Assembly (NCBI GenBank): GCA_964629365.1
Contig: CAZVRB010000003.1
Coordinates: 17,711-81,710 of the forward strand
From: an uncultured Leptospiraceae bacterium
Lineage (GTDB): Bacteria > Spirochaetota > UBA4802 > UB4802
DNA: 64,000 nucleotides
Direction of reading: 5' to 3'
The notes below the pieces were generated by a model. The model worked only from the letters and a program-made list of their open reading frames with translations, did no database searches and was not told the origin of the DNA. The position numbers and the translations under genes are program-made. Positions 1 through 64,000 of this stretch are shown here, in pieces; the stretch's first letter is position 1; the number at the start of each line of letters is the position of its first letter.

Positions 1-2
1 GA

Positions 3-482
3 ACTGGCGACATCGGTGTAATTGATGAAGATGGCTGCCTCAGCATCACAGGTCGTTTAAAGGATATTATAGTTACCGCAGGTGGTAAAAATATATCCCC
101 ACAAAATCTTGAAAGCAGTATTAAGGCATCACCTTATATCGAACAGATAGGCGTCATTGGTGACAAGAGAAAATACCTTTCAGCCCTTATCGTTCCTGCC
201 TTCCCTGAATTAGAATCATATGCCAAGGAGAAAGATATTTCATACAGTTCACATGATGATCTTATCAAGAACGATGAAATCAATGCCCTCATCAGGGAAG
301 AAATTGATAAGTATACCAGGCATTTTGCCAGGGTTGAGCAGATTCGAAAATTCACCCTCCTTGATGCCGAATGGACACAGGAAACTGACGAGTTAACTCC
401 AACCCAGAAGGTTAAGCGTAAGGTTATCAGCGAAAAATATGCCAATGAGATAGATGCCATGTACACAGAAGATAACGAGTAA
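3..482 (+). CDS. Long-chain fatty-acid--CoA ligase (AMP-dependent synthetase), C-terminal fragment; 5' end lies outside the window
   Basis: Frame-3 translation from the window edge (TGDIGVIDEDGCLSITGRLKDIIVTAGGKNISPQNLE...TPTQKVKRKVI) matches the conserved C-terminal domain of FadD-type acyl-CoA synthetases. There is no in-window start codon, which is why it is absent from the ORF track. Stop codon at 480-482. Confidence 0.6.
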   Translation, partial: TGDIGVIDEDGCLSITGRLKDIIVTAGGKNISPQNLESSIKASPYIEQIGVIGDKRKYLSALIVPAFPELESYAKEKDISYSSHDDLIKNDEINALIREEIDKYTRHFARVEQIRKFTLLDAEWTQETDELTPTQKVKRKVISEKYANEIDAMYTEDNE

Positions 483-619
483 AGTTATATCTTTTGGGGG
501 CAAATTTTTATTGTTGCATAAAGTCATTAAGTCTTTTACACTAATTTTGCGGTCAAAGCATTATGCTTCTGGCCGCAAAATCAGTAAATACAGATATAAT
601 GGATCTGTTGGAGGAAAAT

Positions 620-835
620 ATGAAAAAAATTCTTATTATTTTAGCTTCAATAGCACTTGCAACATCTATGGCATTTACAGTATCAGCATTCAGCCCTAAA
701 AAAATGGCATGTGAGAAAGCATGTAAAGAAGCACTGCAGAAATGTAAAAAAGAAACAAAGAAAGATGAAGTTAAAAAAGCCGCGTGTAAAGTGGCTTACG
801 AAGAATGTCTCGCAGACTGTGAAAAAAAAGAATAA
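620..835 (+). CDS. Small secreted Lys/Cys-rich protein (hypothetical)
   Basis: ATG at 620 is preceded by GGAGG (610-614). N-terminal signal peptide MKKILIILASIALATSMAFTVSA. The mature part is rich in K/E/C (CEKACKEALQKC...CKVAYEECLADC). Confidence 0.45.
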   Translation: MKKILIILASIALATSMAFTVSAFSPKKMACEKACKEALQKCKKETKKDEVKKAACKVAYEECLADCEKKE

Positions 836-869
836 TTCAACATCAACACTAATCTTTACATATAAAAAT

Positions 870-900
870 GGATGAAGAGCATACTTCATCCATTTTTTTT
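870..900. terminator. Bidirectional rho-independent terminator between convergent genes
   Basis: Hairpin ggatgaag-agcata-cttcatcc followed by T9 on the + strand and by A/T-rich sequence on the - strand. It lies between the stop of the 620-835 ORF and the stop of the 906-2282 gene. Confidence 0.6.
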
Positions 901-905
901 ACATA

Positions 906-2282
906 TTATTCATTTACATAAGTGTCAGCAATATCAAGTGCCCTGTCCATCATACTTATTCCCTCATCAATTTCATCCCTGTTTACAATTAGAGGTGGAG
1001 CCATTGCAATAATATTACTCGGATTTGCAGCCATTGCAATCATGCCAAGTTCTCCAAGTTTTTTAGCAACCTCCAGTTTGGGATTCCCGCCTGAACGTAT
1101 CTTGGCATCAAGAGGTATTATCGGCTCCCTTGTTTTCCTGTTTTTCACAAGTTCTAGACCGACAAAAAGACCCTTTCCCCGAACTTCTCCAATACAGGAA
1201 TGTTTATCCTGAAGCTCTCTGGCTTTCTGTAACAGGTATTCACCCATTATTGCAGCATTTTCAATAAGATTGTCTTCTTCGTATATCTGAATGACACGCA
1301 GGGCTGCGGCACAGCCAACCGCGTGACCCGCATAGGTTGCCCCATGGCTGAAAAAATGATCCCTGAAATGATACCCGATATGTTCCCTTGCAATTGCAGC
1401 TCCAAGTGGCAGATATCCTGATGTCAACCCTTTGGCCATTGTCATTATATCTGGTACAACATCCCAATGATCCATGGCAAACCATTTTCCAGTTCTCCCG
1501 AATCCACTCATAACTTCGTCGGCTATCATCAACACACCCCATTTATCACATATTCTTCTCAACTCCGGCATGTAATCATCGGGAGGCACTATGATACCAT
1601 TCGCCCCTGTTACAGGCTCAAGGATAATTCCCCCTACCTTTTCATCACCACCTTCAAGCTCAATTACCCTGTCAATGTATTTCACACATTGTAAATCACA
1701 TGATGGATATGTAAGACCGAACATGCATCGGTAACAATATGGCTGGGGAACAGTAACAGACTCGCTACCACCCGGTACCTGGGCCCAGTTTCTCGGATCA
1801 CCCGCTGAAAGTGTCATTGCCGCGGCTGTCGCACCATGATAGGAGTTATACCTTGAAATAATTTTCCGTTTCCCTGTATACTGGTGACATATTTTAATCG
1901 CAGCCTCATTAGCCTCGGTTCCCCCAAGGGTAATAAATGACCTTGAAAGATCGCCGGGAGTAATTTCTGATAGTACTTTCCCAAGTAAAGCTCTTGGCCG
2001 GTTTGAAAAGCTCGGGGCGAATGATGTTAAGTCCTTAGCCTGTTCCTGTATTGTGTCGAGTACACGTTGGTCCTGATGGCCAATATTATGGCTTACAAAA
2101 CATGAACTGAAATCAAGGCGTTCTCTACCATCTTCTGTTTTAAAACGGATTCCCTTTGCGGATAATACCCTGGGAGGCGATACTACTGGCTGATACGACC
2201 ATGAATGAAATATATTTTCTGTTTCGTATCTATCGAGATCTTCTTTTGAATCAGCCGGACTTAACACATATTTTCTTTTCAT
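906..2282 (-). CDS. Class-III (omega-type) PLP-dependent aminotransferase
   Basis: 458 aa. Motifs GGTEANEAAIK, ADEVMSGFGRTGKWFA and the TMAKGLTSGYLPLG lysine region are typical of the aspartate-aminotransferase-family class III enzymes (taurine/beta-alanine/DABA--pyruvate aminotransferase-like). Confidence 0.8.
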   Translation of the reverse strand: MKRKYVLSPADSKEDLDRYETENIFHSWSYQPVVSPPRVLSAKGIRFKTEDGRERLDFSSCFVSHNIGHQDQRVLDTIQEQAKDLTSFAPSFSNRPRALLGKVLSEITPGDLSRSFITLGGTEANEAAIKICHQYTGKRKIISRYNSYHGATAAAMTLSAGDPRNWAQVPGGSESVTVPQPYCYRCMFGLTYPSCDLQCVKYIDRVIELEGGDEKVGGIILEPVTGANGIIVPPDDYMPELRRICDKWGVLMIADEVMSGFGRTGKWFAMDHWDVVPDIMTMAKGLTSGYLPLGAAIAREHIGYHFRDHFFSHGATYAGHAVGCAAALRVIQIYEEDNLIENAAIMGEYLLQKARELQDKHSCIGEVRGKGLFVGLELVKNRKTREPIIPLDAKIRSGGNPKLEVAKKLGELGMIAMAANPSNIIAMAPPLIVNRDEIDEGISMMDRALDIADTYVNE

Positions 2283-2303
2283 AAGTCCCTACCGTGAATA
2301 ATA

Positions 2304-3767
2304 TTATTTTTTAAAGAAATTTTTAATTTTCATGTAAAGCAGACCTGCTTTCATGGAAAAATCCTGTTTTTGCATTTCCTCTTCATTCTCGATGTCAATA
2401 TCAGTTTTAGAAAAATCAGGCATCTCTCCATCGGGTCCGTACATTCCTTCCATCATACTGAGAATATTTTTACGAACCATGCTGCGAACCGGTATATTTG
2501 CCACAAGGCCATACATAGCCGCCCCACCCTGGTTTGCAAGTTCTGGATTTTCTTTTACTACTTCAACTGATGCTTTCAGCTCAGAAATAAACTTATCCAC
2601 AACATCCTTATGAAATGCGGTAACCATGATATGCAGCCCTTCTGGTTTTTGTGTTTTATCAATATGCCATCCTCGATGCTCCATCTGGTCACCAACTGCA
2701 TAAATATTTATTTTTTTACTGGTTGAGGTGAAGGCGAACACACTCATTTCTGGATTTCCGATAACTCGTAATTCGGGAATTGCATTCACTTTATCAATTA
2801 ACTCACGCGTTGTTTCAATGGTAATTTTTGCCAGTTCTTTATACCCTTCTTCTCCCATGTACATCATAGCAGCCCAGGCAGCTGCGATTGCCCCACCGGG
2901 CCTGGTTCCAAGTAGTGCCGGGGAAACGTACAAACCGCCTGACCAATTCTCATATATAAAAAACTGGTGACGCAGGTATTCCATGCTCCTGTATATGATA
3001 GTTGACGCACCTTTCGCGCTATACCCGTACTTATGTGTATCAGCTGACATTGAAGTAACACCCGGTACCCTGAAATCAAATGGTGGAACAGTATACCCTG
3101 TTTTCTCAACAAATGGAAGCAAATATCCTCCAAGACAGGCATCCACATGCAGAGGTATGCCTTTTTTTTGAGCAAGTTCACCAAGTTCTTCAATAGGATC
3201 AATGACACCGAATGGATAGCATGGTGCTGAACCTATAATCATAATGGTGTTTCTATTAACCAGTTTTTTTACAGCCTTCATATCAACACGATAATCATCG
3301 GCCAGTGGTGCCAGAACCATTTTCACATCAAAATATTTTGCTGCTTTCTGATAAGCCACATGAATAGATTCGGGAGCAATCATTTCTGGTTTTCTTATCC
3401 ATGGCTTTTTTGACCTTGCCATATCCCTGTATGTTTTCACAGGCAATAGACAACTCTCTGTACCACCTGAGGTAATAGTTCCACACGCCTTGTCTCCGCC
3501 ATGTAACATAGCGGCAGTCATCTTTATCACTTCTGATTCGAATTTCTTCAGACTTTTAAAAGCCATGGGATTCAAGCCATTCTGAGAGAAAAACATACCA
3601 TATGCTTCTTTCAGAAAACTGGTGTATTCATCACCAAGGTAATATACCAGGCTCCAGGTTTTACCATCTCGATAATTCGCATCATTACTTGCAAAACCTG
3701 TCATCTGGTTTAATATTTCATCTTTGTCAAGCCCCTTCCCTGGAAGAGCATTCTGATCATTTTCCAT
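2304..3767 (-). CDS. Group II PLP-dependent decarboxylase/lyase, sphingosine-1-phosphate-lyase-like
   Basis: 487 aa. SGGTESCLL, HVDACLGGYLLPF and the PLP-lysine motif SADTHKYGYSAKG resemble the S1P lyase/glutamate decarboxylase-like family. A 21-nt gap separates it from the downstream aminotransferase, consistent with an operon. Confidence 0.7.
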   Translation of the reverse strand: MENDQNALPGKGLDKDEILNQMTGFASNDANYRDGKTWSLVYYLGDEYTSFLKEAYGMFFSQNGLNPMAFKSLKKFESEVIKMTAAMLHGGDKACGTITSGGTESCLLPVKTYRDMARSKKPWIRKPEMIAPESIHVAYQKAAKYFDVKMVLAPLADDYRVDMKAVKKLVNRNTIMIIGSAPCYPFGVIDPIEELGELAQKKGIPLHVDACLGGYLLPFVEKTGYTVPPFDFRVPGVTSMSADTHKYGYSAKGASTIIYRSMEYLRHQFFIYENWSGGLYVSPALLGTRPGGAIAAAWAAMMYMGEEGYKELAKITIETTRELIDKVNAIPELRVIGNPEMSVFAFTSTSKKINIYAVGDQMEHRGWHIDKTQKPEGLHIMVTAFHKDVVDKFISELKASVEVVKENPELANQGGAAMYGLVANIPVRSMVRKNILSMMEGMYGPDGEMPDFSKTDIDIENEEEMQKQDFSMKAGLLYMKIKNFFKK

Positions 3768-3813
3768 TTTTTACCCCCTAACTATTTTTCTTATTATAAT
3801 ATGGATTAATATA

Positions 3814-4977
3814 TTATAATCCAATTGATCTGAAAATATATGCCATTGATATACCAAGGTAATTACCTATGGCATACCCAATAATTCCCGTCGTTAAACC
3901 TGAAATAAGAACTTCCCTGTTTTTAATAGCATCAGCTACCAGGGGTACAAATGGGGGTGAGCAAATTGCCGAGGTAGATGTAACAATAAAAGTATCAGCA
4001 TCAACATTGAAAAAACGACAGAGTAATGCATGTAGAAGCATACTGCCAAATACGGCAAATACAAGGTAATACATAATGGTATAATTAATATTCATGATGA
4101 GACTGGCATTAGCCATAGATCCAACCACCACACAAAAAATATATATGAAATACATTCCAAGCTGAAAGGACTTATTGATTTTCCTAACAGGGGTGATGAA
4201 TGAAGCCGCAATACCAAGAGATGTAACGGTAATTATTGCAGTGGTGGTTTTGTAGTATTCTGAAACAATAGTACTTAGGAAAACAGCTATTCCAACAATG
4301 ACAATTGATAATAGAAGTGCTTTAATCAGGTTTTTTAATACAGGAAGATTAAGCATATCAGAATATGAACTGACGTCCTCCTCCTCAAGTCTTTCTTTAT
4401 GATCATCAACCGATAGACCATTTTTGTATACAAATGGTTTAAGGAATTTCAAAAACACCCTCTGTGCAATAGAGATGACGAATAGTATGTAAATTATCGA
4501 AATAACCGTATCATATGTATGCATTATAATGAATGTGGTTGAGTCAATATCAAGTGCTGATTTAATTGCAGCCAGGTTTGGTGTTCCACCGGTATATACG
4601 CCGATCAGCATACCTGAAATTTTCCACGCATCAGGAAGTATGTTTCTCGTATACAGATAACCGATAGTTGAAATGACAACAATTGAGATTGTGGCTAAAG
4701 CCATTGAGAGTATAGTTTTACCGGCAAGCCGGGTCCACCTCTTTATATCCAGGGTAAACAATAGTAATGGCAAAGCAAGTACTACTGATATATCAGCAGC
4801 TGTTTCCTGTATGGGATATACATCCAGAGGAAGAATTCCGGTATTACCAATAATTATTCCAGCAAGATAACACAAAAGCACGGCACCAATTCGATTAAAT
4901 ATTGTAAACCTGTAGCAAAGATATATTACAATAGCGGGAAACATGATATAAAAGGTGATCAACAGCGGAATAGACAC
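3814..4977 (-). CDS. Polytopic integral membrane protein, DUF819-like (putative transporter)
   Basis: 387 aa with about 10 predicted hydrophobic helices. The N-terminal pattern ...IGAVLLCYLAGIIIGNTGILP resembles DUF819-family membrane proteins. First gene of the TetR-divergent operon. Confidence 0.5.
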   Translation of the reverse strand: MSIPLLITFYIMFPAIVIYLCYRFTIFNRIGAVLLCYLAGIIIGNTGILPLDVYPIQETAADISVVLALPLLLFTLDIKRWTRLAGKTILSMALATISIVVISTIGYLYTRNILPDAWKISGMLIGVYTGGTPNLAAIKSALDIDSTTFIIMHTYDTVISIIYILFVISIAQRVFLKFLKPFVYKNGLSVDDHKERLEEEDVSSYSDMLNLPVLKNLIKALLLSIVIVGIAVFLSTIVSEYYKTTTAIITVTSLGIAASFITPVRKINKSFQLGMYFIYIFCVVVGSMANASLIMNINYTIMYYLVFAVFGSMLLHALLCRFFNVDADTFIVTSTSAICSPPFVPLVADAIKNREVLISGLTTGIIGYAIGNYLGISMAYIFRSIGL

Positions 4978-5005
4978 AATAATTACCTCTTGACATATAT
5001 TCTAT

Positions 5006-5020
5006 ACAGTGTATTACTGT
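5006..5020. promoter_or_regulatory. Candidate TetR operator palindrome in divergent promoter region
   Basis: Perfect palindrome ACAGT-GTATT-ACTGT between the divergent DUF819 operon and the TetR gene. TTGACA-like -35 boxes lie on both strands nearby (4991-4996 on +, 5056-5061 on -). Confidence 0.25.
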
Positions 5021-5146
5021 TCACTATGATGTATTGTTTTGCACTGTATTGATATTGTCAACATTTTTTTCCTTTACAAGTATTAATGTTCTACTCTGTA
5101 TAATAGCATAAACCTTAATATTTAAATACTTCAGCAGGGATATCCA

Positions 5147-5803
5147 ATGAAACAGGCTGATCGAAAACAGTGGGAAAAGCAGCAAAGGCAGAACAGAATT
5201 ATCGATATAGCTGAAAATATCTTCTTCGAAAAAGGTGTAGACGGTACGACCATTGAAGAAATTGCACAAGCAGCAGGCTACAACAAGCGAACATTGTATC
5301 TTTATTTCAAGGACAAGGAAGAAATATTTCTTGCGGTTGTATTCAGGGCACTAAAACTCTTCAACGAAATGCTTCAAAACGCTTTTCAAAACCCATGCGA
5401 AGGGAAAACAATTATTTTTGGTCTTGCAAGGGCCTTTTATAGTTTTTCCATAGACCATCCTGCTTACTTCCACTTGATGATGGTATATGAATCGAGGAAT
5501 TGCGTTTACTACCCCATACAGGGTGAGGAAAAAAAATATGGAGAATACCGTGAGGCCTGTCAGGAAGTAACCGACAAGAATTCTGAACTGGTTACCAGGG
5601 CTATTGAATCTGGTATTACAAAAGGAACCATACGAAATGACCTGCTTCCCCGCCAGTTAATGCTGTTATTATGGGGTGAAATATTTGGCGTTATGCAAAT
5701 CATTCTCATGAGAAAGAACCATTTTGAAGATGCCTATGGTATAAGTTACCGTGAATTATTCGATTATTTCCTTGAATCTTCTGAACGAGCTCTTCGGCCA
5801 TAA
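5147..5803 (+). CDS. TetR/AcrR-family transcriptional regulator
   Basis: N-terminal HTH IAENIFFEKGVDGTTIEEIAQAAGYNKRTLYLYFKDKEEIF is the canonical TetR_N domain. 218 aa. Confidence 0.85.
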   Translation: MKQADRKQWEKQQRQNRIIDIAENIFFEKGVDGTTIEEIAQAAGYNKRTLYLYFKDKEEIFLAVVFRALKLFNEMLQNAFQNPCEGKTIIFGLARAFYSFSIDHPAYFHLMMVYESRNCVYYPIQGEEKKYGEYREACQEVTDKNSELVTRAIESGITKGTIRNDLLPRQLMLLLWGEIFGVMQIILMRKNHFEDAYGISYRELFDYFLESSERALRP

Positions 5804-5810
5804 GAAACTA

Positions 5811-7685
5811 TCAATCAGCAAGGGAGAATACGTATTCGTCACCATGTTTTATTAGATAATAATCAGTTTTAATTTTAGATGAAAGCTTTGCGGCTACATA
5901 GAATAAAAATGTAAAAAGAATAAGAATCCATGATACTGATACAATGGCAACACCTGTCCAGAAAATACATGAAAAGATGGTATCAGCCATTTTATTGATC
6001 CTGAATACCCCATTTACAGGAGGACTATCCGGATTTCTGAATACTCGACTTCCATATGAAAGGGTAAAACCAATTAACCCCACAATAGATACAACAATAC
6101 CAATATCCATCCATACAGTTCCAAACCACAATGGAGATATTAATGTTATTGCAAATAACGAAATAACAGATAGAGACCGAAGCAGTAGAATCAATTTTGC
6201 TTTTTTCCCGCCGGTGATGTAAACAGATAACAAATCACTGCGATTTCCCTTTCGTGCACCCATGAACAACAGAACAGAAACGATTCCATATACTGCTGCC
6301 ATGAGCCACGAATTAAATAAACCAAAAGCATATACCATTTTTCCAATCAGTGGAAATTCTTCAGATTCTGTTCGAGCACTGGTCATTAACTTTTTAATTT
6401 CAGCTGTCATTTCCGGATATTCATCGGCAAGATCAGTTGTTTCACCAGGATCTTTTCCAAGATTATATAATTGTGGTTCTGCATTCGGAAAAAGTCGCAC
6501 ATTTAGACGTATCGCCTTCCAATCATTTTTCCGCAATGCCTGCTTTCCACCTTGTTCATGGAATTCCCAGTACAGATATTCATGGTCTTTCTGAGTTGAT
6601 GATTTCCCAAGAAGTTCCGAAAGCATTGACATCCCATCAATTTTTTTGGGAAGCGCAGCCCCGGTAATCTCTGCCAGGGTTGGCATTATATCCCAAAAGG
6701 CGCTGACATGTGAACTGATTGTATCAGCCGGTATTTTACCCGGCCACCATGCAATCATTGGTACACGTATACCACCTTCGTATAGATCCCGCTTTATACC
6801 CCGCAATGGACCATTACTGTTAAAATAATCTGGGTTATATCCCCCTTCGGAATGAGGGCCATTATCGCTTGTAAATATTATTATTGTTTTTTTAGACAAT
6901 CCGGATGTTTTCAGCTTTTCAAGGATGCTTCCCACATCCCTGTCAAGCCTTGATATCATTGCCGCATACTTTTTTTTATTTAATGGCCAGTCACGTTCAG
7001 CATATTCACCCAGATCTGGCACCTGTAATTTGGCATGGGGTATGGTATATGCCAGGTAAAGAAAGAAAGGTTTTTCTCTATGTGAATCTATATATTTCAA
7101 GGCTTCACTGGTAAATAGATCATGTATATATTTTTTCCCATCAAGCTGAACCTTGTTGGCATTTCTCCAGACATGATCGGGATAATATTCATGTGCCTCT
7201 CGTTGGCAAAGATAGCCAAAAAAATGGTCAAAACCATGTTCAGATGGAACCCCTTCAGTTTCAGGCCCCCCAAGTCCCCATTTGCCAATTACAGCACTCG
7301 TATAGTTTTTTGTAGCCAGTATATCTGCTATTGTGGGAATACCTTTTTTTAATGCCATTTGTCCTTCAGGCAATCTTTCCCGGTTTCCTCGTATATATGA
7401 ATGCCCTGTATGGATACCTGTCAACAGGCTGCAACGTGATGGAGCACATACCGGTGCCCCGGCGTAATGCTGTGTAAACAACATTCCCTCTTGTGCCATT
7501 TTATCGATATTCGGGGTGCTTATCTGTCTTTGTCCATAACATCCGAAATCTCCATATCCTGCGTCATCGGCCATGATGTATATGATGTTTGGTTTTGATG
7601 GTTTCCTGACTTGCGGAATACCCGGCTTACTTAAGGTAAATGTCAGGATAGTGATAATTAGTAACCTGATCATGAATGACTCCAT
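5811..7685 (-). CDS. Cys-type sulfatase (arylsulfatase family) fused to a C-terminal polytopic membrane domain
   Basis: Signal peptide, then IIYIMADDAGYGDFGCYGQ and CAPSRCSLLTG (C-x-P-x-R formylglycine motif, Cys type) plus a metal-binding DNGP region. The last 190 aa carry 4-5 hydrophobic helices. Confidence 0.75.
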   Translation of the reverse strand: MESFMIRLLIITILTFTLSKPGIPQVRKPSKPNIIYIMADDAGYGDFGCYGQRQISTPNIDKMAQEGMLFTQHYAGAPVCAPSRCSLLTGIHTGHSYIRGNRERLPEGQMALKKGIPTIADILATKNYTSAVIGKWGLGGPETEGVPSEHGFDHFFGYLCQREAHEYYPDHVWRNANKVQLDGKKYIHDLFTSEALKYIDSHREKPFFLYLAYTIPHAKLQVPDLGEYAERDWPLNKKKYAAMISRLDRDVGSILEKLKTSGLSKKTIIIFTSDNGPHSEGGYNPDYFNSNGPLRGIKRDLYEGGIRVPMIAWWPGKIPADTISSHVSAFWDIMPTLAEITGAALPKKIDGMSMLSELLGKSSTQKDHEYLYWEFHEQGGKQALRKNDWKAIRLNVRLFPNAEPQLYNLGKDPGETTDLADEYPEMTAEIKKLMTSARTESEEFPLIGKMVYAFGLFNSWLMAAVYGIVSVLLFMGARKGNRSDLLSVYITGGKKAKLILLLRSLSVISLFAITLISPLWFGTVWMDIGIVVSIVGLIGFTLSYGSRVFRNPDSPPVNGVFRINKMADTIFSCIFWTGVAIVSVSWILILFTFLFYVAAKLSSKIKTDYYLIKHGDEYVFSLAD

Positions 7686-7812
7686 GATAATATTAAACTT
7701 TGTATTTAATTACATTGCATATTCTTTTACCAGTCAAATAAAATCATAAAAAAAAGCTGCCGTTTTCCAAACGACAGCTTAGTACACATTGTGGTTTACT
7801 GTTATTGTATAA

Positions 7813-8013
7813 TTATATAGCTCTCACGGAAACAGCTCTTGGCCCTTTCTCGCTATTTTCAATCTCAAATTCTACCGGGTCACCTTCTTTCAGGGTTTTA
7901 AATCCATCTCCCTGAATACCCGTATAGTGAACAAATACATCCGTACCGTCCTCTTTTGAGATGAAACCGAATCCCTTCTTCTCGTTAAACCACTTAACTG
8001 AACCTTTAGGCAT
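7813..8013 (-). CDS. cspA: Cold-shock protein (CspA family)
   Basis: [51 protein letters not shown]... contains the RNP1/RNP2 motifs of CSD proteins. ATG at 8013 is preceded by AAGGAG. The ORF-track start (8073) is an upstream in-frame extension. Confidence 0.85.
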
Positions 8014-8278
8014 TGTACTACTCCTTAAAAATAAATTACGGCTATACGCCAATGTATGATATCGTTGAATCACACTTGTGTACCCCAGATATCACCCATA
8101 ATTATTATTGTCAACATATTATTCATATTAAAAAATTTTTTATATTTGATATATTTCAATAATTTTATTCTTCAATTATCAATATTCATACTATATCATG
8201 GCCTGTAAGTGTTTTTATTAGCCTTGATGCAGTAATATTGATGTTCCAAATAAATTATAGAGGATCCCTTCTATTGTT

Positions 8279-9349
8279 ATGAATAAGCTGATACACAGTA
8301 TTGTATTATTCGCATCAGTTTCTTTTATTATTACATGGCAATTACTGCCACTTACCTCTGAACATAAACCTCCTTCCCATCACACGGATTCCGGGTTTAA
8401 AAATATATACCCGGGTTACCAGGATAAAGATTTTGGTGATTTCCTCTTCTGGATATTAATTGATCGGGCCCGAAATGGCAGGACGAAAGGACCTGACGAT
8501 GTAAATCTTCCTTGTGTTGAAAATGACGGGAGTTTTCTAAAAGAAAAACATAAATATCCAACGTTTACCTGGGTTGGACATTCGACCTTCCTTATCCAGG
8601 TGGATGGTATTAATATTCTAACTGATCCAGTATGGAGTGATCGTGCATCTCCTCTTTCCTTTGTCGGCCCGAAAAGATATGTAAAACCTGGACTTGAATT
8701 CAGCCAATTACCGGACATTGATATTGTAATGATATCACACGACCATTATGACCATCTTGACACAAATACTATCCTTAAACTGGGAAACAAGCCACTGTAC
8801 ATGGTACCCCTTGGTGTTGAAAAAATTCTTTCAGATCTGGATATAACCAATGTCTCTATTCATGACTGGTGGGAAGCAATCGAATATAACAACATAAGGG
8901 TAACTGCTGTGCCTGCACAGCATTTTTCAGGGCGTACAATGTTTGATAGAAATACTAGCCTGTGGTGCGGTTGGGTTATCACTACAAGTAAAAGTGTAAT
9001 TTATTTTGCAGGTGATACCGGGTATTTTCCCGGTTTTACAGAAATAAAAGACAAATTTGGTAAGATTGATATCGCCATGTTACCAATAGGCGCGTATAAG
9101 CCCAGGTGGTTCATGGGACCAGTTCACCTTGACCCGGCTGATGCAATCAAGGCATATTTAGATCTAAAAGCCGATATTTTCGTCGCTATTCACTGGGGCA
9201 CATTTCCCCTTGCAGATGAAGAAATGGATGAGCCACCGAAATTACTTTTTCACGAACTGGACAAACTTGGACTTGAACATAAAAACTTCAATGTCTTTTC
9301 TCACGGAGAGACAAGAACACTTCAAACTTCACCGAGTAAAAAAAGATAA
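8279..9349 (+). CDS. MBL-fold metallo-hydrolase, NAPE-PLD-like, membrane-anchored
   Basis: N-terminal signal anchor. HSTFLIQVDG...ISHDHYDHLD matches the H-x-H-x-D-H motif, and overall similarity is to N-acyl-phosphatidylethanolamine phospholipase-D-type beta-lactamase-fold Zn hydrolases. Confidence 0.7.
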   Translation: MNKLIHSIVLFASVSFIITWQLLPLTSEHKPPSHHTDSGFKNIYPGYQDKDFGDFLFWILIDRARNGRTKGPDDVNLPCVENDGSFLKEKHKYPTFTWVGHSTFLIQVDGINILTDPVWSDRASPLSFVGPKRYVKPGLEFSQLPDIDIVMISHDHYDHLDTNTILKLGNKPLYMVPLGVEKILSDLDITNVSIHDWWEAIEYNNIRVTAVPAQHFSGRTMFDRNTSLWCGWVITTSKSVIYFAGDTGYFPGFTEIKDKFGKIDIAMLPIGAYKPRWFMGPVHLDPADAIKAYLDLKADIFVAIHWGTFPLADEEMDEPPKLLFHELDKLGLEHKNFNVFSHGETRTLQTSPSKKR

Positions 9350-9528
9350 TGAATCACTTTCCTCTTTTTAACCTGAACGTTGCAAAAGAATAGTTCTGCA
9401 CGTTAATTTATTTATTTATACTTAAAAATAAATTATCTTGACTTTTTGTTTTCAAAATGAACTTTTTAATAATACGTATTGATTTTAGTTATTTTATCCA
9501 GTATACAAACGAACTTCAGGGGAAACAG

Positions 9529-10281
9529 ATGAGAATTATTGCCATATCGAATAACAAGGGAGGTGTGGGTAAAACAACTACAACAGTCAACCTTGCTGCA
9601 GCATTGCATTTACTTGATAAAAAGGTCCTTGTTATTGATATTGATCATCAGGCACAATCAACATATCATCTCGGGTACAATCCAAACAATATAAAACACA
9701 CAATTTACGATGCCATGAAAGGTGAAATATCTTATGAAGATATTATCATAGACAGGAAAGGACTGCATTTACTTCCGGCTAACATGGACTTAAAAGATAT
9801 TGAGTTCTTACCCATACCCGCAAAAGAGTTTCTGCTCAAAGACGCGCTTGAAGATTTGAGAGGTTATGATTATGTTCTTGTTGACTGTCCACCATCACTG
9901 GGGACGCTCACATTGAACGCCCTTAGTTTCTGCAACGAAATATATGTTCCACTACAGGTGCAATTTCTCCCCTTTCACGGTATGTATAACCTTTTTGAAG
10001 CAGTTCAACTGGTCAAGAAAAGACTTAATAAGAATATTGAAATAACCGGTATTATTGGAACCATGTTCAACGCAAAAAAAATCATCAATAACGAGGTTAT
10101 TGCTGAAACAGAGAAACGAGTACCCGGAAAATTATTCAAATCATTAATTCGGGACAATGTAGCATTACAGGAAGCTCCCAGCTGGGGACAAACTATATTC
10201 GAATATAAAAGCGACAGCAATGGCGCCGAAGACTACATGTTATTGACAAAGGAAATACTGGAACGCTACGGGGAAAGTTAG
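9529..10281 (+). CDS. ParA/MinD-family P-loop ATPase (orphan ParA-like)
   Basis: MRIIAISNNKGGVGKTTTTVNLAAAL is a deviant Walker A motif. ATG at 9529 follows CAGGGGA. No parB is present in the window. Confidence 0.85.
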   Translation: MRIIAISNNKGGVGKTTTTVNLAAALHLLDKKVLVIDIDHQAQSTYHLGYNPNNIKHTIYDAMKGEISYEDIIIDRKGLHLLPANMDLKDIEFLPIPAKEFLLKDALEDLRGYDYVLVDCPPSLGTLTLNALSFCNEIYVPLQVQFLPFHGMYNLFEAVQLVKKRLNKNIEITGIIGTMFNAKKIINNEVIAETEKRVPGKLFKSLIRDNVALQEAPSWGQTIFEYKSDSNGAEDYMLLTKEILERYGES

Positions 10282-10287
10282 AAAAAC

Positions 10288-12924
10288 CTATTGTAAGGCA
10301 GCATATACAGAAGATATTAATATATCTTCTGTATATGGCTTTTGAATATACTTATATCCTTTCTGCTTTATAATCTTCATATGGGATTTTCTATCAGTAT
10401 ATCCGCTGCTCATTATAATACTTATATTATTATTTTGCCCTGTTAAAACCTCAACAAGATCAAGGCCGTTCCCATCCGGAAGAACAACATCACAAAAAAC
10501 CAGGTCCAGTTCATATTTCAGATCATTTGCAAGGCTTTTTGCCGAACCAATACTTTCCGCAGGGTATACGGTATAGCCATGATTATCCAATACATATGTA
10601 ATCATTGACCTGACTTGATCCTGATCTTCAACAACCAGAATTTTTTCTCCATTACCACGAGATTGAAGCACTTTTTTCTGATTTTTGCTAACTGGTTTAA
10701 TTTTATTGAAATCTTCAGCACGGAACAACAATGTAAACTCTGTTCCCTGACCTACCTGGCTATTAACCTTTATCAGCCCATTATGCTGTTTCACAATCCC
10801 ATACACAACCGCAAGACCTAATCCGGTTCCCTTTCCATTTTTCCTGTTACTATAGAATGGTTCAAAAATATTTTGCAATATTTCCTTCTCCATGCCAATA
10901 CCATTATCACGTACATCAATAGAAATATATTGACCGGGTTCGATTTCAGGGTTTACCATCTTGTCTTCTTCGGAAATTTCGACATTACCGGTCTCAATAA
11001 TTAAGGTACCACCTTCATGCATCGCCTGCATGGAATTAAGAACAAGATTCATAATAACCTGCTCAATTTGTATCTGGTCCCCATATAGAACAGAATCGTT
11101 TGCATTTAGGCTGGTTATAAGATTTATCTCCTCACCAATAAGCCGACATAACATCTTATTCATATTTTCAACTATACTGTTAATATCAATAAATTCTTTC
11201 TGTAAAACCTGTTTTTTACTGAACGCAAGCAACTGTCGTGTCAGGGCAGCAGACCGCTGCGCTGCCCTTAGAATTTCATCAACAAATTCATTGCCCGGAC
11301 TCGTTTCATCAATTGTCCTCTTTAGTATTTCTCCATACCCTATTATTGCGGTTAAAATGTTATTAAAATCGTGTGCGATCCCTCCGGCAAGGGTGCCGAT
11401 AGCTTCCATTTTCTGCACCTGGTGCAGTTGTGATTGAATTTTTTGTTTCTCTGCTTCAGCGTTCTTCTTTTCCGTGATATCACTTACAATCCCTAAATTT
11501 CCTATGTGTATATTGTTGTCATCAAAAACCGGTTGTGGTGAAATATTGGTATACGCGATGGTACCATCTTTTTTTATCCATACAATTTCATTATCCGTCA
11601 CATTTACATTCTTTGCAGTATTCACTTCAAACATGTATTCAAATAATTTTCTTTCTTCAAAGAGAAAGTCCGTTAACATTCTATTCATCATTTCATCATA
11701 AGTATAACCAAGAATTTCAAGTAATGAATTATTGACAAACGTTATAATACCATCCCTGTCCATAACGAAAAGTCCTTCATTCATTGTTTCCACAAGTAAC
11801 CTGTATCGTTCTTCACTTTTCCTAAGAACATCTTCTGATTTTTTTTGAGATGATATATCGGTGATCACAGCGGCAAAATAAAGTGGCTTATTGTTATTTC
11901 CTGTTATATAAAACAAGTTTTGAATAGTCGGTACCTGTTTTTGATCACAGGTGGATAATATCAATTCACCGGACCATTGTCCTGATGTTGAAAGATTTTT
12001 TGTTATGATATCAATATTTTGAATACCCTGATTGATATCATAATAATCACGCAAACTTGTACCAGTTATACCCTCAGGCATATTAGAATTTACAATTTTA
12101 CTAAATCCCGGGTTTGCATATATTATCTCATAATCCAATTTAGTTATTAAAAGGCCCTGACCAGAAGCATCAGCAAATCTCTTGAATATTAAGAGATCCT
12201 CGTTTGCCTTTAATAGTTTTATTGAAGTTTGCTGAATTGTTTCATTTAGGGATTCCATTTCAGAGTATTGCTGCTCAATCTCCTTTAGCTTCAATTCAAG
12301 ATACCTGCTCAATTCTACATTCTTATTCAGTTCATCTTCAGTTTTTAACAATGAATTATCCGTTACACGTGAGACAAGAAACAATAACGCTGATAAGATA
12401 ATTATAGTAATATTTACATTTATCAATGTACCAATTATATAGTTTGGATCGGGAGGATTGTGGAATTGTATAACAGAAACTGACAGGGCAGTAGTTATCA
12501 TTAAAATAAAAATGGTAGCTGCTGTGAGTAGCCACCTGTTTCCAAATAACGCGGTAAACCCAATGATACCGAACATGAAATAAATATTATTATTAGCCCC
12601 TGTTAAAATCATTGATTCATATTTTATTAAACATCCAGCAACCACTCGGAATGTAATAAATATTGTATTCAATGTAACAGCGGTTTGATACTTTCCAACT
12701 TTTATTAGTATCAGGCCTGCAGCAAGGCTGATGATAAGAAGAATATTAGTTATTGTTATATACACCGGATGTGTTGAGACGGATGTGGTTACATTTAAGA
12801 GACTGACAGCTGCTAAAAGAAATATTATCACCAGGCTCAGCCAGAAAAGCATAAAAGCTTTCTGTCGTATAATGAAATCATCATACTTCACTAAATACGA
12901 ACTGGCATTCAATTTGCTAAACAT
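10288..12924 (-). CDS. Hybrid sensor histidine kinase: N-terminal polytopic sensor domain, PAS domains, HisKA, HATPase_c, C-terminal receiver
   Basis: 878 aa. About 8 N-terminal TM helices. H-box HDFNNILTAIIGYGEIL. HATPase DNGIGMEKEILQNIFEPFYS...GTGLGL. C-terminal REC domain (KILVVEDQDQVR...DLVFCDVVLPDGNG). Confidence 0.85.
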   Translation of the reverse strand: MFSKLNASSYLVKYDDFIIRQKAFMLFWLSLVIIFLLAAVSLLNVTTSVSTHPVYITITNILLIISLAAGLILIKVGKYQTAVTLNTIFITFRVVAGCLIKYESMILTGANNNIYFMFGIIGFTALFGNRWLLTAATIFILMITTALSVSVIQFHNPPDPNYIIGTLINVNITIIILSALLFLVSRVTDNSLLKTEDELNKNVELSRYLELKLKEIEQQYSEMESLNETIQQTSIKLLKANEDLLIFKRFADASGQGLLITKLDYEIIYANPGFSKIVNSNMPEGITGTSLRDYYDINQGIQNIDIITKNLSTSGQWSGELILSTCDQKQVPTIQNLFYITGNNNKPLYFAAVITDISSQKKSEDVLRKSEERYRLLVETMNEGLFVMDRDGIITFVNNSLLEILGYTYDEMMNRMLTDFLFEERKLFEYMFEVNTAKNVNVTDNEIVWIKKDGTIAYTNISPQPVFDDNNIHIGNLGIVSDITEKKNAEAEKQKIQSQLHQVQKMEAIGTLAGGIAHDFNNILTAIIGYGEILKRTIDETSPGNEFVDEILRAAQRSAALTRQLLAFSKKQVLQKEFIDINSIVENMNKMLCRLIGEEINLITSLNANDSVLYGDQIQIEQVIMNLVLNSMQAMHEGGTLIIETGNVEISEEDKMVNPEIEPGQYISIDVRDNGIGMEKEILQNIFEPFYSNRKNGKGTGLGLAVVYGIVKQHNGLIKVNSQVGQGTEFTLLFRAEDFNKIKPVSKNQKKVLQSRGNGEKILVVEDQDQVRSMITYVLDNHGYTVYPAESIGSAKSLANDLKYELDLVFCDVVLPDGNGLDLVEVLTGQNNNISIIMSSGYTDRKSHMKIIKQKGYKYIQKPYTEDILISSVYAALQ

Positions 12925-13027
12925 TTTCCAGGTAAACCATTATTTTTGACTTCAAGTTGGGAAATTATATATGAATAAAAATAAATAAATCAAGCAAAAA
13001 TAAACATATTCCGTCTGACCGGTAGCT

Positions 13028-13813
13028 TTATGTAGCCTTCGCGAATAATCTCGAGTTTTTTAAAATTGTAAGAATTCCAAGTGTTTCAGCAGCTTGAAAT
13101 ATCTCATCACCACGTTCTACATCAATCAATGACAAACATCTTTTGTTATATTCTTCATTTCTGTGTTTTGGCACTGTGTTAACGGTATCAGGATATAGTA
13201 TTGAGCCATCATTCTGTACCCTGAATCTTTCAATTACAAAATTCTTATTAATCCTGGGAAGAATTTTATATTCCCACTCTTTTAAATAGGTTTGATGAAA
13301 TATTTTTTTCAGAGTTATATGAATTTCAGATGGTTTCGCATGTGGGTCAAGATTTGGATATACATTTTCAAAACATTCATTTACAACACCGAATATTTTA
13401 GGTGTATGTGTAAGACTGGTCAGGTACACCCTTTTAAAAAACCAGTTCTTTACAAATATATAAAGAAGCCCGAAGATATACACCAGTTGCATTAATCCCC
13501 TGTTTTCTGAAATTGAATAGACTGCTCCGAGGTGAATAATATTTGACCCTTTATATTTTCCAAGGTGACTCATTACACAGCAACAAAGATCATCTGAGGT
13601 TGCCCTTCTCGAGCAAATTACAATCATTTTATTATTCAAATATGTAACATCTTTAAAAAAACTGAATGTTGGTGATTTTCCTAATTTTGAAGCAGCAATA
13701 ATCTTTATTCTTTTTTGCAGCTTTTTCAGTTCTGTACTTTTCATCCACTTGCCTGGTTTATTGTATATTTCAAACCTGTACTTTTTAAAAACGAATTTTA
13801 ACCTGTTAAACAT
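13028..13813 (-). CDS. Hypothetical protein (261 aa), no recognised domain
   Basis: Long ORF with coding-like composition, basic N-terminus, no TM segment. Function cannot be assigned from sequence. Confidence 0.4.
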   Translation of the reverse strand: MFNRLKFVFKKYRFEIYNKPGKWMKSTELKKLQKRIKIIAASKLGKSPTFSFFKDVTYLNNKMIVICSRRATSDDLCCCVMSHLGKYKGSNIIHLGAVYSISENRGLMQLVYIFGLLYIFVKNWFFKRVYLTSLTHTPKIFGVVNECFENVYPNLDPHAKPSEIHITLKKIFHQTYLKEWEYKILPRINKNFVIERFRVQNDGSILYPDTVNTVPKHRNEEYNKRCLSLIDVERGDEIFQAAETLGILTILKNSRLFAKAT

Positions 13814-13950
13814 AATACCTCCTTGAGATAATACCTGCTTATGTTCATACGGTAATTTATGTTATATTATCGTTATAAACTGCTTGAATGTTTATCTTCA
13901 ATATGTACAAATAGAACTAAATCTTATAACATCAACGTGGAGGATGCTTT

Positions 13951-14985
13951 TTGCTGGAACTAATTATTGTAATAACATTACTTCTCGCTGTCTCATTTCT
14001 TTGCTCAATACTTGAATCTGTCATTCTTTCCATAACAAGACCATATATACAAACTTTGATTTCCAGGCATTCCCGAACAGGAAAACTTTTAAGCCATTTA
14101 AAGGAAAACATTGATCAGCCAATATCTGCAATTTTAACCCTTAATACTATTTCACATACTGTTGGTGCTGCTGTTTCCGGTGCTATAGCAATAGAATTAT
14201 TTGGTTCAAAGTGGATGGCGGCCTTTTCGGCAATACTGACTTTTTTAATATTGATCTTCTCTGAGATTATTCCAAAAACGCTTGGGGCACATTACTGGAA
14301 ACAACTTGGACCACTATCAGCGTATATACTGAAATTTCTCATTTACCTGTTGAAACCATTAATAATACCAATACATCTTGTTTCCCGATTTTTCACAAAG
14401 GGGGATCCTGGTTCAATTATCAGCCGGGAAGAGATCATCAACTATATCAGGCTGGGTTATTTCCAGGGTGTATTTGAATCTCCTGAATACAAGATTATGG
14501 AAAATTTGTTTCTTCTGGAAACGATTAGAACAAGGGATATAATGACACCGCGAACCGTAGTATTCTGGATTGACAAAGATTGGAAAATAAACGATATCGT
14601 AAAAAATGATGAACGGCTTCAATTCTCCCGGATACCATTATATGATCCAAGGGAAAATAAAATCACTGGTATCGTACTGCGCAGGGATATTATGAACCAT
14701 ATTGCTGATAAAAAGTTATCTGTTGCCCTGAGCAAGCTTGCTTACAAACCTAATTATGTTATTGAGACAATAACGGTGTACAAGCTTTTAAATCATTTCA
14801 TTAAAAATAATCTACATATATCAGTAGTGCTAAATGAATTGGGGGATTTTACCGGCATAGTAACCATGGAGGATGCCATTGAAACACTTCTCGGGGTTGA
14901 AATCATTGATGAATTTGATCCGGCGGTAGATATGCAAAAAGTTGCAGAAAAACTGAGAAAACGAAAATATCAGAAAAAATTATAG
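13951..14985 (+). CDS. CNNM/CorC/HlyC-family transporter (DUF21 membrane domain + CBS pair)
   Basis: TTG start at 13951 is preceded by GGAGGA. N-terminal 4-TM DUF21 domain followed by tandem CBS domains. 344 aa. Confidence 0.8.
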   Translation: MLELIIVITLLLAVSFLCSILESVILSITRPYIQTLISRHSRTGKLLSHLKENIDQPISAILTLNTISHTVGAAVSGAIAIELFGSKWMAAFSAILTFLILIFSEIIPKTLGAHYWKQLGPLSAYILKFLIYLLKPLIIPIHLVSRFFTKGDPGSIISREEIINYIRLGYFQGVFESPEYKIMENLFLLETIRTRDIMTPRTVVFWIDKDWKINDIVKNDERLQFSRIPLYDPRENKITGIVLRRDIMNHIADKKLSVALSKLAYKPNYVIETITVYKLLNHFIKNNLHISVVLNELGDFTGIVTMEDAIETLLGVEIIDEFDPAVDMQKVAEKLRKRKYQKKL

Positions 14986-15033
14986 CGGTGTCAATTACTC
15001 GTAGTTAAAGACACCGCTATAATTACTATTTTC

Positions 15034-16896
15034 TTATTCTGTTGCGAAACTTTCCTCAAGTATTTTCATTACTGAAAGATCCTGGCTCTTGATTGATTTT
15101 GCGAATGCCCGGGCCTGTGGAAGTACATTCTTAATATAGTATCTTGCACTATAAACTTTTCCCTGGTAAAAAGCAGCATTTTTGTGTTCCTTAATAAACT
15201 CACGAACTGCTTTCTTGTCAGATGCATCAATATTGTTTTCTTTCAATATATCATCCACTTTTTTCTGGGCTATACCAGCCTGCCAGTACTGAATCCAGCC
15301 AAGGCATATTGTACCCATCATATTTAAAAATGGATATGCATTAGTAATTGGAACCATAAACTTGCCTTCTTTACTGCATTCTACAAGGAACATACCCATT
15401 TCAGCCAGAAGGTTTACCGCGTCCTGAACGTCCGATGTTAAATCTTCAAGCTTGCTGTTTTCTGTATATTCTGCAATAGTCTTGTTCATTTCACCAAGGA
15501 AATTCATGAAGTTGGCACCTTTTTTCTGCGCCATTTTTCTCCCAACAAGATCCAGGGCCTGTATACCGTTTGTACCCTCGTAAATTGATCCAATTTTCAG
15601 ATCTCGCATAAATTGCTCAACAGGATAATCCTGGCAATACCCATAACCTCCATACACCTGTATTGCCTGCTCCGTAACCTTGAATCCCATATCTGTACAA
15701 AAAGCTTTTGTAATAGGAACCAGCAATTCCATTATACCATGCCATTTTTCAGCTTCTTCTCCTTCAGATGCTTCTTTTCGGTCAATTGCATAGGCACAAA
15801 GATATACGAGAGCCCTCATTCCTTCAACATGACTCTTCATCCAGAGCAGCATTCGACGTACATCTGGATGATTAATGATTGGAACTCTTGGTGATTCTGG
15901 ATTTTGCATATTTTGCAGATCTGCGCCCTGGTTTCTTTCCCTTGCATAATTAAGAGCGTGAAGATATGCAATAGACGCTGTTCCGCATCCCTGAAGCCCC
16001 ATTCCTATCCTGGCTTCGTTCATCATCTGGAACATAATTTTCATACCCTTTCGTTCTTCACCAAGTAACTCGGCATAACAATCGTTATTATCACCGAAAC
16101 TCATTGAACAGGTTGCACTCCCCTTTAGTCCCATTTTGTGCTCAATACCGGTAATTGCGACATCATTGAATTCTCCCATTGAGCCATCGTCATTAACGCG
16201 ATACTTTGGTACGATAAATATTGATATTCCAGAAGTTCCCGGGGGATCACCTTCGATGCGGGCAAGAACCGGATGCACCGTGTTTTCGAAAAGGTCGGAA
16301 TCACCACCTGAAATAAATATCTTTGAACCATATATCTTGTAGGTTCCATCAGGTTGCTTTACCGCTTTTGTCTTGATGTTTCCAACATCTGAACCAGCCT
16401 CGGGTTCAGTGAGAACCATCGTGCCACCCCATTTTCCCTCGTACATTTTGGTCATGTACTTATTCTTCTGCTCTTCAGTACCGAAAACCTCAACCAGGTG
16501 ACCGGCACCAACTGCAGCTTCCGGATAAAGTAGAAAACCCATGTTAAATACATAGTATTCCCTTGAAGCAAGGTCAATGACATAGGGAAAACCCTGTCCA
16601 CCATATTCGGGTGAAACAGCCATGGTAAATAAACCGCTCTCATTCATTATACCGTGAATCTTTTTATAGCACTCAGGGATTTTAACTTCACCATCTTTAA
16701 AAGTCACCCCCTCCCTGTCCGCTTCCATGTATGTTGGCAGAACCTCGTCTTCAGAAATTTTTCTGGCAAGATCAAGAACCATATCAAACATATCTTTAGA
16801 GAAATCACCATACTTCTCAGTTTCAAATAATTCCTGTATCTGGAGCATTTCGTACAGTATAAATTCCTGGTCTCTTGGATCGACAATAACACTCAT
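15034..16896 (-). CDS. Acyl-CoA dehydrogenase, long form with extended C-terminal domain
   Basis: 620 aa. MTKMYEGKWGGTMVLTEPEAGSDVG together with acyl-CoA DH middle and C-terminal domain signatures. Confidence 0.85.
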   Translation of the reverse strand: MSVIVDPRDQEFILYEMLQIQELFETEKYGDFSKDMFDMVLDLARKISEDEVLPTYMEADREGVTFKDGEVKIPECYKKIHGIMNESGLFTMAVSPEYGGQGFPYVIDLASREYYVFNMGFLLYPEAAVGAGHLVEVFGTEEQKNKYMTKMYEGKWGGTMVLTEPEAGSDVGNIKTKAVKQPDGTYKIYGSKIFISGGDSDLFENTVHPVLARIEGDPPGTSGISIFIVPKYRVNDDGSMGEFNDVAITGIEHKMGLKGSATCSMSFGDNNDCYAELLGEERKGMKIMFQMMNEARIGMGLQGCGTASIAYLHALNYARERNQGADLQNMQNPESPRVPIINHPDVRRMLLWMKSHVEGMRALVYLCAYAIDRKEASEGEEAEKWHGIMELLVPITKAFCTDMGFKVTEQAIQVYGGYGYCQDYPVEQFMRDLKIGSIYEGTNGIQALDLVGRKMAQKKGANFMNFLGEMNKTIAEYTENSKLEDLTSDVQDAVNLLAEMGMFLVECSKEGKFMVPITNAYPFLNMMGTICLGWIQYWQAGIAQKKVDDILKENNIDASDKKAVREFIKEHKNAAFYQGKVYSARYYIKNVLPQARAFAKSIKSQDLSVMKILEESFATE

Positions 16897-17073
16897 AACT
16901 ACCTCTCAAGTTAATATAATTTGTATATAAAAATACTACACTTTTGTAAATTTTCATTAAAAATAATGTATTAAAAATATTTAATTCATTTCATAGTACA
17001 ACCTGATCGTCATAATATGTTTGACTTATGGTATAATGATCATTTGAATAATAACATGAATGGAGGTACTGTG

Positions 17074-19038
17074 ATGTTTCGGATTATTGTTATTCTATCA
17101 TCTTTATTACTTTCTATAATAATTCCTGTTCGTAATTCGAATGCTGAGGACTGGCCGATTTACAAGGGTAATATATATTTTACAGGTAACAACGATGAAA
17201 TTATAGTTAAGAATAATAAGTTGAAATGGTTATTTCAATCTGGTGATAGAATTTTCAACCCGGTTGTTTCTGATGGGGATGTTTTTTTTATCGATAGTCT
17301 TGCTAAAATATATTCTGTTAATCAGGACAAAGGTACCTTGAACTGGCTGACAGATTCAAAAAAAATTTCTATACAGTTCAAAGCACTATCACGGTCGGCA
17401 GGGAAGATAAAATATCCGCTTATTTCCGAAAACAAACTTATTGTGAGTGATCCAATTGCCATTTACGCCTTTGATAAAAAAAATGGCAGCGTAATATGGG
17501 CTCGAACCGGTCTTCGGATGGATACTATTAAACCACAGGGTTTATCTGAACGAACATATACTACTGTTGTTGACGGTATCTATTCCGACCCGATTGTTAC
17601 AGACCAGGTAATATACTATGGCACCCGTAACATGTTTCTCTCACGGGAAACAAGAAACGGCCATGTTAAATGGGACAATCGTGAAATAAAATCATACAGC
17701 GGATTTCCCACGTTTTACGATGAATACGTTATAACCCAGTCAATGAACTACCAGACGAATATTTATACCGTGCATTGTCTCAAATCAGATACAGGGAATG
17801 AGATGTGGTCAAAGCGAATACCAAAACCTATTAAAATATTTCCCCCCGTTGTATATAAAAGACAAGTATACATACCTTCAGGAAGTTCTATATACTGTCT
17901 TGATCTTTCAAGCGGCAACCTTCAATGGCAGAAAGAGTATGGTAAAATTATAACCTCTAATCCTACTTTTACAGACAGGTCGGTAATATTTGCAGCCGAT
18001 AACAGTACAATATTGATTACAAATCCGAATAACGGATCAGTGAAACGATCAATTGAAATCGGCCCCAGGACATCTCCAAAATTTGTGATGGTAAGAGACC
18101 AGCTTTATGTGGCATATAACAGGTATACAAAATCAGGACAGTCTGAGATTGCTAATGCATATGCAAAAGCTATAAACATAGATGACGGTTCAACCATTTG
18201 GGAATATAGTGCTCCATTTCCCGGGGGTATTTCTCAGCCTGTTGCCGCAAATGGTATACTCTTTTTACCTGCTGGTAAATACCTTTATGCCATTGGAGAG
18301 GAATACTATGGTGGAAACAAATTTACTAGTTCTGAAATAACTACTCTTCCATCGGATAATGCTGGCACAAAAAAGGCACCCTTGATCACTCCAGAAAACA
18401 CACAGAAAATAAAGGATACATCACCTGGAAAAGAAACTTTAAATACCCGTGACCTTAAGCTGGAAATCAATGATAACAACGGTAATGGATTGAATGCAAA
18501 AGTCGAGATTAAAAAACGAAAGGACGGCAGAATTGTTTATCATAAAACAGTGAATATTAATAAGGATGGAACCGTTAAGGTTCCGGAAGGAAACGATGTT
18601 GAACTACTGGTTGATTCTGATGGATATGTTCCTAAAAAAGTAATACTCACCGGAGAAGAAAACAAAACGAAAATTACGCTTGATCGGCTTGAAAAGGGAA
18701 AAGGCTTTGTTGTTGATAATATCCATTTTAATTTCGATAAATGGTATCTGAAAAAAGAATCGCTTGATATTCTTGAGAAAATTGTTATAATAATGAAAAG
18801 GAATAATCAGCTAGAACTGGAGGTTAGAGGCCATACAGATTCCACAGGTGATAAATCATATAACCAGCAGCTCTCCGAAAAACGTGCTGATGCGGTTATA
18901 GAATATATGGTTAAAAATGGCATCAGCCCGGAAAGATTGAAAGCAGTTGGACTTGGTGAATCAAAACCGATTGTCTCCAATAAAACACTTGAGGGTCGAC
19001 GAAAGAACAGAAGAACCGAGTTCTTCTTTCTAAAATAA
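17074..19038 (+). CDS. Secreted PQQ-like beta-propeller repeat protein with C-terminal OmpA-family peptidoglycan-binding domain
   Basis: ATG at 17074 follows GGAGG. Signal peptide present. Repeated ...DG.vY..s.dg.lyA.d..tG...W... propeller blades. C-terminus FDKWYLKKESLDILEKIV...RGHTDSTGDKSYNQQLSEKRADAV is the OmpA_C motif. Confidence 0.7.
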   Translation: MFRIIVILSSLLLSIIIPVRNSNAEDWPIYKGNIYFTGNNDEIIVKNNKLKWLFQSGDRIFNPVVSDGDVFFIDSLAKIYSVNQDKGTLNWLTDSKKISIQFKALSRSAGKIKYPLISENKLIVSDPIAIYAFDKKNGSVIWARTGLRMDTIKPQGLSERTYTTVVDGIYSDPIVTDQVIYYGTRNMFLSRETRNGHVKWDNREIKSYSGFPTFYDEYVITQSMNYQTNIYTVHCLKSDTGNEMWSKRIPKPIKIFPPVVYKRQVYIPSGSSIYCLDLSSGNLQWQKEYGKIITSNPTFTDRSVIFAADNSTILITNPNNGSVKRSIEIGPRTSPKFVMVRDQLYVAYNRYTKSGQSEIANAYAKAINIDDGSTIWEYSAPFPGGISQPVAANGILFLPAGKYLYAIGEEYYGGNKFTSSEITTLPSDNAGTKKAPLITPENTQKIKDTSPGKETLNTRDLKLEINDNNGNGLNAKVEIKKRKDGRIVYHKTVNINKDGTVKVPEGNDVELLVDSDGYVPKKVILTGEENKTKITLDRLEKGKGFVVDNIHFNFDKWYLKKESLDILEKIVIIMKRNNQLELEVRGHTDSTGDKSYNQQLSEKRADAVIEYMVKNGISPERLKAVGLGESKPIVSNKTLEGRRKNRRTEFFFLK

Positions 19039-19063
19039 AAAAATATAGTAACGGAGGAAAAAG

Positions 19064-19477
19064 ATGAAGTTAAGAGTTATCGCAGTTGTCACAATAGGAC
19101 TGTTTATGATGATTGGCTGTTCACAGGCTAAGTACAGCGATGTTTCAAAGCTTATGGACAAACAGATTGCTGCACAGGAATCACTCATAAAGTCACTTGA
19201 GAAAGCATCCAGTGCAAAAGAAGCAGGAAAGGCATTGACTGATTTTGCAACAGATATGGAAAAACTGCAACCGGAAATGGATAAGGTTGAGAAAAAATAT
19301 CCAGAACTTGCAGACCCCGAAGCTATGCCACAGGATTTGCAGGCAAAGATGAAAGTACAGATGGAAAATTCTCAAAAGATCTCGCAATTGATGGCTAAAA
19401 CAATGAAAGAATACTCAACAGAGCCGATTTTCCAGAAAGCAACTAAAAAAATGTCAGACATCATGAAAGATATGTAA
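19064..19477 (+). CDS. Lipoprotein, hypothetical
   Basis: Lipobox MMIGC. The mature part is helical and K/E-rich. Confidence 0.5.
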   Translation: MKLRVIAVVTIGLFMMIGCSQAKYSDVSKLMDKQIAAQESLIKSLEKASSAKEAGKALTDFATDMEKLQPEMDKVEKKYPELADPEAMPQDLQAKMKVQMENSQKISQLMAKTMKEYSTEPIFQKATKKMSDIMKDM

Positions 19478-19479
19478 TC

Positions 19480-20454
19480 TCACGCCCCTCTTCCCTTCCC
19501 CGAATCAGTTATTTCAATTAACTGTTCGGGGTAAGGTTCAAAAAAAGTCTGGCTACCAAGATATTTTTCATCGAACCTTATGATCCATGACTTCAGAATT
19601 GCATTGCAGACACTAAGTGGTACCCTGTTTATCCTGTAGTGGTCCATTGTATCAATGAAATATGCTTTTTCCGCTGCGTTCAGTTTCTTTGAAAAATAGC
19701 CCATAGCATGCATGAGAACATTGATAACAGAAGTATGTCTGGGCAACTTTGCAAATGCCCTGTAAAGTAATTCCTGGTAATCATCAAATACTTCTTTCAC
19801 TGGTTTTTTATCATGGTTTGCAACAACCCGTCCCAAATTCCTCATAACCGACTGGTTATATGCCATAAGCAACAGTTTATTTCTTGAGTGGAAATCCACA
19901 AGGTTTTTCATTGATATATCTTCTTTTACATGCCTGTAATCAGCCAATGTGAAAAGCTTTGTAAAGAAATGTTCACGTATCTTGAAGTTGTTCAAACGGC
20001 CCTCGTTTTCAACTGCAAGATGGCCAAACCTTTCCACCACTGGACCACCAAAAAATCCGTTTTCATTTCCACGTATGGCAGACACCTTTCCTGTTGATGG
20101 ATACACTTTCACGTCCTTATTGCCACAGGATGGAGACCTGTCTTTTAATATAAAACCGTCAACATCTTCAAGACTATCCAAAAATGTTTTTGTAAAATTT
20201 ACCATCTCTGCTGTAATGTCAGCACCAGTTTCACTCTGAACAAGCCTCAAATCATTGTCCTTTTCAACAAGACGAATAGGTTTTCTTGGTACTCCCAGTC
20301 CCACTTCAACTTCTGCACATACGGGAATAAAATCAACCACAGGCTTCAGGGCCCTGACTTCATGACTTGAAATCATCATGCCGTTCCATCGACAGCTTGC
20401 AAATTCAAGGCACTTGCTAACAACAACTTGCGGCGTATTAAATGTCTTCATCAC
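19480..20454 (-). CDS. DUF523-DUF1722 fusion protein (TudS-like putative Fe-S desulfurase family)
   Basis: The N-terminal Cys pattern (SKCLEFASCRWNG...PVCAEVEVGLGVPRKPIRL) resembles the DUF523/YbbK family. The C-terminal half resembles DUF1722/YbgA. Confidence 0.5.
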   Translation of the reverse strand: MMKTFNTPQVVVSKCLEFASCRWNGMMISSHEVRALKPVVDFIPVCAEVEVGLGVPRKPIRLVEKDNDLRLVQSETGADITAEMVNFTKTFLDSLEDVDGFILKDRSPSCGNKDVKVYPSTGKVSAIRGNENGFFGGPVVERFGHLAVENEGRLNNFKIREHFFTKLFTLADYRHVKEDISMKNLVDFHSRNKLLLMAYNQSVMRNLGRVVANHDKKPVKEVFDDYQELLYRAFAKLPRHTSVINVLMHAMGYFSKKLNAAEKAYFIDTMDHYRINRVPLSVCNAILKSWIIRFDEKYLGSQTFFEPYPEQLIEITDSGKGRGA

Positions 20455-20539
20455 TCAACCTGTTTGACTTTCTTATATTTTAAGAATAATATAGTATCAT
20501 GTATAAACATCTTAGCTCAAGCATTATACGAGAAATATC

Positions 20540-21973
20540 ATGAAAATACTATTGACAGGCTCTACCGGCTACATAGGAAGACGACTTGCATACAGCTTAC
20601 TCCAGGATAATGAAGTAGAACTTCGTCTGTTCGTTCGCAATCCTTCGACAGTAGATTCTTATCTTAATAATAACTGTGAGATTGTTACTGGAAGTACCTT
20701 CGATATAGGACCTCTCAATAATGCGCTACAAGATGTTGATATTGCATATTACCTTATCCACTCAATGTCATCAGGTAGTGATTACTCAGAATTAGACTGT
20801 ATAAGCGCTTCTAATTTCAAAGATGCATGTAATAACCAGAAAGTAGCAAGGGTAATTTACCTGGGAGGTCTTGGTGACCCGGAAACCGGCAGCAAACATC
20901 TGAAAAGCCGAATTAAAACCGGTAATATTTTATCAGGTAACGATGCATTGTATAATTGTATCTGGATTCGTGCAGGTGTGATAATCGGTTCCGGTAGTGC
21001 CAGTTTCGAGATCATCCGAAACCTGGTACAGAAATTACCTGTTATGCTCACCCCCAGGTGGGTCAATGTAAAAACAGAGCCAATTGCCATAAATGATGTA
21101 CTGGATTACCTGGTAAGGTCGAAAGACATTCAAATTGACAAGCACATTGTAGTTGATATCGGGACGGGATCCATGACTTTTGGTGAAATGCTTACAGTTT
21201 GTGCTGATGTGATGGGTCTTAAACGAATAATTATTCCTCTTCCCCTGTTCAGTCCCGGCCTGTCATCATACTGGCTTGTATTGTTTACACCGGTACCATT
21301 GAGAATTTCCAGAGAACTGGTTGAAGGTTTAAAATCTACAACTGTGAAATTGAACAACAATGCCGAAAATTTTTTCAGTGACATTGAACCAGTAACATAT
21401 TCGCAGGCTATACAGTACGCAATTGATGAGATTGAATGTAACAGCGTATTAAGCAGGTGGTCAGACAGCATGGGATCCTGCACACTTGATGATGCTCCTG
21501 ATGTACATCTTGATGATTACGTATATACCATGAGGGCATCCTCGAAGTACAACAGGTCACGTGAAAACATTTTCAGATCAATTGAAGGGATTGGTGGAGA
21601 CACCGGATGGTACCGTTTCCATATTCTATGGAAAATCCGTGGGCTCGTTGACAGGCTAACCGGAGGGTATGGAACAAAACGTGGAAGGCGTGATCAAGAA
21701 AAATTACGCATTGGCGACAGTCTTGATTTCTGGAAAGTAGTAGATATAACTCCCGGGACCAGGCTTCTGTTATATTCGGAGATGAAGTTACCGGGCAGGG
21801 GCTGGCTGGAGTTTTTGATTGATGATACTGAGCTTACCATCAGGGCGTATTTTGTACCAAAAGGAATAACAGGAAGAGTATACTGGTACAGCCTGTTTCC
21901 CATTCATAAGCTGCTGTTTCATTCAATTACAAAAAAAATTGTAAGCAAAAATATCAAACACCCGGAAGATTAA
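20540..21973 (+). CDS. NAD(P)-binding SDR-family protein with C-terminal DUF2867-like domain
   Basis: MKILLTGSTGYIGRRLA Rossmann motif. 477 aa. Confidence 0.7.
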   Translation: MKILLTGSTGYIGRRLAYSLLQDNEVELRLFVRNPSTVDSYLNNNCEIVTGSTFDIGPLNNALQDVDIAYYLIHSMSSGSDYSELDCISASNFKDACNNQKVARVIYLGGLGDPETGSKHLKSRIKTGNILSGNDALYNCIWIRAGVIIGSGSASFEIIRNLVQKLPVMLTPRWVNVKTEPIAINDVLDYLVRSKDIQIDKHIVVDIGTGSMTFGEMLTVCADVMGLKRIIIPLPLFSPGLSSYWLVLFTPVPLRISRELVEGLKSTTVKLNNNAENFFSDIEPVTYSQAIQYAIDEIECNSVLSRWSDSMGSCTLDDAPDVHLDDYVYTMRASSKYNRSRENIFRSIEGIGGDTGWYRFHILWKIRGLVDRLTGGYGTKRGRRDQEKLRIGDSLDFWKVVDITPGTRLLLYSEMKLPGRGWLEFLIDDTELTIRAYFVPKGITGRVYWYSLFPIHKLLFHSITKKIVSKNIKHPED

Positions 21974-22817
21974 AGTAGGAATAGATAGTCTGCAGCACCT
22001 CACCTGGTTTCTCCATGGGCACCAGGTGCGCAGCCCCTTCCATCACCATGAATTCACCATTGGGTAAAATTTCAGAAGCCTTCTTCAGGTCAATGTAATT
22101 CCTGTTTTCACTTTCTCCTCCTTCTATCACCAGTGCGGGGCATTGCACCTTTTCAAGAAGGGGCCATGGGTTTGCCTGCATCCCCCCCATGAACAATGAC
22201 GCTTCACTGCGTGGATGACAGGCAAGTGTAAGGCCTCCGGTATCACCTGTTACCATCCCGTACCTGATATATATATCAAGCATCTCATCGTTCCAGTTTC
22301 TAAAAAGTTTCTTTGACCTCAAGTATTCTTTTGCCTCACTGTCATCTTCCCAATAATTCTTTCTCTTGATTGATTTAGATGCAAGGGGATGCTGGTCTAC
22401 GGTAATCCCTACTTTGTAAAAATCTTCAGGCAGAAATATGGGTTCGATAAGTATCATCTTACTGGCTACTGAACCGTGAACAGCCTCGGCAAGCGTCATT
22501 GTGGTGGCACCCATTGAATGTCCCACAAGGTACGGTGCCGTGGTACCAAGGCTTCTGCATAATGAGCAGAGGTCATCTGCAAGCTGCATCCAGCTGACAC
22601 CACCCTCCTCGGGATCAACGATACGGTGATCACAAAAATACGGTGAAATCACCCTGCACTTTCCAGCCAGTTCTCTTGCAATGGGATGCCATATCCATGG
22701 TAAAAAACCTGTGGCATGTAGAAATATTACATAGGGACCATCACCATCATAATAGAGATATTCAATTTCACTATCACCTATATCCTGTCTGCGTACCTCT
22801 GGCATTGGTCCCTTCAT
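21954..22817 (-). CDS. Alpha/beta-fold hydrolase
   Basis: GHSMGATT nucleophile elbow. The start is placed at an internal Met (22817) so as not to overlap the upstream gene; the ORF-track start is 22910. Confidence 0.65.
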   Translation of the reverse strand: MKGPMPEVRRQDIGDSEIEYLYYDGDGPYVIFLHATGFLPWIWHPIARELAGKCRVISPYFCDHRIVDPEEGGVSWMQLADDLCSLCRSLGTTAPYLVGHSMGATTMTLAEAVHGSVASKMILIEPIFLPEDFYKVGITVDQHPLASKSIKRKNYWEDDSEAKEYLRSKKLFRNWNDEMLDIYIRYGMVTGDTGGLTLACHPRSEASLFMGGMQANPWPLLEKVQCPALVIEGGESENRNYIDLKKASEILPNGEFMVMEGAAHLVPMEKPGEVLQTIYSYFNLPGV

Positions 22818-22846
22818 AAGAAAATATCCCTTCTTCGTATTAAATA

Positions 22847-23758
22847 TTACAGGTTCTTTCTGAAAAATGTGGTGACCAGCTTTTCTGCCTTTGCTGGATC
22901 TCCCTGCCATGCCTCGGCATGTTTGTCACATGGAGCTTCCCAGAATTTCTTTGGTTCATTAGCTGCCTTGAATAGTTTCTGCCCATGCGAATAATCTATG
23001 TAATCATCATCTTTACAATGAATAACAAATACAGGACGGGGAGCTATTTCTCCGATCTGCTCAACCGGCTTCAGAACATCCACGTCAAGATTGCCCCTCA
23101 TCTCGTAGAACATCATTACCATTGGCATCATGGGATATTTTGGTAATCCAAAATCCACTTTAGCACGCTCGGTTATTATCTGCTGAAAATCGGTAAACGC
23201 CGCTTCAAATATCCCGGCCTTGATCCTCTTGTCTTCTACCATGGCAGGAACACTTGCAGCAACACCCATTGAAACACTGAGTACCCCTATACTCGAAATA
23301 TTCTTTATTTCAGCAAGGAAGTCAACAGCTCCCAGCACATCCTTCTTCTCATGGTAACCCATAGAATTGATGCTTCCCTCACTTTTACCCTGGTTTCTCA
23401 GGTCTACAAGCAGTACATTAAAACCTGCATCATGCAATGGTTTCAGCCAGCGCATACCTTCATGACGGGTTGCACCCCGTCCGTGTACAGTAATAACCGC
23501 TTTTTGTGAATTACCGGCAGGAACATACCAGCCACTTATTGTAATGTTATCTGAAGTCTTAAATGTAACGTTCTCATATTTCAGGCCAACTTCTTCAGGT
23601 CCTTTACAGTAGATGAAATGCTCCCGGGGACATTCTGATTTTGGGGGATAGAGCAAAACTGAAGAAAAATACCACGAAGCCCCCAGTAAAACCCCGATAA
23701 CAACCACAATAATAATTACCAGTATTGCTACAGTTCTTTTGCTCATATGGTTCTCCAA
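22847..23758 (-). CDS. Membrane-anchored alpha/beta hydrolase (dienelactone hydrolase/peptidase S9-like)
   Basis: N-terminal TM anchor. LSVSMGVAAS nucleophile elbow. Asp/His downstream. Confidence 0.7.
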   Translation of the reverse strand: MENHMSKRTVAILVIIIVVVIGVLLGASWYFSSVLLYPPKSECPREHFIYCKGPEEVGLKYENVTFKTSDNITISGWYVPAGNSQKAVITVHGRGATRHEGMRWLKPLHDAGFNVLLVDLRNQGKSEGSINSMGYHEKKDVLGAVDFLAEIKNISSIGVLSVSMGVAASVPAMVEDKRIKAGIFEAAFTDFQQIITERAKVDFGLPKYPMMPMVMMFYEMRGNLDVDVLKPVEQIGEIAPRPVFVIHCKDDDYIDYSHGQKLFKAANEPKKFWEAPCDKHAEAWQGDPAKAEKLVTTFFRKNL

Positions 23759-23784
23759 TTATTATTTATTAAATTTTAATAATA

Positions 23785-24204
23785 TCATTCTGCAATTATT
23801 TCTAAACGTACAACCCTGTCTTTTGATGTATCTTTTCTCCATTGCTGAGTATATAAAAATTCAATGAATTCTTCTCCACTTGAAGTTGCCTTGAATGTAA
23901 AAACCTGTTTTTCCGGCCGTCCAGTAACGTCTGCTTCGTGTTCTTTTTCCTGTATTACCGGCTCTCCAATAACTGTTATGTTGTCCGACTTTTTATTAAT
24001 CATCCATGAAAAACCTGTACTCAGTTGCGCGGGGAAACATATCCTGAATTGTTTTCCTGTTTCTACTGAAATCTTCTTTGTTTCTGTTTCATTATCTACA
24101 TATACCGTACAAACATCTTTTTTACAGGCTGCCATTGATACACAAATTGCAATTATCGCAATTAGTACTATACGTGTACCAGTTATTTGTTTTGTCATTC
24201 TCAT
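23785..24204 (-). CDS. Chagasin-like (MEROPS I42) cysteine-peptidase inhibitor lipoprotein
   Basis: Lipoprotein signal (…SMAAC). FPAQLSTGFSW corresponds to the chagasin NPTTGF/YxW loop. FTFKATSSGEEFIEFLYTQQW corresponds to the F.V.A...G....L.Y.RPW C-terminal loop. Size 139 aa. Confidence 0.5.
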   Translation of the reverse strand: MRMTKQITGTRIVLIAIIAICVSMAACKKDVCTVYVDNETETKKISVETGKQFRICFPAQLSTGFSWMINKKSDNITVIGEPVIQEKEHEADVTGRPEKQVFTFKATSSGEEFIEFLYTQQWRKDTSKDRVVRLEIIAE

Positions 24205-24216
24205 ACTAATCCTCTC

Positions 24217-25392
24217 CTATTGAAGCTCCGTTTTATCCACGGTGATCCATGCTGCACCGTATCCTATATTATTACATCCGTATTCTATCCACATGTACCC
24301 ATTCTCACCCCATCGTTCACCCCAGGAATTCTTAATGAGGTATGCCTTTTTATTATCATCCCAGCCAACTATAACAATTCCATGATTGATATCCCGTTCT
24401 CCACGTACGCGTGTACGTTCATCAAAGATGCCTCCAACATATGCCTGGAAAGCAGGGGTAACTTTTACGCACGCAGCAATGGGTCCATGCTTTGCAATAG
24501 CCTTTTTCATGGCTGATACAGGGGGGATACCCGCATCATTTTCCACATACCCCCATGCAATCAACCTGTATCCTGTTTTTTTTGTTTGGCTGCAATTCAG
24601 AGCCCTTCCCTTATAAGGAGCGTATTTTTCTTCAACAACGCTGTTCTTCGTAAGGTAATCAAAAACCTTTCCGTACCAGCCACCATTACAGCTGCCGGCA
24701 TCACTTCCGCGTGAATCCACCGCGCAGTTTATCAGGTGTTGTTCCGAGAGGTCCAGTTCAACGTCATTCATTATCTTAAAACATGATTCGTATACTGCCA
24801 GTGATGTAAAGGCCCAGCAGCTGCCGCATGTGCCCTGGTATCGAACATCTGTCATCATATCCTTATCATACCAGCTGAATGATGTAAGTGCAGGATCAGC
24901 CAGTTGAAAATGATCAGGAAGATCCTTCTCTGGTATTTCTTCTGGTGGAGCCGTTTTGTCATCTTCTTTCCTGGTTTCTTCTTTGAAATATTTGCTCTCA
25001 CCTTTTTTCTTTTCGTGTTCTCTCAGCTTCTTTAAAAAATATCTGAATAACCGGTCGCCCCAATCGCTCTGTATTTTTGCATCATCCTCAAGTGTATCCG
25101 GCACGGATATCCCGGTTATTTCATCTATTTCATGTTTTATTGCATCTGTTATATCAACCTTATATTTAAGGTTTCTTTTTATTATGTCCTGGCGTATTTG
25201 CTGCATCTGTTTTTTAATAAGTTCTACATCTTTTGTCTGCCTTTCTTTCTGTTCTTCAACATCCTTCTTGAAAAAGTTGAAAAACCCTGATTCAGAATAC
25301 GTGGCTGAATTGTAAGAAAATACTGATACCAGTACCAGCACTATCATTGTTAGGGTATACTGTTTAGTCTTCATAAAACCATCCTGTCTCAT
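24217..25392 (-). CDS. Papain-family (C1A) cysteine peptidase with N-terminal signal and charged pro-region
   Basis: Catalytic Cys motif QGTCGSCWAF. His motif NHGIVIVGWDD. NSWGERWGENGYMWI Asn/Trp motif. K/E-rich coiled pro-region. Confidence 0.85.
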   Translation of the reverse strand: MRQDGFMKTKQYTLTMIVLVLVSVFSYNSATYSESGFFNFFKKDVEEQKERQTKDVELIKKQMQQIRQDIIKRNLKYKVDITDAIKHEIDEITGISVPDTLEDDAKIQSDWGDRLFRYFLKKLREHEKKKGESKYFKEETRKEDDKTAPPEEIPEKDLPDHFQLADPALTSFSWYDKDMMTDVRYQGTCGSCWAFTSLAVYESCFKIMNDVELDLSEQHLINCAVDSRGSDAGSCNGGWYGKVFDYLTKNSVVEEKYAPYKGRALNCSQTKKTGYRLIAWGYVENDAGIPPVSAMKKAIAKHGPIAACVKVTPAFQAYVGGIFDERTRVRGERDINHGIVIVGWDDNKKAYLIKNSWGERWGENGYMWIEYGCNNIGYGAAWITVDKTELQ

Positions 25393-25522
25393 TGTTTACA
25401 TGATAATAGATTACAGGAGGGGGTTTCCGCAAGTTTTTTTTAATTAATAATTACATCAATCTTTATTGACTTATAGTCTTCAATGTATAACAATCCATAT
25501 AAAAACAAACCGGAGTTATGCC

Positions 25523-26188
25523 ATGCAGCATATCATCAAACACGGTCCGTCATATGCCCTTTTGCATGTTGACCTGTCCCCGGGTGAAACCATCCAGTCA
25601 GAAGCGGGATCCATGGTCTACATGAGTAAACACATGGATGTAAAAACCATGTCGGGAGGGAGCATTCTGACCGCCCTGGCAAGGAAAATACTTGGCGGTG
25701 AATCCTTTTTCCTGAATACATTTTCCGTTGAAGGATCTACAGCAACCCTTGGGCTGGCTGCTTCAATGGCTGGAGATATCCATCATCTCACGCTAAACGG
25801 CAATAGTGTGTACATACAGGGCAGCTCATTTTTATGTTCAGGACCAGGGATCAACACAAAGACAAAATTCGGGGGTATTAGATCCTTACTTGGTGGAGAA
25901 GGACTTTTTCTTTTAAAGACTGAAGGCAACGGGGATCTATTTCTTTCATCATACGGGGCAATACTGCCAATACAGGTTGAATCATCATACATGGTGGATA
26001 CCGGGCATATAGTAGCATTTGAAGATACACTGGACTATTCCATACGCCGGGTTGGTAACTGGAAATCAACCCTGTTTTCCGGAGAAGGCCTGGTTACAGA
26101 GTTCACAGGAAAGGGAACCGTGTGGATACAGACCAGGGTCCCATCGGGATTTATACGATGGCTGATTCGTTTGTTACCGGGGGAATAA
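25523..26188 (+). CDS. AIM24/TIGR00266 (DUF124) family protein, paralog 1
   Basis: ATG at 25523 follows GGAG. MQHIIKHGPSYALLHVDLSPGE...GGESFFLNTF...GEGLFLLK...VDTGHIVAFE match the AIM24 family. Confidence 0.75.
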   Translation: MQHIIKHGPSYALLHVDLSPGETIQSEAGSMVYMSKHMDVKTMSGGSILTALARKILGGESFFLNTFSVEGSTATLGLAASMAGDIHHLTLNGNSVYIQGSSFLCSGPGINTKTKFGGIRSLLGGEGLFLLKTEGNGDLFLSSYGAILPIQVESSYMVDTGHIVAFEDTLDYSIRRVGNWKSTLFSGEGLVTEFTGKGTVWIQTRVPSGFIRWLIRLLPGE

Positions 26189-26189
26189 C

Positions 26190-26867
26190 ATGGATATAAA
26201 TATACAGTATAAGCCATCCTATGCTATTGCAGATATCTTTATGAACGCGGGCGAAAAGATTCTTGCCGAAAGCGGTGCAATGATGAGTTTCTCGCCGGGC
26301 ATATCAATTGAAACCCACAGGGCACAGAAGGGAAAGGGGGTATTACGCTCACTTAAAACATCCTTTCTTGGTGGAGAATCTTTCTGGATGAATACTTTTA
26401 CCGCCACATCCGGCGAAGGAACCGTAACCCTTGCCCCCACCCTTCCCGGTGACATAGCCCTGGTTGACTGTGATGGAACCATTTTCGTGCAGTCATCTTC
26501 ATTCCTTGCCGGAAGTACAGAACTTGAAATGGATACTGCCTTCCAGGGTATGAAGGGTTTTTTCAGCGGTGAATCTCTTTTCTTTTTAAAAATTTCCGGC
26601 CGCGGCCCACTGCTTCTTTCAAGTTACGGTGGCATTGAGGAAATACGGGTAAAGGACAGCCTGGTTGTGGATACCGGACACATAGTAGCCTTTGACGAGG
26701 GATTGAACTATTCAATAAAGAAGTTTGGAGGATGGAAGTCCTTCTTCCTCAGCGGCGAAGGGCTGGTATGTGAGTTCAATGGGAACGGCCGTGTCTGGAT
26801 ACAGTCAAGAAACGTTGCTTCACTTACTACATGGTTAACAGCCAAGCTTCCACCTAAGAAACAATAG
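26190..26867 (+). CDS. AIM24/TIGR00266 family protein, paralog 2
   Basis: Same domain organisation and motifs (GGESFWMNTF, GESLFFLK, VDTGHIVAFDE). A 1-nt gap separates it from paralog 1. Confidence 0.75.
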   Translation: MDINIQYKPSYAIADIFMNAGEKILAESGAMMSFSPGISIETHRAQKGKGVLRSLKTSFLGGESFWMNTFTATSGEGTVTLAPTLPGDIALVDCDGTIFVQSSSFLAGSTELEMDTAFQGMKGFFSGESLFFLKISGRGPLLLSSYGGIEEIRVKDSLVVDTGHIVAFDEGLNYSIKKFGGWKSFFLSGEGLVCEFNGNGRVWIQSRNVASLTTWLTAKLPPKKQ

Positions 26868-26878
26868 GGGTACCATCT

Positions 26879-27559
26879 ATGAATTTTGATATAAACAGCA
26901 GACCAGATTTTTCATGTATAAGAATTGAGTTGCAGGACGGGGAACGCATAATGGCAGAATCGGGCGCCATGGTTGCCATGTCACCTTCAATTCAGATCGA
27001 GACCAGCGCACGCGGCGGAGTTCTGGGATCATTGAAAAGGTCATTTCTCGGTGGTGAATCCTTTTTCATGAATACATTCTCTTCAGTGGGCAGCAGTGGT
27101 GAAATATACTTTTCACCACCCACCTCTGGTGACGTTTGGTCCCTTGACATCGAAAACCGTACATATATTTTATCTACCGGTGCATATGTATGCAGCACTC
27201 CAGGCATTGAACTGGATTCGAAATGGGGAGGAGCTAAAGCTTTCTTCGGTGGTGAAGGACTTTTCTTTCTGAAAGCTGCCGGCAATGGCACGCTGTTCTT
27301 CTCCAGTTTCGGTGCCATCCATGAAATCAATGTGAATGATGAATATATTGTTGATACAGGACATATAGTTGCATTTGAAGAATCACTTCAATACAATATA
27401 GAAAAAGTTGGCGGACTTAAATCACTATTCCTTTCAGGTGAAGGACTTGTATGCAGATTCAAAGGTTCTGGCAAATTATATTTGCAAACCAGGAATAATA
27501 GTTCATTTGCTGCGTGGGCTAACCAGTTTCGAAGAGTGAAAAAATCATCAAATAACTGA
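26879..27559 (+). CDS. AIM24/TIGR00266 family protein, paralog 3
   Basis: Same motifs (GGESFFMNTF, GEGLFFLK, VDTGHIVAFEE). Third tandem copy. Confidence 0.75.
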   Translation: MNFDINSRPDFSCIRIELQDGERIMAESGAMVAMSPSIQIETSARGGVLGSLKRSFLGGESFFMNTFSSVGSSGEIYFSPPTSGDVWSLDIENRTYILSTGAYVCSTPGIELDSKWGGAKAFFGGEGLFFLKAAGNGTLFFSSFGAIHEINVNDEYIVDTGHIVAFEESLQYNIEKVGGLKSLFLSGEGLVCRFKGSGKLYLQTRNNSSFAAWANQFRRVKKSSNN

Positions 27560-27566
27560 TACCACC

Positions 27567-28097
27567 TCACCCATTCTTTTTATCAAGTACCATTTCGAGG
27601 TAGGATTTTCTAGTAAAATTCGTGAGTTCCAGTTTTTCGGCCAGTTCAAAAATATCTTTTTCTGCTTCCTCGCTTTCTTCGCTTCGAAGTTCAAGCTCCA
27701 CAAAAGTGCCAAGGGATTCTACTGTATCGAGACAAACCAGTATTTCACCTATCATATACTCTTCCCTCTTTTTATTCACAGAACCTGTTCGGCTAAAACC
27801 AAGTTTTCCAATTATTGCCTGAAAACCAGCGGGGTCATCGATGGAAACTTCCCGTTCGTACCTGGTTTTTGCTTTTTCTGAAAGTTTTGGTCCTTTATAC
27901 GTAACAACTGCCATGTCTCCGGATCTCCGAATTCGCAAAGCTTCATCTGTCTCAGCAAAATCTCTACAGGGATGGTTATAGTAGTCATCATTCTCCTGCA
28001 AAACGCCAACATATGATCCACCTGCATCTATTATCTTTTGACGCATCTTTTCCATATCATCACAGAATGCCTTTATTTCTATTTCCAGTGTATTCAC
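27567..28097 (-). CDS. CYTH-domain protein (class IV adenylate cyclase / triphosphate tunnel metalloenzyme family)
   Basis: N-terminal EIEIK (ExExK) signature. 176 aa, the size of CyaB/ThTPase-like proteins. Confidence 0.7.
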   Translation of the reverse strand: MNTLEIEIKAFCDDMEKMRQKIIDAGGSYVGVLQENDDYYNHPCRDFAETDEALRIRRSGDMAVVTYKGPKLSEKAKTRYEREVSIDDPAGFQAIIGKLGFSRTGSVNKKREEYMIGEILVCLDTVESLGTFVELELRSEESEEAEKDIFELAEKLELTNFTRKSYLEMVLDKKNG

Positions 28098-28099
28098 AT

Positions 28100-28840
28100 T
28101 TATCTCCTGTGCAGCGGTCCACCTACTGCTATACCATCACTACCAAGAAAACGCCGGGTTTTACCGTTAACCTTGATAATTATACTATCTATGTTTTCAA
28201 ACTGTGTGGCCGTATATATAATCTGATCAATTCTGCTCAAAAGTATATTTCCGGATGCCCCGTATTCGATTGCACTGTTAAAATTTAAAATAGCGGTATT
28301 ACCTGAAATAGTAACATCATATATTTTAGTATTTGAATTGACAGCAGTAAGAATGCCTCTCTTCTTCTCAGATGATGATGGTCCTTTAATAAGTTCTTCA
28401 ATTGATGACTTTACCGGAGTAATGGCCGGAACAGTTCTGAATACCGGATGCAGGTATGTCTTTTCTGTTTTTTCATTGAAATCAATGAGATAAATTTTAA
28501 CCTTTTTTGAAACAACCTTTTCTTTTCTATCTTCTTCTACTTTCTTTTCTTTCTGCTCAATATTGTCTTCTTTATTATCTTTCTTATTATCTTTATCTTT
28601 ATCGGGTTCATATACAAGATGGCCGGGAGTAATGATCTCTGGTGAATCAGTCTTTTTATTGTCAAATGAATAGTTGTTCAGCATGAAAAGAACCGCTGCA
28701 AGCAAGGCCATTATAACAAGCACATACCCGGCTTTCGAAGCCGAAGTCTGCTTTTCATTCTTCTTAGCGGTAGTATTTGTTTTTTTTGCGGGTGTCTTAG
28801 TCTTACTACCTGACTTCTTTTTTTTGCCACCTGTTGCCAT
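28100..28840 (-). CDS. Membrane-anchored protein with K-rich N-terminus and C-terminal GerMN-like domain
   Basis: Basic N-terminus, one TM helix, a low-complexity K/D/E linker, and a C-terminal domain resembling GerMN (…TISGNTAILNFNSAIEYGASG…). Confidence 0.45.
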   Translation of the reverse strand: MATGGKKKKSGSKTKTPAKKTNTTAKKNEKQTSASKAGYVLVIMALLAAVLFMLNNYSFDNKKTDSPEIITPGHLVYEPDKDKDNKKDNKEDNIEQKEKKVEEDRKEKVVSKKVKIYLIDFNEKTEKTYLHPVFRTVPAITPVKSSIEELIKGPSSSEKKRGILTAVNSNTKIYDVTISGNTAILNFNSAIEYGASGNILLSRIDQIIYTATQFENIDSIIIKVNGKTRRFLGSDGIAVGGPLHRR

Positions 28841-29075
28841 CTTTAACTACTCCAAATCTTAAAAACTCATATACCTGATATAATAAGTTGTGTCATTATG
28901 CAATCTTTTTGTCAATGTATAGCGCAATAATATTTCCAAAAAAACAAAATAATTCATGCTGATCATACTATTCCTTGTCCTTCTATTAATATATAAATTT
29001 ACATAAATGTAAGCTAAATAATGTGGATTTTTCAACTAAAATGGTATATGTTACTCACAAAAGGGGATATATTTT

Positions 29076-30497
29076 ATGCAGACAATACATGTGATTGATA
29101 AAAATATCGATGAGCTTATCGCGATGATTTTATCAGGAACCACTGATGAAAGAAATAATGCCGCGGAAATGCTTGTTGGAAAAGGACTGGAAGCTGCCCA
29201 AAAGCTGATCACGCTTCTTTCTGAACAAAATAGAGATATACGGGATGTGGTGATCTGGGCATTGTGTGAAATAAAAGAAAATATTGAAACCCCTTTGCAA
29301 AAATCCCTTACCAGTAATAACAGTACTATTATAGAAGGTGCCGCATATATACTTGGTATAAAAAAAAGTAAGGAATCTGTTCCTCACCTGATCCCCCTTT
29401 TGAAACATCAATCACCCGAAACACGCCAGAGTGCAGCATGGTCACTTGTAAGAATCGGCACACCATCAGTACCTGCACTGATTGAAGCTCTTTCAGATAA
29501 TAGCATTATTGTTCAGGATCTTTCTATATGGAGCCTCACAAAGATTGGTGAACCTGCAGTGGTACCGCTTCTCGAAAGTTTCTCTTCATTTAACCCCGAT
29601 ATGCAAATCATGATTGAAGAATTACTATTGCATTTTTCAGAAGAAATGGAAGAAACATTTATAGCATACCTTGATACAAAAGACACGGCCCTTAAACTCA
29701 GCCTTTTACGATTACTTGGTAATTCAAATAACTCACGATCAATTGAGATTCTTATCGATCATCTGAAATCAGATATACGGTCAATACGTCAGCAGGCGGT
29801 ATTGTCACTTTCAAGGGCTGACGAAACAGTTATTCCTGTTATATTTCGCGCTATAGCAACAGGTCGCATATCAATTGATGATGATATAATCAGTCTAATA
29901 ACAAGAATTCGTAAACCTGCTGTTCCCTATCTGCTTGAATTTCTTTGCGATCCCCAGCTGGAGCTTCGAATAATGGCAGCAAAAGCCCTTGGAATAATCA
30001 AGGACAGGCGATCCCTGGAACCATTAATACTAAGCCTTGAAGACAAGAATACCCGGGTTCGTGAAACAGCCGCTCGTGCCCTGGAAATGATAGAACATCC
30101 GGCCGCAGTTAAACCATTAATGAAACTATTGATGAATACTACACATCCTATTGTTGTATCGAATACTATTCACGCACTTGCCAAACTTGCTGACAAAGAT
30201 ACGGTGTGCCATGTGGCCGATAATTTTCATTCAATGGATCACATAGTGCAAGAGCGACTTATTCAGCTGCTTGGACATTACAACTGTGAGAAAAGCGAAA
30301 CTATTATGATAGAAAGTTTAAAATCTGATAACGAGGACATTCGCAGGTACGCTGTTCGTTCTCTTGGAAGATGTGGCAACGAACGTTCTATCGAATACTT
30401 GAAAACAGTAATCATTGATGATATAAATATCATTTCTGATGAAGCCCGATCTTCACTGAAATCTATCCAGGACAGGCTTAAGCGAAATAATTTGTAA
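29076..30497 (+). CDS. HEAT/PBS-lyase-type repeat protein
   Basis: Repeated about 30-aa units of the form ..R..A..aLg.ig...avp.Li..L.D.....vR..A..aL... Confidence 0.7.
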   Translation: MQTIHVIDKNIDELIAMILSGTTDERNNAAEMLVGKGLEAAQKLITLLSEQNRDIRDVVIWALCEIKENIETPLQKSLTSNNSTIIEGAAYILGIKKSKESVPHLIPLLKHQSPETRQSAAWSLVRIGTPSVPALIEALSDNSIIVQDLSIWSLTKIGEPAVVPLLESFSSFNPDMQIMIEELLLHFSEEMEETFIAYLDTKDTALKLSLLRLLGNSNNSRSIEILIDHLKSDIRSIRQQAVLSLSRADETVIPVIFRAIATGRISIDDDIISLITRIRKPAVPYLLEFLCDPQLELRIMAAKALGIIKDRRSLEPLILSLEDKNTRVRETAARALEMIEHPAAVKPLMKLLMNTTHPIVVSNTIHALAKLADKDTVCHVADNFHSMDHIVQERLIQLLGHYNCEKSETIMIESLKSDNEDIRRYAVRSLGRCGNERSIEYLKTVIIDDINIISDEARSSLKSIQDRLKRNNL

Positions 30498-30578
30498 AAT
30501 TATTCTTGTCAAATATCCAATTATAAAGATAAAGATCATCTACATCATTATTTTTTTACACAGAAAAGGATTTCCAAT

Positions 30579-30779
30579 ATGCAGAATATAAAAGAAGTAT
30601 TGCTTTATAATTGCGACTCACTTGATTACGTGGGTAAAATTACAATCACAGATGATAAGTGGAATTTTGAAGAAATAGACAACGATTTTCTTGTTAAAAC
30701 AACTTCGGGAATGCCGCTTAAGGCCGTTCTTGCTACCCTTATATCTTTTGATTTGGTGTATGACATAATAGAAAACTGA
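30579..30779 (+). CDS. Small hypothetical protein (66 aa)
   Basis: ORF with a plausible RBS region. No recognisable domain. Confidence 0.3.
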   Translation: MQNIKEVLLYNCDSLDYVGKITITDDKWNFEEIDNDFLVKTTSGMPLKAVLATLISFDLVYDIIEN

Positions 30780-30786
30780 GATTGTA

Positions 30787-32049
30787 TTATGAAGACTTCG
30801 TTGGCACCGTAATTTTTTTTAAAACATTGCCTGAAAACGCGTCAATAATATCCTTTATGGTTTGCTCTTCTTCTTCAATTTGATATACATCAATCATGTT
30901 ATCCCTGGCGATATAAAAAGAAATTTCTCCAATTTTGCTGGTAAATATAATATCCACGTTATAATGTATCAAGACCTTCACCACGTTCAGTCCAACATGC
31001 TTTTCTTTCTTTATAAATTCATTCAGGTAGAAATCCTCTATGACAATATCATCTTTATAAATGGTGATAATTGCAAAATAGGGTGCCCTCCCGAAATGAT
31101 GGAAAATCCTGGAGTTTAAGCCATCTACTGTACTAACCGGCACCACGGCCCTGAAAATATCATTTTTCGCCGGCTCCACGGTTACATACACATGTTCCAC
31201 CATGTTAAACCTGTGAATAATATTATCACGAACCCTGTCTGCGATATCCTGCGCGGCGTATACTGTGGCTGAAGGAGCGGTCATCACACTTATGTCTACC
31301 ATATTAAATGGTCCCGCTTCACGGATGGCAACGTCTTTAACCTTTTTTACCCCCTTTATACGCATTGTGTCATCCTGTATCAATTGTTGTAATTCGGGGT
31401 CCATATTTGCATCAAGTAGCACCAGTATTGATCTATACACATTTTCAATACCAATTTTTATAATAAAAAGAGAAATAACCAGGATCGCTCCACCTTCCAT
31501 GTATGGCACTCCAAAGACGGGGAGGAGTATTCCTGAAAGCACAACCAGGGAAGAAATAACATCAAGAAAGGATTCTTTCGCGTTGGCCTCAAGAGACATT
31601 GAATGTATCTCTCGTGCAACTTTCAGCTCAATGATGGCTATACCCGCAGCAAGTATAATGGATAACACCGCGGTGAATGCAGGTATTACCGGTATTGTCT
31701 TCTCTGGTATTTTATGGATAAACAGTTGTTTAAATCCTCCCAGGCCCATATCAATACCGGCATATATTATAAAAATACCGATGAGCAGGGCAGCTATTGT
31801 TTCCGCCCTGTACAATCCATAGGGGAACCGTTTCGACCTGGATTTACCCGCAAGGTACAGCCCCGCAGCGGAAGCGATCACCGCGGCTGAATCAGCAAAA
31901 CTATGTATGGCATCAACCACCAGTACCTGTGAATTATATACAATTCCCACAAGTAATTTGACAGATGCCAGCAGTATTGTCACCACGAAGGCGGCAAATG
32001 CCACATTCCTGCCTTTTTTGACTTTCGACAGGTTATCATTCATAATCAC
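30787..32049 (-). CDS. Cation diffusion facilitator (CDF) transporter fused to a C-terminal NifX/NifB-like (Nitro_FeMo-Co) domain
   Basis: N-terminal 6-TM CDF core (VDAIHSFADSAAV..., HGLYRAETIAALL). ZT_dimer-like cytoplasmic domain. An extra 120-aa domain AVVPVSTVDGLNSRIFHHFGRAPYFAIITI... resembles the NifX/NafY/NifB-C-terminal cofactor-binding fold. Confidence 0.7.
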   Translation of the reverse strand: MIMNDNLSKVKKGRNVAFAAFVVTILLASVKLLVGIVYNSQVLVVDAIHSFADSAAVIASAAGLYLAGKSRSKRFPYGLYRAETIAALLIGIFIIYAGIDMGLGGFKQLFIHKIPEKTIPVIPAFTAVLSIILAAGIAIIELKVAREIHSMSLEANAKESFLDVISSLVVLSGILLPVFGVPYMEGGAILVISLFIIKIGIENVYRSILVLLDANMDPELQQLIQDDTMRIKGVKKVKDVAIREAGPFNMVDISVMTAPSATVYAAQDIADRVRDNIIHRFNMVEHVYVTVEPAKNDIFRAVVPVSTVDGLNSRIFHHFGRAPYFAIITIYKDDIVIEDFYLNEFIKKEKHVGLNVVKVLIHYNVDIIFTSKIGEISFYIARDNMIDVYQIEEEEQTIKDIIDAFSGNVLKKITVPTKSS

Positions 32050-32054
32050 AACAC

Positions 32055-32282
32055 CTATGATTCATCTCTGAACCTGGCCATCATTGGAGTTCCGCACCTT
32101 GAACATTGAACCTTGAAACATGGAACTCCTGGTGTGTGCGGGACAACCTGTCCACATGAGGGACATATACATTCTGCGGGAGGTCCACCACCCTGCCTTC
32201 TTCCCGGTGCACGACCTCCTCCGAATCTTCCCCCTGATCTCCCACCACCGGGGCCTTTTCTGTTACCACGCCTAAAGGGCAT
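32055..32282 (-). CDS. Gly/Arg-rich small zinc-ribbon protein
   Basis: 75 aa. N-terminal RGG/GGR-rich tract followed by CxxC...CxxC (CICPSCGQ...CSRCGTP). Its high local GC reflects Gly/Arg/Pro codons. Confidence 0.5.
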   Translation of the reverse strand: MPFRRGNRKGPGGGRSGGRFGGGRAPGRRQGGGPPAECICPSCGQVVPHTPGVPCFKVQCSRCGTPMMARFRDES

Positions 32283-32299
32283 ATCCGCTCCTCCCGTGA

Positions 32300-32638
32300 T
32301 TAATGGTCACACGCGTTGACACCTTGTTCAAGCCTGTCGTTAACAAAAGCTTCGACTACCTTTTCCGGCTCTTCAGATGGCGCACCTGTTATTACCTTGA
32401 TATTCATCTGCTCAAAAAGCTGCTGGGCCCTGCTGCCCATGCCGCCGGCTATAATGCAATTTGCACCCTGCTGTGAAAGCCATTTGGGCAGCACACCTGG
32501 TTCATGTGGTGGGGGTGTTAGCAAATCAGTGGAAACAATATTTTTTTTGTCCACATCCACATCCACAAGTGCGAATTGCTCACAATGACCAAAATGCATG
32601 CACAATTTTCCGTTGACTATCGGTACAGCTATTTTCAT
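32300..32638 (-). CDS. NifX/NifB-C-terminal-like (Nitro_FeMo-Co) domain protein
   Basis: MKIAVPIVNGKLCMHFGHCEQFALVDV...CIIAGGMG matches the dinitrogenase FeMo-cofactor-binding family fold. Confidence 0.7.
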   Translation of the reverse strand: MKIAVPIVNGKLCMHFGHCEQFALVDVDVDKKNIVSTDLLTPPPHEPGVLPKWLSQQGANCIIAGGMGSRAQQLFEQMNIKVITGAPSEEPEKVVEAFVNDRLEQGVNACDH

Positions 32639-32651
32639 TTTCTTACCTCTT

Positions 32652-33536
32652 CTATTTTATTAATTTTTCTATAATTGATTCGAATGCTTTTATTGCGGCA
32701 TCATTTTCAGAATTTTCCGAAGATACAAATGGTTTACCCATATCCGCGTTTTCGGCAATCTTCAGGGTTATTGGTATACTGCCAAGAAAGGGTACATTCA
32801 TCTGTTCTGACATCCTTGCCCCCCCTCCCGTTCTGAATATATCCACATGTTCATTACAATGAGGACAATTAAAACCACTCATGTTTTCAACAACCCCAAG
32901 TACAGGCATATTCACTTTGTTGCAAAAGGATATTGATTTCTGAACATCGATTATTGCAACCTCCTGCGGGGTAGTCACGACAATTGCTCCATCAGGTTCT
33001 GGTATCAACTGGCATACTGATAAAGGTTCATCACCTGTACCAGGAGGTGAATCGATCACCAGGTAATCAAGTTCTCCCCAGTTTACATCTTTCAGGAACT
33101 GCTTTATGACTGAGTATTTCAATGGGCCTCTCCAGATAACCGGGTCTTCACCTTTTTCCAGCATGAATCCAATTGATATGACTTTCAGATTATCCTTGTA
33201 TATAACCGGGTTCAACTTTTCATTTTCAGCAGTCAGCCTGGTTCCATCAAGATCCAGCATTTTAGGTATACTTGGACCATGAATATCAACATCAAGCAAA
33301 CCAACCCTGTATCCCTTATCCGACAGGGTAACTGCCAGGTTCACCGCCACGGTGCTTTTGCCCACACCCCCTTTACCTGACAGCACTACAAATTTATGCT
33401 TTATTTTACCCAGGGTATTCTGCAATTCCTGCTGTTCTGCCATTTCTTTGGCCTTCTTCTGATCCATACCCTGAGTGCTGGCATCCATAGTTGCCTGTGA
33501 CCCGTTGTCTTTTTTTCCTTTACCAAACATGAACAT
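32652..33536 (-). CDS. Mrp/NBP35/ApbC-family Fe-S cluster carrier ATPase
   Basis: VLSGKGGVGKSTVAVNL Walker A and the C-terminal CPHC motif (FNCPHCNEHVDIF). Confidence 0.85.
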   Translation of the reverse strand: MFMFGKGKKDNGSQATMDASTQGMDQKKAKEMAEQQELQNTLGKIKHKFVVLSGKGGVGKSTVAVNLAVTLSDKGYRVGLLDVDIHGPSIPKMLDLDGTRLTAENEKLNPVIYKDNLKVISIGFMLEKGEDPVIWRGPLKYSVIKQFLKDVNWGELDYLVIDSPPGTGDEPLSVCQLIPEPDGAIVVTTPQEVAIIDVQKSISFCNKVNMPVLGVVENMSGFNCPHCNEHVDIFRTGGGARMSEQMNVPFLGSIPITLKIAENADMGKPFVSSENSENDAAIKAFESIIEKLIK

Positions 33537-33569
33537 TAGCCTCCGTTAATATCATTAATTTCATCATTC

Positions 33570-34085
33570 TTATTTGAGATGCAACCAGTCTTCTTCATTG
33601 TTCACAATTGTCATTCTTTTTGATCTTTTACCGTTTAAAAATTGCTCCATCCATCCTGTTCTAACTTCAACTGCCATATCAAAAGAAGGGCTGTATGGTT
33701 TTATGTCAAGCAAAGGAGTTTCGTTTACCATGTCCACACCCTTGATATACAGGGTATCATCATCAATTTTAACTAATTCAACAAGGGTTATACCTATATG
33801 ATTAGGCCTGTGTGGAGACCGTATAGAGAATATTCCCCGCTGACAGGTATCCATGTATGGTTTTGCTGTCAGCTTGACACTGTTGCTCTGATGAAAAAAA
33901 TACACCAGTATAACATGACTGAATCCATCAAGGTCTCTCAAACCCTCTTTATATTCCGGAAACACTTTTACAGTACCACTGGTATCGGAAGCCATTCGTC
34001 CCTGTATTGGGATACCATTTGATATGGTAGCAAATGGTGTCATGATTTTTCCAATGGGTGTTAATAGAATTTCAGATTGTTCCAA
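33570..34085 (-). CDS. TrmO/TsaA (YaeB)-like domain protein
   Basis: LTPIGKIMTPF...GFSHVILVYFFH pattern of the YaeB-like SAM-binding beta-barrel. Overlaps the upstream gene by 14 nt. Confidence 0.6.
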   Translation of the reverse strand: MEQSEILLTPIGKIMTPFATISNGIPIQGRMASDTSGTVKVFPEYKEGLRDLDGFSHVILVYFFHQSNSVKLTAKPYMDTCQRGIFSIRSPHRPNHIGITLVELVKIDDDTLYIKGVDMVNETPLLDIKPYSPSFDMAVEVRTGWMEQFLNGKRSKRMTIVNNEEDWLHLK

Positions 34086-34935
34086 TTATCTTCTCCCACA
34101 GGCTCCTTATTTCCTTTGATGCGGCACCATCAGAGTATTCCACAATGGATTTTGCTTCTACCTGTGACATCACAAAATCTGTATCATAGGGTATCTTTCC
34201 TGCCACATCAATACCCTTTGTATCTGCAAAACTTACAATTTCTTCTGTATTTTCTTCATGAATATCATATTTATTTATGCATATTGACAAAGGTATTCTG
34301 AAATGTTCAGATAACTCTATTACTCTTTTCAAATCGTGTATTCCTGACAAAGTAGGTTCAGTTACCACCAGGACATGTGAAGCTCCTGTTATTGATGCAA
34401 TCACCGGACAGCCAATTCCCGGTGCTCCATCCACTATTAGCAGGTCAAAACCCTTCTCTTCTGCAATCAACTTCGCTTTTTCCCGAACAAGTGAAACCAT
34501 CTTGCCCGAATTTTCTGCTGCTATACCAAGTTTCGCGTGAACCATGGGGCCATACCTGGTATTGGATATGAACCAGTTTCCACTTATTTCATGATTCATG
34601 ATAATGGCGTTGTAGGGACAGAAGTATGAACAAACACTGCATCCCTCACACAGAAGGGGATTTACATCAAAGCTATAGCCGTCAGTTATGGCGTCGAACC
34701 TGCATACAGACACACACTGGCCGCATCGCATGCAGAAATCCTGCCTGATCTCAGCCACCTTGCCGCCAACGAACTCTCCTTCTTCCTGTATAACAGGACC
34801 CAATAGAAGATGAAGATCCGCGGCATCCACGTCACAGTCAGCCATCACCATATCTTTTGCCAGCATGGCAAATGATGCGGCTATACTGGTTTTTCCTGTC
34901 CCACCCTTTCCGCTTATAATTACAAGTTCTTTCAT
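34072..34935 (-). CDS. MinD/CooC-like P-loop ATPase with two [4Fe-4S] ferredoxin motifs
   Basis: ISGKGGTGKTSIA Walker A. CMRCGQCVSVC and CEGCSVCSYFCP ferredoxin cysteine clusters inserted in the ATPase. Confidence 0.8.
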   Translation of the reverse strand: MKELVIISGKGGTGKTSIAASFAMLAKDMVMADCDVDAADLHLLLGPVIQEEGEFVGGKVAEIRQDFCMRCGQCVSVCRFDAITDGYSFDVNPLLCEGCSVCSYFCPYNAIIMNHEISGNWFISNTRYGPMVHAKLGIAAENSGKMVSLVREKAKLIAEEKGFDLLIVDGAPGIGCPVIASITGASHVLVVTEPTLSGIHDLKRVIELSEHFRIPLSICINKYDIHEENTEEIVSFADTKGIDVAGKIPYDTDFVMSQVEAKSIVEYSDGAASKEIRSLWEKIIGTI

Positions 34936-35798
34936 TGTTTGCCTCCATATGCCAGGTGTGACAGGTCAGCATGGTCCAGAATTGAATCAAATACGTCACG
35001 ATAATTGTCCAGAAGATAGGTAACGATGTCTCCAGCCGCGTAATGCTCTGCGATAACCCGATCATGTGGAATCCTGCCCACAATGCTGATTCCATTTTCC
35101 CTGCAATAGTTCTCAACATCATTATTTCCCAGGCCATCTTTGTTTATCAGAACACCACCCGGCAGGCCTATTTCGTTTATCATGGCAACTGCAAGTTTAA
35201 GATCGTTTAATCCAAATGGAGTTGGTTCCGTCACCAGAAGTACATAGTCACTTCCAATAACTGATTCGATTACAGGACAGGATGTTCCCGGTGGGGCATC
35301 AATTACGGTAAGATCACCTGATACTACGTGTTTGCGCACCGCTTTGATCAATGGAGGTGAGATAGCCTGGCTGATATTTGTTCTTCCTCCCACGTACCTG
35401 AGGTTTTCGATGTATCCTTCTTCAACTATGCCAATCTCCTTTTGAACTTCTGATATAGCCTCTACCGGGCATATCAACATGCATCCACCACATGAATGAC
35501 ACATATCCGGGAAAACCAGGGGTTTTTTCTTTACCATAACTATCGCACTGTATTCACACAGCTGATCACATTTTCCACAACCATTACACCTATCCATGTT
35601 GACTTCGGGTATCGGCACGTATACATTTTCCTTTACGCTTATGCTGGTCTTCAAAAATAAGTTAGCATTGGGCTCTTCCACATCACAATCCAGTATGTGT
35701 ATTTCCCTTTCCTGTATTTCAGACATATAAGAAGCAAGGGCAACCGCTATTGTTGTTTTACCTGTACCACCCTTCCCGCTTGCCACGCTTAGAATCAT
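34932..35798 (-). CDS. MinD/CooC-like P-loop ATPase with two [4Fe-4S] ferredoxin motifs (paralog)
   Basis: VASGKGGTGKTTIA, CNGCGKCDQLC and CHSCGGCMLICP. A 4-nt overlap with the downstream paralog indicates translational coupling. Confidence 0.8.
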   Translation of the reverse strand: MILSVASGKGGTGKTTIAVALASYMSEIQEREIHILDCDVEEPNANLFLKTSISVKENVYVPIPEVNMDRCNGCGKCDQLCEYSAIVMVKKKPLVFPDMCHSCGGCMLICPVEAISEVQKEIGIVEEGYIENLRYVGGRTNISQAISPPLIKAVRKHVVSGDLTVIDAPPGTSCPVIESVIGSDYVLLVTEPTPFGLNDLKLAVAMINEIGLPGGVLINKDGLGNNDVENYCRENGISIVGRIPHDRVIAEHYAAGDIVTYLLDNYRDVFDSILDHADLSHLAYGGKQ

Positions 35799-35818
35799 AA
35801 TTCACTCCTTGAATACTG

Positions 35819-36661
35819 TCAAAATTGAAGAACTGTGCCCGCTGAAGCATTTACAAATATACCAGGCAGCATTTCAGCCAGTTGTTCCTGCACCTGTTCT
35901 CCTGTACAATGATTGGCGGCCAATAACTGCACATCATACTTCTTGAATATATCAATCGCCCTTTCAACATAATCCCGGGGGGCACTGGATAAATGTGTAC
36001 CTCCCACAATGCCATAAATCCTGTCAACCTGTCTGACATCGGCAACCTTTTCTATTATTTCAATTATTCCGGCATGGGCGCATCCAACGCATAAAACCAG
36101 CCCTGAATCAGTATCAACAATCAGTGAGGTGTCATCATTGAATGGATCATGAATAAATGTGTCATTATCTTCACACATAAGACGCTCATCCCAGGAAATC
36201 CAGCTCTCTGGCCTTGGTATATCACTTAAAGAGGTAATAAATGAATTTACTGGTTCAACATTTCTAATAAAACGTATATCCGCGCCACTTTCAATTAAAA
36301 GATCATATGAATACTGTATTCCAATATCAGCTGCAACAGGCTGATTATCAACATTCGTAATAGCTGCCTTTCTCTTAAACGCGTCAGGGTGAACATGAAC
36401 CGGGACGCCCCTGTCACGGGCGGAAAGTAGTGCCAGGAGTCCCCCGGTATGATCATAGTGACCATGACTGAGTACTATCCTGTCGATAGATTCCGGATCG
36501 ATATTCATGATTTCCATGTTCTTCAGCAATGACATGCTCTGACCTGTATCAAGCATAACACGTTCGTTTTGCTCGATCATCATGGATAACCCATGTTCGG
36601 CATACAGCCCCGACCCGGGTACAGCCGTATTTTCACTGATGACAGAAATAGTTGTCTTCAT
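35819..36661 (-). CDS. MBL-fold metallo-hydrolase
   Basis: VLSHGHYDHTGG motif (HxHxDH). Confidence 0.75.
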   Translation of the reverse strand: MKTTISVISENTAVPGSGLYAEHGLSMMIEQNERVMLDTGQSMSLLKNMEIMNIDPESIDRIVLSHGHYDHTGGLLALLSARDRGVPVHVHPDAFKRKAAITNVDNQPVAADIGIQYSYDLLIESGADIRFIRNVEPVNSFITSLSDIPRPESWISWDERLMCEDNDTFIHDPFNDDTSLIVDTDSGLVLCVGCAHAGIIEIIEKVADVRQVDRIYGIVGGTHLSSAPRDYVERAIDIFKKYDVQLLAANHCTGEQVQEQLAEMLPGIFVNASAGTVLQF

Positions 36662-36679
36662 ATAGTCACTTATACTCGC

Positions 36680-37057
36680 TTATTCTTTTACTTCATCCAG
36701 CTCATTCAATCGCTTCTGAATGTCATCAAGCGCTGATTTGAAATAATCAGCCTGATCTTTCAGCATGTTAATTTCATCTTCCCGTGAAATTCCCGCTGAA
36801 TAATTATAGGGCATCGGGGCTGGATTATTCCAGGCATATCGTGGAGCTGATGTCCGCATCCATCCGGGTAAGCCGGTTGCGTAATACAAGTGCCGGTACC
36901 CCCTGCCTCTGCCGCGGCCACCACCGCCGCCCCATCCAATAAACCTGCCTGCTCCCGCGTTTGCGAAACCGGGTCGATCACTTCCTGCGCAGAACCCCAT
37001 TGCCCTGCCTGTCATTGGTCCCCCGCCATATGGACCTGTTCCATCTCCTGCTGGCAT
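36680..37057 (-). CDS. Gly-rich protein with C-terminal coiled coil (DUF5320-like)
   Basis: 125 aa. GPYGGGPMTGRAMG...GGGGGRGRGRG tract, then the helix MLKDQADYFKSALDDIQKRLNELDEVKE. This type accompanies NifX-like/MinD-Fer4 clusters. Confidence 0.5.
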   Translation of the reverse strand: MPAGDGTGPYGGGPMTGRAMGFCAGSDRPGFANAGAGRFIGWGGGGGRGRGRGYRHLYYATGLPGWMRTSAPRYAWNNPAPMPYNYSAGISREDEINMLKDQADYFKSALDDIQKRLNELDEVKE

Positions 37058-37083
37058 AACACTCCTCCTTTAAATAATTATTT

Positions 37084-37443
37084 TTACCAGTGACCTTCAA
37101 CATCCGCGTCACCGGCCTTTGTCAGCTTACCGTTTTTGAAATCTTCAACAGCCGATGCCACGGTATTTTCAGCACCGTTATATATTTCAATATCAGAAGC
37201 CGACAGGGTTGTAAAAGCTTTGGGTCCCACATGTCCTGTTAAAAGGACCTGTGCTCCTGAATTAATTACGTTCTTTGCTGATTGTATCCCCGCCCCCTGG
37301 GGCAGGTTCAGATTCTGCTGATTATCCATGTACTCAAATGAATCATTATCAGTATCATACAGAATGAATCCTTTTGCCCTTCCAAAACGCGGATCTACCT
37401 TCGAATCAAGGGTATTTCCCTGTGCAGTAATTGCAATTTTCAT
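37084..37443 (-). CDS. NifX/NifB-C-terminal-like (Nitro_FeMo-Co) domain protein
   Basis: MKIAITAQGNTLDSKVDPRFGRAKGFILYD...LLTGHVGPKA. Confidence 0.7.
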   Translation of the reverse strand: MKIAITAQGNTLDSKVDPRFGRAKGFILYDTDNDSFEYMDNQQNLNLPQGAGIQSAKNVINSGAQVLLTGHVGPKAFTTLSASDIEIYNGAENTVASAVEDFKNGKLTKAGDADVEGHW

Positions 37444-37446
37444 TAT

Positions 37447-37869
37447 TTAACTCCTTTCATCATAGTCGTTCTTTTTAATAATTTCACTGTAATACGGACA
37501 TCTACCATTTCTGTTTCTTCTACGCCACCTGCAGCCCGGCATTGTAAACTGTTCGATGTTCAATTTCCCGTTGCAGAATGCTATCAATATTTCACCAGTT
37601 TCTCCAATTACTCCCGGGATAATATCTATTTCATTGTTCAATAACATAACCGCCTGCTGTCGACTGATGGCACTGCATATAACCAGGTTTATGCCGTATG
37701 ACTTTAGAAATGAAATCTTTTGCCGCTCATTGGCTAATGAATGCTCCATGATTCGTATGTCATTCACTTCACCGTCCCTGATATCAGCTATCAGAAAGGT
37801 TCCGGCAACATCGAAAAGAGGTGCCACACGTTCCCTGTAGACCGGTATTGCTATTTTTTTCACTTCCAT
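37447..37869 (-). CDS. NifX-like (Nitro_FeMo-Co) domain protein with C-terminal Cys/Arg-rich tail; first gene of the cluster
   Basis: KKIAIPVYRERVAPLFDVAGTFLIADI... matches the fold. C-terminal tail PGCRWRRRNRNGRCPYY. ATG at 37869. Confidence 0.65.
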   Translation of the reverse strand: MEVKKIAIPVYRERVAPLFDVAGTFLIADIRDGEVNDIRIMEHSLANERQKISFLKSYGINLVICSAISRQQAVMLLNNEIDIIPGVIGETGEILIAFCNGKLNIEQFTMPGCRWRRRNRNGRCPYYSEIIKKNDYDERS

Positions 37870-37882
37870 ACCATGATATAAA

Positions 37883-37897
37883 GCAATTCATGTGCCA
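37883..37897 (-). promoter_or_regulatory. Sigma-54 (-24/-12) promoter: TGGCACA-TGAA-TTGCT
   Basis: Minus-strand sequence TGGCACATGAATTGCTT matches the RpoN consensus TGGCACG-N4-TTGCW with correct GG-N10-GC spacing. It sits directly upstream of the 37869 start codon and beside the sigma-54 activator gene. Confidence 0.6.
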
Positions 37898-38036
37898 GTG
37901 GCATCACGATTCATTTTATTTAATATATTACAGTCTATATTCTACTTTTTCTTCGAATTTGATTTACAATATATCATATTTGTTGACATTTTGTTTGGTA
38001 ATTGCGGTGATATTGAAATTTCGCAGGCAAGAAAAA

Positions 38037-38085
38037 TTGCATAATGCAATACTGGTGGCATATTTGTGTTGCATTATGCAATACT
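38037..38085. promoter_or_regulatory. Two copies of palindrome TTGCA-N3-TGCAA (+ATACT) spaced 32 bp apart; candidate upstream activator sequence
   Basis: ttgcataatgcaatact (38037-38053) and ttgcattatgcaatact (38069-38085). They lie 150-190 bp upstream of the sigma-54 promoter and overlap the 3' end of the activator gene. Confidence 0.45.
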
Positions 38086-39406
38086 ATCGTATGTGATACT
38101 TGTTTATTTTTCTCCAAAGGGTTGACTTATCAATTCCAAGCTCATCGGCTGTTTTCGAACGGTTCCATTCATTTTTCTCAAGTGTCTTTTTTATATATGA
38201 TTTTTCAAGTTCTTCCAGGGTAACAGGTTTCCCGGTATCGATACTGCTTTGCCTGAGATGGGCAGGAAGATGCTGTGCCTGTACATAGGGCTCCTTGCAG
38301 AGAACGAATGCGTGTTCTATTATATTTTCCAGTTCACGAATGTTCCCCGGATACTGGTATTCCATGAGAATATTCATAACCGTATCTGATACACCTTCTA
38401 TCTCCCTGTCCCTGATAAGGTTGAATCGTCGAACGAAATGCTTTACAAGGATGGGAATATCTTCTTTACGGTCCCGCAGGGGTGGAAGCTTGATATTAAC
38501 GATATTCAACCTGTAATACAGGTCATCCCGGAAAGCACCTGACTTGACTTCATCATGCAGCACCTTGTTGGTTGCCGCTATTATTCTCACGTTGGCTTTT
38601 TCGCCTTCTACTGCTCCCAGTGGTTCGTAGGTTTTCTCCTGTAAAAAGCGTAGAAGTTTCACCTGCAGGGCGATAGAAATTTCACCTATCTCATCAAGAA
38701 AAACTGTACCACCCTCTGCTGTAGCGATTTTTCCAGGTTTATCCTTTCTAGCGTCTGTAAATGCACCGGCCTTGTAGCCAAAAAGTTCGGATTCCAGCAA
38801 CGTATCAGGAAGCGCGGCACAATTAATTACAACAAGCCTGTTATCAGATCTCCTGCTCAGATTATGAATGGCCCTGGCAATCAGTTCTTTTCCTGTTCCA
38901 CTGGGCCCCTCTATAAGTACAGAACTGTCGCTTTCGGCTATATCAGGCAAAATCCCGAAAAGATCCATCATCTGGCTGTTTTTGCTGACAATGTCTTCGA
39001 ATGTATATTTTGATTCTATAGTTTTGCGCAGCTCAATAATATCTGAAATATTTCGAAATGTTTCAACACCGCCGATTATAGTACCGTCAGTATTGCGCAA
39101 TAATGCAGTACTGATACTTACGGGTATCTTTTCACCTTCGGCGTTTACAATATATATTGTTTTGTTAACTATATTTTTACCGCTGGTGAATGTTTCACGC
39201 AAGGCGCAGGAGTGTTCACATATATTAGCATGAAAAACCTCAAAACAATACTTCCCCAATGCCTCATCTTGTGATATATGCAGAATGGATTGGGCAGCCT
39301 TGTTAACCGATGTTATCCTGTAATCCAAATCAACGGTAAACACTCCATCGGCAATACTATCCAGTATGATATTGTCACTGTTAAAACCACTTTCAATTGA
39401 ATTCAT
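38084..39406 (-). CDS. Sigma-54-dependent transcriptional activator (bEBP): PAS sensor + AAA+ sigma-54 interaction domain + Fis-type HTH
   Basis: GPSGTGKELIARAIH Walker A, ESELFGYKAGAFTDA GAFTGA motif, and a C-terminal HTH. The N-terminal PAS domain carries C-x4-H-x3-C-x3-C. Confidence 0.9.
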   Translation of the reverse strand: MNSIESGFNSDNIILDSIADGVFTVDLDYRITSVNKAAQSILHISQDEALGKYCFEVFHANICEHSCALRETFTSGKNIVNKTIYIVNAEGEKIPVSISTALLRNTDGTIIGGVETFRNISDIIELRKTIESKYTFEDIVSKNSQMMDLFGILPDIAESDSSVLIEGPSGTGKELIARAIHNLSRRSDNRLVVINCAALPDTLLESELFGYKAGAFTDARKDKPGKIATAEGGTVFLDEIGEISIALQVKLLRFLQEKTYEPLGAVEGEKANVRIIAATNKVLHDEVKSGAFRDDLYYRLNIVNIKLPPLRDRKEDIPILVKHFVRRFNLIRDREIEGVSDTVMNILMEYQYPGNIRELENIIEHAFVLCKEPYVQAQHLPAHLRQSSIDTGKPVTLEELEKSYIKKTLEKNEWNRSKTADELGIDKSTLWRKINKYHIR

Positions 39407-39480
39407 TTTACTTGTACTCGTTATTATCGTATTTCATCAATGCGATTATGCCTCTTGCTGTAGTTACCCTTTTCTACGAC

Positions 39481-39519
39481 ATAAAAAAACGATGTACAGC
39501 ACATCCTGTACATCGTTTT
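39481..39519 (-). terminator. Rho-independent terminator of the ect operon
   Basis: 12-bp perfect inverted repeat AACGATGTACAG/CTGTACATCGTT with a 6-nt loop, followed on the minus strand by T7. Located 50 nt downstream of the ectC stop. Confidence 0.65.
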
Positions 39520-39568
39520 ATCACAAAGTATTGTATTTTTCAATAACTATTGCATTTTGCAATGTTTT

Positions 39569-39967
39569 TTATTTATCACCCGGTGGCGGATATGAACCAT
39601 CTTCCCGGTGAACTTCTTTTCCCGTAAGTGCCGGATCAAATACACATATCAGCCTCATGTCGCTGTTAAACGCACGCAAATAGTGTTCATCATGCTCATT
39701 GAGGGCATACATGGTACCAGGATTTATTGGATATTTCTTTCCATCCGTGATGGTTTCCACCTCACCCTCACCTTCAATACAGTATACTGCTTCAAGATGA
39801 TTCTTGTACCATATATGAGTTTCGGTATTGGCATATATTATGGTTTCATGAAAAGAAAACCCCATTTTATCATCTGCCAGTACCATTCTCCTGCTGGTCC
39901 AGTTCCCATTTTCAGCATGAACTTCTCTTTCAGAGTTCTTAATCTCGTCAATTGTGCGGACTATCAT
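39569..39967 (-). CDS. ectC: L-ectoine synthase
   Basis: 132 aa cupin. [33 protein letters not shown]...[28 protein letters not shown]...HDEHYLRA...[21 protein letters not shown] is near-identical in pattern to characterised EctC. Confidence 0.92.
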
Positions 39968-41244
39968 GCGGGTTCTTCTCCTTTCAGCATGGCTTCACGC
40001 TTTTCCAGCACCGCACCTATGGACTCGTCAATTATGCCAAGACCTTCTTTCAACAATTCTTCTTCGATGACAAGTGGGGGCAGAAACTTGAGCACATCAT
40101 CCTTTGCACCCGCAAGTTCGATTATCAATCCCCGTTCAAAAGCCGCCTCTGACACGTCAGCACAGAATCCCAGGAATGGTATATGCAGCCCGTATATCAA
40201 TCCACGTCCACGCACGGATGCGTCCAGGCTGGGATATTTTTTGACGATTTTCTCAAGTTCTTCTTTTAATATCTTTTCCTTGTAAAACACCGCGTCAGAC
40301 AGGTTTGCATTTTCCCAGTAGCTGAACAGCTTGGTGGATGCCACGAAGGCCAGGTTGTTTCCCCTGAATGTACCGGTATGCTCACCTGGTTTCCACTGGT
40401 CTAATTCGGGCTTTATAAGAACCAGTGAAAGTGGCAGACCACCGCCGATTGACTTTGACAGAACGATAACGTCAGGGTTAATACCCGATTCTTCAAAGCT
40501 GAAAAATGTACCAGTTCTTCCATTTCCGATCTGTATCTCGTCAGCTATCAGCAATATGTCGTAATCACGGCATATCTTTTCTATTTCCTGCAGCCATTCG
40601 TTTGACGCCACATTCACACCGCCTTCAGCCTGAACCGTCTCAACAATAATTGCCGCCGGTATATCCACGCCGCTGCTCACGTCATCAAGAAATTTTCTCA
40701 TATACTCAGCAGTATTTACACCATCACCGAAGTAGTTATCATAGGGCATAAAGGAAACATTCTGCCTGTTAATGAATGCTTCGTCCCTGTAAAAAGCGTT
40801 ACCGGTTACCGCCATAGAGCCCATGGTAAGCCCGTGAAAACCGTTGGTAAATGAAATGATATTGGATCTGCCTTTTACCATGCGTACAAGTTTCAACGCT
40901 GTCTCAACCGCGTTTGTACCCGTAGGACCGGCAAACTGAACCTTGTATTCCATATGCCTGGGTTCCAGGATGGTGTAATACAACGCCTCAAGAAAGGCTT
41001 TCTTCGCGGTTGTCGCCTTGTCAAGGCCATGCACGATACCGTCATTCTGTATATACTCTATAAGTGCCTCTGACACCATCGGGTTATTATGGCCATAATT
41101 AAGTGTGCCCGCACCGGCAAAGAAATCAATATATTCCTTGTCCTGTTCATCGAAAAGCTTTGACCCTTTTGCCTTGTTAAAAATCGTAGGAAAATGGCGT
41201 ACATAACTTCTCACCTGTGATTCCATCTGTTCGAATATTCTCAT
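39964..41244 (-). CDS. ectB: Diaminobutyrate--2-oxoglutarate transaminase
   Basis: N-terminus [55 protein letters not shown] is diagnostic for EctB. Class-III aminotransferase. 4-nt overlap with ectC. Confidence 0.92.
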
Positions 41245-41789
41245 TGTTCCTCCTTGTTTTTTTTTCTAACTATTTTACTGCTGAAGGGTCCGATCCTGAA
41301 AAGATCCTCAGGTTCGTGCTCTTCACCTCCAAACATTTCCGCGGAAAAATAATCACTCTCATTGCATTCAGTCTCGAGATGAGATGCAAGATTTCTGAAA
41401 AATCCACGTGAAGCGGAATTTGAAGGGGTAACAGTAGTTTCAATAAACTGAATACCATCAAGATGTGACCGCGATAGAATATCCAGTATCATCTTCCTGG
41501 CAAGTCCCATTTTTCGCATGGTTTTGCTTACTGCCACCTGCCATACGAAAAGGGTATCATCCTTTTTAGGATGCCTGTATCCTGATATGTACCCTGTTAT
41601 TTCCCCATCACTTTCAACTACAACACTTGTTGTATCATGATGGGCACATATCAGCAGGTAACTGTATAATGAATTTAAATCCAGTGGTTTTGACGCGTCA
41701 ACAAGCTTGTAAACAGCAATACCATCACCCGGTTGGGGTTTTCGAAATATTATACTACTTGTGTTGTTCGAGTCATCATTTTCACTCAT
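41241..41789 (-). CDS. ectA: L-2,4-diaminobutyrate acetyltransferase (GNAT)
   Basis: IFRKPQPGDGIAVYKLV...LDLNSLYSYLL...TSVVVESDGEITGYISGY pattern of EctA. Position upstream of and overlapping ectB. Confidence 0.85.
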   Translation of the reverse strand: MSENDDSNNTSSIIFRKPQPGDGIAVYKLVDASKPLDLNSLYSYLLICAHHDTTSVVVESDGEITGYISGYRHPKKDDTLFVWQVAVSKTMRKMGLARKMILDILSRSHLDGIQFIETTVTPSNSASRGFFRNLASHLETECNESDYFSAEMFGGEEHEPEDLFRIGPFSSKIVRKKNKEEQ

Positions 41790-42237
41790 ACCAGTATCTT
41801 TTTATTACATGTAGTATCAAAAATAAACAATACATTTCATATAAGTTAAATATACTGTATTTTTGAAGACAAGTCGGCAGGAAAATTACGTTTTTGCCTG
41901 TTTTTCAGAGAAAAAAGGCTTACCACTACAGTTGTTCGTTACCCTGCTTTGACATTACAACCCTCTTTCTAATACCTGTCAACAACAAAATGAGAATTAT
42001 CACCTTTTCAGATATGTATATTTATATATTTAATACTTACATATTGTTGTATTTACACTTATGTGGTTTTATGTTAATTATTTTTTGGTAACAAAGGCTG
42101 ATTACAGTAATTTTTAACAGGTACATGGATATTACATTGACAATAATGATACAACATTGGTACTATTGAAATGTTTCTTAACAATAGTATTTGTTTATAA
42201 TTCTAGAAATAATAATTATCTTTATGGTACGCTTAAA

Positions 42238-43083
42238 ATGAACAACAGCGAACAGGGTGACAATATTTTTGATGAACTTTTTGACGAAACCAAGATCGAC
42301 GAGTTCACCTTTGATGAGAACCACGAACCACAGGATGTTCCCGAAGCTTCCCTGGATGAAGAAGTCAGCAATGACCCGATAGCAAAGAAAAGATCATTCA
42401 AGGATTTCCAGCCTGACATGGACGCGTTACTCATAACCGCCCAGTCACCCATGATCATTGAGGGTATGAAGAAATACACCGACAAGGATTTTTCGTCTGC
42501 CACACTGCCTGTTTACCAGGAATCCCTTAAGGGTGTGCAGCTGTATATTACCATCATAGACAGAAATCCCCAGAATTATCATAAACTGAAGGCAGTCATT
42601 AATAGTGACATCGACTGCCAGGAAGTTGAGAAAACCGCCTTTAATCTTTACGCAAAAATACATGGTCAGCAGCCGGAGAACTATGCCGAAAAAGTAAACG
42701 CCTTTGAAAAATTACGATCGATGTTTCGTGACGCGGTGAACAGGGCCACAATAAGCAAATCCATGAAAGACATACGAAAATATTTTTTGATCTCCGGCGG
42801 TCTTGACGAAATAAAGATACAGAATCTCGTGAGCAATGATGACTCTGATTTAAAACAGGACTCTGCCAGGCTGACCCAGACACTCAAGGTGGCCATCAAT
42901 TACCTTGAAAAAGGAAATATTGAAATAATCAAAGGCCTCAAGGGCAGGGATCTCAATTCATACGTAGTGAAAAGTTCCCAGCTGTTGTCATATTATTATA
43001 ATTTAACCGGTAATGAAAAGCTTGCTGATTATTTTAAACGGGTAAATACGATCTACAGCAAGTATTTTGTGATAAGGGATTAA
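42238..43083 (+). CDS. Hypothetical protein with acidic N-terminal region
   Basis: ORF 42157-43083; the most plausible start is Met at 42238. No recognised domain. Confidence 0.4.
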   Translation: MNNSEQGDNIFDELFDETKIDEFTFDENHEPQDVPEASLDEEVSNDPIAKKRSFKDFQPDMDALLITAQSPMIIEGMKKYTDKDFSSATLPVYQESLKGVQLYITIIDRNPQNYHKLKAVINSDIDCQEVEKTAFNLYAKIHGQQPENYAEKVNAFEKLRSMFRDAVNRATISKSMKDIRKYFLISGGLDEIKIQNLVSNDDSDLKQDSARLTQTLKVAINYLEKGNIEIIKGLKGRDLNSYVVKSSQLLSYYYNLTGNEKLADYFKRVNTIYSKYFVIRD

Positions 43084-44238
43084 CTACACTCCTTCGTTCA
43101 GCAGCACCTCTACCATCCTGTAGACTATATCATCCAGGTAAAAAATACCTTCATATGATAACCTGATACGGGGTCCCCTCTCATCAGTTTCAAGTATCAA
43201 GATTTTTTCATTTACCAGGTTCATGATGGACTGGTGCACCTTGTCAGGAAGCGGTACACCGGTTATTGACGGAATCTCCTCCAGGTAAAATCCATCCAGC
43301 AGTCGAATGGCACCCATCAGGTATTCCACAAGTATATCATTGTTATTACGACTGTCACGAATGAAAATTTCACATGGTGATTGCATATAGCCAGGTACAT
43401 CTTTTCCGTTATACCACCGTTCTCCCTTGAAAAAGGAATGGGCGGCCGGCCCTAATCCTATATACGGATCAAATTGCCAGTATTTCATGTTATGCCTTGA
43501 TTTCATTCCGGGTTTTGCAAAATTTGATATTTCATAATGCTGGTATCCATACTCACGCAGAACCCTTATTGCTGTCTCAAACACATCACGTTGATGATTC
43601 TGCCATTCCCCGTTGGGACTGAACCTGTTATACAGGGGGGTTCCCTCCTCAAGTGTCAGCATATAAAGGGACACGTGCCCGGGGTTATACTCCAGGATCC
43701 GGTGCAGTTCATCTCTAAATTCTTCTGTGTCCTGCCGGGGCATCCCTGCTATTATGTCTATGGCGTGGTTTACCCCCTGTATCGAACAGAAATCTCTCAG
43801 CACACTGATATCGGGACACCTCCCGGTTCTCCCGATAAAGCGATGGTGGACGGGGTTGATGGTCTGCAGCCCCAGCGTGATCCTGTTGACCCCGGCCTGA
43901 ATGCACTGGTTAGTATATGCCGGGTTCATGTCCGATGGGTTACATTCAAGTGTGATCTCGGCATTCACGTCCACCCCCCTGCTCTGGGTTTGAATCTCTT
44001 CAATTATTTTCGCTATATCACTTGAAGACATCATGGAAGGAGTGCCGCCACCGAAGTATACGGTGTCTACCTGGCATGCGGACAGGTTTTTTTGATGACA
44101 TCGGATTTCCCGTAGAAGAGCGTCTACGTATTCTGATATTCGGCTTCCCCTGCCGGGAGCTGCGGGTACGGAATAGAAATCACAATAGTCACATTTAGCC
44201 CTGCAGAAAGGGAAATGGACATAGACCCCTGTTTTCAC
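43084..44238 (-). CDS. hemW: Radical-SAM heme chaperone HemW (coproporphyrinogen-III-oxidase-like)
   Basis: VYVHFPFCRAKCDYCDF CxxxCxxC motif at the N-terminus. 384 aa. HemN-like C-terminal domain. Confidence 0.85.
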   Translation of the reverse strand: MKTGVYVHFPFCRAKCDYCDFYSVPAAPGRGSRISEYVDALLREIRCHQKNLSACQVDTVYFGGGTPSMMSSSDIAKIIEEIQTQSRGVDVNAEITLECNPSDMNPAYTNQCIQAGVNRITLGLQTINPVHHRFIGRTGRCPDISVLRDFCSIQGVNHAIDIIAGMPRQDTEEFRDELHRILEYNPGHVSLYMLTLEEGTPLYNRFSPNGEWQNHQRDVFETAIRVLREYGYQHYEISNFAKPGMKSRHNMKYWQFDPYIGLGPAAHSFFKGERWYNGKDVPGYMQSPCEIFIRDSRNNNDILVEYLMGAIRLLDGFYLEEIPSITGVPLPDKVHQSIMNLVNEKILILETDERGPRIRLSYEGIFYLDDIVYRMVEVLLNEGV

Positions 44239-45872
44239 GGTGTTTTAAAGCCAAGGTTTACGTTAATCTTTCTTCGGGGTTCATATTCCCCCCCCAGGCA
44301 ATGAATGGCTGCCTCTATTGATCCCCTGGTGTTTGAAAAAGTAAAGAGGGTTGGCGGAATGGATATATTTCCTGCAAGGGGAAATGGATTGCCCGTGTGG
44401 ATAATTAAAACCCTGTCTATTGTCACGTTTTTCTTCGTGATAATGTCTTTAAACTTTCTGTAGCTGGCTGAGTAGGATACAAGGTAGATCATTTTACCGG
44501 AAACCTTTTTTGCATCCCACCCGGAAAGTACAGTTATATCTGAAAAGGCGGCTTTGAAAAGACCGGCGGTTGTCTTGTTTTCCGTGATGATTACGGCATT
44601 TTTGCCATTATTTTTTATTATATACCGCGAAAAGGGCACCTGGTCGCCGGCGTGAAAATATACAGCCTGTCGTGAGACGCGGTTGTTTATCGATTCTGCC
44701 TCTGAAAGCAGCTTCTTTTCATCTTCGGACAAATGAAATTTGACCGGTGCGATTACCTTCTCACCGGTCTCCATAATGTTGTACCTGACTTTCTGCTCCA
44801 GTATTCGTGTTACTGATCGATCAATTCTTTCTTCTGAGATGGTTCCGTCCTTTACCGCCCGTAACAGGCTGTTGTATATATCCGTCACGTTTTCACCATA
44901 CGAACTTATCAGGATTATATCCGCACCCGCCTGTACAGCCTTGATTGCACCCTCACCCGCTGATGCCACACCTGCGATACCTTTCATCTCCATGTCATCG
45001 GTGAGGACCAATCCTTTAAACTTCATCTCATCCCGCAATAATTCTTTTAGAAAATAGGACGAAATAGTTGCAGGTTGCCTGGAATCAAGAATTTCAGGAT
45101 ACGCGATATGTGCCGTCATTATCCCTTCAATCCCGTTTGCGATGGCCTTTTCAAATGGTACAAGCTCAACGTTTCGTAATCTTTTCATGTCGTACCTGAT
45201 AACCGGCAACGTATGATGAGAATCCCTGTCTGTATCTCCATGACCTGGAAAGTGTTTACCCACGGCTATACATTTAGCCTCCTGCAGGCCCTTTATATAC
45301 GCCACCCCCATTCGTGCCACGATGCCAGGCTTTGAACCGAATGACCGTGTATTGATAACAGGATTCATCGGATTATTGTTTACATCAAGTACGGGGGCAA
45401 GGTTCATGTTCACTCCTGTTTGACGAAGCTCCAAACCCGTAATGCGGGCCGCCCGGTACATGAGATCTTCGTTATTGACAACACCAAAGGCAAGGCTGCC
45501 GGGGAACTGTGTCACCCCGTCCCTGATTCGCTTCACCCGTCCGCCCTCCTGGTCAATGGAGACGAACAGGGGAATACCGGATCTGGCCATTGATTCATCC
45601 TGCAATGAGGATATTAATTCTATGGTTTGTGCCCGATCCTCAAGGTTAAAACCGAATAATATGATGCCCCCCGGCATGCACTGCCTGATTATTTCCCTTG
45701 TGGGTGTACTAATATGAGTTCCCGGTACCGCGGGCATTATCATTTGACCGATCTTGCGTTCAATTGTCATCTTTTCCACAACAGGTATCACCTCTTCGTA
45801 CCTGTATGGTGAGCATGAAGCCATACCTGTCATTATAAACAACATTATAAGGATCGCAACAAATTGTCTCAT
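44235..45872 (-). CDS. Glycoside hydrolase family 3 beta-N-acetylhexosaminidase-like lipoprotein (NagZ-like) with C-terminal extension
   Basis: Lipoprotein signal. KHFPGHGDTDRDSHHTLP motif of GH3 NagZ. 4-nt overlap with hemW. Confidence 0.8.
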   Translation of the reverse strand: MRQFVAILIMLFIMTGMASCSPYRYEEVIPVVEKMTIERKIGQMIMPAVPGTHISTPTREIIRQCMPGGIILFGFNLEDRAQTIELISSLQDESMARSGIPLFVSIDQEGGRVKRIRDGVTQFPGSLAFGVVNNEDLMYRAARITGLELRQTGVNMNLAPVLDVNNNPMNPVINTRSFGSKPGIVARMGVAYIKGLQEAKCIAVGKHFPGHGDTDRDSHHTLPVIRYDMKRLRNVELVPFEKAIANGIEGIMTAHIAYPEILDSRQPATISSYFLKELLRDEMKFKGLVLTDDMEMKGIAGVASAGEGAIKAVQAGADIILISSYGENVTDIYNSLLRAVKDGTISEERIDRSVTRILEQKVRYNIMETGEKVIAPVKFHLSEDEKKLLSEAESINNRVSRQAVYFHAGDQVPFSRYIIKNNGKNAVIITENKTTAGLFKAAFSDITVLSGWDAKKVSGKMIYLVSYSASYRKFKDIITKKNVTIDRVLIIHTGNPFPLAGNISIPPTLFTFSNTRGSIEAAIHCLGGEYEPRRKINVNLGFKTP

Positions 45873-46143
45873 ATATATCTCCGATAAAATCGATACACAT
45901 TTACTAATGTAATATGCATACCCAAGTCAATATTTATTTACCAATATTCCGGTTTTTCCATTTTTTATACAAGTTGTTGATTTTTCACTTGCATTATTCA
46001 CTTTCCCGTATGATTTCCTGTATCAATGTCATTAATAATGAAATATTCACCCGATAATGATATATTTTTATATATATTTTATAATCTAATATACAATTTG
46101 CCGAATGAATTAATAGTATCACTAACAATAATAATAGCCGGAT

Positions 46144-46728
46144 ATGAATAATTATAATCCCAAAATAAAGAAATTTCTCGATAGTTTTAAAGCTGAAACG
46201 GCCACGGTTCCCGTTGTTATTGATCTATTAATACAAGATCTCAAATCAATTGGATACCCCCAGCCGGATATTGATGAAATTGTACTATCCATGGACGAAG
46301 CTCTTACCAATGCCATCCAGGAAACAATCAGGAAAGAAGAGAACATTTTTTATCATAGTGATTCTGAACGCCGCGAAATTACTGTCAGCTATATTATCAC
46401 GTCTGAACTATTTGACACCACCATCATTGATCACGGCAAGGGACTTGACCTTCTTAAATCACAAAAAGAAACACCCAGCAGTGAATCTGTTGATTACTTC
46501 AACCAGCTGTTTAACTATTCACTCAATGGAAAAATTACAGGCCTGAAGGTTCGTTTAAACGGCCAGGAAATAGTGCTGAAAGGAATTGGCGCAGGACTTA
46601 AAATAATGACGGCGTTTATGGACAGCATTACTATCGACCTGATCGACAAGGAAAAATTTATCTCTAACTCCATCTCCGACTTTACCGACGGCACCATACT
46701 TAACATGAAAAGGAAAAGACGATATTAA
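46144..46728 (+). CDS. HATPase_c-like protein (anti-sigma-factor/serine kinase RsbW/SpoIIAB-like fold)
   Basis: N-box-like MDEALTNAIQE and G1-box-like IIDHGKGLD. Its stop overlaps the ATG of the downstream LOG gene (TAATG). Confidence 0.4.
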   Translation: MNNYNPKIKKFLDSFKAETATVPVVIDLLIQDLKSIGYPQPDIDEIVLSMDEALTNAIQETIRKEENIFYHSDSERREITVSYIITSELFDTTIIDHGKGLDLLKSQKETPSSESVDYFNQLFNYSLNGKITGLKVRLNGQEIVLKGIGAGLKIMTAFMDSITIDLIDKEKFISNSISDFTDGTILNMKRKRRY

Positions 46729-47486
46729 TGTCACCAAACAAACCTATTAAGGCCTATAAAGATGAAGAGTTTCTCAATTCCCATGAAGCCAGAACAGTAA
46801 GGATACTCTGCGAATATCTTGAACCTGAAAAAAGATTCAACGAGATGAAAATTGCCCACACGGTTGTATTCTTCGGTTCCGCGCGAAGCAGTCCGGACAG
46901 TGCCCTCGTTGATGATCGATTCAATCATTACTGGGCAGCCGAAGAGATGGCCTTTCTTCTTGGATCTTATGGGAAAGATCTCGAGACCCGTGACGGCTTT
47001 ACCATCTGCACCGGTGGGGGCCCCGGAATAATGGAAGCGGCAAACAGGGGTGCAAAGCGGGCGGGAGCGCCGAATATCGGGTTGAACATTTCATTGCCAT
47101 TTGAACAGGACCCCAATCCATACATTACCCCTGAACTGAATTTCGAATTTCATTACTTTTTCATGCGAAAACTATGGTTTCTCTATCATGCCAAGGCCAT
47201 AATTGTCTTTCCGGGTGGATACGGAACACTGGATGAACTTTTCGAAACCCTTACCCTGGTGCAAACCAATAAGATGAAAAAACACAACATCCCCATTTTA
47301 CTATACGATCAATCATTCTGGGAAGGCCTCATTAATTTTCAAAAACTTGTTGATTTAGGAATGATTTCCGAAGAAGATATAGCCCTGTTTCATTATATAT
47401 CATCACCGGAAGAAGGGCTGGATTATCTGAAACCACGGCTTAGTTCGATAATCAGCGATATCAATCGTACCATTGAAAAACAGTAA
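46728..47486 (+). CDS. LOG-family (TIGR00730) Rossmann-fold protein, PpnN/YgdH-like nucleotide N-glycosidase
   Basis: GGGPGIMEAANRGA and PGGYGTLDELFE motifs. Confidence 0.85.
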   Translation: MSPNKPIKAYKDEEFLNSHEARTVRILCEYLEPEKRFNEMKIAHTVVFFGSARSSPDSALVDDRFNHYWAAEEMAFLLGSYGKDLETRDGFTICTGGGPGIMEAANRGAKRAGAPNIGLNISLPFEQDPNPYITPELNFEFHYFFMRKLWFLYHAKAIIVFPGGYGTLDELFETLTLVQTNKMKKHNIPILLYDQSFWEGLINFQKLVDLGMISEEDIALFHYISSPEEGLDYLKPRLSSIISDINRTIEKQ

Positions 47487-47526
47487 TTATCAGCCCGGGG
47501 TTCCGGTTCTAAAAGGAAAGGTTTTT

Positions 47527-48138
47527 ATGAAAAAATACCTGATCACGGCAATACCTTTTGCGTTGCTTTTGTGCATCTCGGTACTGTATTCTGCCACTGA
47601 CTGTATAAGTACGTATACTAATAAACATTATGGATATGCAATAAAGGTTCCCGCCGGTTGGGACATGGCAGAGATGATGCTTGATGATTCACACCAGTTT
47701 ATTGCCGCGAAGAACAAATCTACTTCCATTATTGTACGCACGATTGACGCGTCCAGGTATACTATGGAAAAAGTATATCATGATAAAAGGTGGAAACTAT
47801 GGGAAAGAGACCCTTCTCTTGTGCGAATTATCGACAATAACATTAAAAGTATGGAACATGGAAAGGTAGCCGTATTCAACTACAAGTCTAAAAGCGGCAG
47901 GATTCTGCACCGAATACTTCTGAAAAAGACAACACGCTGGATTTTCATCGTTGAATGCCGTGCACCTGAACGCAGTTTTTACAATCTTGAGAAACGATTT
48001 AACACTGCATTTTCAAGTTTCTCTCACGATGCTTCGTCTTCAAATACATCTTCACTCAACAACCCTGTTGACAGAAAAACCTTTAACAGCGATTCTGGAG
48101 ATAACAGCGGGTTACTTGACCTGGAAGAGGAAAAATAA
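47527..48138 (+). CDS. Secreted hypothetical protein
   Basis: ATG at 47527 follows AAAGGAAAGG. Signal peptide MKKYLITAIPFALLLCISVLYSA. Confidence 0.4.
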   Translation: MKKYLITAIPFALLLCISVLYSATDCISTYTNKHYGYAIKVPAGWDMAEMMLDDSHQFIAAKNKSTSIIVRTIDASRYTMEKVYHDKRWKLWERDPSLVRIIDNNIKSMEHGKVAVFNYKSKSGRILHRILLKKTTRWIFIVECRAPERSFYNLEKRFNTAFSSFSHDASSSNTSSLNNPVDRKTFNSDSGDNSGLLDLEEEK

Positions 48139-48139
48139 C

Positions 48140-48226
48140 GTGCCCAAGGCCGGACTTGAACCGGCACGGACTTTAAGTCCAAGGGATTTTAAGTCCCTTG
48201 TGTCTACCAGTTCCACCACTTGGGCA
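48140..48226 (-). tRNA. tRNA-Leu (anticodon TAA)
   Basis: The reverse complement folds as a type-II tRNA. Acceptor TGCCCAA/TTGGGCA. D-arm GTGGTGGAACTGGTAGACAC. Anticodon loop CTTAAAA. Long variable arm. T-loop GGTTCAAGTCC. Confidence 0.8.
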
Positions 48227-48251
48227 GGTAATTTTTACAAGGGTAAAAATG

Positions 48252-48324
48252 AGGCGCCGACCGGATTCGAACCGGTGAATAAAGGTTTTGCAGACCTCTC
48301 CCTTAGCCACTTGGGTACGGCGCC
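48252..48324 (-). tRNA. tRNA-Cys (anticodon GCA)
   Basis: Reverse complement GGCGCCGTA...CTGCAAA...GGTTCGAATCC...CGGCGCC-T. 73 nt. U73 discriminator typical of tRNA-Cys. Confidence 0.8.
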
Positions 48325-48709
48325 ATTTACGTTGTAGTGATAATTAACGTGATAACCTCTATAGTAACGCACATTTTTATTGTCAACAAAAATATACACA
48401 TTCCAATATATCATGTCAAGCTGGATACTATTTCTTCATAATCATCGTTTTGGAATACACCCATACCCGCCCCCTTTGTTATGATACAACAAATAGTCGC
48501 GTGTTGTATCATGTTTATTCATATAAATACTAGTATTTGAGTATATTATTTTACATATACCATAAAAACTTAAATTAATTGCTCACTTTTCATTATAAAT
48601 ATTGACAATTTTAATTAATATTTCAATATGTCTGAGACTGTAAATTGTATTAACAATAAATCAGCAGTTTTATTATTTTCTTATAACTAATTTTACGTAG
48701 GAGGTTCTT

Positions 48710-51115
48710 ATGGTAAGAAGGATCGAAAAGGCAGCCGTTATAGGCTCCGGTATCATGGGTGGTGGTATCGCTGCTCTTTTGGCTGATGCTGGTGTGGATA
48801 CACTGCTACTCGACATCGTTCCTTTTGATTTGAAAGATGACGAGAAGAAAGATCCTGCAGCACGGAACAGAATAGTTCAGGCCGGGTTTGATGGCATGAT
48901 GAAGGCCAAGCCTGCGCTGATAATGGACAAAAAAAATGCTGCACGAATCTCTCTCGGTAACCTGGATGATGATTTTGATAAGCTCAAAGATTGTGACCTT
49001 ATCGTTGAAGTTGTTATCGAGAATCTTAAAATCAAACAGGATCTGTTTTCAAAGATCGATAAGATCAGAAAGCCAACAGCAGTTATCACATCTAACACCT
49101 CTGGTCTTCCTTTAAAGGAAATGTCTAAACCATGCAGCGATGCATTCAAAGAGCATTTTCTTGGAACTCACTTCTTCAACCCTGTGCGATACATGCACCT
49201 TCTGGAACTTATTCCAGGCGAACAGACTAAAGAAGAAGTTCTTGATTTCATAGCTGATTTCGGTGAAAAGAGACTTGGTAAAGGTATAGTATGGGCAAAA
49301 GATACTCCTAACTTTATCGGTAACCGTATCGGTGTTCATGAAATCATGACAGTTTTCAAACTGATCGACGAATTTGATATGAGTATCACAGAAGTTGACG
49401 CGTTAATGGGTCCCTCAATGGGTCGACCAAAAACAGCGGTGTTCAAACTTTCTGACATGGTTGGTCTTGATACAATTGATCACCTTGCTGAAAACTCATA
49501 CGAACTTCTGACCAATGACGAACGTCGGGAAGCATACAAAACTCCCGAATGGTTCAACAAAATGATCGAGAACAAGTGGTATGGCGACAAAACCAAGGGT
49601 GGTTTTTACAAAAAAGAAAAAACCCCTGAAGGCAAAAGGAAAAAACTTGTTATCGATCCAAAAGCACTTGACTACAAAGAAGTCGATAAACCTGAAATCG
49701 ACATAGCCAAAGAAGCAAAGAAGAAGCCTACTGCTTCTGAAAAGATCAACACAATTGTATGGGGAAAAGGCAAGTATGCTGAATTCGCATGGAAGCTTAC
49801 CGCTATCGGTGCTATTTACGCTGCCAACAGGATCCCCGAGATCGCTGAAAACTTAACAGAAATTGACAACGCCATGACATGGGGTTACAATCTTGAGCTT
49901 GGTCCATTTCAGGCATGGGATGCCATAGGTGTTGAAAAATCTGTTGAAAGAATGGAAAAAGAAGGAATGGACGTACCTGAAAACGTCAAGAAGATGCTGG
50001 CATCAGGTGCAAAGACCTTCTACAAGATCGAAAACGGTGTTGAATCATACTATGACCTGGTTGAAGGCGGCTACAAAGAAGTACAGAAGAGTGAAAAAGC
50101 AATTTCACTTTTCAACCTTAAAGGTGCCGGAAACAAGGTTAAAGGAAACGACTCAGTTACTCTTGTTGACATCGAGGACGGTATCTTCTGTGTTGAATTC
50201 CACACAAAGATGAATGCCATCAACGGTGATATCGTTGAGTTTCTGCCGGAAGTTCTTGATTACGTAAAAGAAAACGGTATTGGTATCGTTATAGGTAATG
50301 AAGCTGGTGGAATGCCAGGCGCATTTTCCGCTGGTGGAGACCTTGGATACATGGGAAAGCTGGCAAAGGATAAGAAATGGTCAGACATTGATGCTTTTAT
50401 AAAGAATGTCCATGAAAACCTTCTGGCCGTTAGATATTCACCACTACCAGTAGTTGCAGCACCTTATGGCATGACCCTTGGCGGCGGATGTGAAGTCAGC
50501 CTGGCAGCAGACAGAATCGTTGCCCACACTGAGCTGTTTATGGGACTTGTTGAAATCGGTGCCGGTCTTCTTCCTGGCGGACTTGGAATGATGAACCTCT
50601 GGAGAAAATTTCTTGCTGGTATTCCAAAATCCGCAAACATTACTGACCTTGCCGGAATCTTCCTGCCCTGCTTTATGAACGTAGCACAGGCAAAGGTTTC
50701 CATGTCAGCAGCACAGGCCCGAACACTTGGTTATATCGGACAGTCAGATCGAATCGTTATGAACCGTGACCTTCTCATTGGCGAAGCCAAGAAAGAAGCA
50801 CTCAAGATGGTTGATGACGGGTATGCACCTCCTCTAAAAACCAAGATTAAAGTTATTGGCCGTGAAGCCCAGGGTATGGTAGAAGCCGAAATGCTTAACA
50901 TGAAAAGCGGTGGATACATTACACCACACATGGAGTTTATTGCCAAGAAGATCGCAGGCGTTCTCTCCGGTGGCGAAGTAATCCAGGGAACAGAGATCAC
51001 CGAGGAACAGTGGATGAAGCAGGAACGTGAAGCGTTCGTTGAACTCTGGAAGACAGAAAATACCCAGAAAATGGCTGAGCACATGCTCACAACTGGTAAG
51101 CCATTAATGATATAA
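48710..51115 (+). CDS. Fatty-acid oxidation multifunctional protein: N-terminal 3-hydroxyacyl-CoA dehydrogenase + C-terminal enoyl-CoA hydratase/isomerase (FadN/FadB-like)
   Basis: IGSGIMGGGIA Rossmann motif, HCDH domain, then a crotonase-fold domain. 801 aa. RBS GGAGG upstream. Noticeably higher GC and codon bias than its neighbours. Confidence 0.85.
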   Translation: MVRRIEKAAVIGSGIMGGGIAALLADAGVDTLLLDIVPFDLKDDEKKDPAARNRIVQAGFDGMMKAKPALIMDKKNAARISLGNLDDDFDKLKDCDLIVEVVIENLKIKQDLFSKIDKIRKPTAVITSNTSGLPLKEMSKPCSDAFKEHFLGTHFFNPVRYMHLLELIPGEQTKEEVLDFIADFGEKRLGKGIVWAKDTPNFIGNRIGVHEIMTVFKLIDEFDMSITEVDALMGPSMGRPKTAVFKLSDMVGLDTIDHLAENSYELLTNDERREAYKTPEWFNKMIENKWYGDKTKGGFYKKEKTPEGKRKKLVIDPKALDYKEVDKPEIDIAKEAKKKPTASEKINTIVWGKGKYAEFAWKLTAIGAIYAANRIPEIAENLTEIDNAMTWGYNLELGPFQAWDAIGVEKSVERMEKEGMDVPENVKKMLASGAKTFYKIENGVESYYDLVEGGYKEVQKSEKAISLFNLKGAGNKVKGNDSVTLVDIEDGIFCVEFHTKMNAINGDIVEFLPEVLDYVKENGIGIVIGNEAGGMPGAFSAGGDLGYMGKLAKDKKWSDIDAFIKNVHENLLAVRYSPLPVVAAPYGMTLGGGCEVSLAADRIVAHTELFMGLVEIGAGLLPGGLGMMNLWRKFLAGIPKSANITDLAGIFLPCFMNVAQAKVSMSAAQARTLGYIGQSDRIVMNRDLLIGEAKKEALKMVDDGYAPPLKTKIKVIGREAQGMVEAEMLNMKSGGYITPHMEFIAKKIAGVLSGGEVIQGTEITEEQWMKQEREAFVELWKTENTQKMAEHMLTTGKPLMI

Positions 51116-51154
51116 CAAACGCATAAATATTTTATGCAACAGGAGGAGAAATTT

Positions 51155-52366
51155 ATGAGAGATGCATATATTGTTCAGTCAGCTAGAACACCTGGTTGCC
51201 GAAGGAAAAAAGGCGCACTTGCACAGACAAGACCAGAAGCTCTTCTCGTAACTGCACTCAACGGACTGATGGAAAGATCAAAAGTTGACAAGGCAGTGGT
51301 TGAAGACATAATGATTGGTTGTGCCTTTCCCGAAGCTGAACAGGGTCTTAATATCGGACGAGTTGCAGCACTCATGGCTGGTTTCCCAATAGATACCTGT
51401 GGAGCCACAGTCAACAGGTTCTGTTCATCCGGCCTTGAAGCAATCACCATTTCCGCAATGCGCGTCATGTCAGGATGGGCTGACGTAACCATCGGTGGCG
51501 GTTTGGAATCCATGTCTATCGTACCCATGGGTGGAAACATGCCACGTCCAAATCCTGACTGGGCCAGGGAAGATGCTGATGTATACATTTCAATGGGTAT
51601 CACGGCTGAGAACGTAGCCAACAGGTACAAGATAACCCGCGAAATGCAGGATGAATTTGCTTTTCATTCACAGATGAAAGCCGTACAGGCACAGAAAAAC
51701 GGTGACTATGATGAAATAATTCCCACACCTGCTGTTAAATATGTACCGCAGGCTGATGGAACTATTGGTCAGGAAACCTTTACACAGGATTTCGACGATG
51801 GTGTACGTGATAACACCACCGCTGAAGGTCTTGGTAAACTTCGACCTGCTTTCTCAGCAATGGGTTCTGTTACCGCCGGTAACTCTTCACAGACTACTGA
51901 CGGTGCTGCTGCAACACTTATTATGAGTGAAGAAGCCTGCCGCAAATATGGTGTTACACCAATTGCAAAGGTGAAAGCATACACGGTAGCCGGTGTTGAG
52001 CCTGATGAGATGGGTGTTGGACCGGCATATGCTATACCAAAACTCATGAAGCTTGTTGGTATGGACCTGAAAGATGTTGGACTCTTCGAAATAAACGAAG
52101 CCTTCGCGTCGCAGGCCATCTACTGTGCACAGCAGTTAGGTATTGATGACAAGAAAGAATGGTCATCTGAAAGCAAAGATCGTCGTATTAACGTAAACGG
52201 TGGAGCAATCGCACTCGGTCACCCACTTGGATGTACCGGGGCAAAGCTTGCTGCACAGCTGGTAAACATGATGCAGAAAAAAGGCGTTAAATACGGTGTC
52301 GAGTCAATGTGTATCGGCGGTGGCATGGGTGCTGCTGCAATGTTTGAGCTTGTTGAAAAATGGTAA
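51155..52366 (+). CDS. fadA: Acetyl-CoA C-acyltransferase (3-ketoacyl-CoA thiolase)
   Basis: Thiolase motifs (VNRFCSSGLEA active-site Cys region, NVNGGAIALGHPLGCTGA, C-terminal CIGGGMG). ATG at 51155 follows AGGAGGAG. Confidence 0.9.
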   Translation: MRDAYIVQSARTPGCRRKKGALAQTRPEALLVTALNGLMERSKVDKAVVEDIMIGCAFPEAEQGLNIGRVAALMAGFPIDTCGATVNRFCSSGLEAITISAMRVMSGWADVTIGGGLESMSIVPMGGNMPRPNPDWAREDADVYISMGITAENVANRYKITREMQDEFAFHSQMKAVQAQKNGDYDEIIPTPAVKYVPQADGTIGQETFTQDFDDGVRDNTTAEGLGKLRPAFSAMGSVTAGNSSQTTDGAAATLIMSEEACRKYGVTPIAKVKAYTVAGVEPDEMGVGPAYAIPKLMKLVGMDLKDVGLFEINEAFASQAIYCAQQLGIDDKKEWSSESKDRRINVNGGAIALGHPLGCTGAKLAAQLVNMMQKKGVKYGVESMCIGGGMGAAAMFELVEKW

Positions 52367-52393
52367 ACTAATACCTTTTCACAATACATTAAA

Positions 52394-52425
52394 AAGGCTG
52401 TCACTTAGTGACAGCCTTTTTTTAT
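52394..52425 (+). terminator. Rho-independent terminator after the fadBA pair
   Basis: AAGGCTGTCAC-tta-GTGACAGCCTT followed by T7. Confidence 0.7.
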
Positions 52426-52525
52426 GTAAAATAAATATAAATTAACATTACCATCTTGACATTTACTTTAAATAATTATAATAATTTCTTGTATTTTTAA
52501 ATTTCATACCACAGTATACCATTGC

Positions 52526-53983
52526 ATGAATAATATAATTTCAAAAATTACCCATGTATTCAAAAAAACTTACCCTGCCGAAATAATCGCGGCAGTAGCT
52601 GTTATCGGCATTATTGACTTTTATATGTTTCCGGATACTGTTGGTTTTTTTGACAGTTATTATAATCCTTATTTCATAATAATTATTTTTTTCTCAGTTT
52701 TTTATGGAAAATTTTCCGGTTTTATTACCCTTATCACAACATTTATTATTTTTACCGCAACAGCTTTTATCTCCGATCTTGTCTATCAAACAAGTTTAAT
52801 TAATTCACTTTTGTATTCTCAATTAATACATACAAGAATACAGCAATATTTGTTTGTTTCACTACTACTTATTATAATTCTTGGTGAAATACGTGATAAC
52901 CTCGGAAACGTGATACGAAGACTGAAAGATAAAAATATTTTATATCAGAACCAGTTATCTAAGCTTAATCATGAAATAACATCCCTCACGATGGTAAACG
53001 AGGAATACCAGGACCGGATTCTTGGTCAGCAGAACTCACTAATTTCTCTTTATTCAAGTATAATTGCCCTGAATTCACTCAACCTTGAAAGCATTTATCC
53101 CAATATTCTTAACGCCATAGTAAGGTTTACCGGTGCCGAAAAATGCTCTATCTGGAAACACAACAGGGAGGAAAGCATACTTGAATTATTATCCCAACAT
53201 GGATGGGATGAACATAGTATGTCACCTGATAATTACCGGATGAGCACTGAAAGCATTACCGGCTGGGTTGTGAGAAATAATGTGAATTTTTCCATAAAGA
53301 TGCTTCAAAAATATAAAAATCTCAGGCAACTTGATAAAAAAGAGAATATTCTCACTGTGCCAATCAACATCGACAACCAGGTATGGGGAGCTATTAACAT
53401 TGAGAAGATGCCTTTCATAAAGTACAATATGTACACCGAACAGCTTTTAATGATGATTGCCGACCTCGCCGCCCCCATCATAAGAAACGCGATACGGTTT
53501 AACGAACTTACCCATCGTGGCGAAGTTCACCCTGTTACCGGTTTTCATTCTCTTGAAGAATTCTTTATTCTGCTGGAAGAAGAATTCAACCGGTCAAAAT
53601 TACAAAAAACCAACTTATCTCTTCTCATAGTTGAATTATCCAATGTAAGCGACCTCCTGGAATCACATTACCCTGATGACGTACTATTAATTTTAAAAGA
53701 AGTATCAGACCTTGTTATTCAACTTACTAAAGGTCACGCCATGATATTCCAGTACAAGGAGATGTACCAATTTGCTGCTATTCTCCCAAGTATGGATTAT
53801 GACGGTACAGCCATGTTCAGCCTTTCACTTGTTGAACACAATAGTAAAAAGCTATATTCGATTAAAGGTGATATGGTTACCCCGGAAATAATAATCGGTT
53901 ATAGCAGCCTAAGACCAAATCACGAGTCACAGGAAGACCTGGTTATGCTGGCTGATAATCTTATATTAATGCAAAAGATATAG
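52526..53983 (+). CDS. pelD: PelD-like inner-membrane c-di-GMP receptor (4 TM + GAF + degenerate GGDEF)
   Basis: About 4 N-terminal TM helices, a GAF-like region, and a C-terminal GGDEF-like domain lacking GGDEF catalytic residues. Sits directly upstream of pelF and pelG homologs. Confidence 0.7.
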   Translation: MNNIISKITHVFKKTYPAEIIAAVAVIGIIDFYMFPDTVGFFDSYYNPYFIIIIFFSVFYGKFSGFITLITTFIIFTATAFISDLVYQTSLINSLLYSQLIHTRIQQYLFVSLLLIIILGEIRDNLGNVIRRLKDKNILYQNQLSKLNHEITSLTMVNEEYQDRILGQQNSLISLYSSIIALNSLNLESIYPNILNAIVRFTGAEKCSIWKHNREESILELLSQHGWDEHSMSPDNYRMSTESITGWVVRNNVNFSIKMLQKYKNLRQLDKKENILTVPINIDNQVWGAINIEKMPFIKYNMYTEQLLMMIADLAAPIIRNAIRFNELTHRGEVHPVTGFHSLEEFFILLEEEFNRSKLQKTNLSLLIVELSNVSDLLESHYPDDVLLILKEVSDLVIQLTKGHAMIFQYKEMYQFAAILPSMDYDGTAMFSLSLVEHNSKKLYSIKGDMVTPEIIIGYSSLRPNHESQEDLVMLADNLILMQKI

Positions 53984-53986
53984 TCT

Positions 53987-54835
53987 ATGGGTATTCGCAG
54001 TAACATACTAAGTGTTTTTTTAGTTGATGATGTATCATCAACTAAATTGGATATTGAAACCTCATCGCATTTTTTCATGCACGAAGACCCTTTTGATTAC
54101 TACAGGAATGATCAACCCGCTGATCAGTATATACCCCAAACGCAACATAAATGCAGAAAAGCCTTTAAAGAAGGCCTGATTGGTATTGAGTTTTACCTGG
54201 AAATGGCAACATCTCTGCGCCCACTGGTAGATGAATCGCAAGACATTGACGAGATCACACGGTTGTTTTCACAACACAAATTGACCATGCGTCCAAATCC
54301 ACATTCAGTAAAGATACTTAGAAACATGATACAAGACCCGAGCCCGGAGATCGCATTATACGCAGCTGAAGGACTTAATTCAATAGAAAATAGTTTTATT
54401 CAAAAAATTCAGCGTGTTAAGGATCGGATTAAAAACAACAAAGGAAAATCATATATACTTAATTACATTTGCGGCTTATTATATCTTGAATTTTCTGATC
54501 TTCTTGCCGGTCAGAGAATGATTCAAAAATTCTATATCAATGAATCACTTTATCATTTGCAGCTTGCATACGATGAAAAACCTGAAAGAATTCGTATAAA
54601 ACGTGCCCTTGCGCAGATTTACATGCTGAATGAAAATTATCCCCTGGCAGTCTCTTTATTTGCCAATATTTATTCACTTCAAAATAAAGATATAAATGCA
54701 CTTTTTCAGATGGCTCATTGTTACTACATGCTACACGATATCGCGAAAGTTATTACAATCTGTAACATGATAGCAACTGTTCAGCCTGAACAGGAAGATC
54801 TTATTCAATCAGTGATTTATCAATGGATTCTATAG
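53987..54835 (+). CDS. TPR-like helical protein in PelE position (possible PelE analog)
   Basis: 282 aa, helical TPR-like C-terminal half. Position between pelD and pelF. No clear TM helices, so the assignment is tentative. Confidence 0.35.
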   Translation: MGIRSNILSVFLVDDVSSTKLDIETSSHFFMHEDPFDYYRNDQPADQYIPQTQHKCRKAFKEGLIGIEFYLEMATSLRPLVDESQDIDEITRLFSQHKLTMRPNPHSVKILRNMIQDPSPEIALYAAEGLNSIENSFIQKIQRVKDRIKNNKGKSYILNYICGLLYLEFSDLLAGQRMIQKFYINESLYHLQLAYDEKPERIRIKRALAQIYMLNENYPLAVSLFANIYSLQNKDINALFQMAHCYYMLHDIAKVITICNMIATVQPEQEDLIQSVIYQWIL

Positions 54836-56268
54836 TACTCAATACATCCGATCCTGAAAAAAAAACTATCTGCATTATTGCAGAGGGTTCGTATCCTTAT
54901 GTCACCGGTGGGGTTTCCGCCTGGATACAGGATATCATTTCGGGTTTAGATAATTATAATTTTATACTTTTTGCAATTACCGCAGACCAGGATAATACGG
55001 TAAAATATGATTTTCCCCCTAACGTTGTGCAACTTGAAAATCGAATACTTACAGAACCTGTACAAAGACCTGGCAAACGCGTAAATAATGATTTTTTTGA
55101 TCAAATCACCACATTCCATGATGAAATAATGAAGAACCAGGATTTCAACAGGCTTGAATGGATAGTGAAAACAATGCAGAAATACCGTTATAGCAATATA
55201 TCCATTCAAAAAAACACCAGAAGCTGGGAAATGACAAAAATCCTGGGAAACAAGAACAACCCCCTCTATCCATTTTCTGATTATTACTGGGCATGGCTGG
55301 CTTCACATGAATATATGCTCAAGATTCTTACCTGGGACATCCCTGTGGCAGATCTCTACCATACTATCTCAACAGGTTATGCCGGTCTTACTGCTGCCAT
55401 TGCGAAAATAATGTTCAACAAACCGGTTTTACTGACAGAACATGGTCTTTACAACAAGGAAAGGGAGATCGATATAAAAAGAGCCCGATGGGTACTTGGT
55501 TATCAACGTGATCTATGGGTAAATATTTTCAATGATCTTGGGAAAATCACCTACGATTATTCAGACCTGGTAATATCTCTTTTTGAAATGAACAGAAATA
55601 TTCAAATATCCCAGGGCGCGCAAAGGGATAAAACAATGGTAATCCCAAATGGTATTGAATTGTCACGTTACTTGGACCTGAAAATAGAATCACGTGAAAA
55701 ATTTTCAGTTGGTATTGTCGCCAGGGTTGTGCCAATAAAGGATATTAAAAACTTCATCATCGCTGCAAAAATTGTTACTGAAACTATACCCGATTCTGAA
55801 TTTTTTATAATAGGACCTGAAGATGAGGACATGGCTTATTATGATGAATGTATACAACTTGTTGCTAATTTTAAAATTGAAAAAAATATTATTTTTACCG
55901 GGAAAGCCGATGTTCGTGAATATTACTCCTTTCTAGACGTACTTGTTCTTTCCAGTATAAGGGAAGCTCAACCACTTGTAATACTTGAAGCGTATGCAGC
56001 CGGTATACCCGTGGTTTCCACCAGGGTTGGGAATGTCCCTGAGATGCTGGATTATGATGAAAAGCTTCTTGCTGATCCGAAAGATTCATTCAAGCTGGCA
56101 GATGGTATCATTACCCTCTACCAGGATGATGAATACAGGGAGTCACTGGTAGCTGCCAATCGTGAAAAGGTTATTAAGTATTACAGTAAAACTGATCTTA
56201 TTGCCACGTATGACGGACTTTACAGTAAACACATTGAAGACTTTCAAACCGAAACAGGTGTTTCCTAA
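54823..56268 (+). CDS. pelF: PelF-like GT4 glycosyltransferase with N-terminal DUF3492
   Basis: N-terminus TICIIAEGSYPYVTGGVSAWIQDIISGL parallels the PelF N-terminus (…CLLLEGTWPYVRGGVSSWVHQLI…). GT4 C-terminal domain (EAQPLVILEAYAAGIPVV). Confidence 0.85.
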   Translation: MDSIVLNTSDPEKKTICIIAEGSYPYVTGGVSAWIQDIISGLDNYNFILFAITADQDNTVKYDFPPNVVQLENRILTEPVQRPGKRVNNDFFDQITTFHDEIMKNQDFNRLEWIVKTMQKYRYSNISIQKNTRSWEMTKILGNKNNPLYPFSDYYWAWLASHEYMLKILTWDIPVADLYHTISTGYAGLTAAIAKIMFNKPVLLTEHGLYNKEREIDIKRARWVLGYQRDLWVNIFNDLGKITYDYSDLVISLFEMNRNIQISQGAQRDKTMVIPNGIELSRYLDLKIESREKFSVGIVARVVPIKDIKNFIIAAKIVTETIPDSEFFIIGPEDEDMAYYDECIQLVANFKIEKNIIFTGKADVREYYSFLDVLVLSSIREAQPLVILEAYAAGIPVVSTRVGNVPEMLDYDEKLLADPKDSFKLADGIITLYQDDEYRESLVAANREKVIKYYSKTDLIATYDGLYSKHIEDFQTETGVS

Positions 56269-56269
56269 A

Positions 56270-57646
56270 ATGGCTGGTATAGGATTTGAACTTTATAAGA
56301 TTCTTCACAAGGGTACCCTGTCCTCTATATTGAGGGCATTTTTTCTCGGTATTATTATTGTTGCCGGGCCGTGGATACTATCGGTAATCTCAATTTACCT
56401 GATACAAAAGTTTGCCTTCTCAGCCATATCAGAAAATCCAGCCCTGTTTACTGTTACCATTGTATACGTGTATGCGTTTTCACTATTTTTGTTCGGAGGT
56501 ATACATTATATATTTTCCCGATACATCGCTGATATGCTGTATATCGAAGACCACGAATCAATTCCCCCTGCCCTGATCAGCATAATTGCGGTTGTTGTAT
56601 TTCTATCATGCCTTATCACAACTACCTTTATCTATTTTAATGATTTCTCTTTCGTCAGGAATGAGATTCTCTATGCTGTTTCACTGGTATTCCTGTTTGC
56701 TGTCATTAATATATTGTGGATAATGCTTATATATGTTGCCCTCTTAAAAGAATATAATAAAATATTTTTAACTTACCTCTCTGGAACGATCATAAGCCTG
56801 CTTGGAGTATTTATTCTCGGTGACCTGTATGGAGTATCCGGGGCGCTTTTGGGATATACAACAGGTCAGTTCGCAATAATATTCATACTACTTCTAATTT
56901 CACTTAAATCGTATCCGATCAAAAGCCTTACTTTAAATATTTACATGTTTAAATATTTCTCTGAATTCAAATATCTTTTCTTTATGGGATTGTTCTTTAA
57001 CATGGCAATATGGGCAGACAAAATAATCTACTGGTTTACGGTTGGGACAAACATCCCCGGTACATATTTTTACCATTTTATTAGTTATGATATACCTGTT
57101 TTCCTGGCATATATATCGATGATACCTGGACTTGTATATTTTCTTGTTGTGTCAGAAACAAAATTTCATACTAAATATCTTGATTTCGTGAAAAACCTTC
57201 TTACCGATACAATCAAGGAAATGGATTTGAGAAAGGAGGCCATGCTCTCTGCCCTGGTTAAAGGTGCTACCGGACTTGTTCTTTTTCAGCTTGTTTGGAC
57301 AGCCGCACTTATCTTCAACATTAAGCGGGTAATAGTATTTATGGGATATCCCCAGATAAACGTTATGATAATGTCAATACTACTTATTGCTGTTTTTTTT
57401 CATATGTGTTCACTGGTTTTACAAATTTATCTTCTTTACCTTGAACTCAGAAAGGAAGCATTGCTGGCCGCGTTACTCTATTTTCTTTGTAACACGTGTT
57501 TTACTGTAACGGGTATCTTTTATTTGCCACTTGTACCGGGGATAAGCTACCTTGCCGCTTCGATGGTTAGTTCGCTCTACTGCCTGTATCATCTTTCACA
57601 AAAAGCACCGGTGATAGATTTTATTCTGTTCACCAAATCATCATAA
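56270..57646 (+). CDS. pelG: PelG-like polytopic membrane protein (MOP/PST-superfamily exporter)
   Basis: N-terminus MAGIGFELYKILHKGTLSSILRAFFLGIIIVAGPWILSVISI closely parallels PelG (MAGIGFEL…AGPWVLSIV…). About 12 TM helices. The start is moved from the ORF-track 56162 to ATG 56270, just after the pelF stop. Confidence 0.85.
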   Translation: MAGIGFELYKILHKGTLSSILRAFFLGIIIVAGPWILSVISIYLIQKFAFSAISENPALFTVTIVYVYAFSLFLFGGIHYIFSRYIADMLYIEDHESIPPALISIIAVVVFLSCLITTTFIYFNDFSFVRNEILYAVSLVFLFAVINILWIMLIYVALLKEYNKIFLTYLSGTIISLLGVFILGDLYGVSGALLGYTTGQFAIIFILLLISLKSYPIKSLTLNIYMFKYFSEFKYLFFMGLFFNMAIWADKIIYWFTVGTNIPGTYFYHFISYDIPVFLAYISMIPGLVYFLVVSETKFHTKYLDFVKNLLTDTIKEMDLRKEAMLSALVKGATGLVLFQLVWTAALIFNIKRVIVFMGYPQINVMIMSILLIAVFFHMCSLVLQIYLLYLELRKEALLAALLYFLCNTCFTVTGIFYLPLVPGISYLAASMVSSLYCLYHLSQKAPVIDFILFTKSS

Positions 57647-57649
57647 TAA

Positions 57650-58549
57650 TCATTCGAACATTGATGAACTCAACAGGTACAAGTCATCCTTTTCAATTTC
57701 TCGAAGAAATTTTTCACGCAGGTATTTATCAAGATCCGTGTCTATATTAAGGCTTTTCATGTAACCATCTTGTAAATACTGGTCATTTTCTGTAATATTT
57801 TCACCAGCAATTATTTTCGCATAAATATTAGCAAGCCCAACCACTGATACCATATTCTTATATTTAGAATCAACATGCAATGTATGATGGAAATATGCTG
57901 TATCAATCAATTCCTCCGGGAAATTCCATTGATTCAGTACATATTTTCCCACATCCTGATGATTCATTCGGAAGATGTCCTCTTCGGTTGACAGTATATT
58001 TTTTCCTTTCCCGGTTGATATTGTATTAAGAAATTCATCATATTTTTCCGGAAAATTAATCATGAGCACTATCCTGCCAATATCGTGAAGCAGACCTGCA
58101 ATAAATACCTCTTCCTTTCTATCCTCCATCTTAAGCCTTGTTGCAATTGCTCGTCCAACAAACGCGGTAAGCACTGAATGACGCCACATGGATAGTTCTG
58201 AAACTTTAGTTATAGTATTTATATTTGCCTGCGCACGAGGCCCTTTCTTCTTCCCATACAGGTTTGAAGCGCATACAAGCATCACCAGGCTTTTTATTGT
58301 CTTGAATCCCAGGAGTGTAATAGCCTGCTGAAGGTTGGTAATTTCCCTTTGCCGTGCATATAACGCAGAGTTTGCCACCTTGAGTATTTTGGCTGTCAAC
58401 GCGGGATCAAGCAGTATCAGGTTTTCGAGTTCTTTAAAACTTATCTGGAGGTTTTCTTCCTGCATCTGCAGTATTTTAGTAGCCACCTGGGGAATTATCG
58501 GTATTTCCCGTATATCAATTTTTTCTTTATCTACCATTTCAATCCACAC
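57650..58549 (-). CDS. HDOD-domain signalling protein
   Basis: …LLDPALTAKILKVANSALYARQREITNLQQAITLLGFKTIKSL… is the HDOD signature. Confidence 0.8.
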   Translation of the reverse strand: MWIEMVDKEKIDIREIPIIPQVATKILQMQEENLQISFKELENLILLDPALTAKILKVANSALYARQREITNLQQAITLLGFKTIKSLVMLVCASNLYGKKKGPRAQANINTITKVSELSMWRHSVLTAFVGRAIATRLKMEDRKEEVFIAGLLHDIGRIVLMINFPEKYDEFLNTISTGKGKNILSTEEDIFRMNHQDVGKYVLNQWNFPEELIDTAYFHHTLHVDSKYKNMVSVVGLANIYAKIIAGENITENDQYLQDGYMKSLNIDTDLDKYLREKFLREIEKDDLYLLSSSMFE

Positions 58550-58762
58550 ACACCTGATTTAATATACATATAAAACTATAATATAGTAACAAAAATTAAA
58601 GAAATAAATACAATTTTACACTATTGTATAATTCTTATATCGGTAAACCATCAATAAAAATATAATCTTTACATTATAATAAACGTCTCAAGTCATTTTG
58701 CAACTTCTTCCGATATTCAGTATATAACAGATTCATTATCGATAATTTAACAGGGGGATACA

Positions 58763-58906
58763 ATGATTCATTCAGATGTTGAAATGAAAAAATGGAAAAA
58801 GGAACAGCTCAAGTATTTCGAGAAATACATGAAATCCTTTCCAAAAGACTCAAAAGAGCATAACCTTCTCAAGAAAGGTATAAAGGACCTGGAAAGCACC
58901 ATTTAA
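58763..58906 (+). CDS. Small ORF (47 aa), hypothetical
   Basis: ATG at 58763 is preceded by CAGGGGGA. Its stop overlaps the next ATG (TAATG). Below the ORF-track size cutoff. Confidence 0.3.
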   Translation: MIHSDVEMKKWKKEQLKYFEKYMKSFPKDSKEHNLLKKGIKDLESTI

Positions 58907-59160
58907 TGTCCAGTGATATTACAAAATACGATGCGAAGATGCATCCACGATGTCGGCAGTTGGGAAGCGAGATACACTTCGGGTATTGCCGTGTAATGAA
59001 TAAAGGCCTTCCCTGCAACCAGGTTCTCAACTGCTGGTATCATCTTTTTGACATTGAGTCATTTATTGTGGAACACTACACCGAAGAAGAGATAAAGACC
59101 TTCCTCAAAGGCCAGTCCAGGCTGGCTATAATTCTTGAATCATTGAAAAAGTATTCCTGA
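58906..59160 (+). CDS. Small Cys-containing hypothetical protein (84 aa)
   Basis: Translationally coupled to the preceding small ORF. Contains C-x11-C…C-x6-C. Confidence 0.35.
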   Translation: MSSDITKYDAKMHPRCRQLGSEIHFGYCRVMNKGLPCNQVLNCWYHLFDIESFIVEHYTEEEIKTFLKGQSRLAIILESLKKYS

Positions 59161-59177
59161 AAATCCACGTGAAAACA

Positions 59178-61277
59178 TTACCCAACTCTCATCCTTGCGT
59201 CAAGGGCCAATGCTCCCTTTCCATTGGGCAGCACACGAACAGGATTAAGGTCCAGTTCTTTTACCTGTGGATGCTCTGCCAGAAGATGTGATGTCCTCAC
59301 TATTATGTCCACCAGGGCATTGACGTCCCCCTCCTTGCCCCCGCGGGCACCTTCAAGGAGCTTGTATGATTTGAGAGATTGAAGCTTCTCCCTGACTTCA
59401 CCAGCGGTAACCGGACAAAGAGAATTCGCGACATCAGTAAACACCTCTATGAAGATCCCCCCCATGCCGTAAAATATAACCTGCCCGAAGGATTCATCAT
59501 ATTTGCCGCCGATAAACATATCATAGCCCTCATCTGCCATGTTCATTACCCTGACACCATCAAAGCGGGCATTTTTATTATAAGCAGATAGGTTATTCTT
59601 TATGGTATTAAAAGCCTTTTCAGCTTCTTTGTCATTCTCAATTCCTACTACAACACCCCCTGCATCAGACTTATGTAACGCATCAGGAGAGACCACTTTC
59701 ATAACAACCGGATATCCAATTTTACCGCAAACCTTTATTGCTGTTTTGCTATCTACTGCCACTTCATTTTCAGGAACGGGTATACCATATGATTGAACAA
59801 GCTCAAGTGTCTCTTCACCACACTCACCGGTTCTTTTCTCAAGCCATTCTTCAGCCCGTGACTGGTCAATACCAGCTGGCCTGATTACATCCTCTTTCTG
59901 GCGCATATTACCGGTGTGATATTTCATCTGCATGGCCATTACCCGAACCAGTTCTTCAGGGCTGTTAAATATTGGGAAATTTACCGCTTTTTTAACCTGG
60001 GACATATATCCCGATTCTCCCAGCAGGCATATTCCCAGGGGTTTTGCTGAAGACAGGATCGCTCCCCAGGTTTCCTTGGAGAGGTCGGCAAGAAACATCC
60101 TGTAAAATACATTTTCACCGTCGGGCATATGGGGTCGCTGACTTACATATATTGCACCGTCAACCTTATCACTATGCATCACCGAGTAGACAACATGGGC
60201 AGTCATATTGGGATCATATATGTCACCCATATCTAATGGATTGGAAAAATTGATGACCCCGGCATTAGAGAAGCTTTGAAGTCCCTTGTAGAAGTCCTGC
60301 CCTGGATCAGCAAATTCGAAACCCTCGTTTTCGCAAAGGTCAGCCGTCATTACCGCAAAACCACCGGCGGGGCTCATTACCATGATACGCTTTCCTTTCA
60401 TTGGAGGCATTTTGAATGCCTTGGCAAGGGCAAAGAAATCATGGTAGTTGTGTATACGTATTATACCAGCCCGCTGAAAAGCGGAATCAATGATGTCCTC
60501 GTCATTGCTTACCGCGGCTGTATGGCTCATTGCCGCCTGTTTGCCCGCAGCCGTGGTATTGGATTTATATATGACAATGGGTTTGTCGATATTCTCAGCA
60601 GCCTCGATGAGTTCCCTGCCCCGTTGTATGCTTTCAAGATACATGCAGATTATCTTCGTTTCCGGATCTTCTCCATAATACTTGAGGAAATCAACCTCAT
60701 CCAGATCAAGCTTGTTACCGATACTTGCAAACTTGGCGATACCGATGTTTTCGTCCATGATGATATTCCACATCATCACCCCCACGCCACCGCTCTGTGA
60801 TATTATTGACATTCCTCCAATCGGGGGCCTGTACAGCGGCACAAATGGCAGGCATAATCCGTTTGCGGCATTAGCCACGGTAAGTCCATTTGGGCCAACA
60901 AACCTGATGCCATATTCACGGGCCTTTTCAAGGGTAAGATCTGCCAGCTTTTGTCCTTCTTCACTGTATTCAGAAAATCCACCGCTGGGTATGGCCATCC
61001 ATTTCACACCGGCTTTCCCGCATTCTTCAACCATATCCGGTATGTACTTTGCAGGGATCAACACGTAGGCGAGGTCGGGCACAACCGGTAATTCATCAAC
61101 TTTTTTATACATTTTAATGCCATCCACGTGTTCTTCATCAGAACGTGGATTAACCCCGAATATTCGCCCCTGGTAACCCCAGCGCAGCATATTTTCAAGG
61201 GTAATGCGTGGTATATTATTTGGCTTTGATGATAAGCCTATTACTGCTACTGACCCGGGATAGAACAGATTTTGCAT
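59178..61277 (-). CDS. ADP-forming acetyl-CoA synthetase / NDP-forming acyl-CoA synthetase (fused alpha-beta; CoA-binding + ATP-grasp)
   Basis: MQNLFYPGSVAVIGLSSKPNNIP CoA-binding N-terminus, a succinyl-CoA-synthetase-like flavodoxin domain, and a C-terminal ATP-grasp. ATG at 61277 follows GTGAGG. The ORF-track start (61376) is an upstream extension. Confidence 0.8.
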   Translation of the reverse strand: MQNLFYPGSVAVIGLSSKPNNIPRITLENMLRWGYQGRIFGVNPRSDEEHVDGIKMYKKVDELPVVPDLAYVLIPAKYIPDMVEECGKAGVKWMAIPSGGFSEYSEEGQKLADLTLEKAREYGIRFVGPNGLTVANAANGLCLPFVPLYRPPIGGMSIISQSGGVGVMMWNIIMDENIGIAKFASIGNKLDLDEVDFLKYYGEDPETKIICMYLESIQRGRELIEAAENIDKPIVIYKSNTTAAGKQAAMSHTAAVSNDEDIIDSAFQRAGIIRIHNYHDFFALAKAFKMPPMKGKRIMVMSPAGGFAVMTADLCENEGFEFADPGQDFYKGLQSFSNAGVINFSNPLDMGDIYDPNMTAHVVYSVMHSDKVDGAIYVSQRPHMPDGENVFYRMFLADLSKETWGAILSSAKPLGICLLGESGYMSQVKKAVNFPIFNSPEELVRVMAMQMKYHTGNMRQKEDVIRPAGIDQSRAEEWLEKRTGECGEETLELVQSYGIPVPENEVAVDSKTAIKVCGKIGYPVVMKVVSPDALHKSDAGGVVVGIENDKEAEKAFNTIKNNLSAYNKNARFDGVRVMNMADEGYDMFIGGKYDESFGQVIFYGMGGIFIEVFTDVANSLCPVTAGEVREKLQSLKSYKLLEGARGGKEGDVNALVDIIVRTSHLLAEHPQVKELDLNPVRVLPNGKGALALDARMRVG

Positions 61278-61567
61278 TGAAGACCTCACAGTTATTATTT
61301 TTATATATTTCCCCCATTTGATTAAATATTCAGGTGATATGCAACAAAATTTCCATGACAGTAACATATAACACAAACTTTTTATTTATTACTTCTAATT
61401 ATTATTACCTGGAAATCTTGATAGAACATTTCAACAAGTACTTTTTATCAAAACAGTACTTGTATTTTTTATTTATTATACATATTTTCATTGACATTAT
61501 AATACTGTATTATTATAATAAATAAAACATAATATGCTGCTATTTTTCTCATAACAGGGGAGGTCAC

Positions 61568-62986
61568 ATGAATTATAACAAGGAATACAGCAAAAAGCTG
61601 GTTTCTCCTGAGGAATCAGTTAAGGTGGTCAATTCAGGGGATACCGTCGATTATGGATTTTTTAACGGGAAGCCGGTTATTCTTGACCAGGCACTGGCTG
61701 CACGAGCCGATGAGCTCAGGGATGTAAGTATTTATACAGCTGTTTCCCTGCCTCCTGTTCCCGAAGTCATAAAGTATCCCGGCAGTTTTAAGTACATGGA
61801 CTGGCAATGGAGCAAGCTGACGAGAATACTTCACAGCCAGATGGAATCAGCCTATTACTGCCCAATACTATACCACAGGGCTCCCTTTTATTACAGGAAG
61901 CTAATTAACCAGGATCCCAACGAAAACATTACTAAGGGCTATCGATCTATCTATTATAATGATCCTGAAAAAAGCAGAAAGGCAAAATGGGTTGCCATGG
62001 TGCAGGTTGGTCCGATGGATGAATCCGGTTTTTTCAATATTGGTCCGCAGAACTCTGAAACTTCGGCAAAAATTGAAGGGGCGGACGTGGTAATTGCAGA
62101 GGTAAACCCGAATATGCCCATATGCCTTGGGGGAAACGAAGAAGCTGTGCACATATCACGCCTTGATTATATCGTTGAAGCACCTCCTGAACAAAATTTA
62201 TACGACGCGCCGCAGGTACCACCAACTGAAATAGACACGGAAATCGCAAAACATGTAATGCAGTACATATACGATGGTTGCTGTATACAGCTGGGGATAG
62301 GGGGCATGCCAAACATGGTTGGTTCACTTATTGCGCAATCTGACCTGAAAAACCTCGGAGGGCATACCGAGATGTTCGTCGACGCGTATGTTGACATGAT
62401 AGAATCAGGGAAAATGAACGGCTCCCAGAAAAATATTGACCGCTTTAAATGTTCATATACTTTCGCCATCGGCTCTAAACGAATGTATGATTTCATGCAT
62501 AATAACCCGGCACTTGCGTCATACCCTGTTGATTATACAAATGATCCAAGGGTTATTGCCAACATCGATAACATGGTGAGTATATGCAACGCCATACAGG
62601 TAGACCTGTTTTCACAGGTTAACGCGGAAAGTCTTGGTGCCGGGCAGGTATCAGGAAACGGCGGCATGTGGGATTTCGTGCTTGGGTCGCAGTGGTCACG
62701 AAATGGCAAAAGTTTCATCTGCCTGGCATCAACGTATACTGACTCCAATGGTGAATTGAGATCACGCATAACACCTCAACTACCACTTGGAACTGCCGTA
62801 ACCATACCTCGACAGATGGTCGATTATATTGTGACCGAATACGGGGCGGTGAAGTTAACAGCGTGTCCCACATGGATGCGTGCTGAAAAGATGATCAGTA
62901 TAGCCCATCCTGATTTCAGGGATGACCTTATTAAAGAAGCAGAAGACATGAAAATCTGGCGTCGTTCAAACAAGATACCCATATAA
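61568..62986 (+). CDS. Acetyl-CoA hydrolase/transferase family protein (succinyl-CoA:acetate / 4-hydroxybutyrate CoA-transferase-like)
   Basis: 472 aa with N- and C-terminal AcetylCoA_hydro domains (…GIGGMPN…, …FSQVNAESLGAGQVSGNGG…). Confidence 0.85.
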   Translation: MNYNKEYSKKLVSPEESVKVVNSGDTVDYGFFNGKPVILDQALAARADELRDVSIYTAVSLPPVPEVIKYPGSFKYMDWQWSKLTRILHSQMESAYYCPILYHRAPFYYRKLINQDPNENITKGYRSIYYNDPEKSRKAKWVAMVQVGPMDESGFFNIGPQNSETSAKIEGADVVIAEVNPNMPICLGGNEEAVHISRLDYIVEAPPEQNLYDAPQVPPTEIDTEIAKHVMQYIYDGCCIQLGIGGMPNMVGSLIAQSDLKNLGGHTEMFVDAYVDMIESGKMNGSQKNIDRFKCSYTFAIGSKRMYDFMHNNPALASYPVDYTNDPRVIANIDNMVSICNAIQVDLFSQVNAESLGAGQVSGNGGMWDFVLGSQWSRNGKSFICLASTYTDSNGELRSRITPQLPLGTAVTIPRQMVDYIVTEYGAVKLTACPTWMRAEKMISIAHPDFRDDLIKEAEDMKIWRRSNKIPI

Positions 62987-62989
62987 GTA

Positions 62990-63424
62990 TTAGATGACTA
63001 TCCATGTCACACCGTCGAATTTGACATTCAGTGTTTCAGGTATACCGTTTTCCACATAGCTGAATGTCACTTTCGGCTTATGGGTGGTCATAAAATCCCA
63101 TGCTTCCTGCACGGTCAATATCTCGAAAGCCCACCATACCGCGTTCTCTGCCAGGTGATCGTTTATACACCCGGTCCAACCGTAGGGCTGTTCAGACAGG
63201 TCCATAGGCTCGGCACCCGAATCTGTACGCGGCACATATACCTGTACCCAGTTACTGCGTTTCATTCTTCCAAAAAACCATTCAAGACGTTGAACATCAG
63301 TTGTCCACTTCCCCACAAGCTGACCTTCTTTGCTGAAACAGAAAAACGAGCTGCCTGCTTCACCTGACAGGTCAACCTGTTGTTGTACGTATTCCCGCAG
63401 GGTTATTGTACTTCGTGAAAGCAT
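62990..63424 (-). CDS. Hypothetical protein (144 aa)
   Basis: ORF with coding-like composition immediately downstream of dinB. No recognised domain. Confidence 0.35.
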   Translation of the reverse strand: MLSRSTITLREYVQQQVDLSGEAGSSFFCFSKEGQLVGKWTTDVQRLEWFFGRMKRSNWVQVYVPRTDSGAEPMDLSEQPYGWTGCINDHLAENAVWWAFEILTVQEAWDFMTTHKPKVTFSYVENGIPETLNVKFDGVTWIVI

Positions 63425-63426
63425 AC

Positions 63427-64000
63427 TCAGTCCCCCCTGTCACGGGTACCATTCAACATGGATCCCCTTGATACATGCTTACCAAACCTGTCCCTCAGGT
63501 CATCCAGCACTTTTTCAAATTTTTCGGTTTTTACTGACAGAATATTTTCATCTTCGGGATCATGGAAAAGATTCAATTGAACTGATTCTTTGTCAAATCC
63601 AACAAGATTTGATACCTTAACCCCGACAAGGCGCACCTTTCGTAAACCCCTTCCAAATGTTGTATACAGCCTGGTTGCTTCATTTCTGATGGTATACATA
63701 TCATCCGCAGGATTATTGACAGTCTTGCTTCTTGTATATGTTTCAAAACCTTCAAGCCTGATCTTAAGTGTAACTGTTCTGAATTTGTATTCGCTTTTTC
63801 TCACACGCCTGGAAAGACGATCAGAAATCTCATGAATAGTATGCAGTATAACTTCTTCATCAGGCATATCATGTTCATACGTAACTTCTTCACTCATCGA
63901 TTTGGTTACATGATCGGTCATCACATTTCTTGGATCTATTCCATTCGCCAGTTCCCATAGATGTGTTCCCAGCTTGCCCAGTGTTTTGTTCAGTATTCGC
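63427..64000 (-). CDS. dinB: DNA polymerase IV (Y-family), C-terminal part; 5' end lies beyond the window
   Basis: The reading frame stays open to the window edge (…RILNKTLGKLGTHLWELANGIDPRNV…), matching the thumb/little-finger region of DinB. The ORF-track GTG start at 63924 is internal. Confidence 0.8.
   Translation of the reverse strand, partial: RILNKTLGKLGTHLWELANGIDPRNVMTDHVTKSMSEEVTYEHDMPDEEVILHTIHEISDRLSRRVRKSEYKFRTVTLKIRLEGFETYTRSKTVNNPADDMYTIRNEATRLYTTFGRGLRKVRLVGVKVSNLVGFDKESVQLNLFHDPEDENILSVKTEKFEKVLDDLRDRFGKHVSRGSMLNGTRDRGD

Follow-up and report, generated by a model that had tools for sequence, protein, structure and literature searches.

The question raised by this locus is which system can be encoded by eleven closely packed minus-strand genes (30787–37869) for NifX-like proteins, P-loop ATPases and a metal transporter in a window (the whole 64 kb stretch of DNA analysed) that carries no nitrogenase. 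A Pfam sweep of its larger ORFs returned no nitrogenase, CODH or hydrogenase, in line with the earlier observation that nifHDK or another client is missing, and neither substrate nor client is given in the literature searched. The preliminary description had proposed an uncharacterised metallocofactor trafficking system. The handling of Fe-S or metal clusters fits the results, but the word uncharacterised is wrong: it is well supported that the cluster and the adjacent bEBP gene are the spirochaete version of the known orp (orange-protein) locus with its regulator OrpR. The ORP system is real, widespread and already studied in Desulfovibrio, and so is not newly discovered.

Layout of the locus

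All eleven ORFs were found at the coordinates of the preliminary description, along with the regulatory elements listed here:

39486–39519, minus strand: strong intrinsic terminator (14-bp stem and T run) that sets ectABC apart from orpR
38084–39406, minus strand: OrpR-like sigma-54 activator, 440 aa (PAS, Sigma54_activat, AAA_lid_14 and HTH_8 in Pfam)
38037–38081, no strand: candidate OrpR UAS, two exact palindromes TTGCATWATGCAA (38037–38049 and 38069–38081)
37882–37897, minus strand: sigma-54 promoter TGGCAC-N5-TTGCT, exact motif match
37447–37869, minus strand: first NifX-like protein, 140 aa, opens the operon (PF02579)
37084–37443, minus strand: orange protein, Orp8-type, 119 aa (PF02579; PDB 2WFB)
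36680–37057, minus strand: DUF5320 protein (PF17253)
35819–36661, minus strand: MBL-fold metallo-hydrolase of the 2P4Z/TM1679 type (Pfam Lactamase_B; PDB matches)
34932–35798, minus strand: MinD-type P-loop ATPase with 2x[4Fe-4S], Orp3/Orp4-type, paralogue A (Pfam; motifs)
34072–34935, minus strand: MinD-type ATPase with 2x[4Fe-4S], paralogue B (Pfam; motifs)
33570–34085, minus strand: short TrmO/UPF0066-like protein (PF01980; TIGR00104)
32652–33536, minus strand: Mrp/NBP35 Fe-S carrier ATPase, putative N-terminal half of a split MrpORP (Orp9) (NF041136)
32300–32638, minus strand: NifX-like protein with four Cys, putative detached Di-Nase domain of MrpORP (NF041136)
32055–32282, minus strand: 75-aa Cys6His protein (conserved Cys/His pattern)
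30787–32049, minus strand: CDF-NifX fusion transporter (Pfam Cation_efflux, ZT_dimer, Nitro_FeMo-Co)

The gaps between the eleven genes, recomputed from the ORF coordinates, are 3, 26, 18, 20, -4, -14, 33, 13, 17 and 5 nt, as tight as originally described, and this spacing indicates co-translation units. For the CDF-NifX gene the ATG at 32043 is the probable start, rather than the GTG at 32049, because public gene calls give a length of 418 aa. For comparison, 80 related loci were gathered with MinD-Fer4 as the query family, hence paralogue A is present in all of them.

Components and their closest relatives

The protein families named in the preliminary description were recovered throughout. 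Its four Nitro_FeMo-Co proteins score 29.7, 79.6, 73.7 and 51.8 bits, all above the PF02579 cut-off of 26.3 bits. The lowest score is that of the first NifX-like protein, in which C65 is conserved and which has an MPGC113 motif as well as a tail rich in Arg (CRWRRRNRNGRC); its gene stands directly after orpR in most orpR-bearing loci, and in three loci (L031, L039 and L078) the protein is fused to a Cys6His module (NifX-tail-Cys6His). The orange protein (79.6 bits) contains no Cys, and its top PDB match is 2WFB, the D. gigas ORP (E 4.5e-25). The Mrp/NBP35 protein matches Mrp/ParA PF10609 at 347 bits and has a GKGGVGKS Walker A motif as well as the reported CPHC, at residue 224. It aligns with positions 2–249 of the MrpORP model NF041136 (395 bits), while the adjacent 112-aa NifX-like protein aligns with positions 265–364 (139.7 bits), and the two appear to represent a split MrpORP, of which neither half alone attains the 450-bit cut-off. 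The related loci include 12 ORFs in which Mrp and NifX parts are joined. The counterpart of Orp5 may be either the first NifX-like or the 75-aa protein.

Both CbiA/ParA P-loop ATPases carry the two Fer4 motifs described earlier: one has CNGCGKCDQLC together with CHSCGGCMLICP, the other CMRCGQCVSVC together with CEGCSVCSYFCP, and the two proteins are 31% identical. The AlphaFold model of paralogue A (pLDDT 90.3) has archaeal MinD as its top fold matches, and NifH and BchL structures do not occur among the top 50. Its 2x[4Fe-4S] ferredoxin domain is an insertion, and two extra cysteines, C38 and C174, are invariant. Paralogue B ends in an amphipathic helix, a feature shared by the C-termini of paralogue A and Mrp; the hydrophobic moments of these helices are 0.60–0.69, each at the 99th percentile of its own protein or higher.

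Two small Gly/Arg-rich proteins had been singled out, one DUF5320-like with a coiled coil and one a zinc ribbon, and both hold up. The former matches PF17253 at 82.4 bits; its residues 1–95 are rich in Gly, Arg and aromatics (24 Gly, 10 Arg+Lys, 13 aromatic, 9 Pro and 1 Cys; pI 9.9), its N-terminal motif is conserved, with C23 in 42 of 47 sequences, and its C-terminus is a coiled-coil-like acidic helix. The 75-aa protein combines a Gly/Arg-rich N-terminus (pI 12) with a Cys6His module (CxCPxCG...H...C...CxxCG), the ligands of which (C38, C40, C43, H49, C55, C60 and C63) are invariant in all 30 homologues, and no Pfam or NCBIfam family scored above threshold. In related loci its gene often lies immediately upstream of the MinD-Fer4 pair.

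The MBL-fold hydrolase (Lactamase_B, 44 bits) matches PDB entries 2P4Z (E 4e-31) and 3H3E, and in L088 and L089 homologues have CDF-NifX genes nearby. The TrmO/YaeB-like protein consists of the N-terminal domain only (PF01980, TrmO_N, 134 bits), scores 124 bits against the TIGR00104 cut-off of 93, and has AF_0241 (2NV4) as its top PDB match. Its gene overlaps the preceding one by 14 nt, and in five other loci (L006, L007, L021, L031 and L039) TrmO-like genes are likewise embedded, their position differing from locus to locus. The CDF transporter noted earlier has, besides Cation_efflux and ZT_dimer, a C-terminal NifX-like domain without Cys. It shares the first two domains with MamM, MamB and FieF, the nearest NCBIfam models (115–120 bits), but all its scores are far under their equivalog cut-offs, and these Fe(II)-type CDFs lack the extra domain. 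Invariant residues are D46, H49, D53, E159, S160 and D163, with H49/D53 in TM2 and E159/D163 in TM5; in CDF transporters the TM5 position is usually His or Asp. The fusion family comprises at least 120 protein clusters, for which a literature search gave no functional description, and elsewhere its genes are found among those for NifU, ferredoxin, FeoAB, ZIP, Mrp, MinD-Fer4, MBL and TrmO proteins.

Regulation, conservation and known systems

The closest known system is the ORP complex of D. vulgaris Hildenborough (DvH), encoded with OrpR by the orp operons DVU2103-2109 (Fievet 2011; PMC3897727, PMC6345978, PMC8359166). Transcription there depends on sigma-54, OrpR and IHF (PMC3897727), and OrpR is a [4Fe-4S]-PAS redox sensor with a regulon of orp operons only (PMC8359166). 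The adjacent PAS-bEBP of the preliminary description contains all four expected domains, and its PAS motif C54-F-E56-x6-C63-x3-C67 (C-x-E-x6-C-x3-C) has a spacing identical to that of C52, D/E54, C61 and C65 in DvH OrpR. The rare GAFTDA loop at residue 214 is the variant listed for DVU2106, and in 16 other loci bEBP homologues with the same Cys motif adjoin orp genes. The promoter, described as near-consensus, is in fact an exact match: TGGCACatgaaTTGCT (37882–37897) is the sole zero-mismatch instance of TGGCAC-N5-TTGCW in the 64 kb window. Of 28 related loci, 13 have an equivalent motif 29–68 nt before their first gene, and the spacing from TTGCW to ATG is 12 nt in the window as well as in L006 and L008.

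In the window the palindrome TTGCATWATGCAA has exactly two zero-mismatch copies (a tolerance of one mismatch gives 3 matches against 0.27 expected); they sit 140–200 nt upstream of the promoter, and the same palindrome precedes the orthologous promoter in the spirochaete loci L006 and L008. It is inferred to be a candidate OrpR upstream activating sequence, although its sequence is different from that of the DvH OrpR site GGGCGYRTTTTGCGCCC, and, whereas the DvH promoters need IHF, no IHF consensus site was found between the putative UAS and the promoter.

This set of genes is found again in the 80 related loci, which come from many anaerobe phyla. The MinD-Fer4 pair occurs together in 74, ORP in 71, the MrpORP-type NifX domain in 63, DUF5320 in 40, Mrp in 39, the Cys6His protein in 31, the first NifX-like protein in 28, OrpR in 22, MBL in 18 and TrmO in 8, and L006 has the gene order of the window. 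With these families gathered round the MinD-Fer4 pair in so many phyla, their clustering is far beyond chance. The CDF-NifX gene was found in none of the 80, so its link to orp loci is either lineage-specific or loose. Recurrent extra neighbours are NifU_N, radical SAM, DUF134, ARMT1-like, Zn_ribbon_8 and methyltransferase genes, and no large client enzyme recurs beside the 80 loci.

Orthology to the DvH system is predicted on four grounds: the structure entry of the D. gigas ORP, the MrpORP model of NCBIfam, motifs from the literature and the neighbouring genes. Common to both are an orange-protein orthologue, two MinD-type ATPases with 2x[4Fe-4S], the MrpORP modules, a sigma-54 promoter, a PAS-bEBP with three Cys, an acidic residue and GAFTDA, an anaerobe host and the lack of a client enzyme. 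The locus in the window stands apart in four ways: it is a single co-directional operon where DvH has two divergent ones, it belongs to a Spirochaetota genome, MBL and TrmO-like genes are embedded in it, and a CDF-NifX gene closes it; its MrpORP is also split over two genes, and no named DvH counterpart of the DUF5320 and Cys6His proteins was verified. A second relative is IssA of Pyrococcus furiosus, a thioferrate iron-sulfur storage protein in which a NifX-like domain is followed by a cationic tail of Gly, Arg and aromatic residues to which anionic thioferrate binds (PMC5524996). Both systems combine an IPR003731/NifX-like domain with disordered, cationic, Gly/Arg/aromatic/Pro-rich sequence with a single Cys (pI 10.7 in the IssA tail, 9.9 in DUF5320 residues 1–95), but the cationic segments of the window are mostly separate small proteins or a short tail, and the likeness is one of composition alone. 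The system in the window has ATPases and a transporter in addition. With NifX/NafY/NifB-NifH trafficking the locus shares NifX-like carriers, SIMIBI-class P-loop ATPases and, in relatives, links to Fe-S scaffolds; it differs in having no nifHDK, nifEN or nifB, in MinD-like ATPases with ferredoxin inserts, and in carriers closest to ORP and MrpORP.

Proposed working and alternatives

At low redox potential, the [4Fe-4S]-PAS OrpR, on the two TTGCATWATGCAA palindromes, would open the sigma-54 promoter, a switch known in principle from DvH OrpR and suggested for the window by the conserved motifs. The split MrpORP would then load [4Fe-4S] clusters onto both MinD-type ATPases, as DvH MrpORP, an Fe-S carrier, does with Orp3/Orp4 in vitro (PMC6345978), and the orange protein, which has no Cys, would join the ATPase pair in a complex, a co-purification known from DvH. 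A passage of PMC6345978 cites the orange protein as binding a Mo-Cu-S cluster non-covalently. The NifX-like pockets may likewise carry an anionic metal-sulfide non-covalently, of the Mo/Cu-thiometallate or the Fe-S/thioferrate type, and the strongly cationic sequences of DUF5320, of the Cys6His mini-protein and at the end of the first NifX-like protein could hold such species in an IssA-like manner, to judge by their composition. The terminal CDF-NifX protein may connect this cytoplasmic pool with the passage of metal through the membrane, inward or outward. The MBL and TrmO-like proteins are conserved accessories to which the scheme assigns no step.

The reading of the preliminary description, applied to ORP, would be a Nif-like line that builds a complex heterometal-sulfur cofactor for a client encoded elsewhere. 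The four NifX-like domains of the window, NifU_N and radical SAM genes in 19 and 18 of the 80 related loci, the recurrence of a TrmO-like SAM-binding domain and of methyltransferases, and a MrpORP Di-Nase domain that binds its own cluster would all suit it. It is nevertheless unlikely, given that the 80 loci and four CDF-NifX contexts offer no candidate client, that the window has neither NifU nor the radical-SAM family of its relatives, that the ATPases fold like MinD, with NifH and BchL missing from the top 50 matches, and that the DvH OrpR regulon comprises orp operons only. Maturation of nitrogenase (NifX/NafY) or CODH (CooC), with the client genes beyond the window, is very improbable: what speaks for it are family names (Nitro_FeMo-Co, and P-loop ATPases of the CooC/NifH superfamily), while the NifX-like proteins are closest to ORP and MrpORP and the ATPases have a ferredoxin insert and match MinD. 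The preliminary description had set an adjoining nitrogenase or CODH in relatives as its own test; neither is a recurrent neighbour in any of the 80 loci, where nothing of such size recurs, and therefore this is not a known maturation operon. With the absence in the window, that idea is close to refuted.

The Desulfovibrio literature has proposed a cell-division or septum-positioning device, in which helices would place the ATPases at the membrane or poles and the clusters would be redox sensors only. The ATPase core is structurally nearest MinD, both MinD-Fer4 proteins and Mrp have C-terminal amphipathic helices, and morphology defects and polar localisation of MrpORP are published; the altered cell morphology on orpR inactivation also counts against the carrier scheme, which leaves it unexplained. 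Yet MinC, MinE and other division genes are absent from the cluster and its recurrent neighbours, which are metal and Fe-S genes, the NifX-like, CDF, DUF5320 and Cys6His components would have no role, amphipathic terminal helices are unspecific, and that literature itself terms the role unclear, so we consider a division device quite unlikely. That the ORP core alone is a functional unit, with MBL, TrmO-like and CDF-NifX genes unrelated and merely co-transcribed, would agree with the counts of these genes (18, 8 and 0 of 80) and with a TrmO-like protein that clears a tRNA methyltransferase equivalog cut-off. Against this, TrmO-like genes lie within orp operons at differing positions in several phyla, MBL, TrmO_N and orp-type genes flank CDF-NifX in unrelated genomes too, and overlaps and gaps of -14 to +33 nt mark co-translation units, which makes such a chance association improbable.

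As a whole, an orp locus with the carrier working set out above is probably the best explanation of these genes, and it would amount to a redox-gated, ATP-driven carrier system for anionic inorganic metal-sulfide clusters.

Gene content and assignment to the orp system

The minus strand from 30787 to 39406 encodes a 440 aa protein with PAS, sigma-54 activator and HTH_8 domains, followed by eleven ORFs separated by gaps of 3, 26, 18, 20, -4, -14, 33, 13, 17 and 5 nt. Pfam searches recognised four Nitro_FeMo-Co proteins, each above the gathering score (lowest, 29.7 bits), and two CbiA/ParA ATPases with two ferredoxin motifs apiece. Also identified were an Mrp/ParA protein with a CPHC motif, TrmO_N, Lactamase_B and DUF5320 proteins, and a fusion of Cation_efflux, ZT_dimer and Nitro_FeMo-Co domains. 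The genes referred to by name below are as follows.

38084-39406, minus strand: OrpR-like bEBP, 440 aa
37447-37869, minus strand: first NifX-like protein, 140 aa
37084-37443, minus strand: orange protein (ORP119), 119 aa
36680-37057, minus strand: DUF5320 protein
34932-35798, minus strand: ATPase MinD-Fer4 A
34072-34935, minus strand: ATPase MinD-Fer4 B
32055-32282, minus strand: Cys6His protein, 75 aa
30787-32049, minus strand: transporter fusion CDF-NifX

The tight packing of eleven minus-strand genes (gaps of -14 to +33 nt) reported in the preliminary description is borne out, and Pfam confirmed each of its domain calls, including the PAS, sigma-54 activator and HTH_8 domains of the neighbouring PAS-bEBP. 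It had also seen no nitrogenase client, and a Pfam sweep of the remaining large ORFs agrees, with no nitrogenase, CODH or hydrogenase found in the window. Its label of an uncharacterised system did not hold, as the cluster falls in the known orp system, the regulation and Fe-S loading of which have already been studied. A 66 aa ORF on the plus strand (30579-30779) converges on the end of the operon; it is also present in public contig calls and has no family match. Elsewhere in the window, the plus strand at 25466-27559 has three AIM24-family paralogues in a row (225-240 aa each), adjoined by CYTH, Germane-domain and papain-like peptidase genes. Pel-type exopolysaccharide genes, among them a DUF3492 glycosyltransferase and PelG, lie at 54823-57646, a set for fatty-acid beta-oxidation at 48710-52366 and an acyl-CoA dehydrogenase gene at 15034-16896.

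[quoted passage not shown] In Desulfovibrio vulgaris Hildenborough (DvH, DVU2103-2109), the MinD-like Orp3 and Orp4 each carry two [4Fe-4S] motifs, the orange protein is Orp8, and Orp5 is a small Fe-S protein (PMC3897727, PMC6345978, PMC8359166), Cys-rich and of the [2Fe-2S] type. Orp9 (MrpORP) is a fusion of an Mrp/NBP35 domain to a Di-Nase (NifX-like) domain (PMC6345978), and the sigma-54 activator OrpR (DVU2106) is encoded between two orp operons (PMC3897727). The best PDB match of ORP119 is 2WFB, the D. gigas ORP (E = 4.5e-25, residues 2-110). ORP119 contains no cysteine; the orange protein is reported, in a secondary account (PMC6345978), to hold the anion [S2MoS2CuS2MoS2]3- non-covalently. 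The Mrp protein of the window has a deviant Walker A motif (GKGGVGKS) and the CXXC motif CPHC, and covers positions 2-249 of the NCBIfam equivalog model for MrpORP, NF041136, with 395 bits, while the adjoining 112 aa gene covers positions 265-364 with 140 bits. Neither half alone attains the cut-off of 450 bits, but since the two adjacent genes cover the model between them, MrpORP is split in the window; both fused and split forms occur in relatives. From positions in related loci, the first NifX-like protein and the Cys6His protein are candidates for the counterpart of Orp5, and the DUF5320 protein is a candidate for that of Orp7. The cluster differs from the DvH locus in being a single operon with a split MrpORP, in belonging to a Spirochaetota host and in its additional genes (MBL, TrmO-like and CDF-NifX), and is best filed as a variant of orp on these grounds.

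Distribution and neighboring genes

Identical copies of the proteins are encoded on metagenome contigs and by a Spirochaetota MAG. A genome scan with the MinD-Fer4 family alignment gave 80 loci, none of them from DvH, which span Desulfobacterota, Planctomycetota, Spirochaetota, Chloroflexota, Bacillota, Omnitrophota, Ignavibacteria, Acidobacteriota, Bathyarchaeia, Thermoplasmatota and others. The ORP complex has been described as anaerobe-specific, and in the sampled loci it is spread over many anaerobe phyla. Gene order in one of these loci (L006) is that of the window.

Occurrence of orp components and recurrent neighbors in the 80 related loci (number of loci)
Second MinD-Fer4 paralogue: 74
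Orange protein (ORP): 71
MrpORP-type NifX domain: 63
DUF5320: 40
Mrp: 39
Cys6His protein: 31
First NifX-like protein: 28
OrpR: 22
MBL: 18
TrmO-like: 8
Neighbor, NifU_N: 19
Neighbor, radical SAM: 18
Neighbor, DUF134: 16
Neighbor, ARMT1-like: 16
Neighbor, Zn_ribbon_8: 13
Neighbor, SAM methyltransferase: 12
Neighbor, CoADR-like flavoprotein: 10

This comparison of gene neighborhoods had been set beforehand as a check for a conserved client gene, and no large client enzyme recurs among the 80 loci. The nifHDK, nifEN and nifB genes were not found in the window and no recurrent neighbor is of nitrogenase size; likewise, linkage to cooS/acs was not observed, as neither the window nor the set of recurrent neighbors includes a CODH. 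The accessory families that recur elsewhere beside orp genes, namely NifU_N, radical SAM, DUF134, ARMT1-like, FmdB zinc ribbon, CGGC and FeoB, have no homologue in the window.

The MBL protein belongs to the 2P4Z/TM1679 group. The TrmO-like protein scores 124 bits against TIGR00104, the equivalog model for TrmO (cut-off, 93), and is closest to archaeal AF_0241; it differs from bacterial TrmO, a two-domain tRNA m6t6A methyltransferase, in having the N-terminal domain only. In several of the eight loci that carry it, its gene lies inside the orp operon at a variable position.

Regulator and promoter

The PAS domain of the bEBP contains C54-x-E56-x6-C63-x3-C67, a spacing equal to that of C52, D/E54, C61 and C65 in OrpR, where three cysteines and an acidic residue hold the redox-sensing cluster (PMC8359166). 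The loop at residue 214 reads GAFTDA, as given for DVU2106. The proposal of a sigma-54 promoter ahead of the operon was correct, and candidate regulator sites lie upstream of it.

37882-37897, minus strand: sigma-54 promoter, TGGCACatgaaTTGCT, the sole exact consensus in the window
38037-38049 and 38069-38081: candidate OrpR palindromes, TTGCATWATGCAA, 140-200 nt upstream of the promoter, with no further exact copy in the window
39486-39519: strong terminator between ectABC (upstream) and the regulator gene

The palindrome differs in sequence from the DvH OrpR site, and two further spirochaete loci (L006 and L008) have the same palindrome and a sigma-54 promoter ahead of their orthologue of the first gene. 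In the window (37869-37897), in L006 (598-631) and in L008 (7701-7732), 12 nt separate the -12 element (TTGCW) from the ATG of that gene. Transcription would then begin some 0-3 nt ahead of the ATG, making the first gene nearly leaderless and leaving no space for a Shine-Dalgarno sequence. Among 28 related loci, 13 have a sigma-54 motif 29-68 nt ahead of the first gene. The 139 nt spacer between the UAS and promoter (73% A+T) has no match to the IHF consensus WATCAANNNNTTR at up to one mismatch, and an IHF site is not a defining feature of the orp protein system.

A 2021 study suggested that the range of OrpR was limited to Deltaproteobacteria (PMC8359166). OrpR homologues with the Cys motif adjoin orp genes not only in Desulfobacterota but also in Planctomycetota, Ignavibacteria and Hydrogenedentota, and the OrpR/sigma-54 circuit reaches past Deltaproteobacteria to the last three groups and to Spirochaetota.

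Directly upstream is a complete ectABC ectoine operon (minus strand, 39569-41789) encoding a GNAT acetyltransferase, a class-III aminotransferase and ectoine synthase, which fits a salt-adapted host. A third palindrome of the OrpR type, with one mismatch (TTGCATTTTGCAA, 39550-39562), is located after the ectC stop codon and before the terminator, some 145 nt ahead of the start of orpR; it may serve in autoregulation or be fortuitous.

ATPases, cationic proteins and the transporter fusion

MinD-Fer4 A and B share 31% identity. The AlphaFold model of A (pLDDT 90.3) shows a MinD core with a ferredoxin domain of about 85 residues inserted after switch I, and no solved structure with this complete architecture was found. 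Foldseek ranked archaeal MinD, FleN/FlhG, McdA, Cfd1 and ATPase-type HypB at the top. A NifH-like ATPase pair with an inter-subunit cluster was considered and dropped, given that ranking and the absence of NifH and BchL structures from the best 50 matches. The two ATPases also differ from CooC, which serves Ni insertion into CODH, in carrying the ferredoxin insert and in matching MinD best. Beyond the eight ferredoxin cysteines, both paralogues have two invariant ones, C38 in the D-C-D of switch I and C174 in DAPPGTSCP (switch II by alignment to MinD), and these may provide one more site for a metal or cluster where the two subunits of the dimer meet. Each of the three P-loop proteins has a C-terminal amphipathic helix, which agrees with the membrane-targeting helix of Orp3/Orp4 described in the DvH literature but is unspecific.

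IssA of Pyrococcus furiosus combines an IPR003731 domain with a 70-residue cationic tail rich in Gly, aromatic residues and Pro; the tail (pI 10.7, one Cys) binds anionic thioferrate (PMC5524996). Residues 1-95 of the DUF5320 protein contain 24 Gly, 10 Arg+Lys, 13 aromatic residues, 9 Pro and one conserved Cys, with a pI of 9.9, and DUF5320 is mentioned in the literature found only in unrelated contexts. The 75 aa protein matches no family above threshold, begins with a 36-residue segment of pI 12, and carries a Cys6His pattern conserved without exception in 30 of 30 homologues. The first NifX-like protein ends in MPGC and an Arg-rich tail. In three related loci (L031, 509-1072; L039, 6381-7025; L078, 7032-7721) a NifX-like domain is fused through an Arg/Gly-rich linker to a Cys6His module, which shows the first and tenth genes of the operon to be, in other lineages, the halves of a single functional unit. 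DUF5320 and the family-less Cys6His mini-protein are regular ORP partners, and the cationic partners parallel the IssA tail. IssA is one chain forming Fe-S nanoparticles, whereas the similar composition here is distributed over separate proteins and a short tail. Together with the reported binding of the Mo-Cu-S anion by the orange protein, this composition makes a common theme plausible, in which NifX-like pockets and cationic disordered partners hold anionic inorganic metal-sulfide species.

CDF-NifX was found in none of the 80 loci retrieved with the MinD-Fer4 query. It is a separate family of at least 120 protein clusters with the same three-domain architecture, and its transporter part is nearest to MamM, MamB and FieF-type CDFs (NCBIfam). 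In the family alignment D46, H49, D53, E159, S160 and D163 of the transporter are invariant, among them the transmembrane metal-site residues H49/D53 (TM2) and E159/D163 (TM5), and the NifX-like domain is conserved and Cys-free. Most CDFs have His or Asp where CDF-NifX has Glu, and its metal specificity may be unusual. Elsewhere its neighbors include a 2x[4Fe-4S] ferredoxin, NifU, ARMT1-like, MBL, TrmO_N, radical SAM, FeoAB, ZIP, Mrp and MinD-Fer4; this widespread fusion transporter shares gene neighborhoods with orp-type genes. In one locus from the CDF-NifX search (L088), a NifU_N-SAM-methyltransferase fusion (1948-2919) adjoins MBL, Mrp, MinD-Fer4 and CDF-NifX genes.

No ORP paper settling the function of the system was found in the literature after 2021. 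The wider range of OrpR, the DUF5320 and Cys6His partners, the parallel with IssA and the CDF-NifX neighborhoods point to metal-sulfide handling rather than cell division. The window system most likely works as a complex, induced at low redox and dependent on ATP, that would handle inorganic metal-sulfide clusters and would here be tied to a membrane metal transporter. The regulatory logic (PMC3897727, PMC8359166) and the transfer of clusters from Mrp to the ATPase (PMC6345978) were shown in Desulfovibrio; for the window system we infer that the cargo is metal-sulfide, what part the cationic proteins play and how the transporter is connected. A broader proposal, tentative and on balance unlikely, is that ORP-type clusters are general non-covalent carriers of anionic inorganic metal-sulfide polymers or clusters. 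NifX-like pockets would hold this cargo, the cationic disordered DUF5320 and Cys6His proteins would clamp it, the redox-active pair of MinD-type ATPases would drive it and, in some lineages, CDF-NifX would bring it to the membrane. Candidate cargoes would be thioferrate-like Fe-S species and thiometallates of Mo, W or Cu. The findings on DUF5320, Cys6His and CDF-NifX supply concrete proteins for testing and, if true, the general-carrier proposal would describe a sulfide-world pathway of metal storage and trafficking apart from ISC, SUF and NIF.

Follow-up and report, generated by a model that had tools for sequence, protein, structure and literature searches.

At glnAp2, the NtrC enhancer consists of tandem dimer-binding palindromes ~100-150 bp upstream of the sigma-54 promoter; these sites share one face of the helix and serve to nucleate the active AAA+ oligomer. 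Among bEBPs in general, three dimers make up one hexamer. OrpR of D. vulgaris (DvH) is a bEBP with the PAS-AAA+-HTH architecture (PMC8359166, PMC4641369, PMC3897727), listed under its gene number DVU2106 with the GAFTDA variant of the sigma-54 contact loop (PMC4641369). Its PAS domain has a redox-sensitive [4Fe-4S] cluster via C52, C61 and C65, and D/E54 is also conserved (proposed ligands; PMC8359166). The DvH operator is the 17-bp sequence GGGCGYRTTTTGCGCCC, which flanks orpR on either side and to which OrpR binds in EMSA and in ChIP-seq (PMC8359166); its distance from the orp start sites, upstream of which it lies, is ~90-130 bp. The regulator and the orp1/orp2 promoters are the subject of Fievet et al. 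2011, as related in PMC3897727 and PMC8359166. The regulon of DvH OrpR is limited to two orp operons (PMC8359166, PMC4641369, PMC3897727), and an OrpR operator overlaps the sigma-70 promoter of orpR itself, which closes a negative loop (PMC3897727).

We analysed a 64-kb stretch of DNA (the window) from an uncultured spirochaete, in which an earlier sequence-only reading had noticed three copies of the palindrome TTGCA-N3-TGCAA around the gene of a sigma-54 activator. Gene context was derived from the ORF listing and from Pfam and NCBIfam scans, the region 37700-39900 was read directly, and the whole window was searched with the exact-palindrome pattern TTGCANNNTGCAA (TTGCA-N3-TGCAA). The ectABC genes, the activator gene and an eight-gene operon are all on the minus strand. 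The features of the locus, with operator scores from the matrix described below and with L001 denoting the closest orthologous locus, are as follows.

41789-39569, minus strand: ectA, ectB and ectC, with the ectC stop codon at 39569
39550..39562: site 3, TTGCATTTTGCAA, a strong lone candidate operator, matrix score 22.4
39531..39543: weak partner of site 3, TTGTATTTTTCAA, with 2 mismatches, matrix score 14.1, identical in L001
39519-39486, minus strand: intrinsic terminator hairpin with a 14-bp stem and a U-run, separating the site 3 module from the orpR start
38084..39406, minus strand: orpR, encoding a 440-aa PAS-AAA+-HTH_8 sigma-54 activator
38069..38081: site 2, TTGCATTATGCAA, the promoter-distal predicted OrpR operator, matrix score 22.8
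38037..38049: site 1, TTGCATAATGCAA, the promoter-proximal predicted OrpR operator, extended form ATTGCATAATGCAATAC, matrix score 23.0
37898..38036, minus strand: AT-rich spacer (~27% GC) from the enhancer pair to the promoter, the presumed looping segment
38013-38001, minus strand: spacer block TATCACCGCAATT, conserved in L001
37897-37882, minus strand: sigma-54 promoter TGGCACATGAATTGCT of the orp operon (-24 GG, -12 GC)
32652..37869, minus strand: eight-gene orp operon

Judged from its translation, the activator gene between the palindromes codes for an OrpR-type bEBP, with an Fe-S cluster predicted in the PAS domain. This identity is assigned because domain order, Cys/Glu spacing, the GAFTDA loop and operon content all match DvH OrpR. 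The Pfam domains are PAS_9 (residues 20-122), Sigma54_activat (139-305), AAA_lid_14 (311-391) and HTH_8 (396-437). The PAS domain contains the motif C-x-E-x6-C-x3-C, made of C54, E56, C63 and C67, and the offsets of these residues (+2, +9 and +13) are those reported for DvH OrpR (PMC8359166). The sigma-54 contact loop is of the GAFTDA variant, within FGYKAGAFTDARKD, and the HTH reads LGIDKSTLWRK. The eight-gene operon encodes two Nitro_FeMo-Co (orange-protein-like) proteins, a DUF5320 protein, an MBL-fold protein, two MinD/ParA-ferredoxin ATPases, a TrmO-like protein and a protein of the Mrp/NBP35 type, the same gene set as in the "orange protein" (orp) cluster.

The sigma-54 promoter in front of this operon, TGGCACATGAATTGCT, is the sole perfect match to TGGCAC-N5-TTGCW in the 64-kb window; it ends with TTGCT, is conserved in L001, and has counterparts at the equivalent position in many orthologous loci. 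The IHF consensus WATCARNNNNTTR, allowing up to one mismatch, was not found in the spacer at 37898-38036; the 27% GC content of this segment makes intrinsic bending, or the action of another bending protein, possible. Some other candidates in the region were considered and rejected. A sigma-54-like sequence lying over site 1, TGCCACCAGTATTGCA (38060-38045, minus strand), is missing the essential GG and is not conserved in L001, and the plus-strand ORFs over the motif regions (37821-38096, 37892-38044, 38044-38223 and 39366-39611) are without family support.

Direct reading and pattern search recovered the three palindromes exactly where they had been reported, and the whole 64-kb window contains no exact match besides sites 1-3. 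Dinucleotide shuffles of the window have on average 0.20 exact matches, with at least three matches anywhere in the window in 1 of 100 shuffles; from the shuffle rate, we estimate the probability of three exact copies within 1.5 kb at ~2e-6. The earlier assertion that the motif occurs far above chance is thus borne out for the exact palindrome, the only form that stands out, because copies with up to two mismatches are at the background level (51 found vs 48 expected in the window). Sites 1 and 2 share the ATACT extension and are separated by 32 bp from centre to centre, as had been noted before. Three details of the locus are absent from the sequence-only reading, namely the proximity of site 2 to the end of orpR (2 nt from the end of the site to the stop codon at 38084-38086), the degenerate fourth copy TTGTATTTTTCAA, found 19 bp from site 3 on the side towards orpR, and the terminator hairpin between site 3 and the activator gene.

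For comparison, we collected 160 orthologous loci, 80 from genomes and 80 from metagenomes. The closest of them, L001, belongs to a Leptospiraceae MAG and has 96% amino-acid identity and the same ectBC-orpR-orp layout; the ectC-orpR junction is common only to L001 among the loci fetched, and a metagenome scan for relatives produced nothing above 68% identity. The other loci come from Spirochaetota, Zixibacteria, Planctomycetota, Desulfobacterota, Geobacter-like bacteria, KSB1 and further groups, and most of the 160 have orpR followed by the matching orp gene set. Across the collection, the 250 bp that follow orpR contain 42 copies of the exact 13-mer (1.09 per kb), as opposed to two copies in the 666 kb of far flanks (0.003 per kb), an enrichment of ~360-fold. 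An operator matrix seeded on TGCA-N3-TGCA only, with the outer T/A not included in the seed, converged on the consensus RYATTGCA-WWW-TGCAATRY, in which the outer T/A was recovered at 87% conservation; this consensus also accounts for the ATAC(T) extension of sites 1 and 2.

Pairing of the operators is conserved as well. The distances between paired operators peak at 32-33 bp (31 of 45 pairs), so the three helical turns seen earlier between sites 1 and 2 prove to be a feature of the family, and pairs of GC-core palindromes at 31-34 bp follow orpR in 26/154 loci, compared with 3/1265 control windows. The two sites had been placed 150-190 bp upstream of a sigma-54 promoter; this promoter is real, and the centres of sites 1 and 2 are 147 and 179 bp away from its -24 GG. 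Among the orthologous loci, 98-112 bp is the usual distance of the promoter-proximal site from the -24 GG (~100-150 bp upstream of the promoter for the pair as a whole), and the 147 bp of the window exceeds the family mode. The spacer between orpR and the orp operon is 85% identical to that of L001, the differences affecting the centres and flanks of sites 1 and 2 and leaving their arms unchanged.

The idea that the three copies came together by chance in AT-rich intergenic DNA could appeal to the occasional shuffle with three matches and to the background frequency of the mismatched copies, but it has to confront the placement of all three exact copies within 1.5 kb around one gene and the enrichment at the same position in 160 orthologous loci, and it is refuted further by the pair-spacing and control-window tests; we consider its probability negligible.

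The geometry of the operator co-varies with the HTH of the regulator, N3 being the form in the window and N4 the form in another subfamily. Regulators of the D/N type, LGI[D/N]xSTL[F/W/Y]RK, have the exact N3 site in 26/59 loci, against 2/69 loci of the H type (Fisher p=8e-9, uncorrected for shared ancestry), and N3 sites reach 2.98 per kb in D/N-type loci vs 0.11 in the background. The H-type regulators with W or Y go with an N4 spacer between identical half-sites (1.38 per kb vs 0.07 in the background), and those with F go with an N3 spacer. The N4-type operators (in H-type loci such as L011, L039, L079, L112 and L116) resemble those of the window in the TTGCA/TGCAA half-sites, in the location of the sites after orpR, in the downstream orp operon and in the pairing, here at 31-32 bp; they differ in having a 4-bp instead of a 3-bp spacer and an HTH of the form LG[IM]HK[TS]TL[WY]RK in place of LGI[DN]xSTL[FWY]RK.

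Such co-variation ties the DNA motif to OrpR rather than to another factor. The palindromes could, in principle, bind some other transcription factor, e.g., a global regulator of redox response or anaerobiosis, given that TTGCA resembles many AT-rich operator half-sites as well as the sigma-54 -12 box. Such a factor would have to follow orpR across distant phyla with a fixed position after its stop codon, adjust its spacer to the HTH subfamily of OrpR, and make do with no further exact copy in 64 kb; in addition, OrpR binds the DvH operator, which shares the core of the window sites, both in vitro and in vivo (PMC8359166). We regard this alternative as very unlikely.

Another thought is that the palindromes are not DNA operators but work as hairpins in RNA, terminating or stabilizing transcripts at the 3' ends of orpR and ectC: sites 2 and 3 begin a few nucleotides away from stop codons (38084 and 39569, respectively), and both are inverted repeats. 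Their stems, however, are 5 bp long with two G-C pairs and no U-run, and are not called by a terminator scan; the arms keep the same letters across loci, with no compensatory change; a genuine and separate terminator already follows ectC; and the search of known RNA families (Rfam) returned chance-level matches only. A role as RNA hairpins is extremely unlikely.

With high confidence, then, we assign sites 1 and 2 as predicted OrpR upstream activator sequences for the sigma-54 promoter of the orp operon, because of the enrichment and pairing across loci, the co-variation with the HTH, and the core xxGCA-N3-TGCxx shared with DvH. The proposal made from the window alone, that the adjacent bEBP has its upstream activator sequences in the palindromes, gains support from their position, pairing and spacing across phyla, and also from the arms that are invariant relative to L001, from the HTH co-variation and from the match to DvH OrpR (PMC8359166).

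Site 3 requires separate discussion. It starts 144 bp upstream of the orpR ATG at 39406, in good agreement with the ~145 bp given before, and has the ectC stop codon (39569) on one side and the terminator on the other. The latter hairpin (39519-39486; -22.9 kcal/mol, z -5.9) has a stem that is conserved and a loop that is changed in L001, and presumably ends the ectABC transcripts. No second sigma-54 promoter, whether ahead of orpR or antisense to ectC, was found near site 3 on either strand at 38100-42200 with up to two mismatches, and ectC is upstream on the same strand, so site 3 is not an enhancer of a second local promoter. The minus-strand arm of site 3, TTGCAA (39561-39556), is -35-like, and its weak partner contains a -10-like AAAAAT (39539-39534, minus strand) and a -35-like TTGAAA (39543-39538, minus strand); these candidate sigma-70 hexamers are weak, with 8/12 matches or without the -7 T. 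The stretch from the terminator to the ATG contains two -10-like hexamers, CATAAT and GATAAT, neither of which is kept in L001, and TTGATG-18-TACAAG, which would give a leaderless mRNA. One may speculate that a promoter TTGAAA-17-TGaTAAAAC (39543-39515) starts transcription within the 5' arm of the hairpin, and that such transcripts escape termination.

Upstream operators are known from other loci of the collection. Strong sites upstream of orpR usually go with a divergent orp operon, as in L030, L034, L036, L045, L072, L074, L076, L128, L157 and L158; D. vulgaris is arranged in this way, too. Lone exact operators upstream of orpR are found without a divergent operon in L011, L014, L025, L085 and L104, and exact N4 sites upstream of orpR number six (one of them with a divergent operon) vs 0.43 expected (P=6e-6). 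The combination of a strong site with a weaker partner 19-21 bp away is seen in four independent lineages (window/L001, L014, L085 and L104), where sites of the weak-partner grade have a background of ~0.00045 per bp; the 19-21 bp spacing never occurs among the enhancer pairs. The arm TTGCA[A/T] of the upstream strong sites is -35-like and is followed 16-17 bp on by a -10-like hexamer, i.e., AAAAAT in the window, TATATT in L085, TATTGT in L011 and TATTTT in L014, a pattern that is not significant alone.

We lean somewhat towards reading site 3 and its weak partner as a putative autoregulatory module. The earlier suggestion of autoregulation through the third copy is strengthened by the published precedent (PMC3897727) and by the recurrence of lone upstream operators in other lineages; for the window locus itself, autoregulation is putative, and the weakness of the hexamers and the strong terminator between site 3 and the gene count against it. 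The competing account keeps sites 1 and 2 as OrpR enhancers and gives site 3 no part in autoregulation, which would then be what is left of an ancestral divergent orp promoter region displaced by ectABC, or else a distant auxiliary enhancer that delivers a third dimer by looping over 1.66 kb. An ancestor of this kind is plausible in view of the ten loci in which upstream sites serve a divergent operon, three dimers would make one hexamer, and simple promoter occlusion is less easily reconciled with a terminator that separates site 3 from orpR; moreover, a matrix scan found no upstream site in the closest other Spirochaetota relatives (L002-L007). Yet a remnant of an enhancer pair would be expected to retain a partner at 32-33 bp, and the actual partner of site 3 is 19 bp away, which is the arrangement of the other lone modules upstream of orpR; site 3 is a perfect, top-scoring match (22.4); and lone upstream operators recur where the divergent operon is absent. 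Identity to L001 is also higher from site 3 through the terminator (~95%) than over the next 80 bp (~82%), a difference that is not statistically informative because it involves one close relative only. On balance, a site 3 without autoregulatory function appears possible but rather doubtful.

Taken together, the palindromes quite probably make up a predicted OrpR circuit, with paired enhancer sites for the sigma-54 orp promoter and a separate putative module for autorepression. We infer that OrpR dimers would bind sites 1 and 2 (RYATTGCA-N3-TGCAATRY), directly after the orpR stop codon, via the C-terminal Fis-type HTH, and that the 32 bp between the sites would place the dimers on one face of the helix. 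The AAA+ oligomer may then assemble ~150-180 bp upstream of TGGCAC-N5-TTGCT and loop over the AT-rich spacer to the promoter, where ATP would be spent on opening the sigma-54 closed complex, turning on the eight-gene orp (Fe-S assembly-like) operon; the likely signal is low redox potential. At site 3 and its degenerate partner, OrpR might occupy the -35/-10-like hexamers and thus limit its own sigma-70-driven expression, as it does in D. vulgaris.

A more general scheme for the family can be put forward tentatively. OrpR would recognize the TTGCA half-site in an N3 or N4 geometry according to the HTH subfamily; pairs at 32-33 bp would be the enhancers that activate the sigma-54 promoter, and the strong-plus-weak pair at 19-21 bp, placed over the sigma-70 promoter of orpR, would provide dose-dependent autorepression, combined in the spirochaete lineage with the ectABC terminator, from which transcripts starting inside the hairpin would escape.

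What is new comes from the comparison and not from the window, namely the cross-phylum operator consensus, the two spacer geometries that track the HTH, and the two site architectures. An anonymous regulator and operon of an uncultured spirochaete can now be annotated as an OrpR/orp redox-controlled system. The consensus RYATTGCA-N3/4-TGCAATRY spans several phyla for a bEBP whose study has been confined to D. vulgaris, and could be used for prediction of OrpR regulons in metagenome-assembled genomes. The split between N3 and N4 by HTH is a natural experiment on how Fis-type HTH dimers set the spacing of half-sites.

Current understanding is not overturned by this locus, as the proposed circuit works in the way sigma-54 enhancers are known to work. 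With respect to NtrC, the difference is that the latter is a response regulator rather than a PAS/Fe-S protein, with another operator sequence and another spacing of half-sites. The likeness to DvH is much closer. Both regulators have the PAS-AAA+-HTH order, the same spacing of Cys and acidic residues, and the GAFTDA loop; the targets, which in the window are predicted, are in both cases sigma-54 promoters in front of orange-protein cluster genes; and operators are found on both sides of orpR. The DvH operator reads GCGCA-TTT-TGCGC and site 3 reads TTGCA-TTT-TGCAA, with the common core xxGCA-N3-TGCxx; the window sites are not equal to the DvH consensus GGGCGYRTTTTGCGCCC, the match to which is confined to 9 bp at the centre of site 3 (GCATTTTGC), and the outer arm bases are TT/AA in the window and GC/GC plus GG/CC in DvH. 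Intermediate operator forms (GTGCATTTTGCGA, TCGCA...TGCGA) are present in other loci and point to the window and DvH operators as diverged versions of a homologous operator. The window has a tandem pair 32 bp apart at its promoter, whereas the published accounts, as far as they describe the DvH promoters, give one 17-bp site for each. There is one unidirectional eight-gene operon in the window and two divergent three-gene operons in DvH; IHF is required in DvH, and its consensus is missing from the enhancer-promoter spacer of the window; the upstream neighbour of orpR is ectABC with its terminator in the window and orp1 in DvH; and the host, unlike DvH, is a Spirochaetota/Leptospirales-like MAG. 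The circuit in the window is an ordinary new example of the known OrpR system, in a spirochaete-like bacterium.

Across the 160 orthologous orpR loci (L001-L160), which carry genes for predicted OrpR-type sigma-54 activators, the operators fall into two geometries, both built on the TTGCA half-site, with either a 3-bp (N3) or a 4-bp (N4) spacer between the half-sites. This split follows the sequence of the OrpR HTH: proteins with D/N, or with H together with F, go with N3, and those with H together with W/Y go with N4.

The TTGCA half-site has the same letters as the sigma-54 -12 box. In the window, TGCCACCAGTATTGCA (38045-38060, minus strand) overlaps site 1, a predicted OrpR enhancer operator at 38037-38049, and departs from the sigma-54 promoter consensus by a single mismatch (GG to GC). 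As a promoter it was rejected; the match is probably a coincidence, because L001, the closest locus, from a Leptospiraceae MAG, does not preserve it. In the spacer between the enhancer pair and the promoter, TATCACCGCAATT (38001-38013, minus strand) is perfectly matched in L001, and the rest of the spacer has diverged. Within this block, about 34 bp from site 1, CGCAAT resembles a half-site, and the block could be a third half-site or a site for a DNA-bending protein.

In the sigma-54 promoter of the orp operon, the -12 GC (37883-37884, minus strand) is separated by only about 13 nt from the ATG annotated at 37869, so that the orp mRNA would be leaderless or nearly so, or else the real start codon would be located further downstream. 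Many orthologous loci likewise have only 10-25 nt between the promoter end and the first orp gene.

OrpR-like genes are also found in three Spirochaetota relatives with 65-67% identity (L004, L005 and L006), with no orp genes within 3 kb and neither a sigma-54 promoter nor a strong operator nearby. The targets of these regulators, if any, would be located elsewhere.

Immediately upstream of orpR in the window is a complete ectoine-synthesis operon, ectABC (39569-41789, minus strand), and EctA, EctB and EctC each exceed the NCBIfam cut-offs. The genome that the window comes from is Spirochaetota/Leptospirales-like, and among the 160 loci only L001 has the ectABC-orpR junction in common with it. 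Between ectC and orpR, the stem of a putative terminator (39486-39519) is unchanged between the two loci, with two substitutions in the loop (TG to CC), which is the pattern expected for a hairpin under selection.

Two members of the orp operon are each found again in some orthologous loci:

35819-36661, minus strand, MBL-fold hydrolase gene
33570-34085, minus strand, TrmO-like (TsaA family) gene

The six orp genes of D. vulgaris include neither of them, whereas the operon in the window has both.
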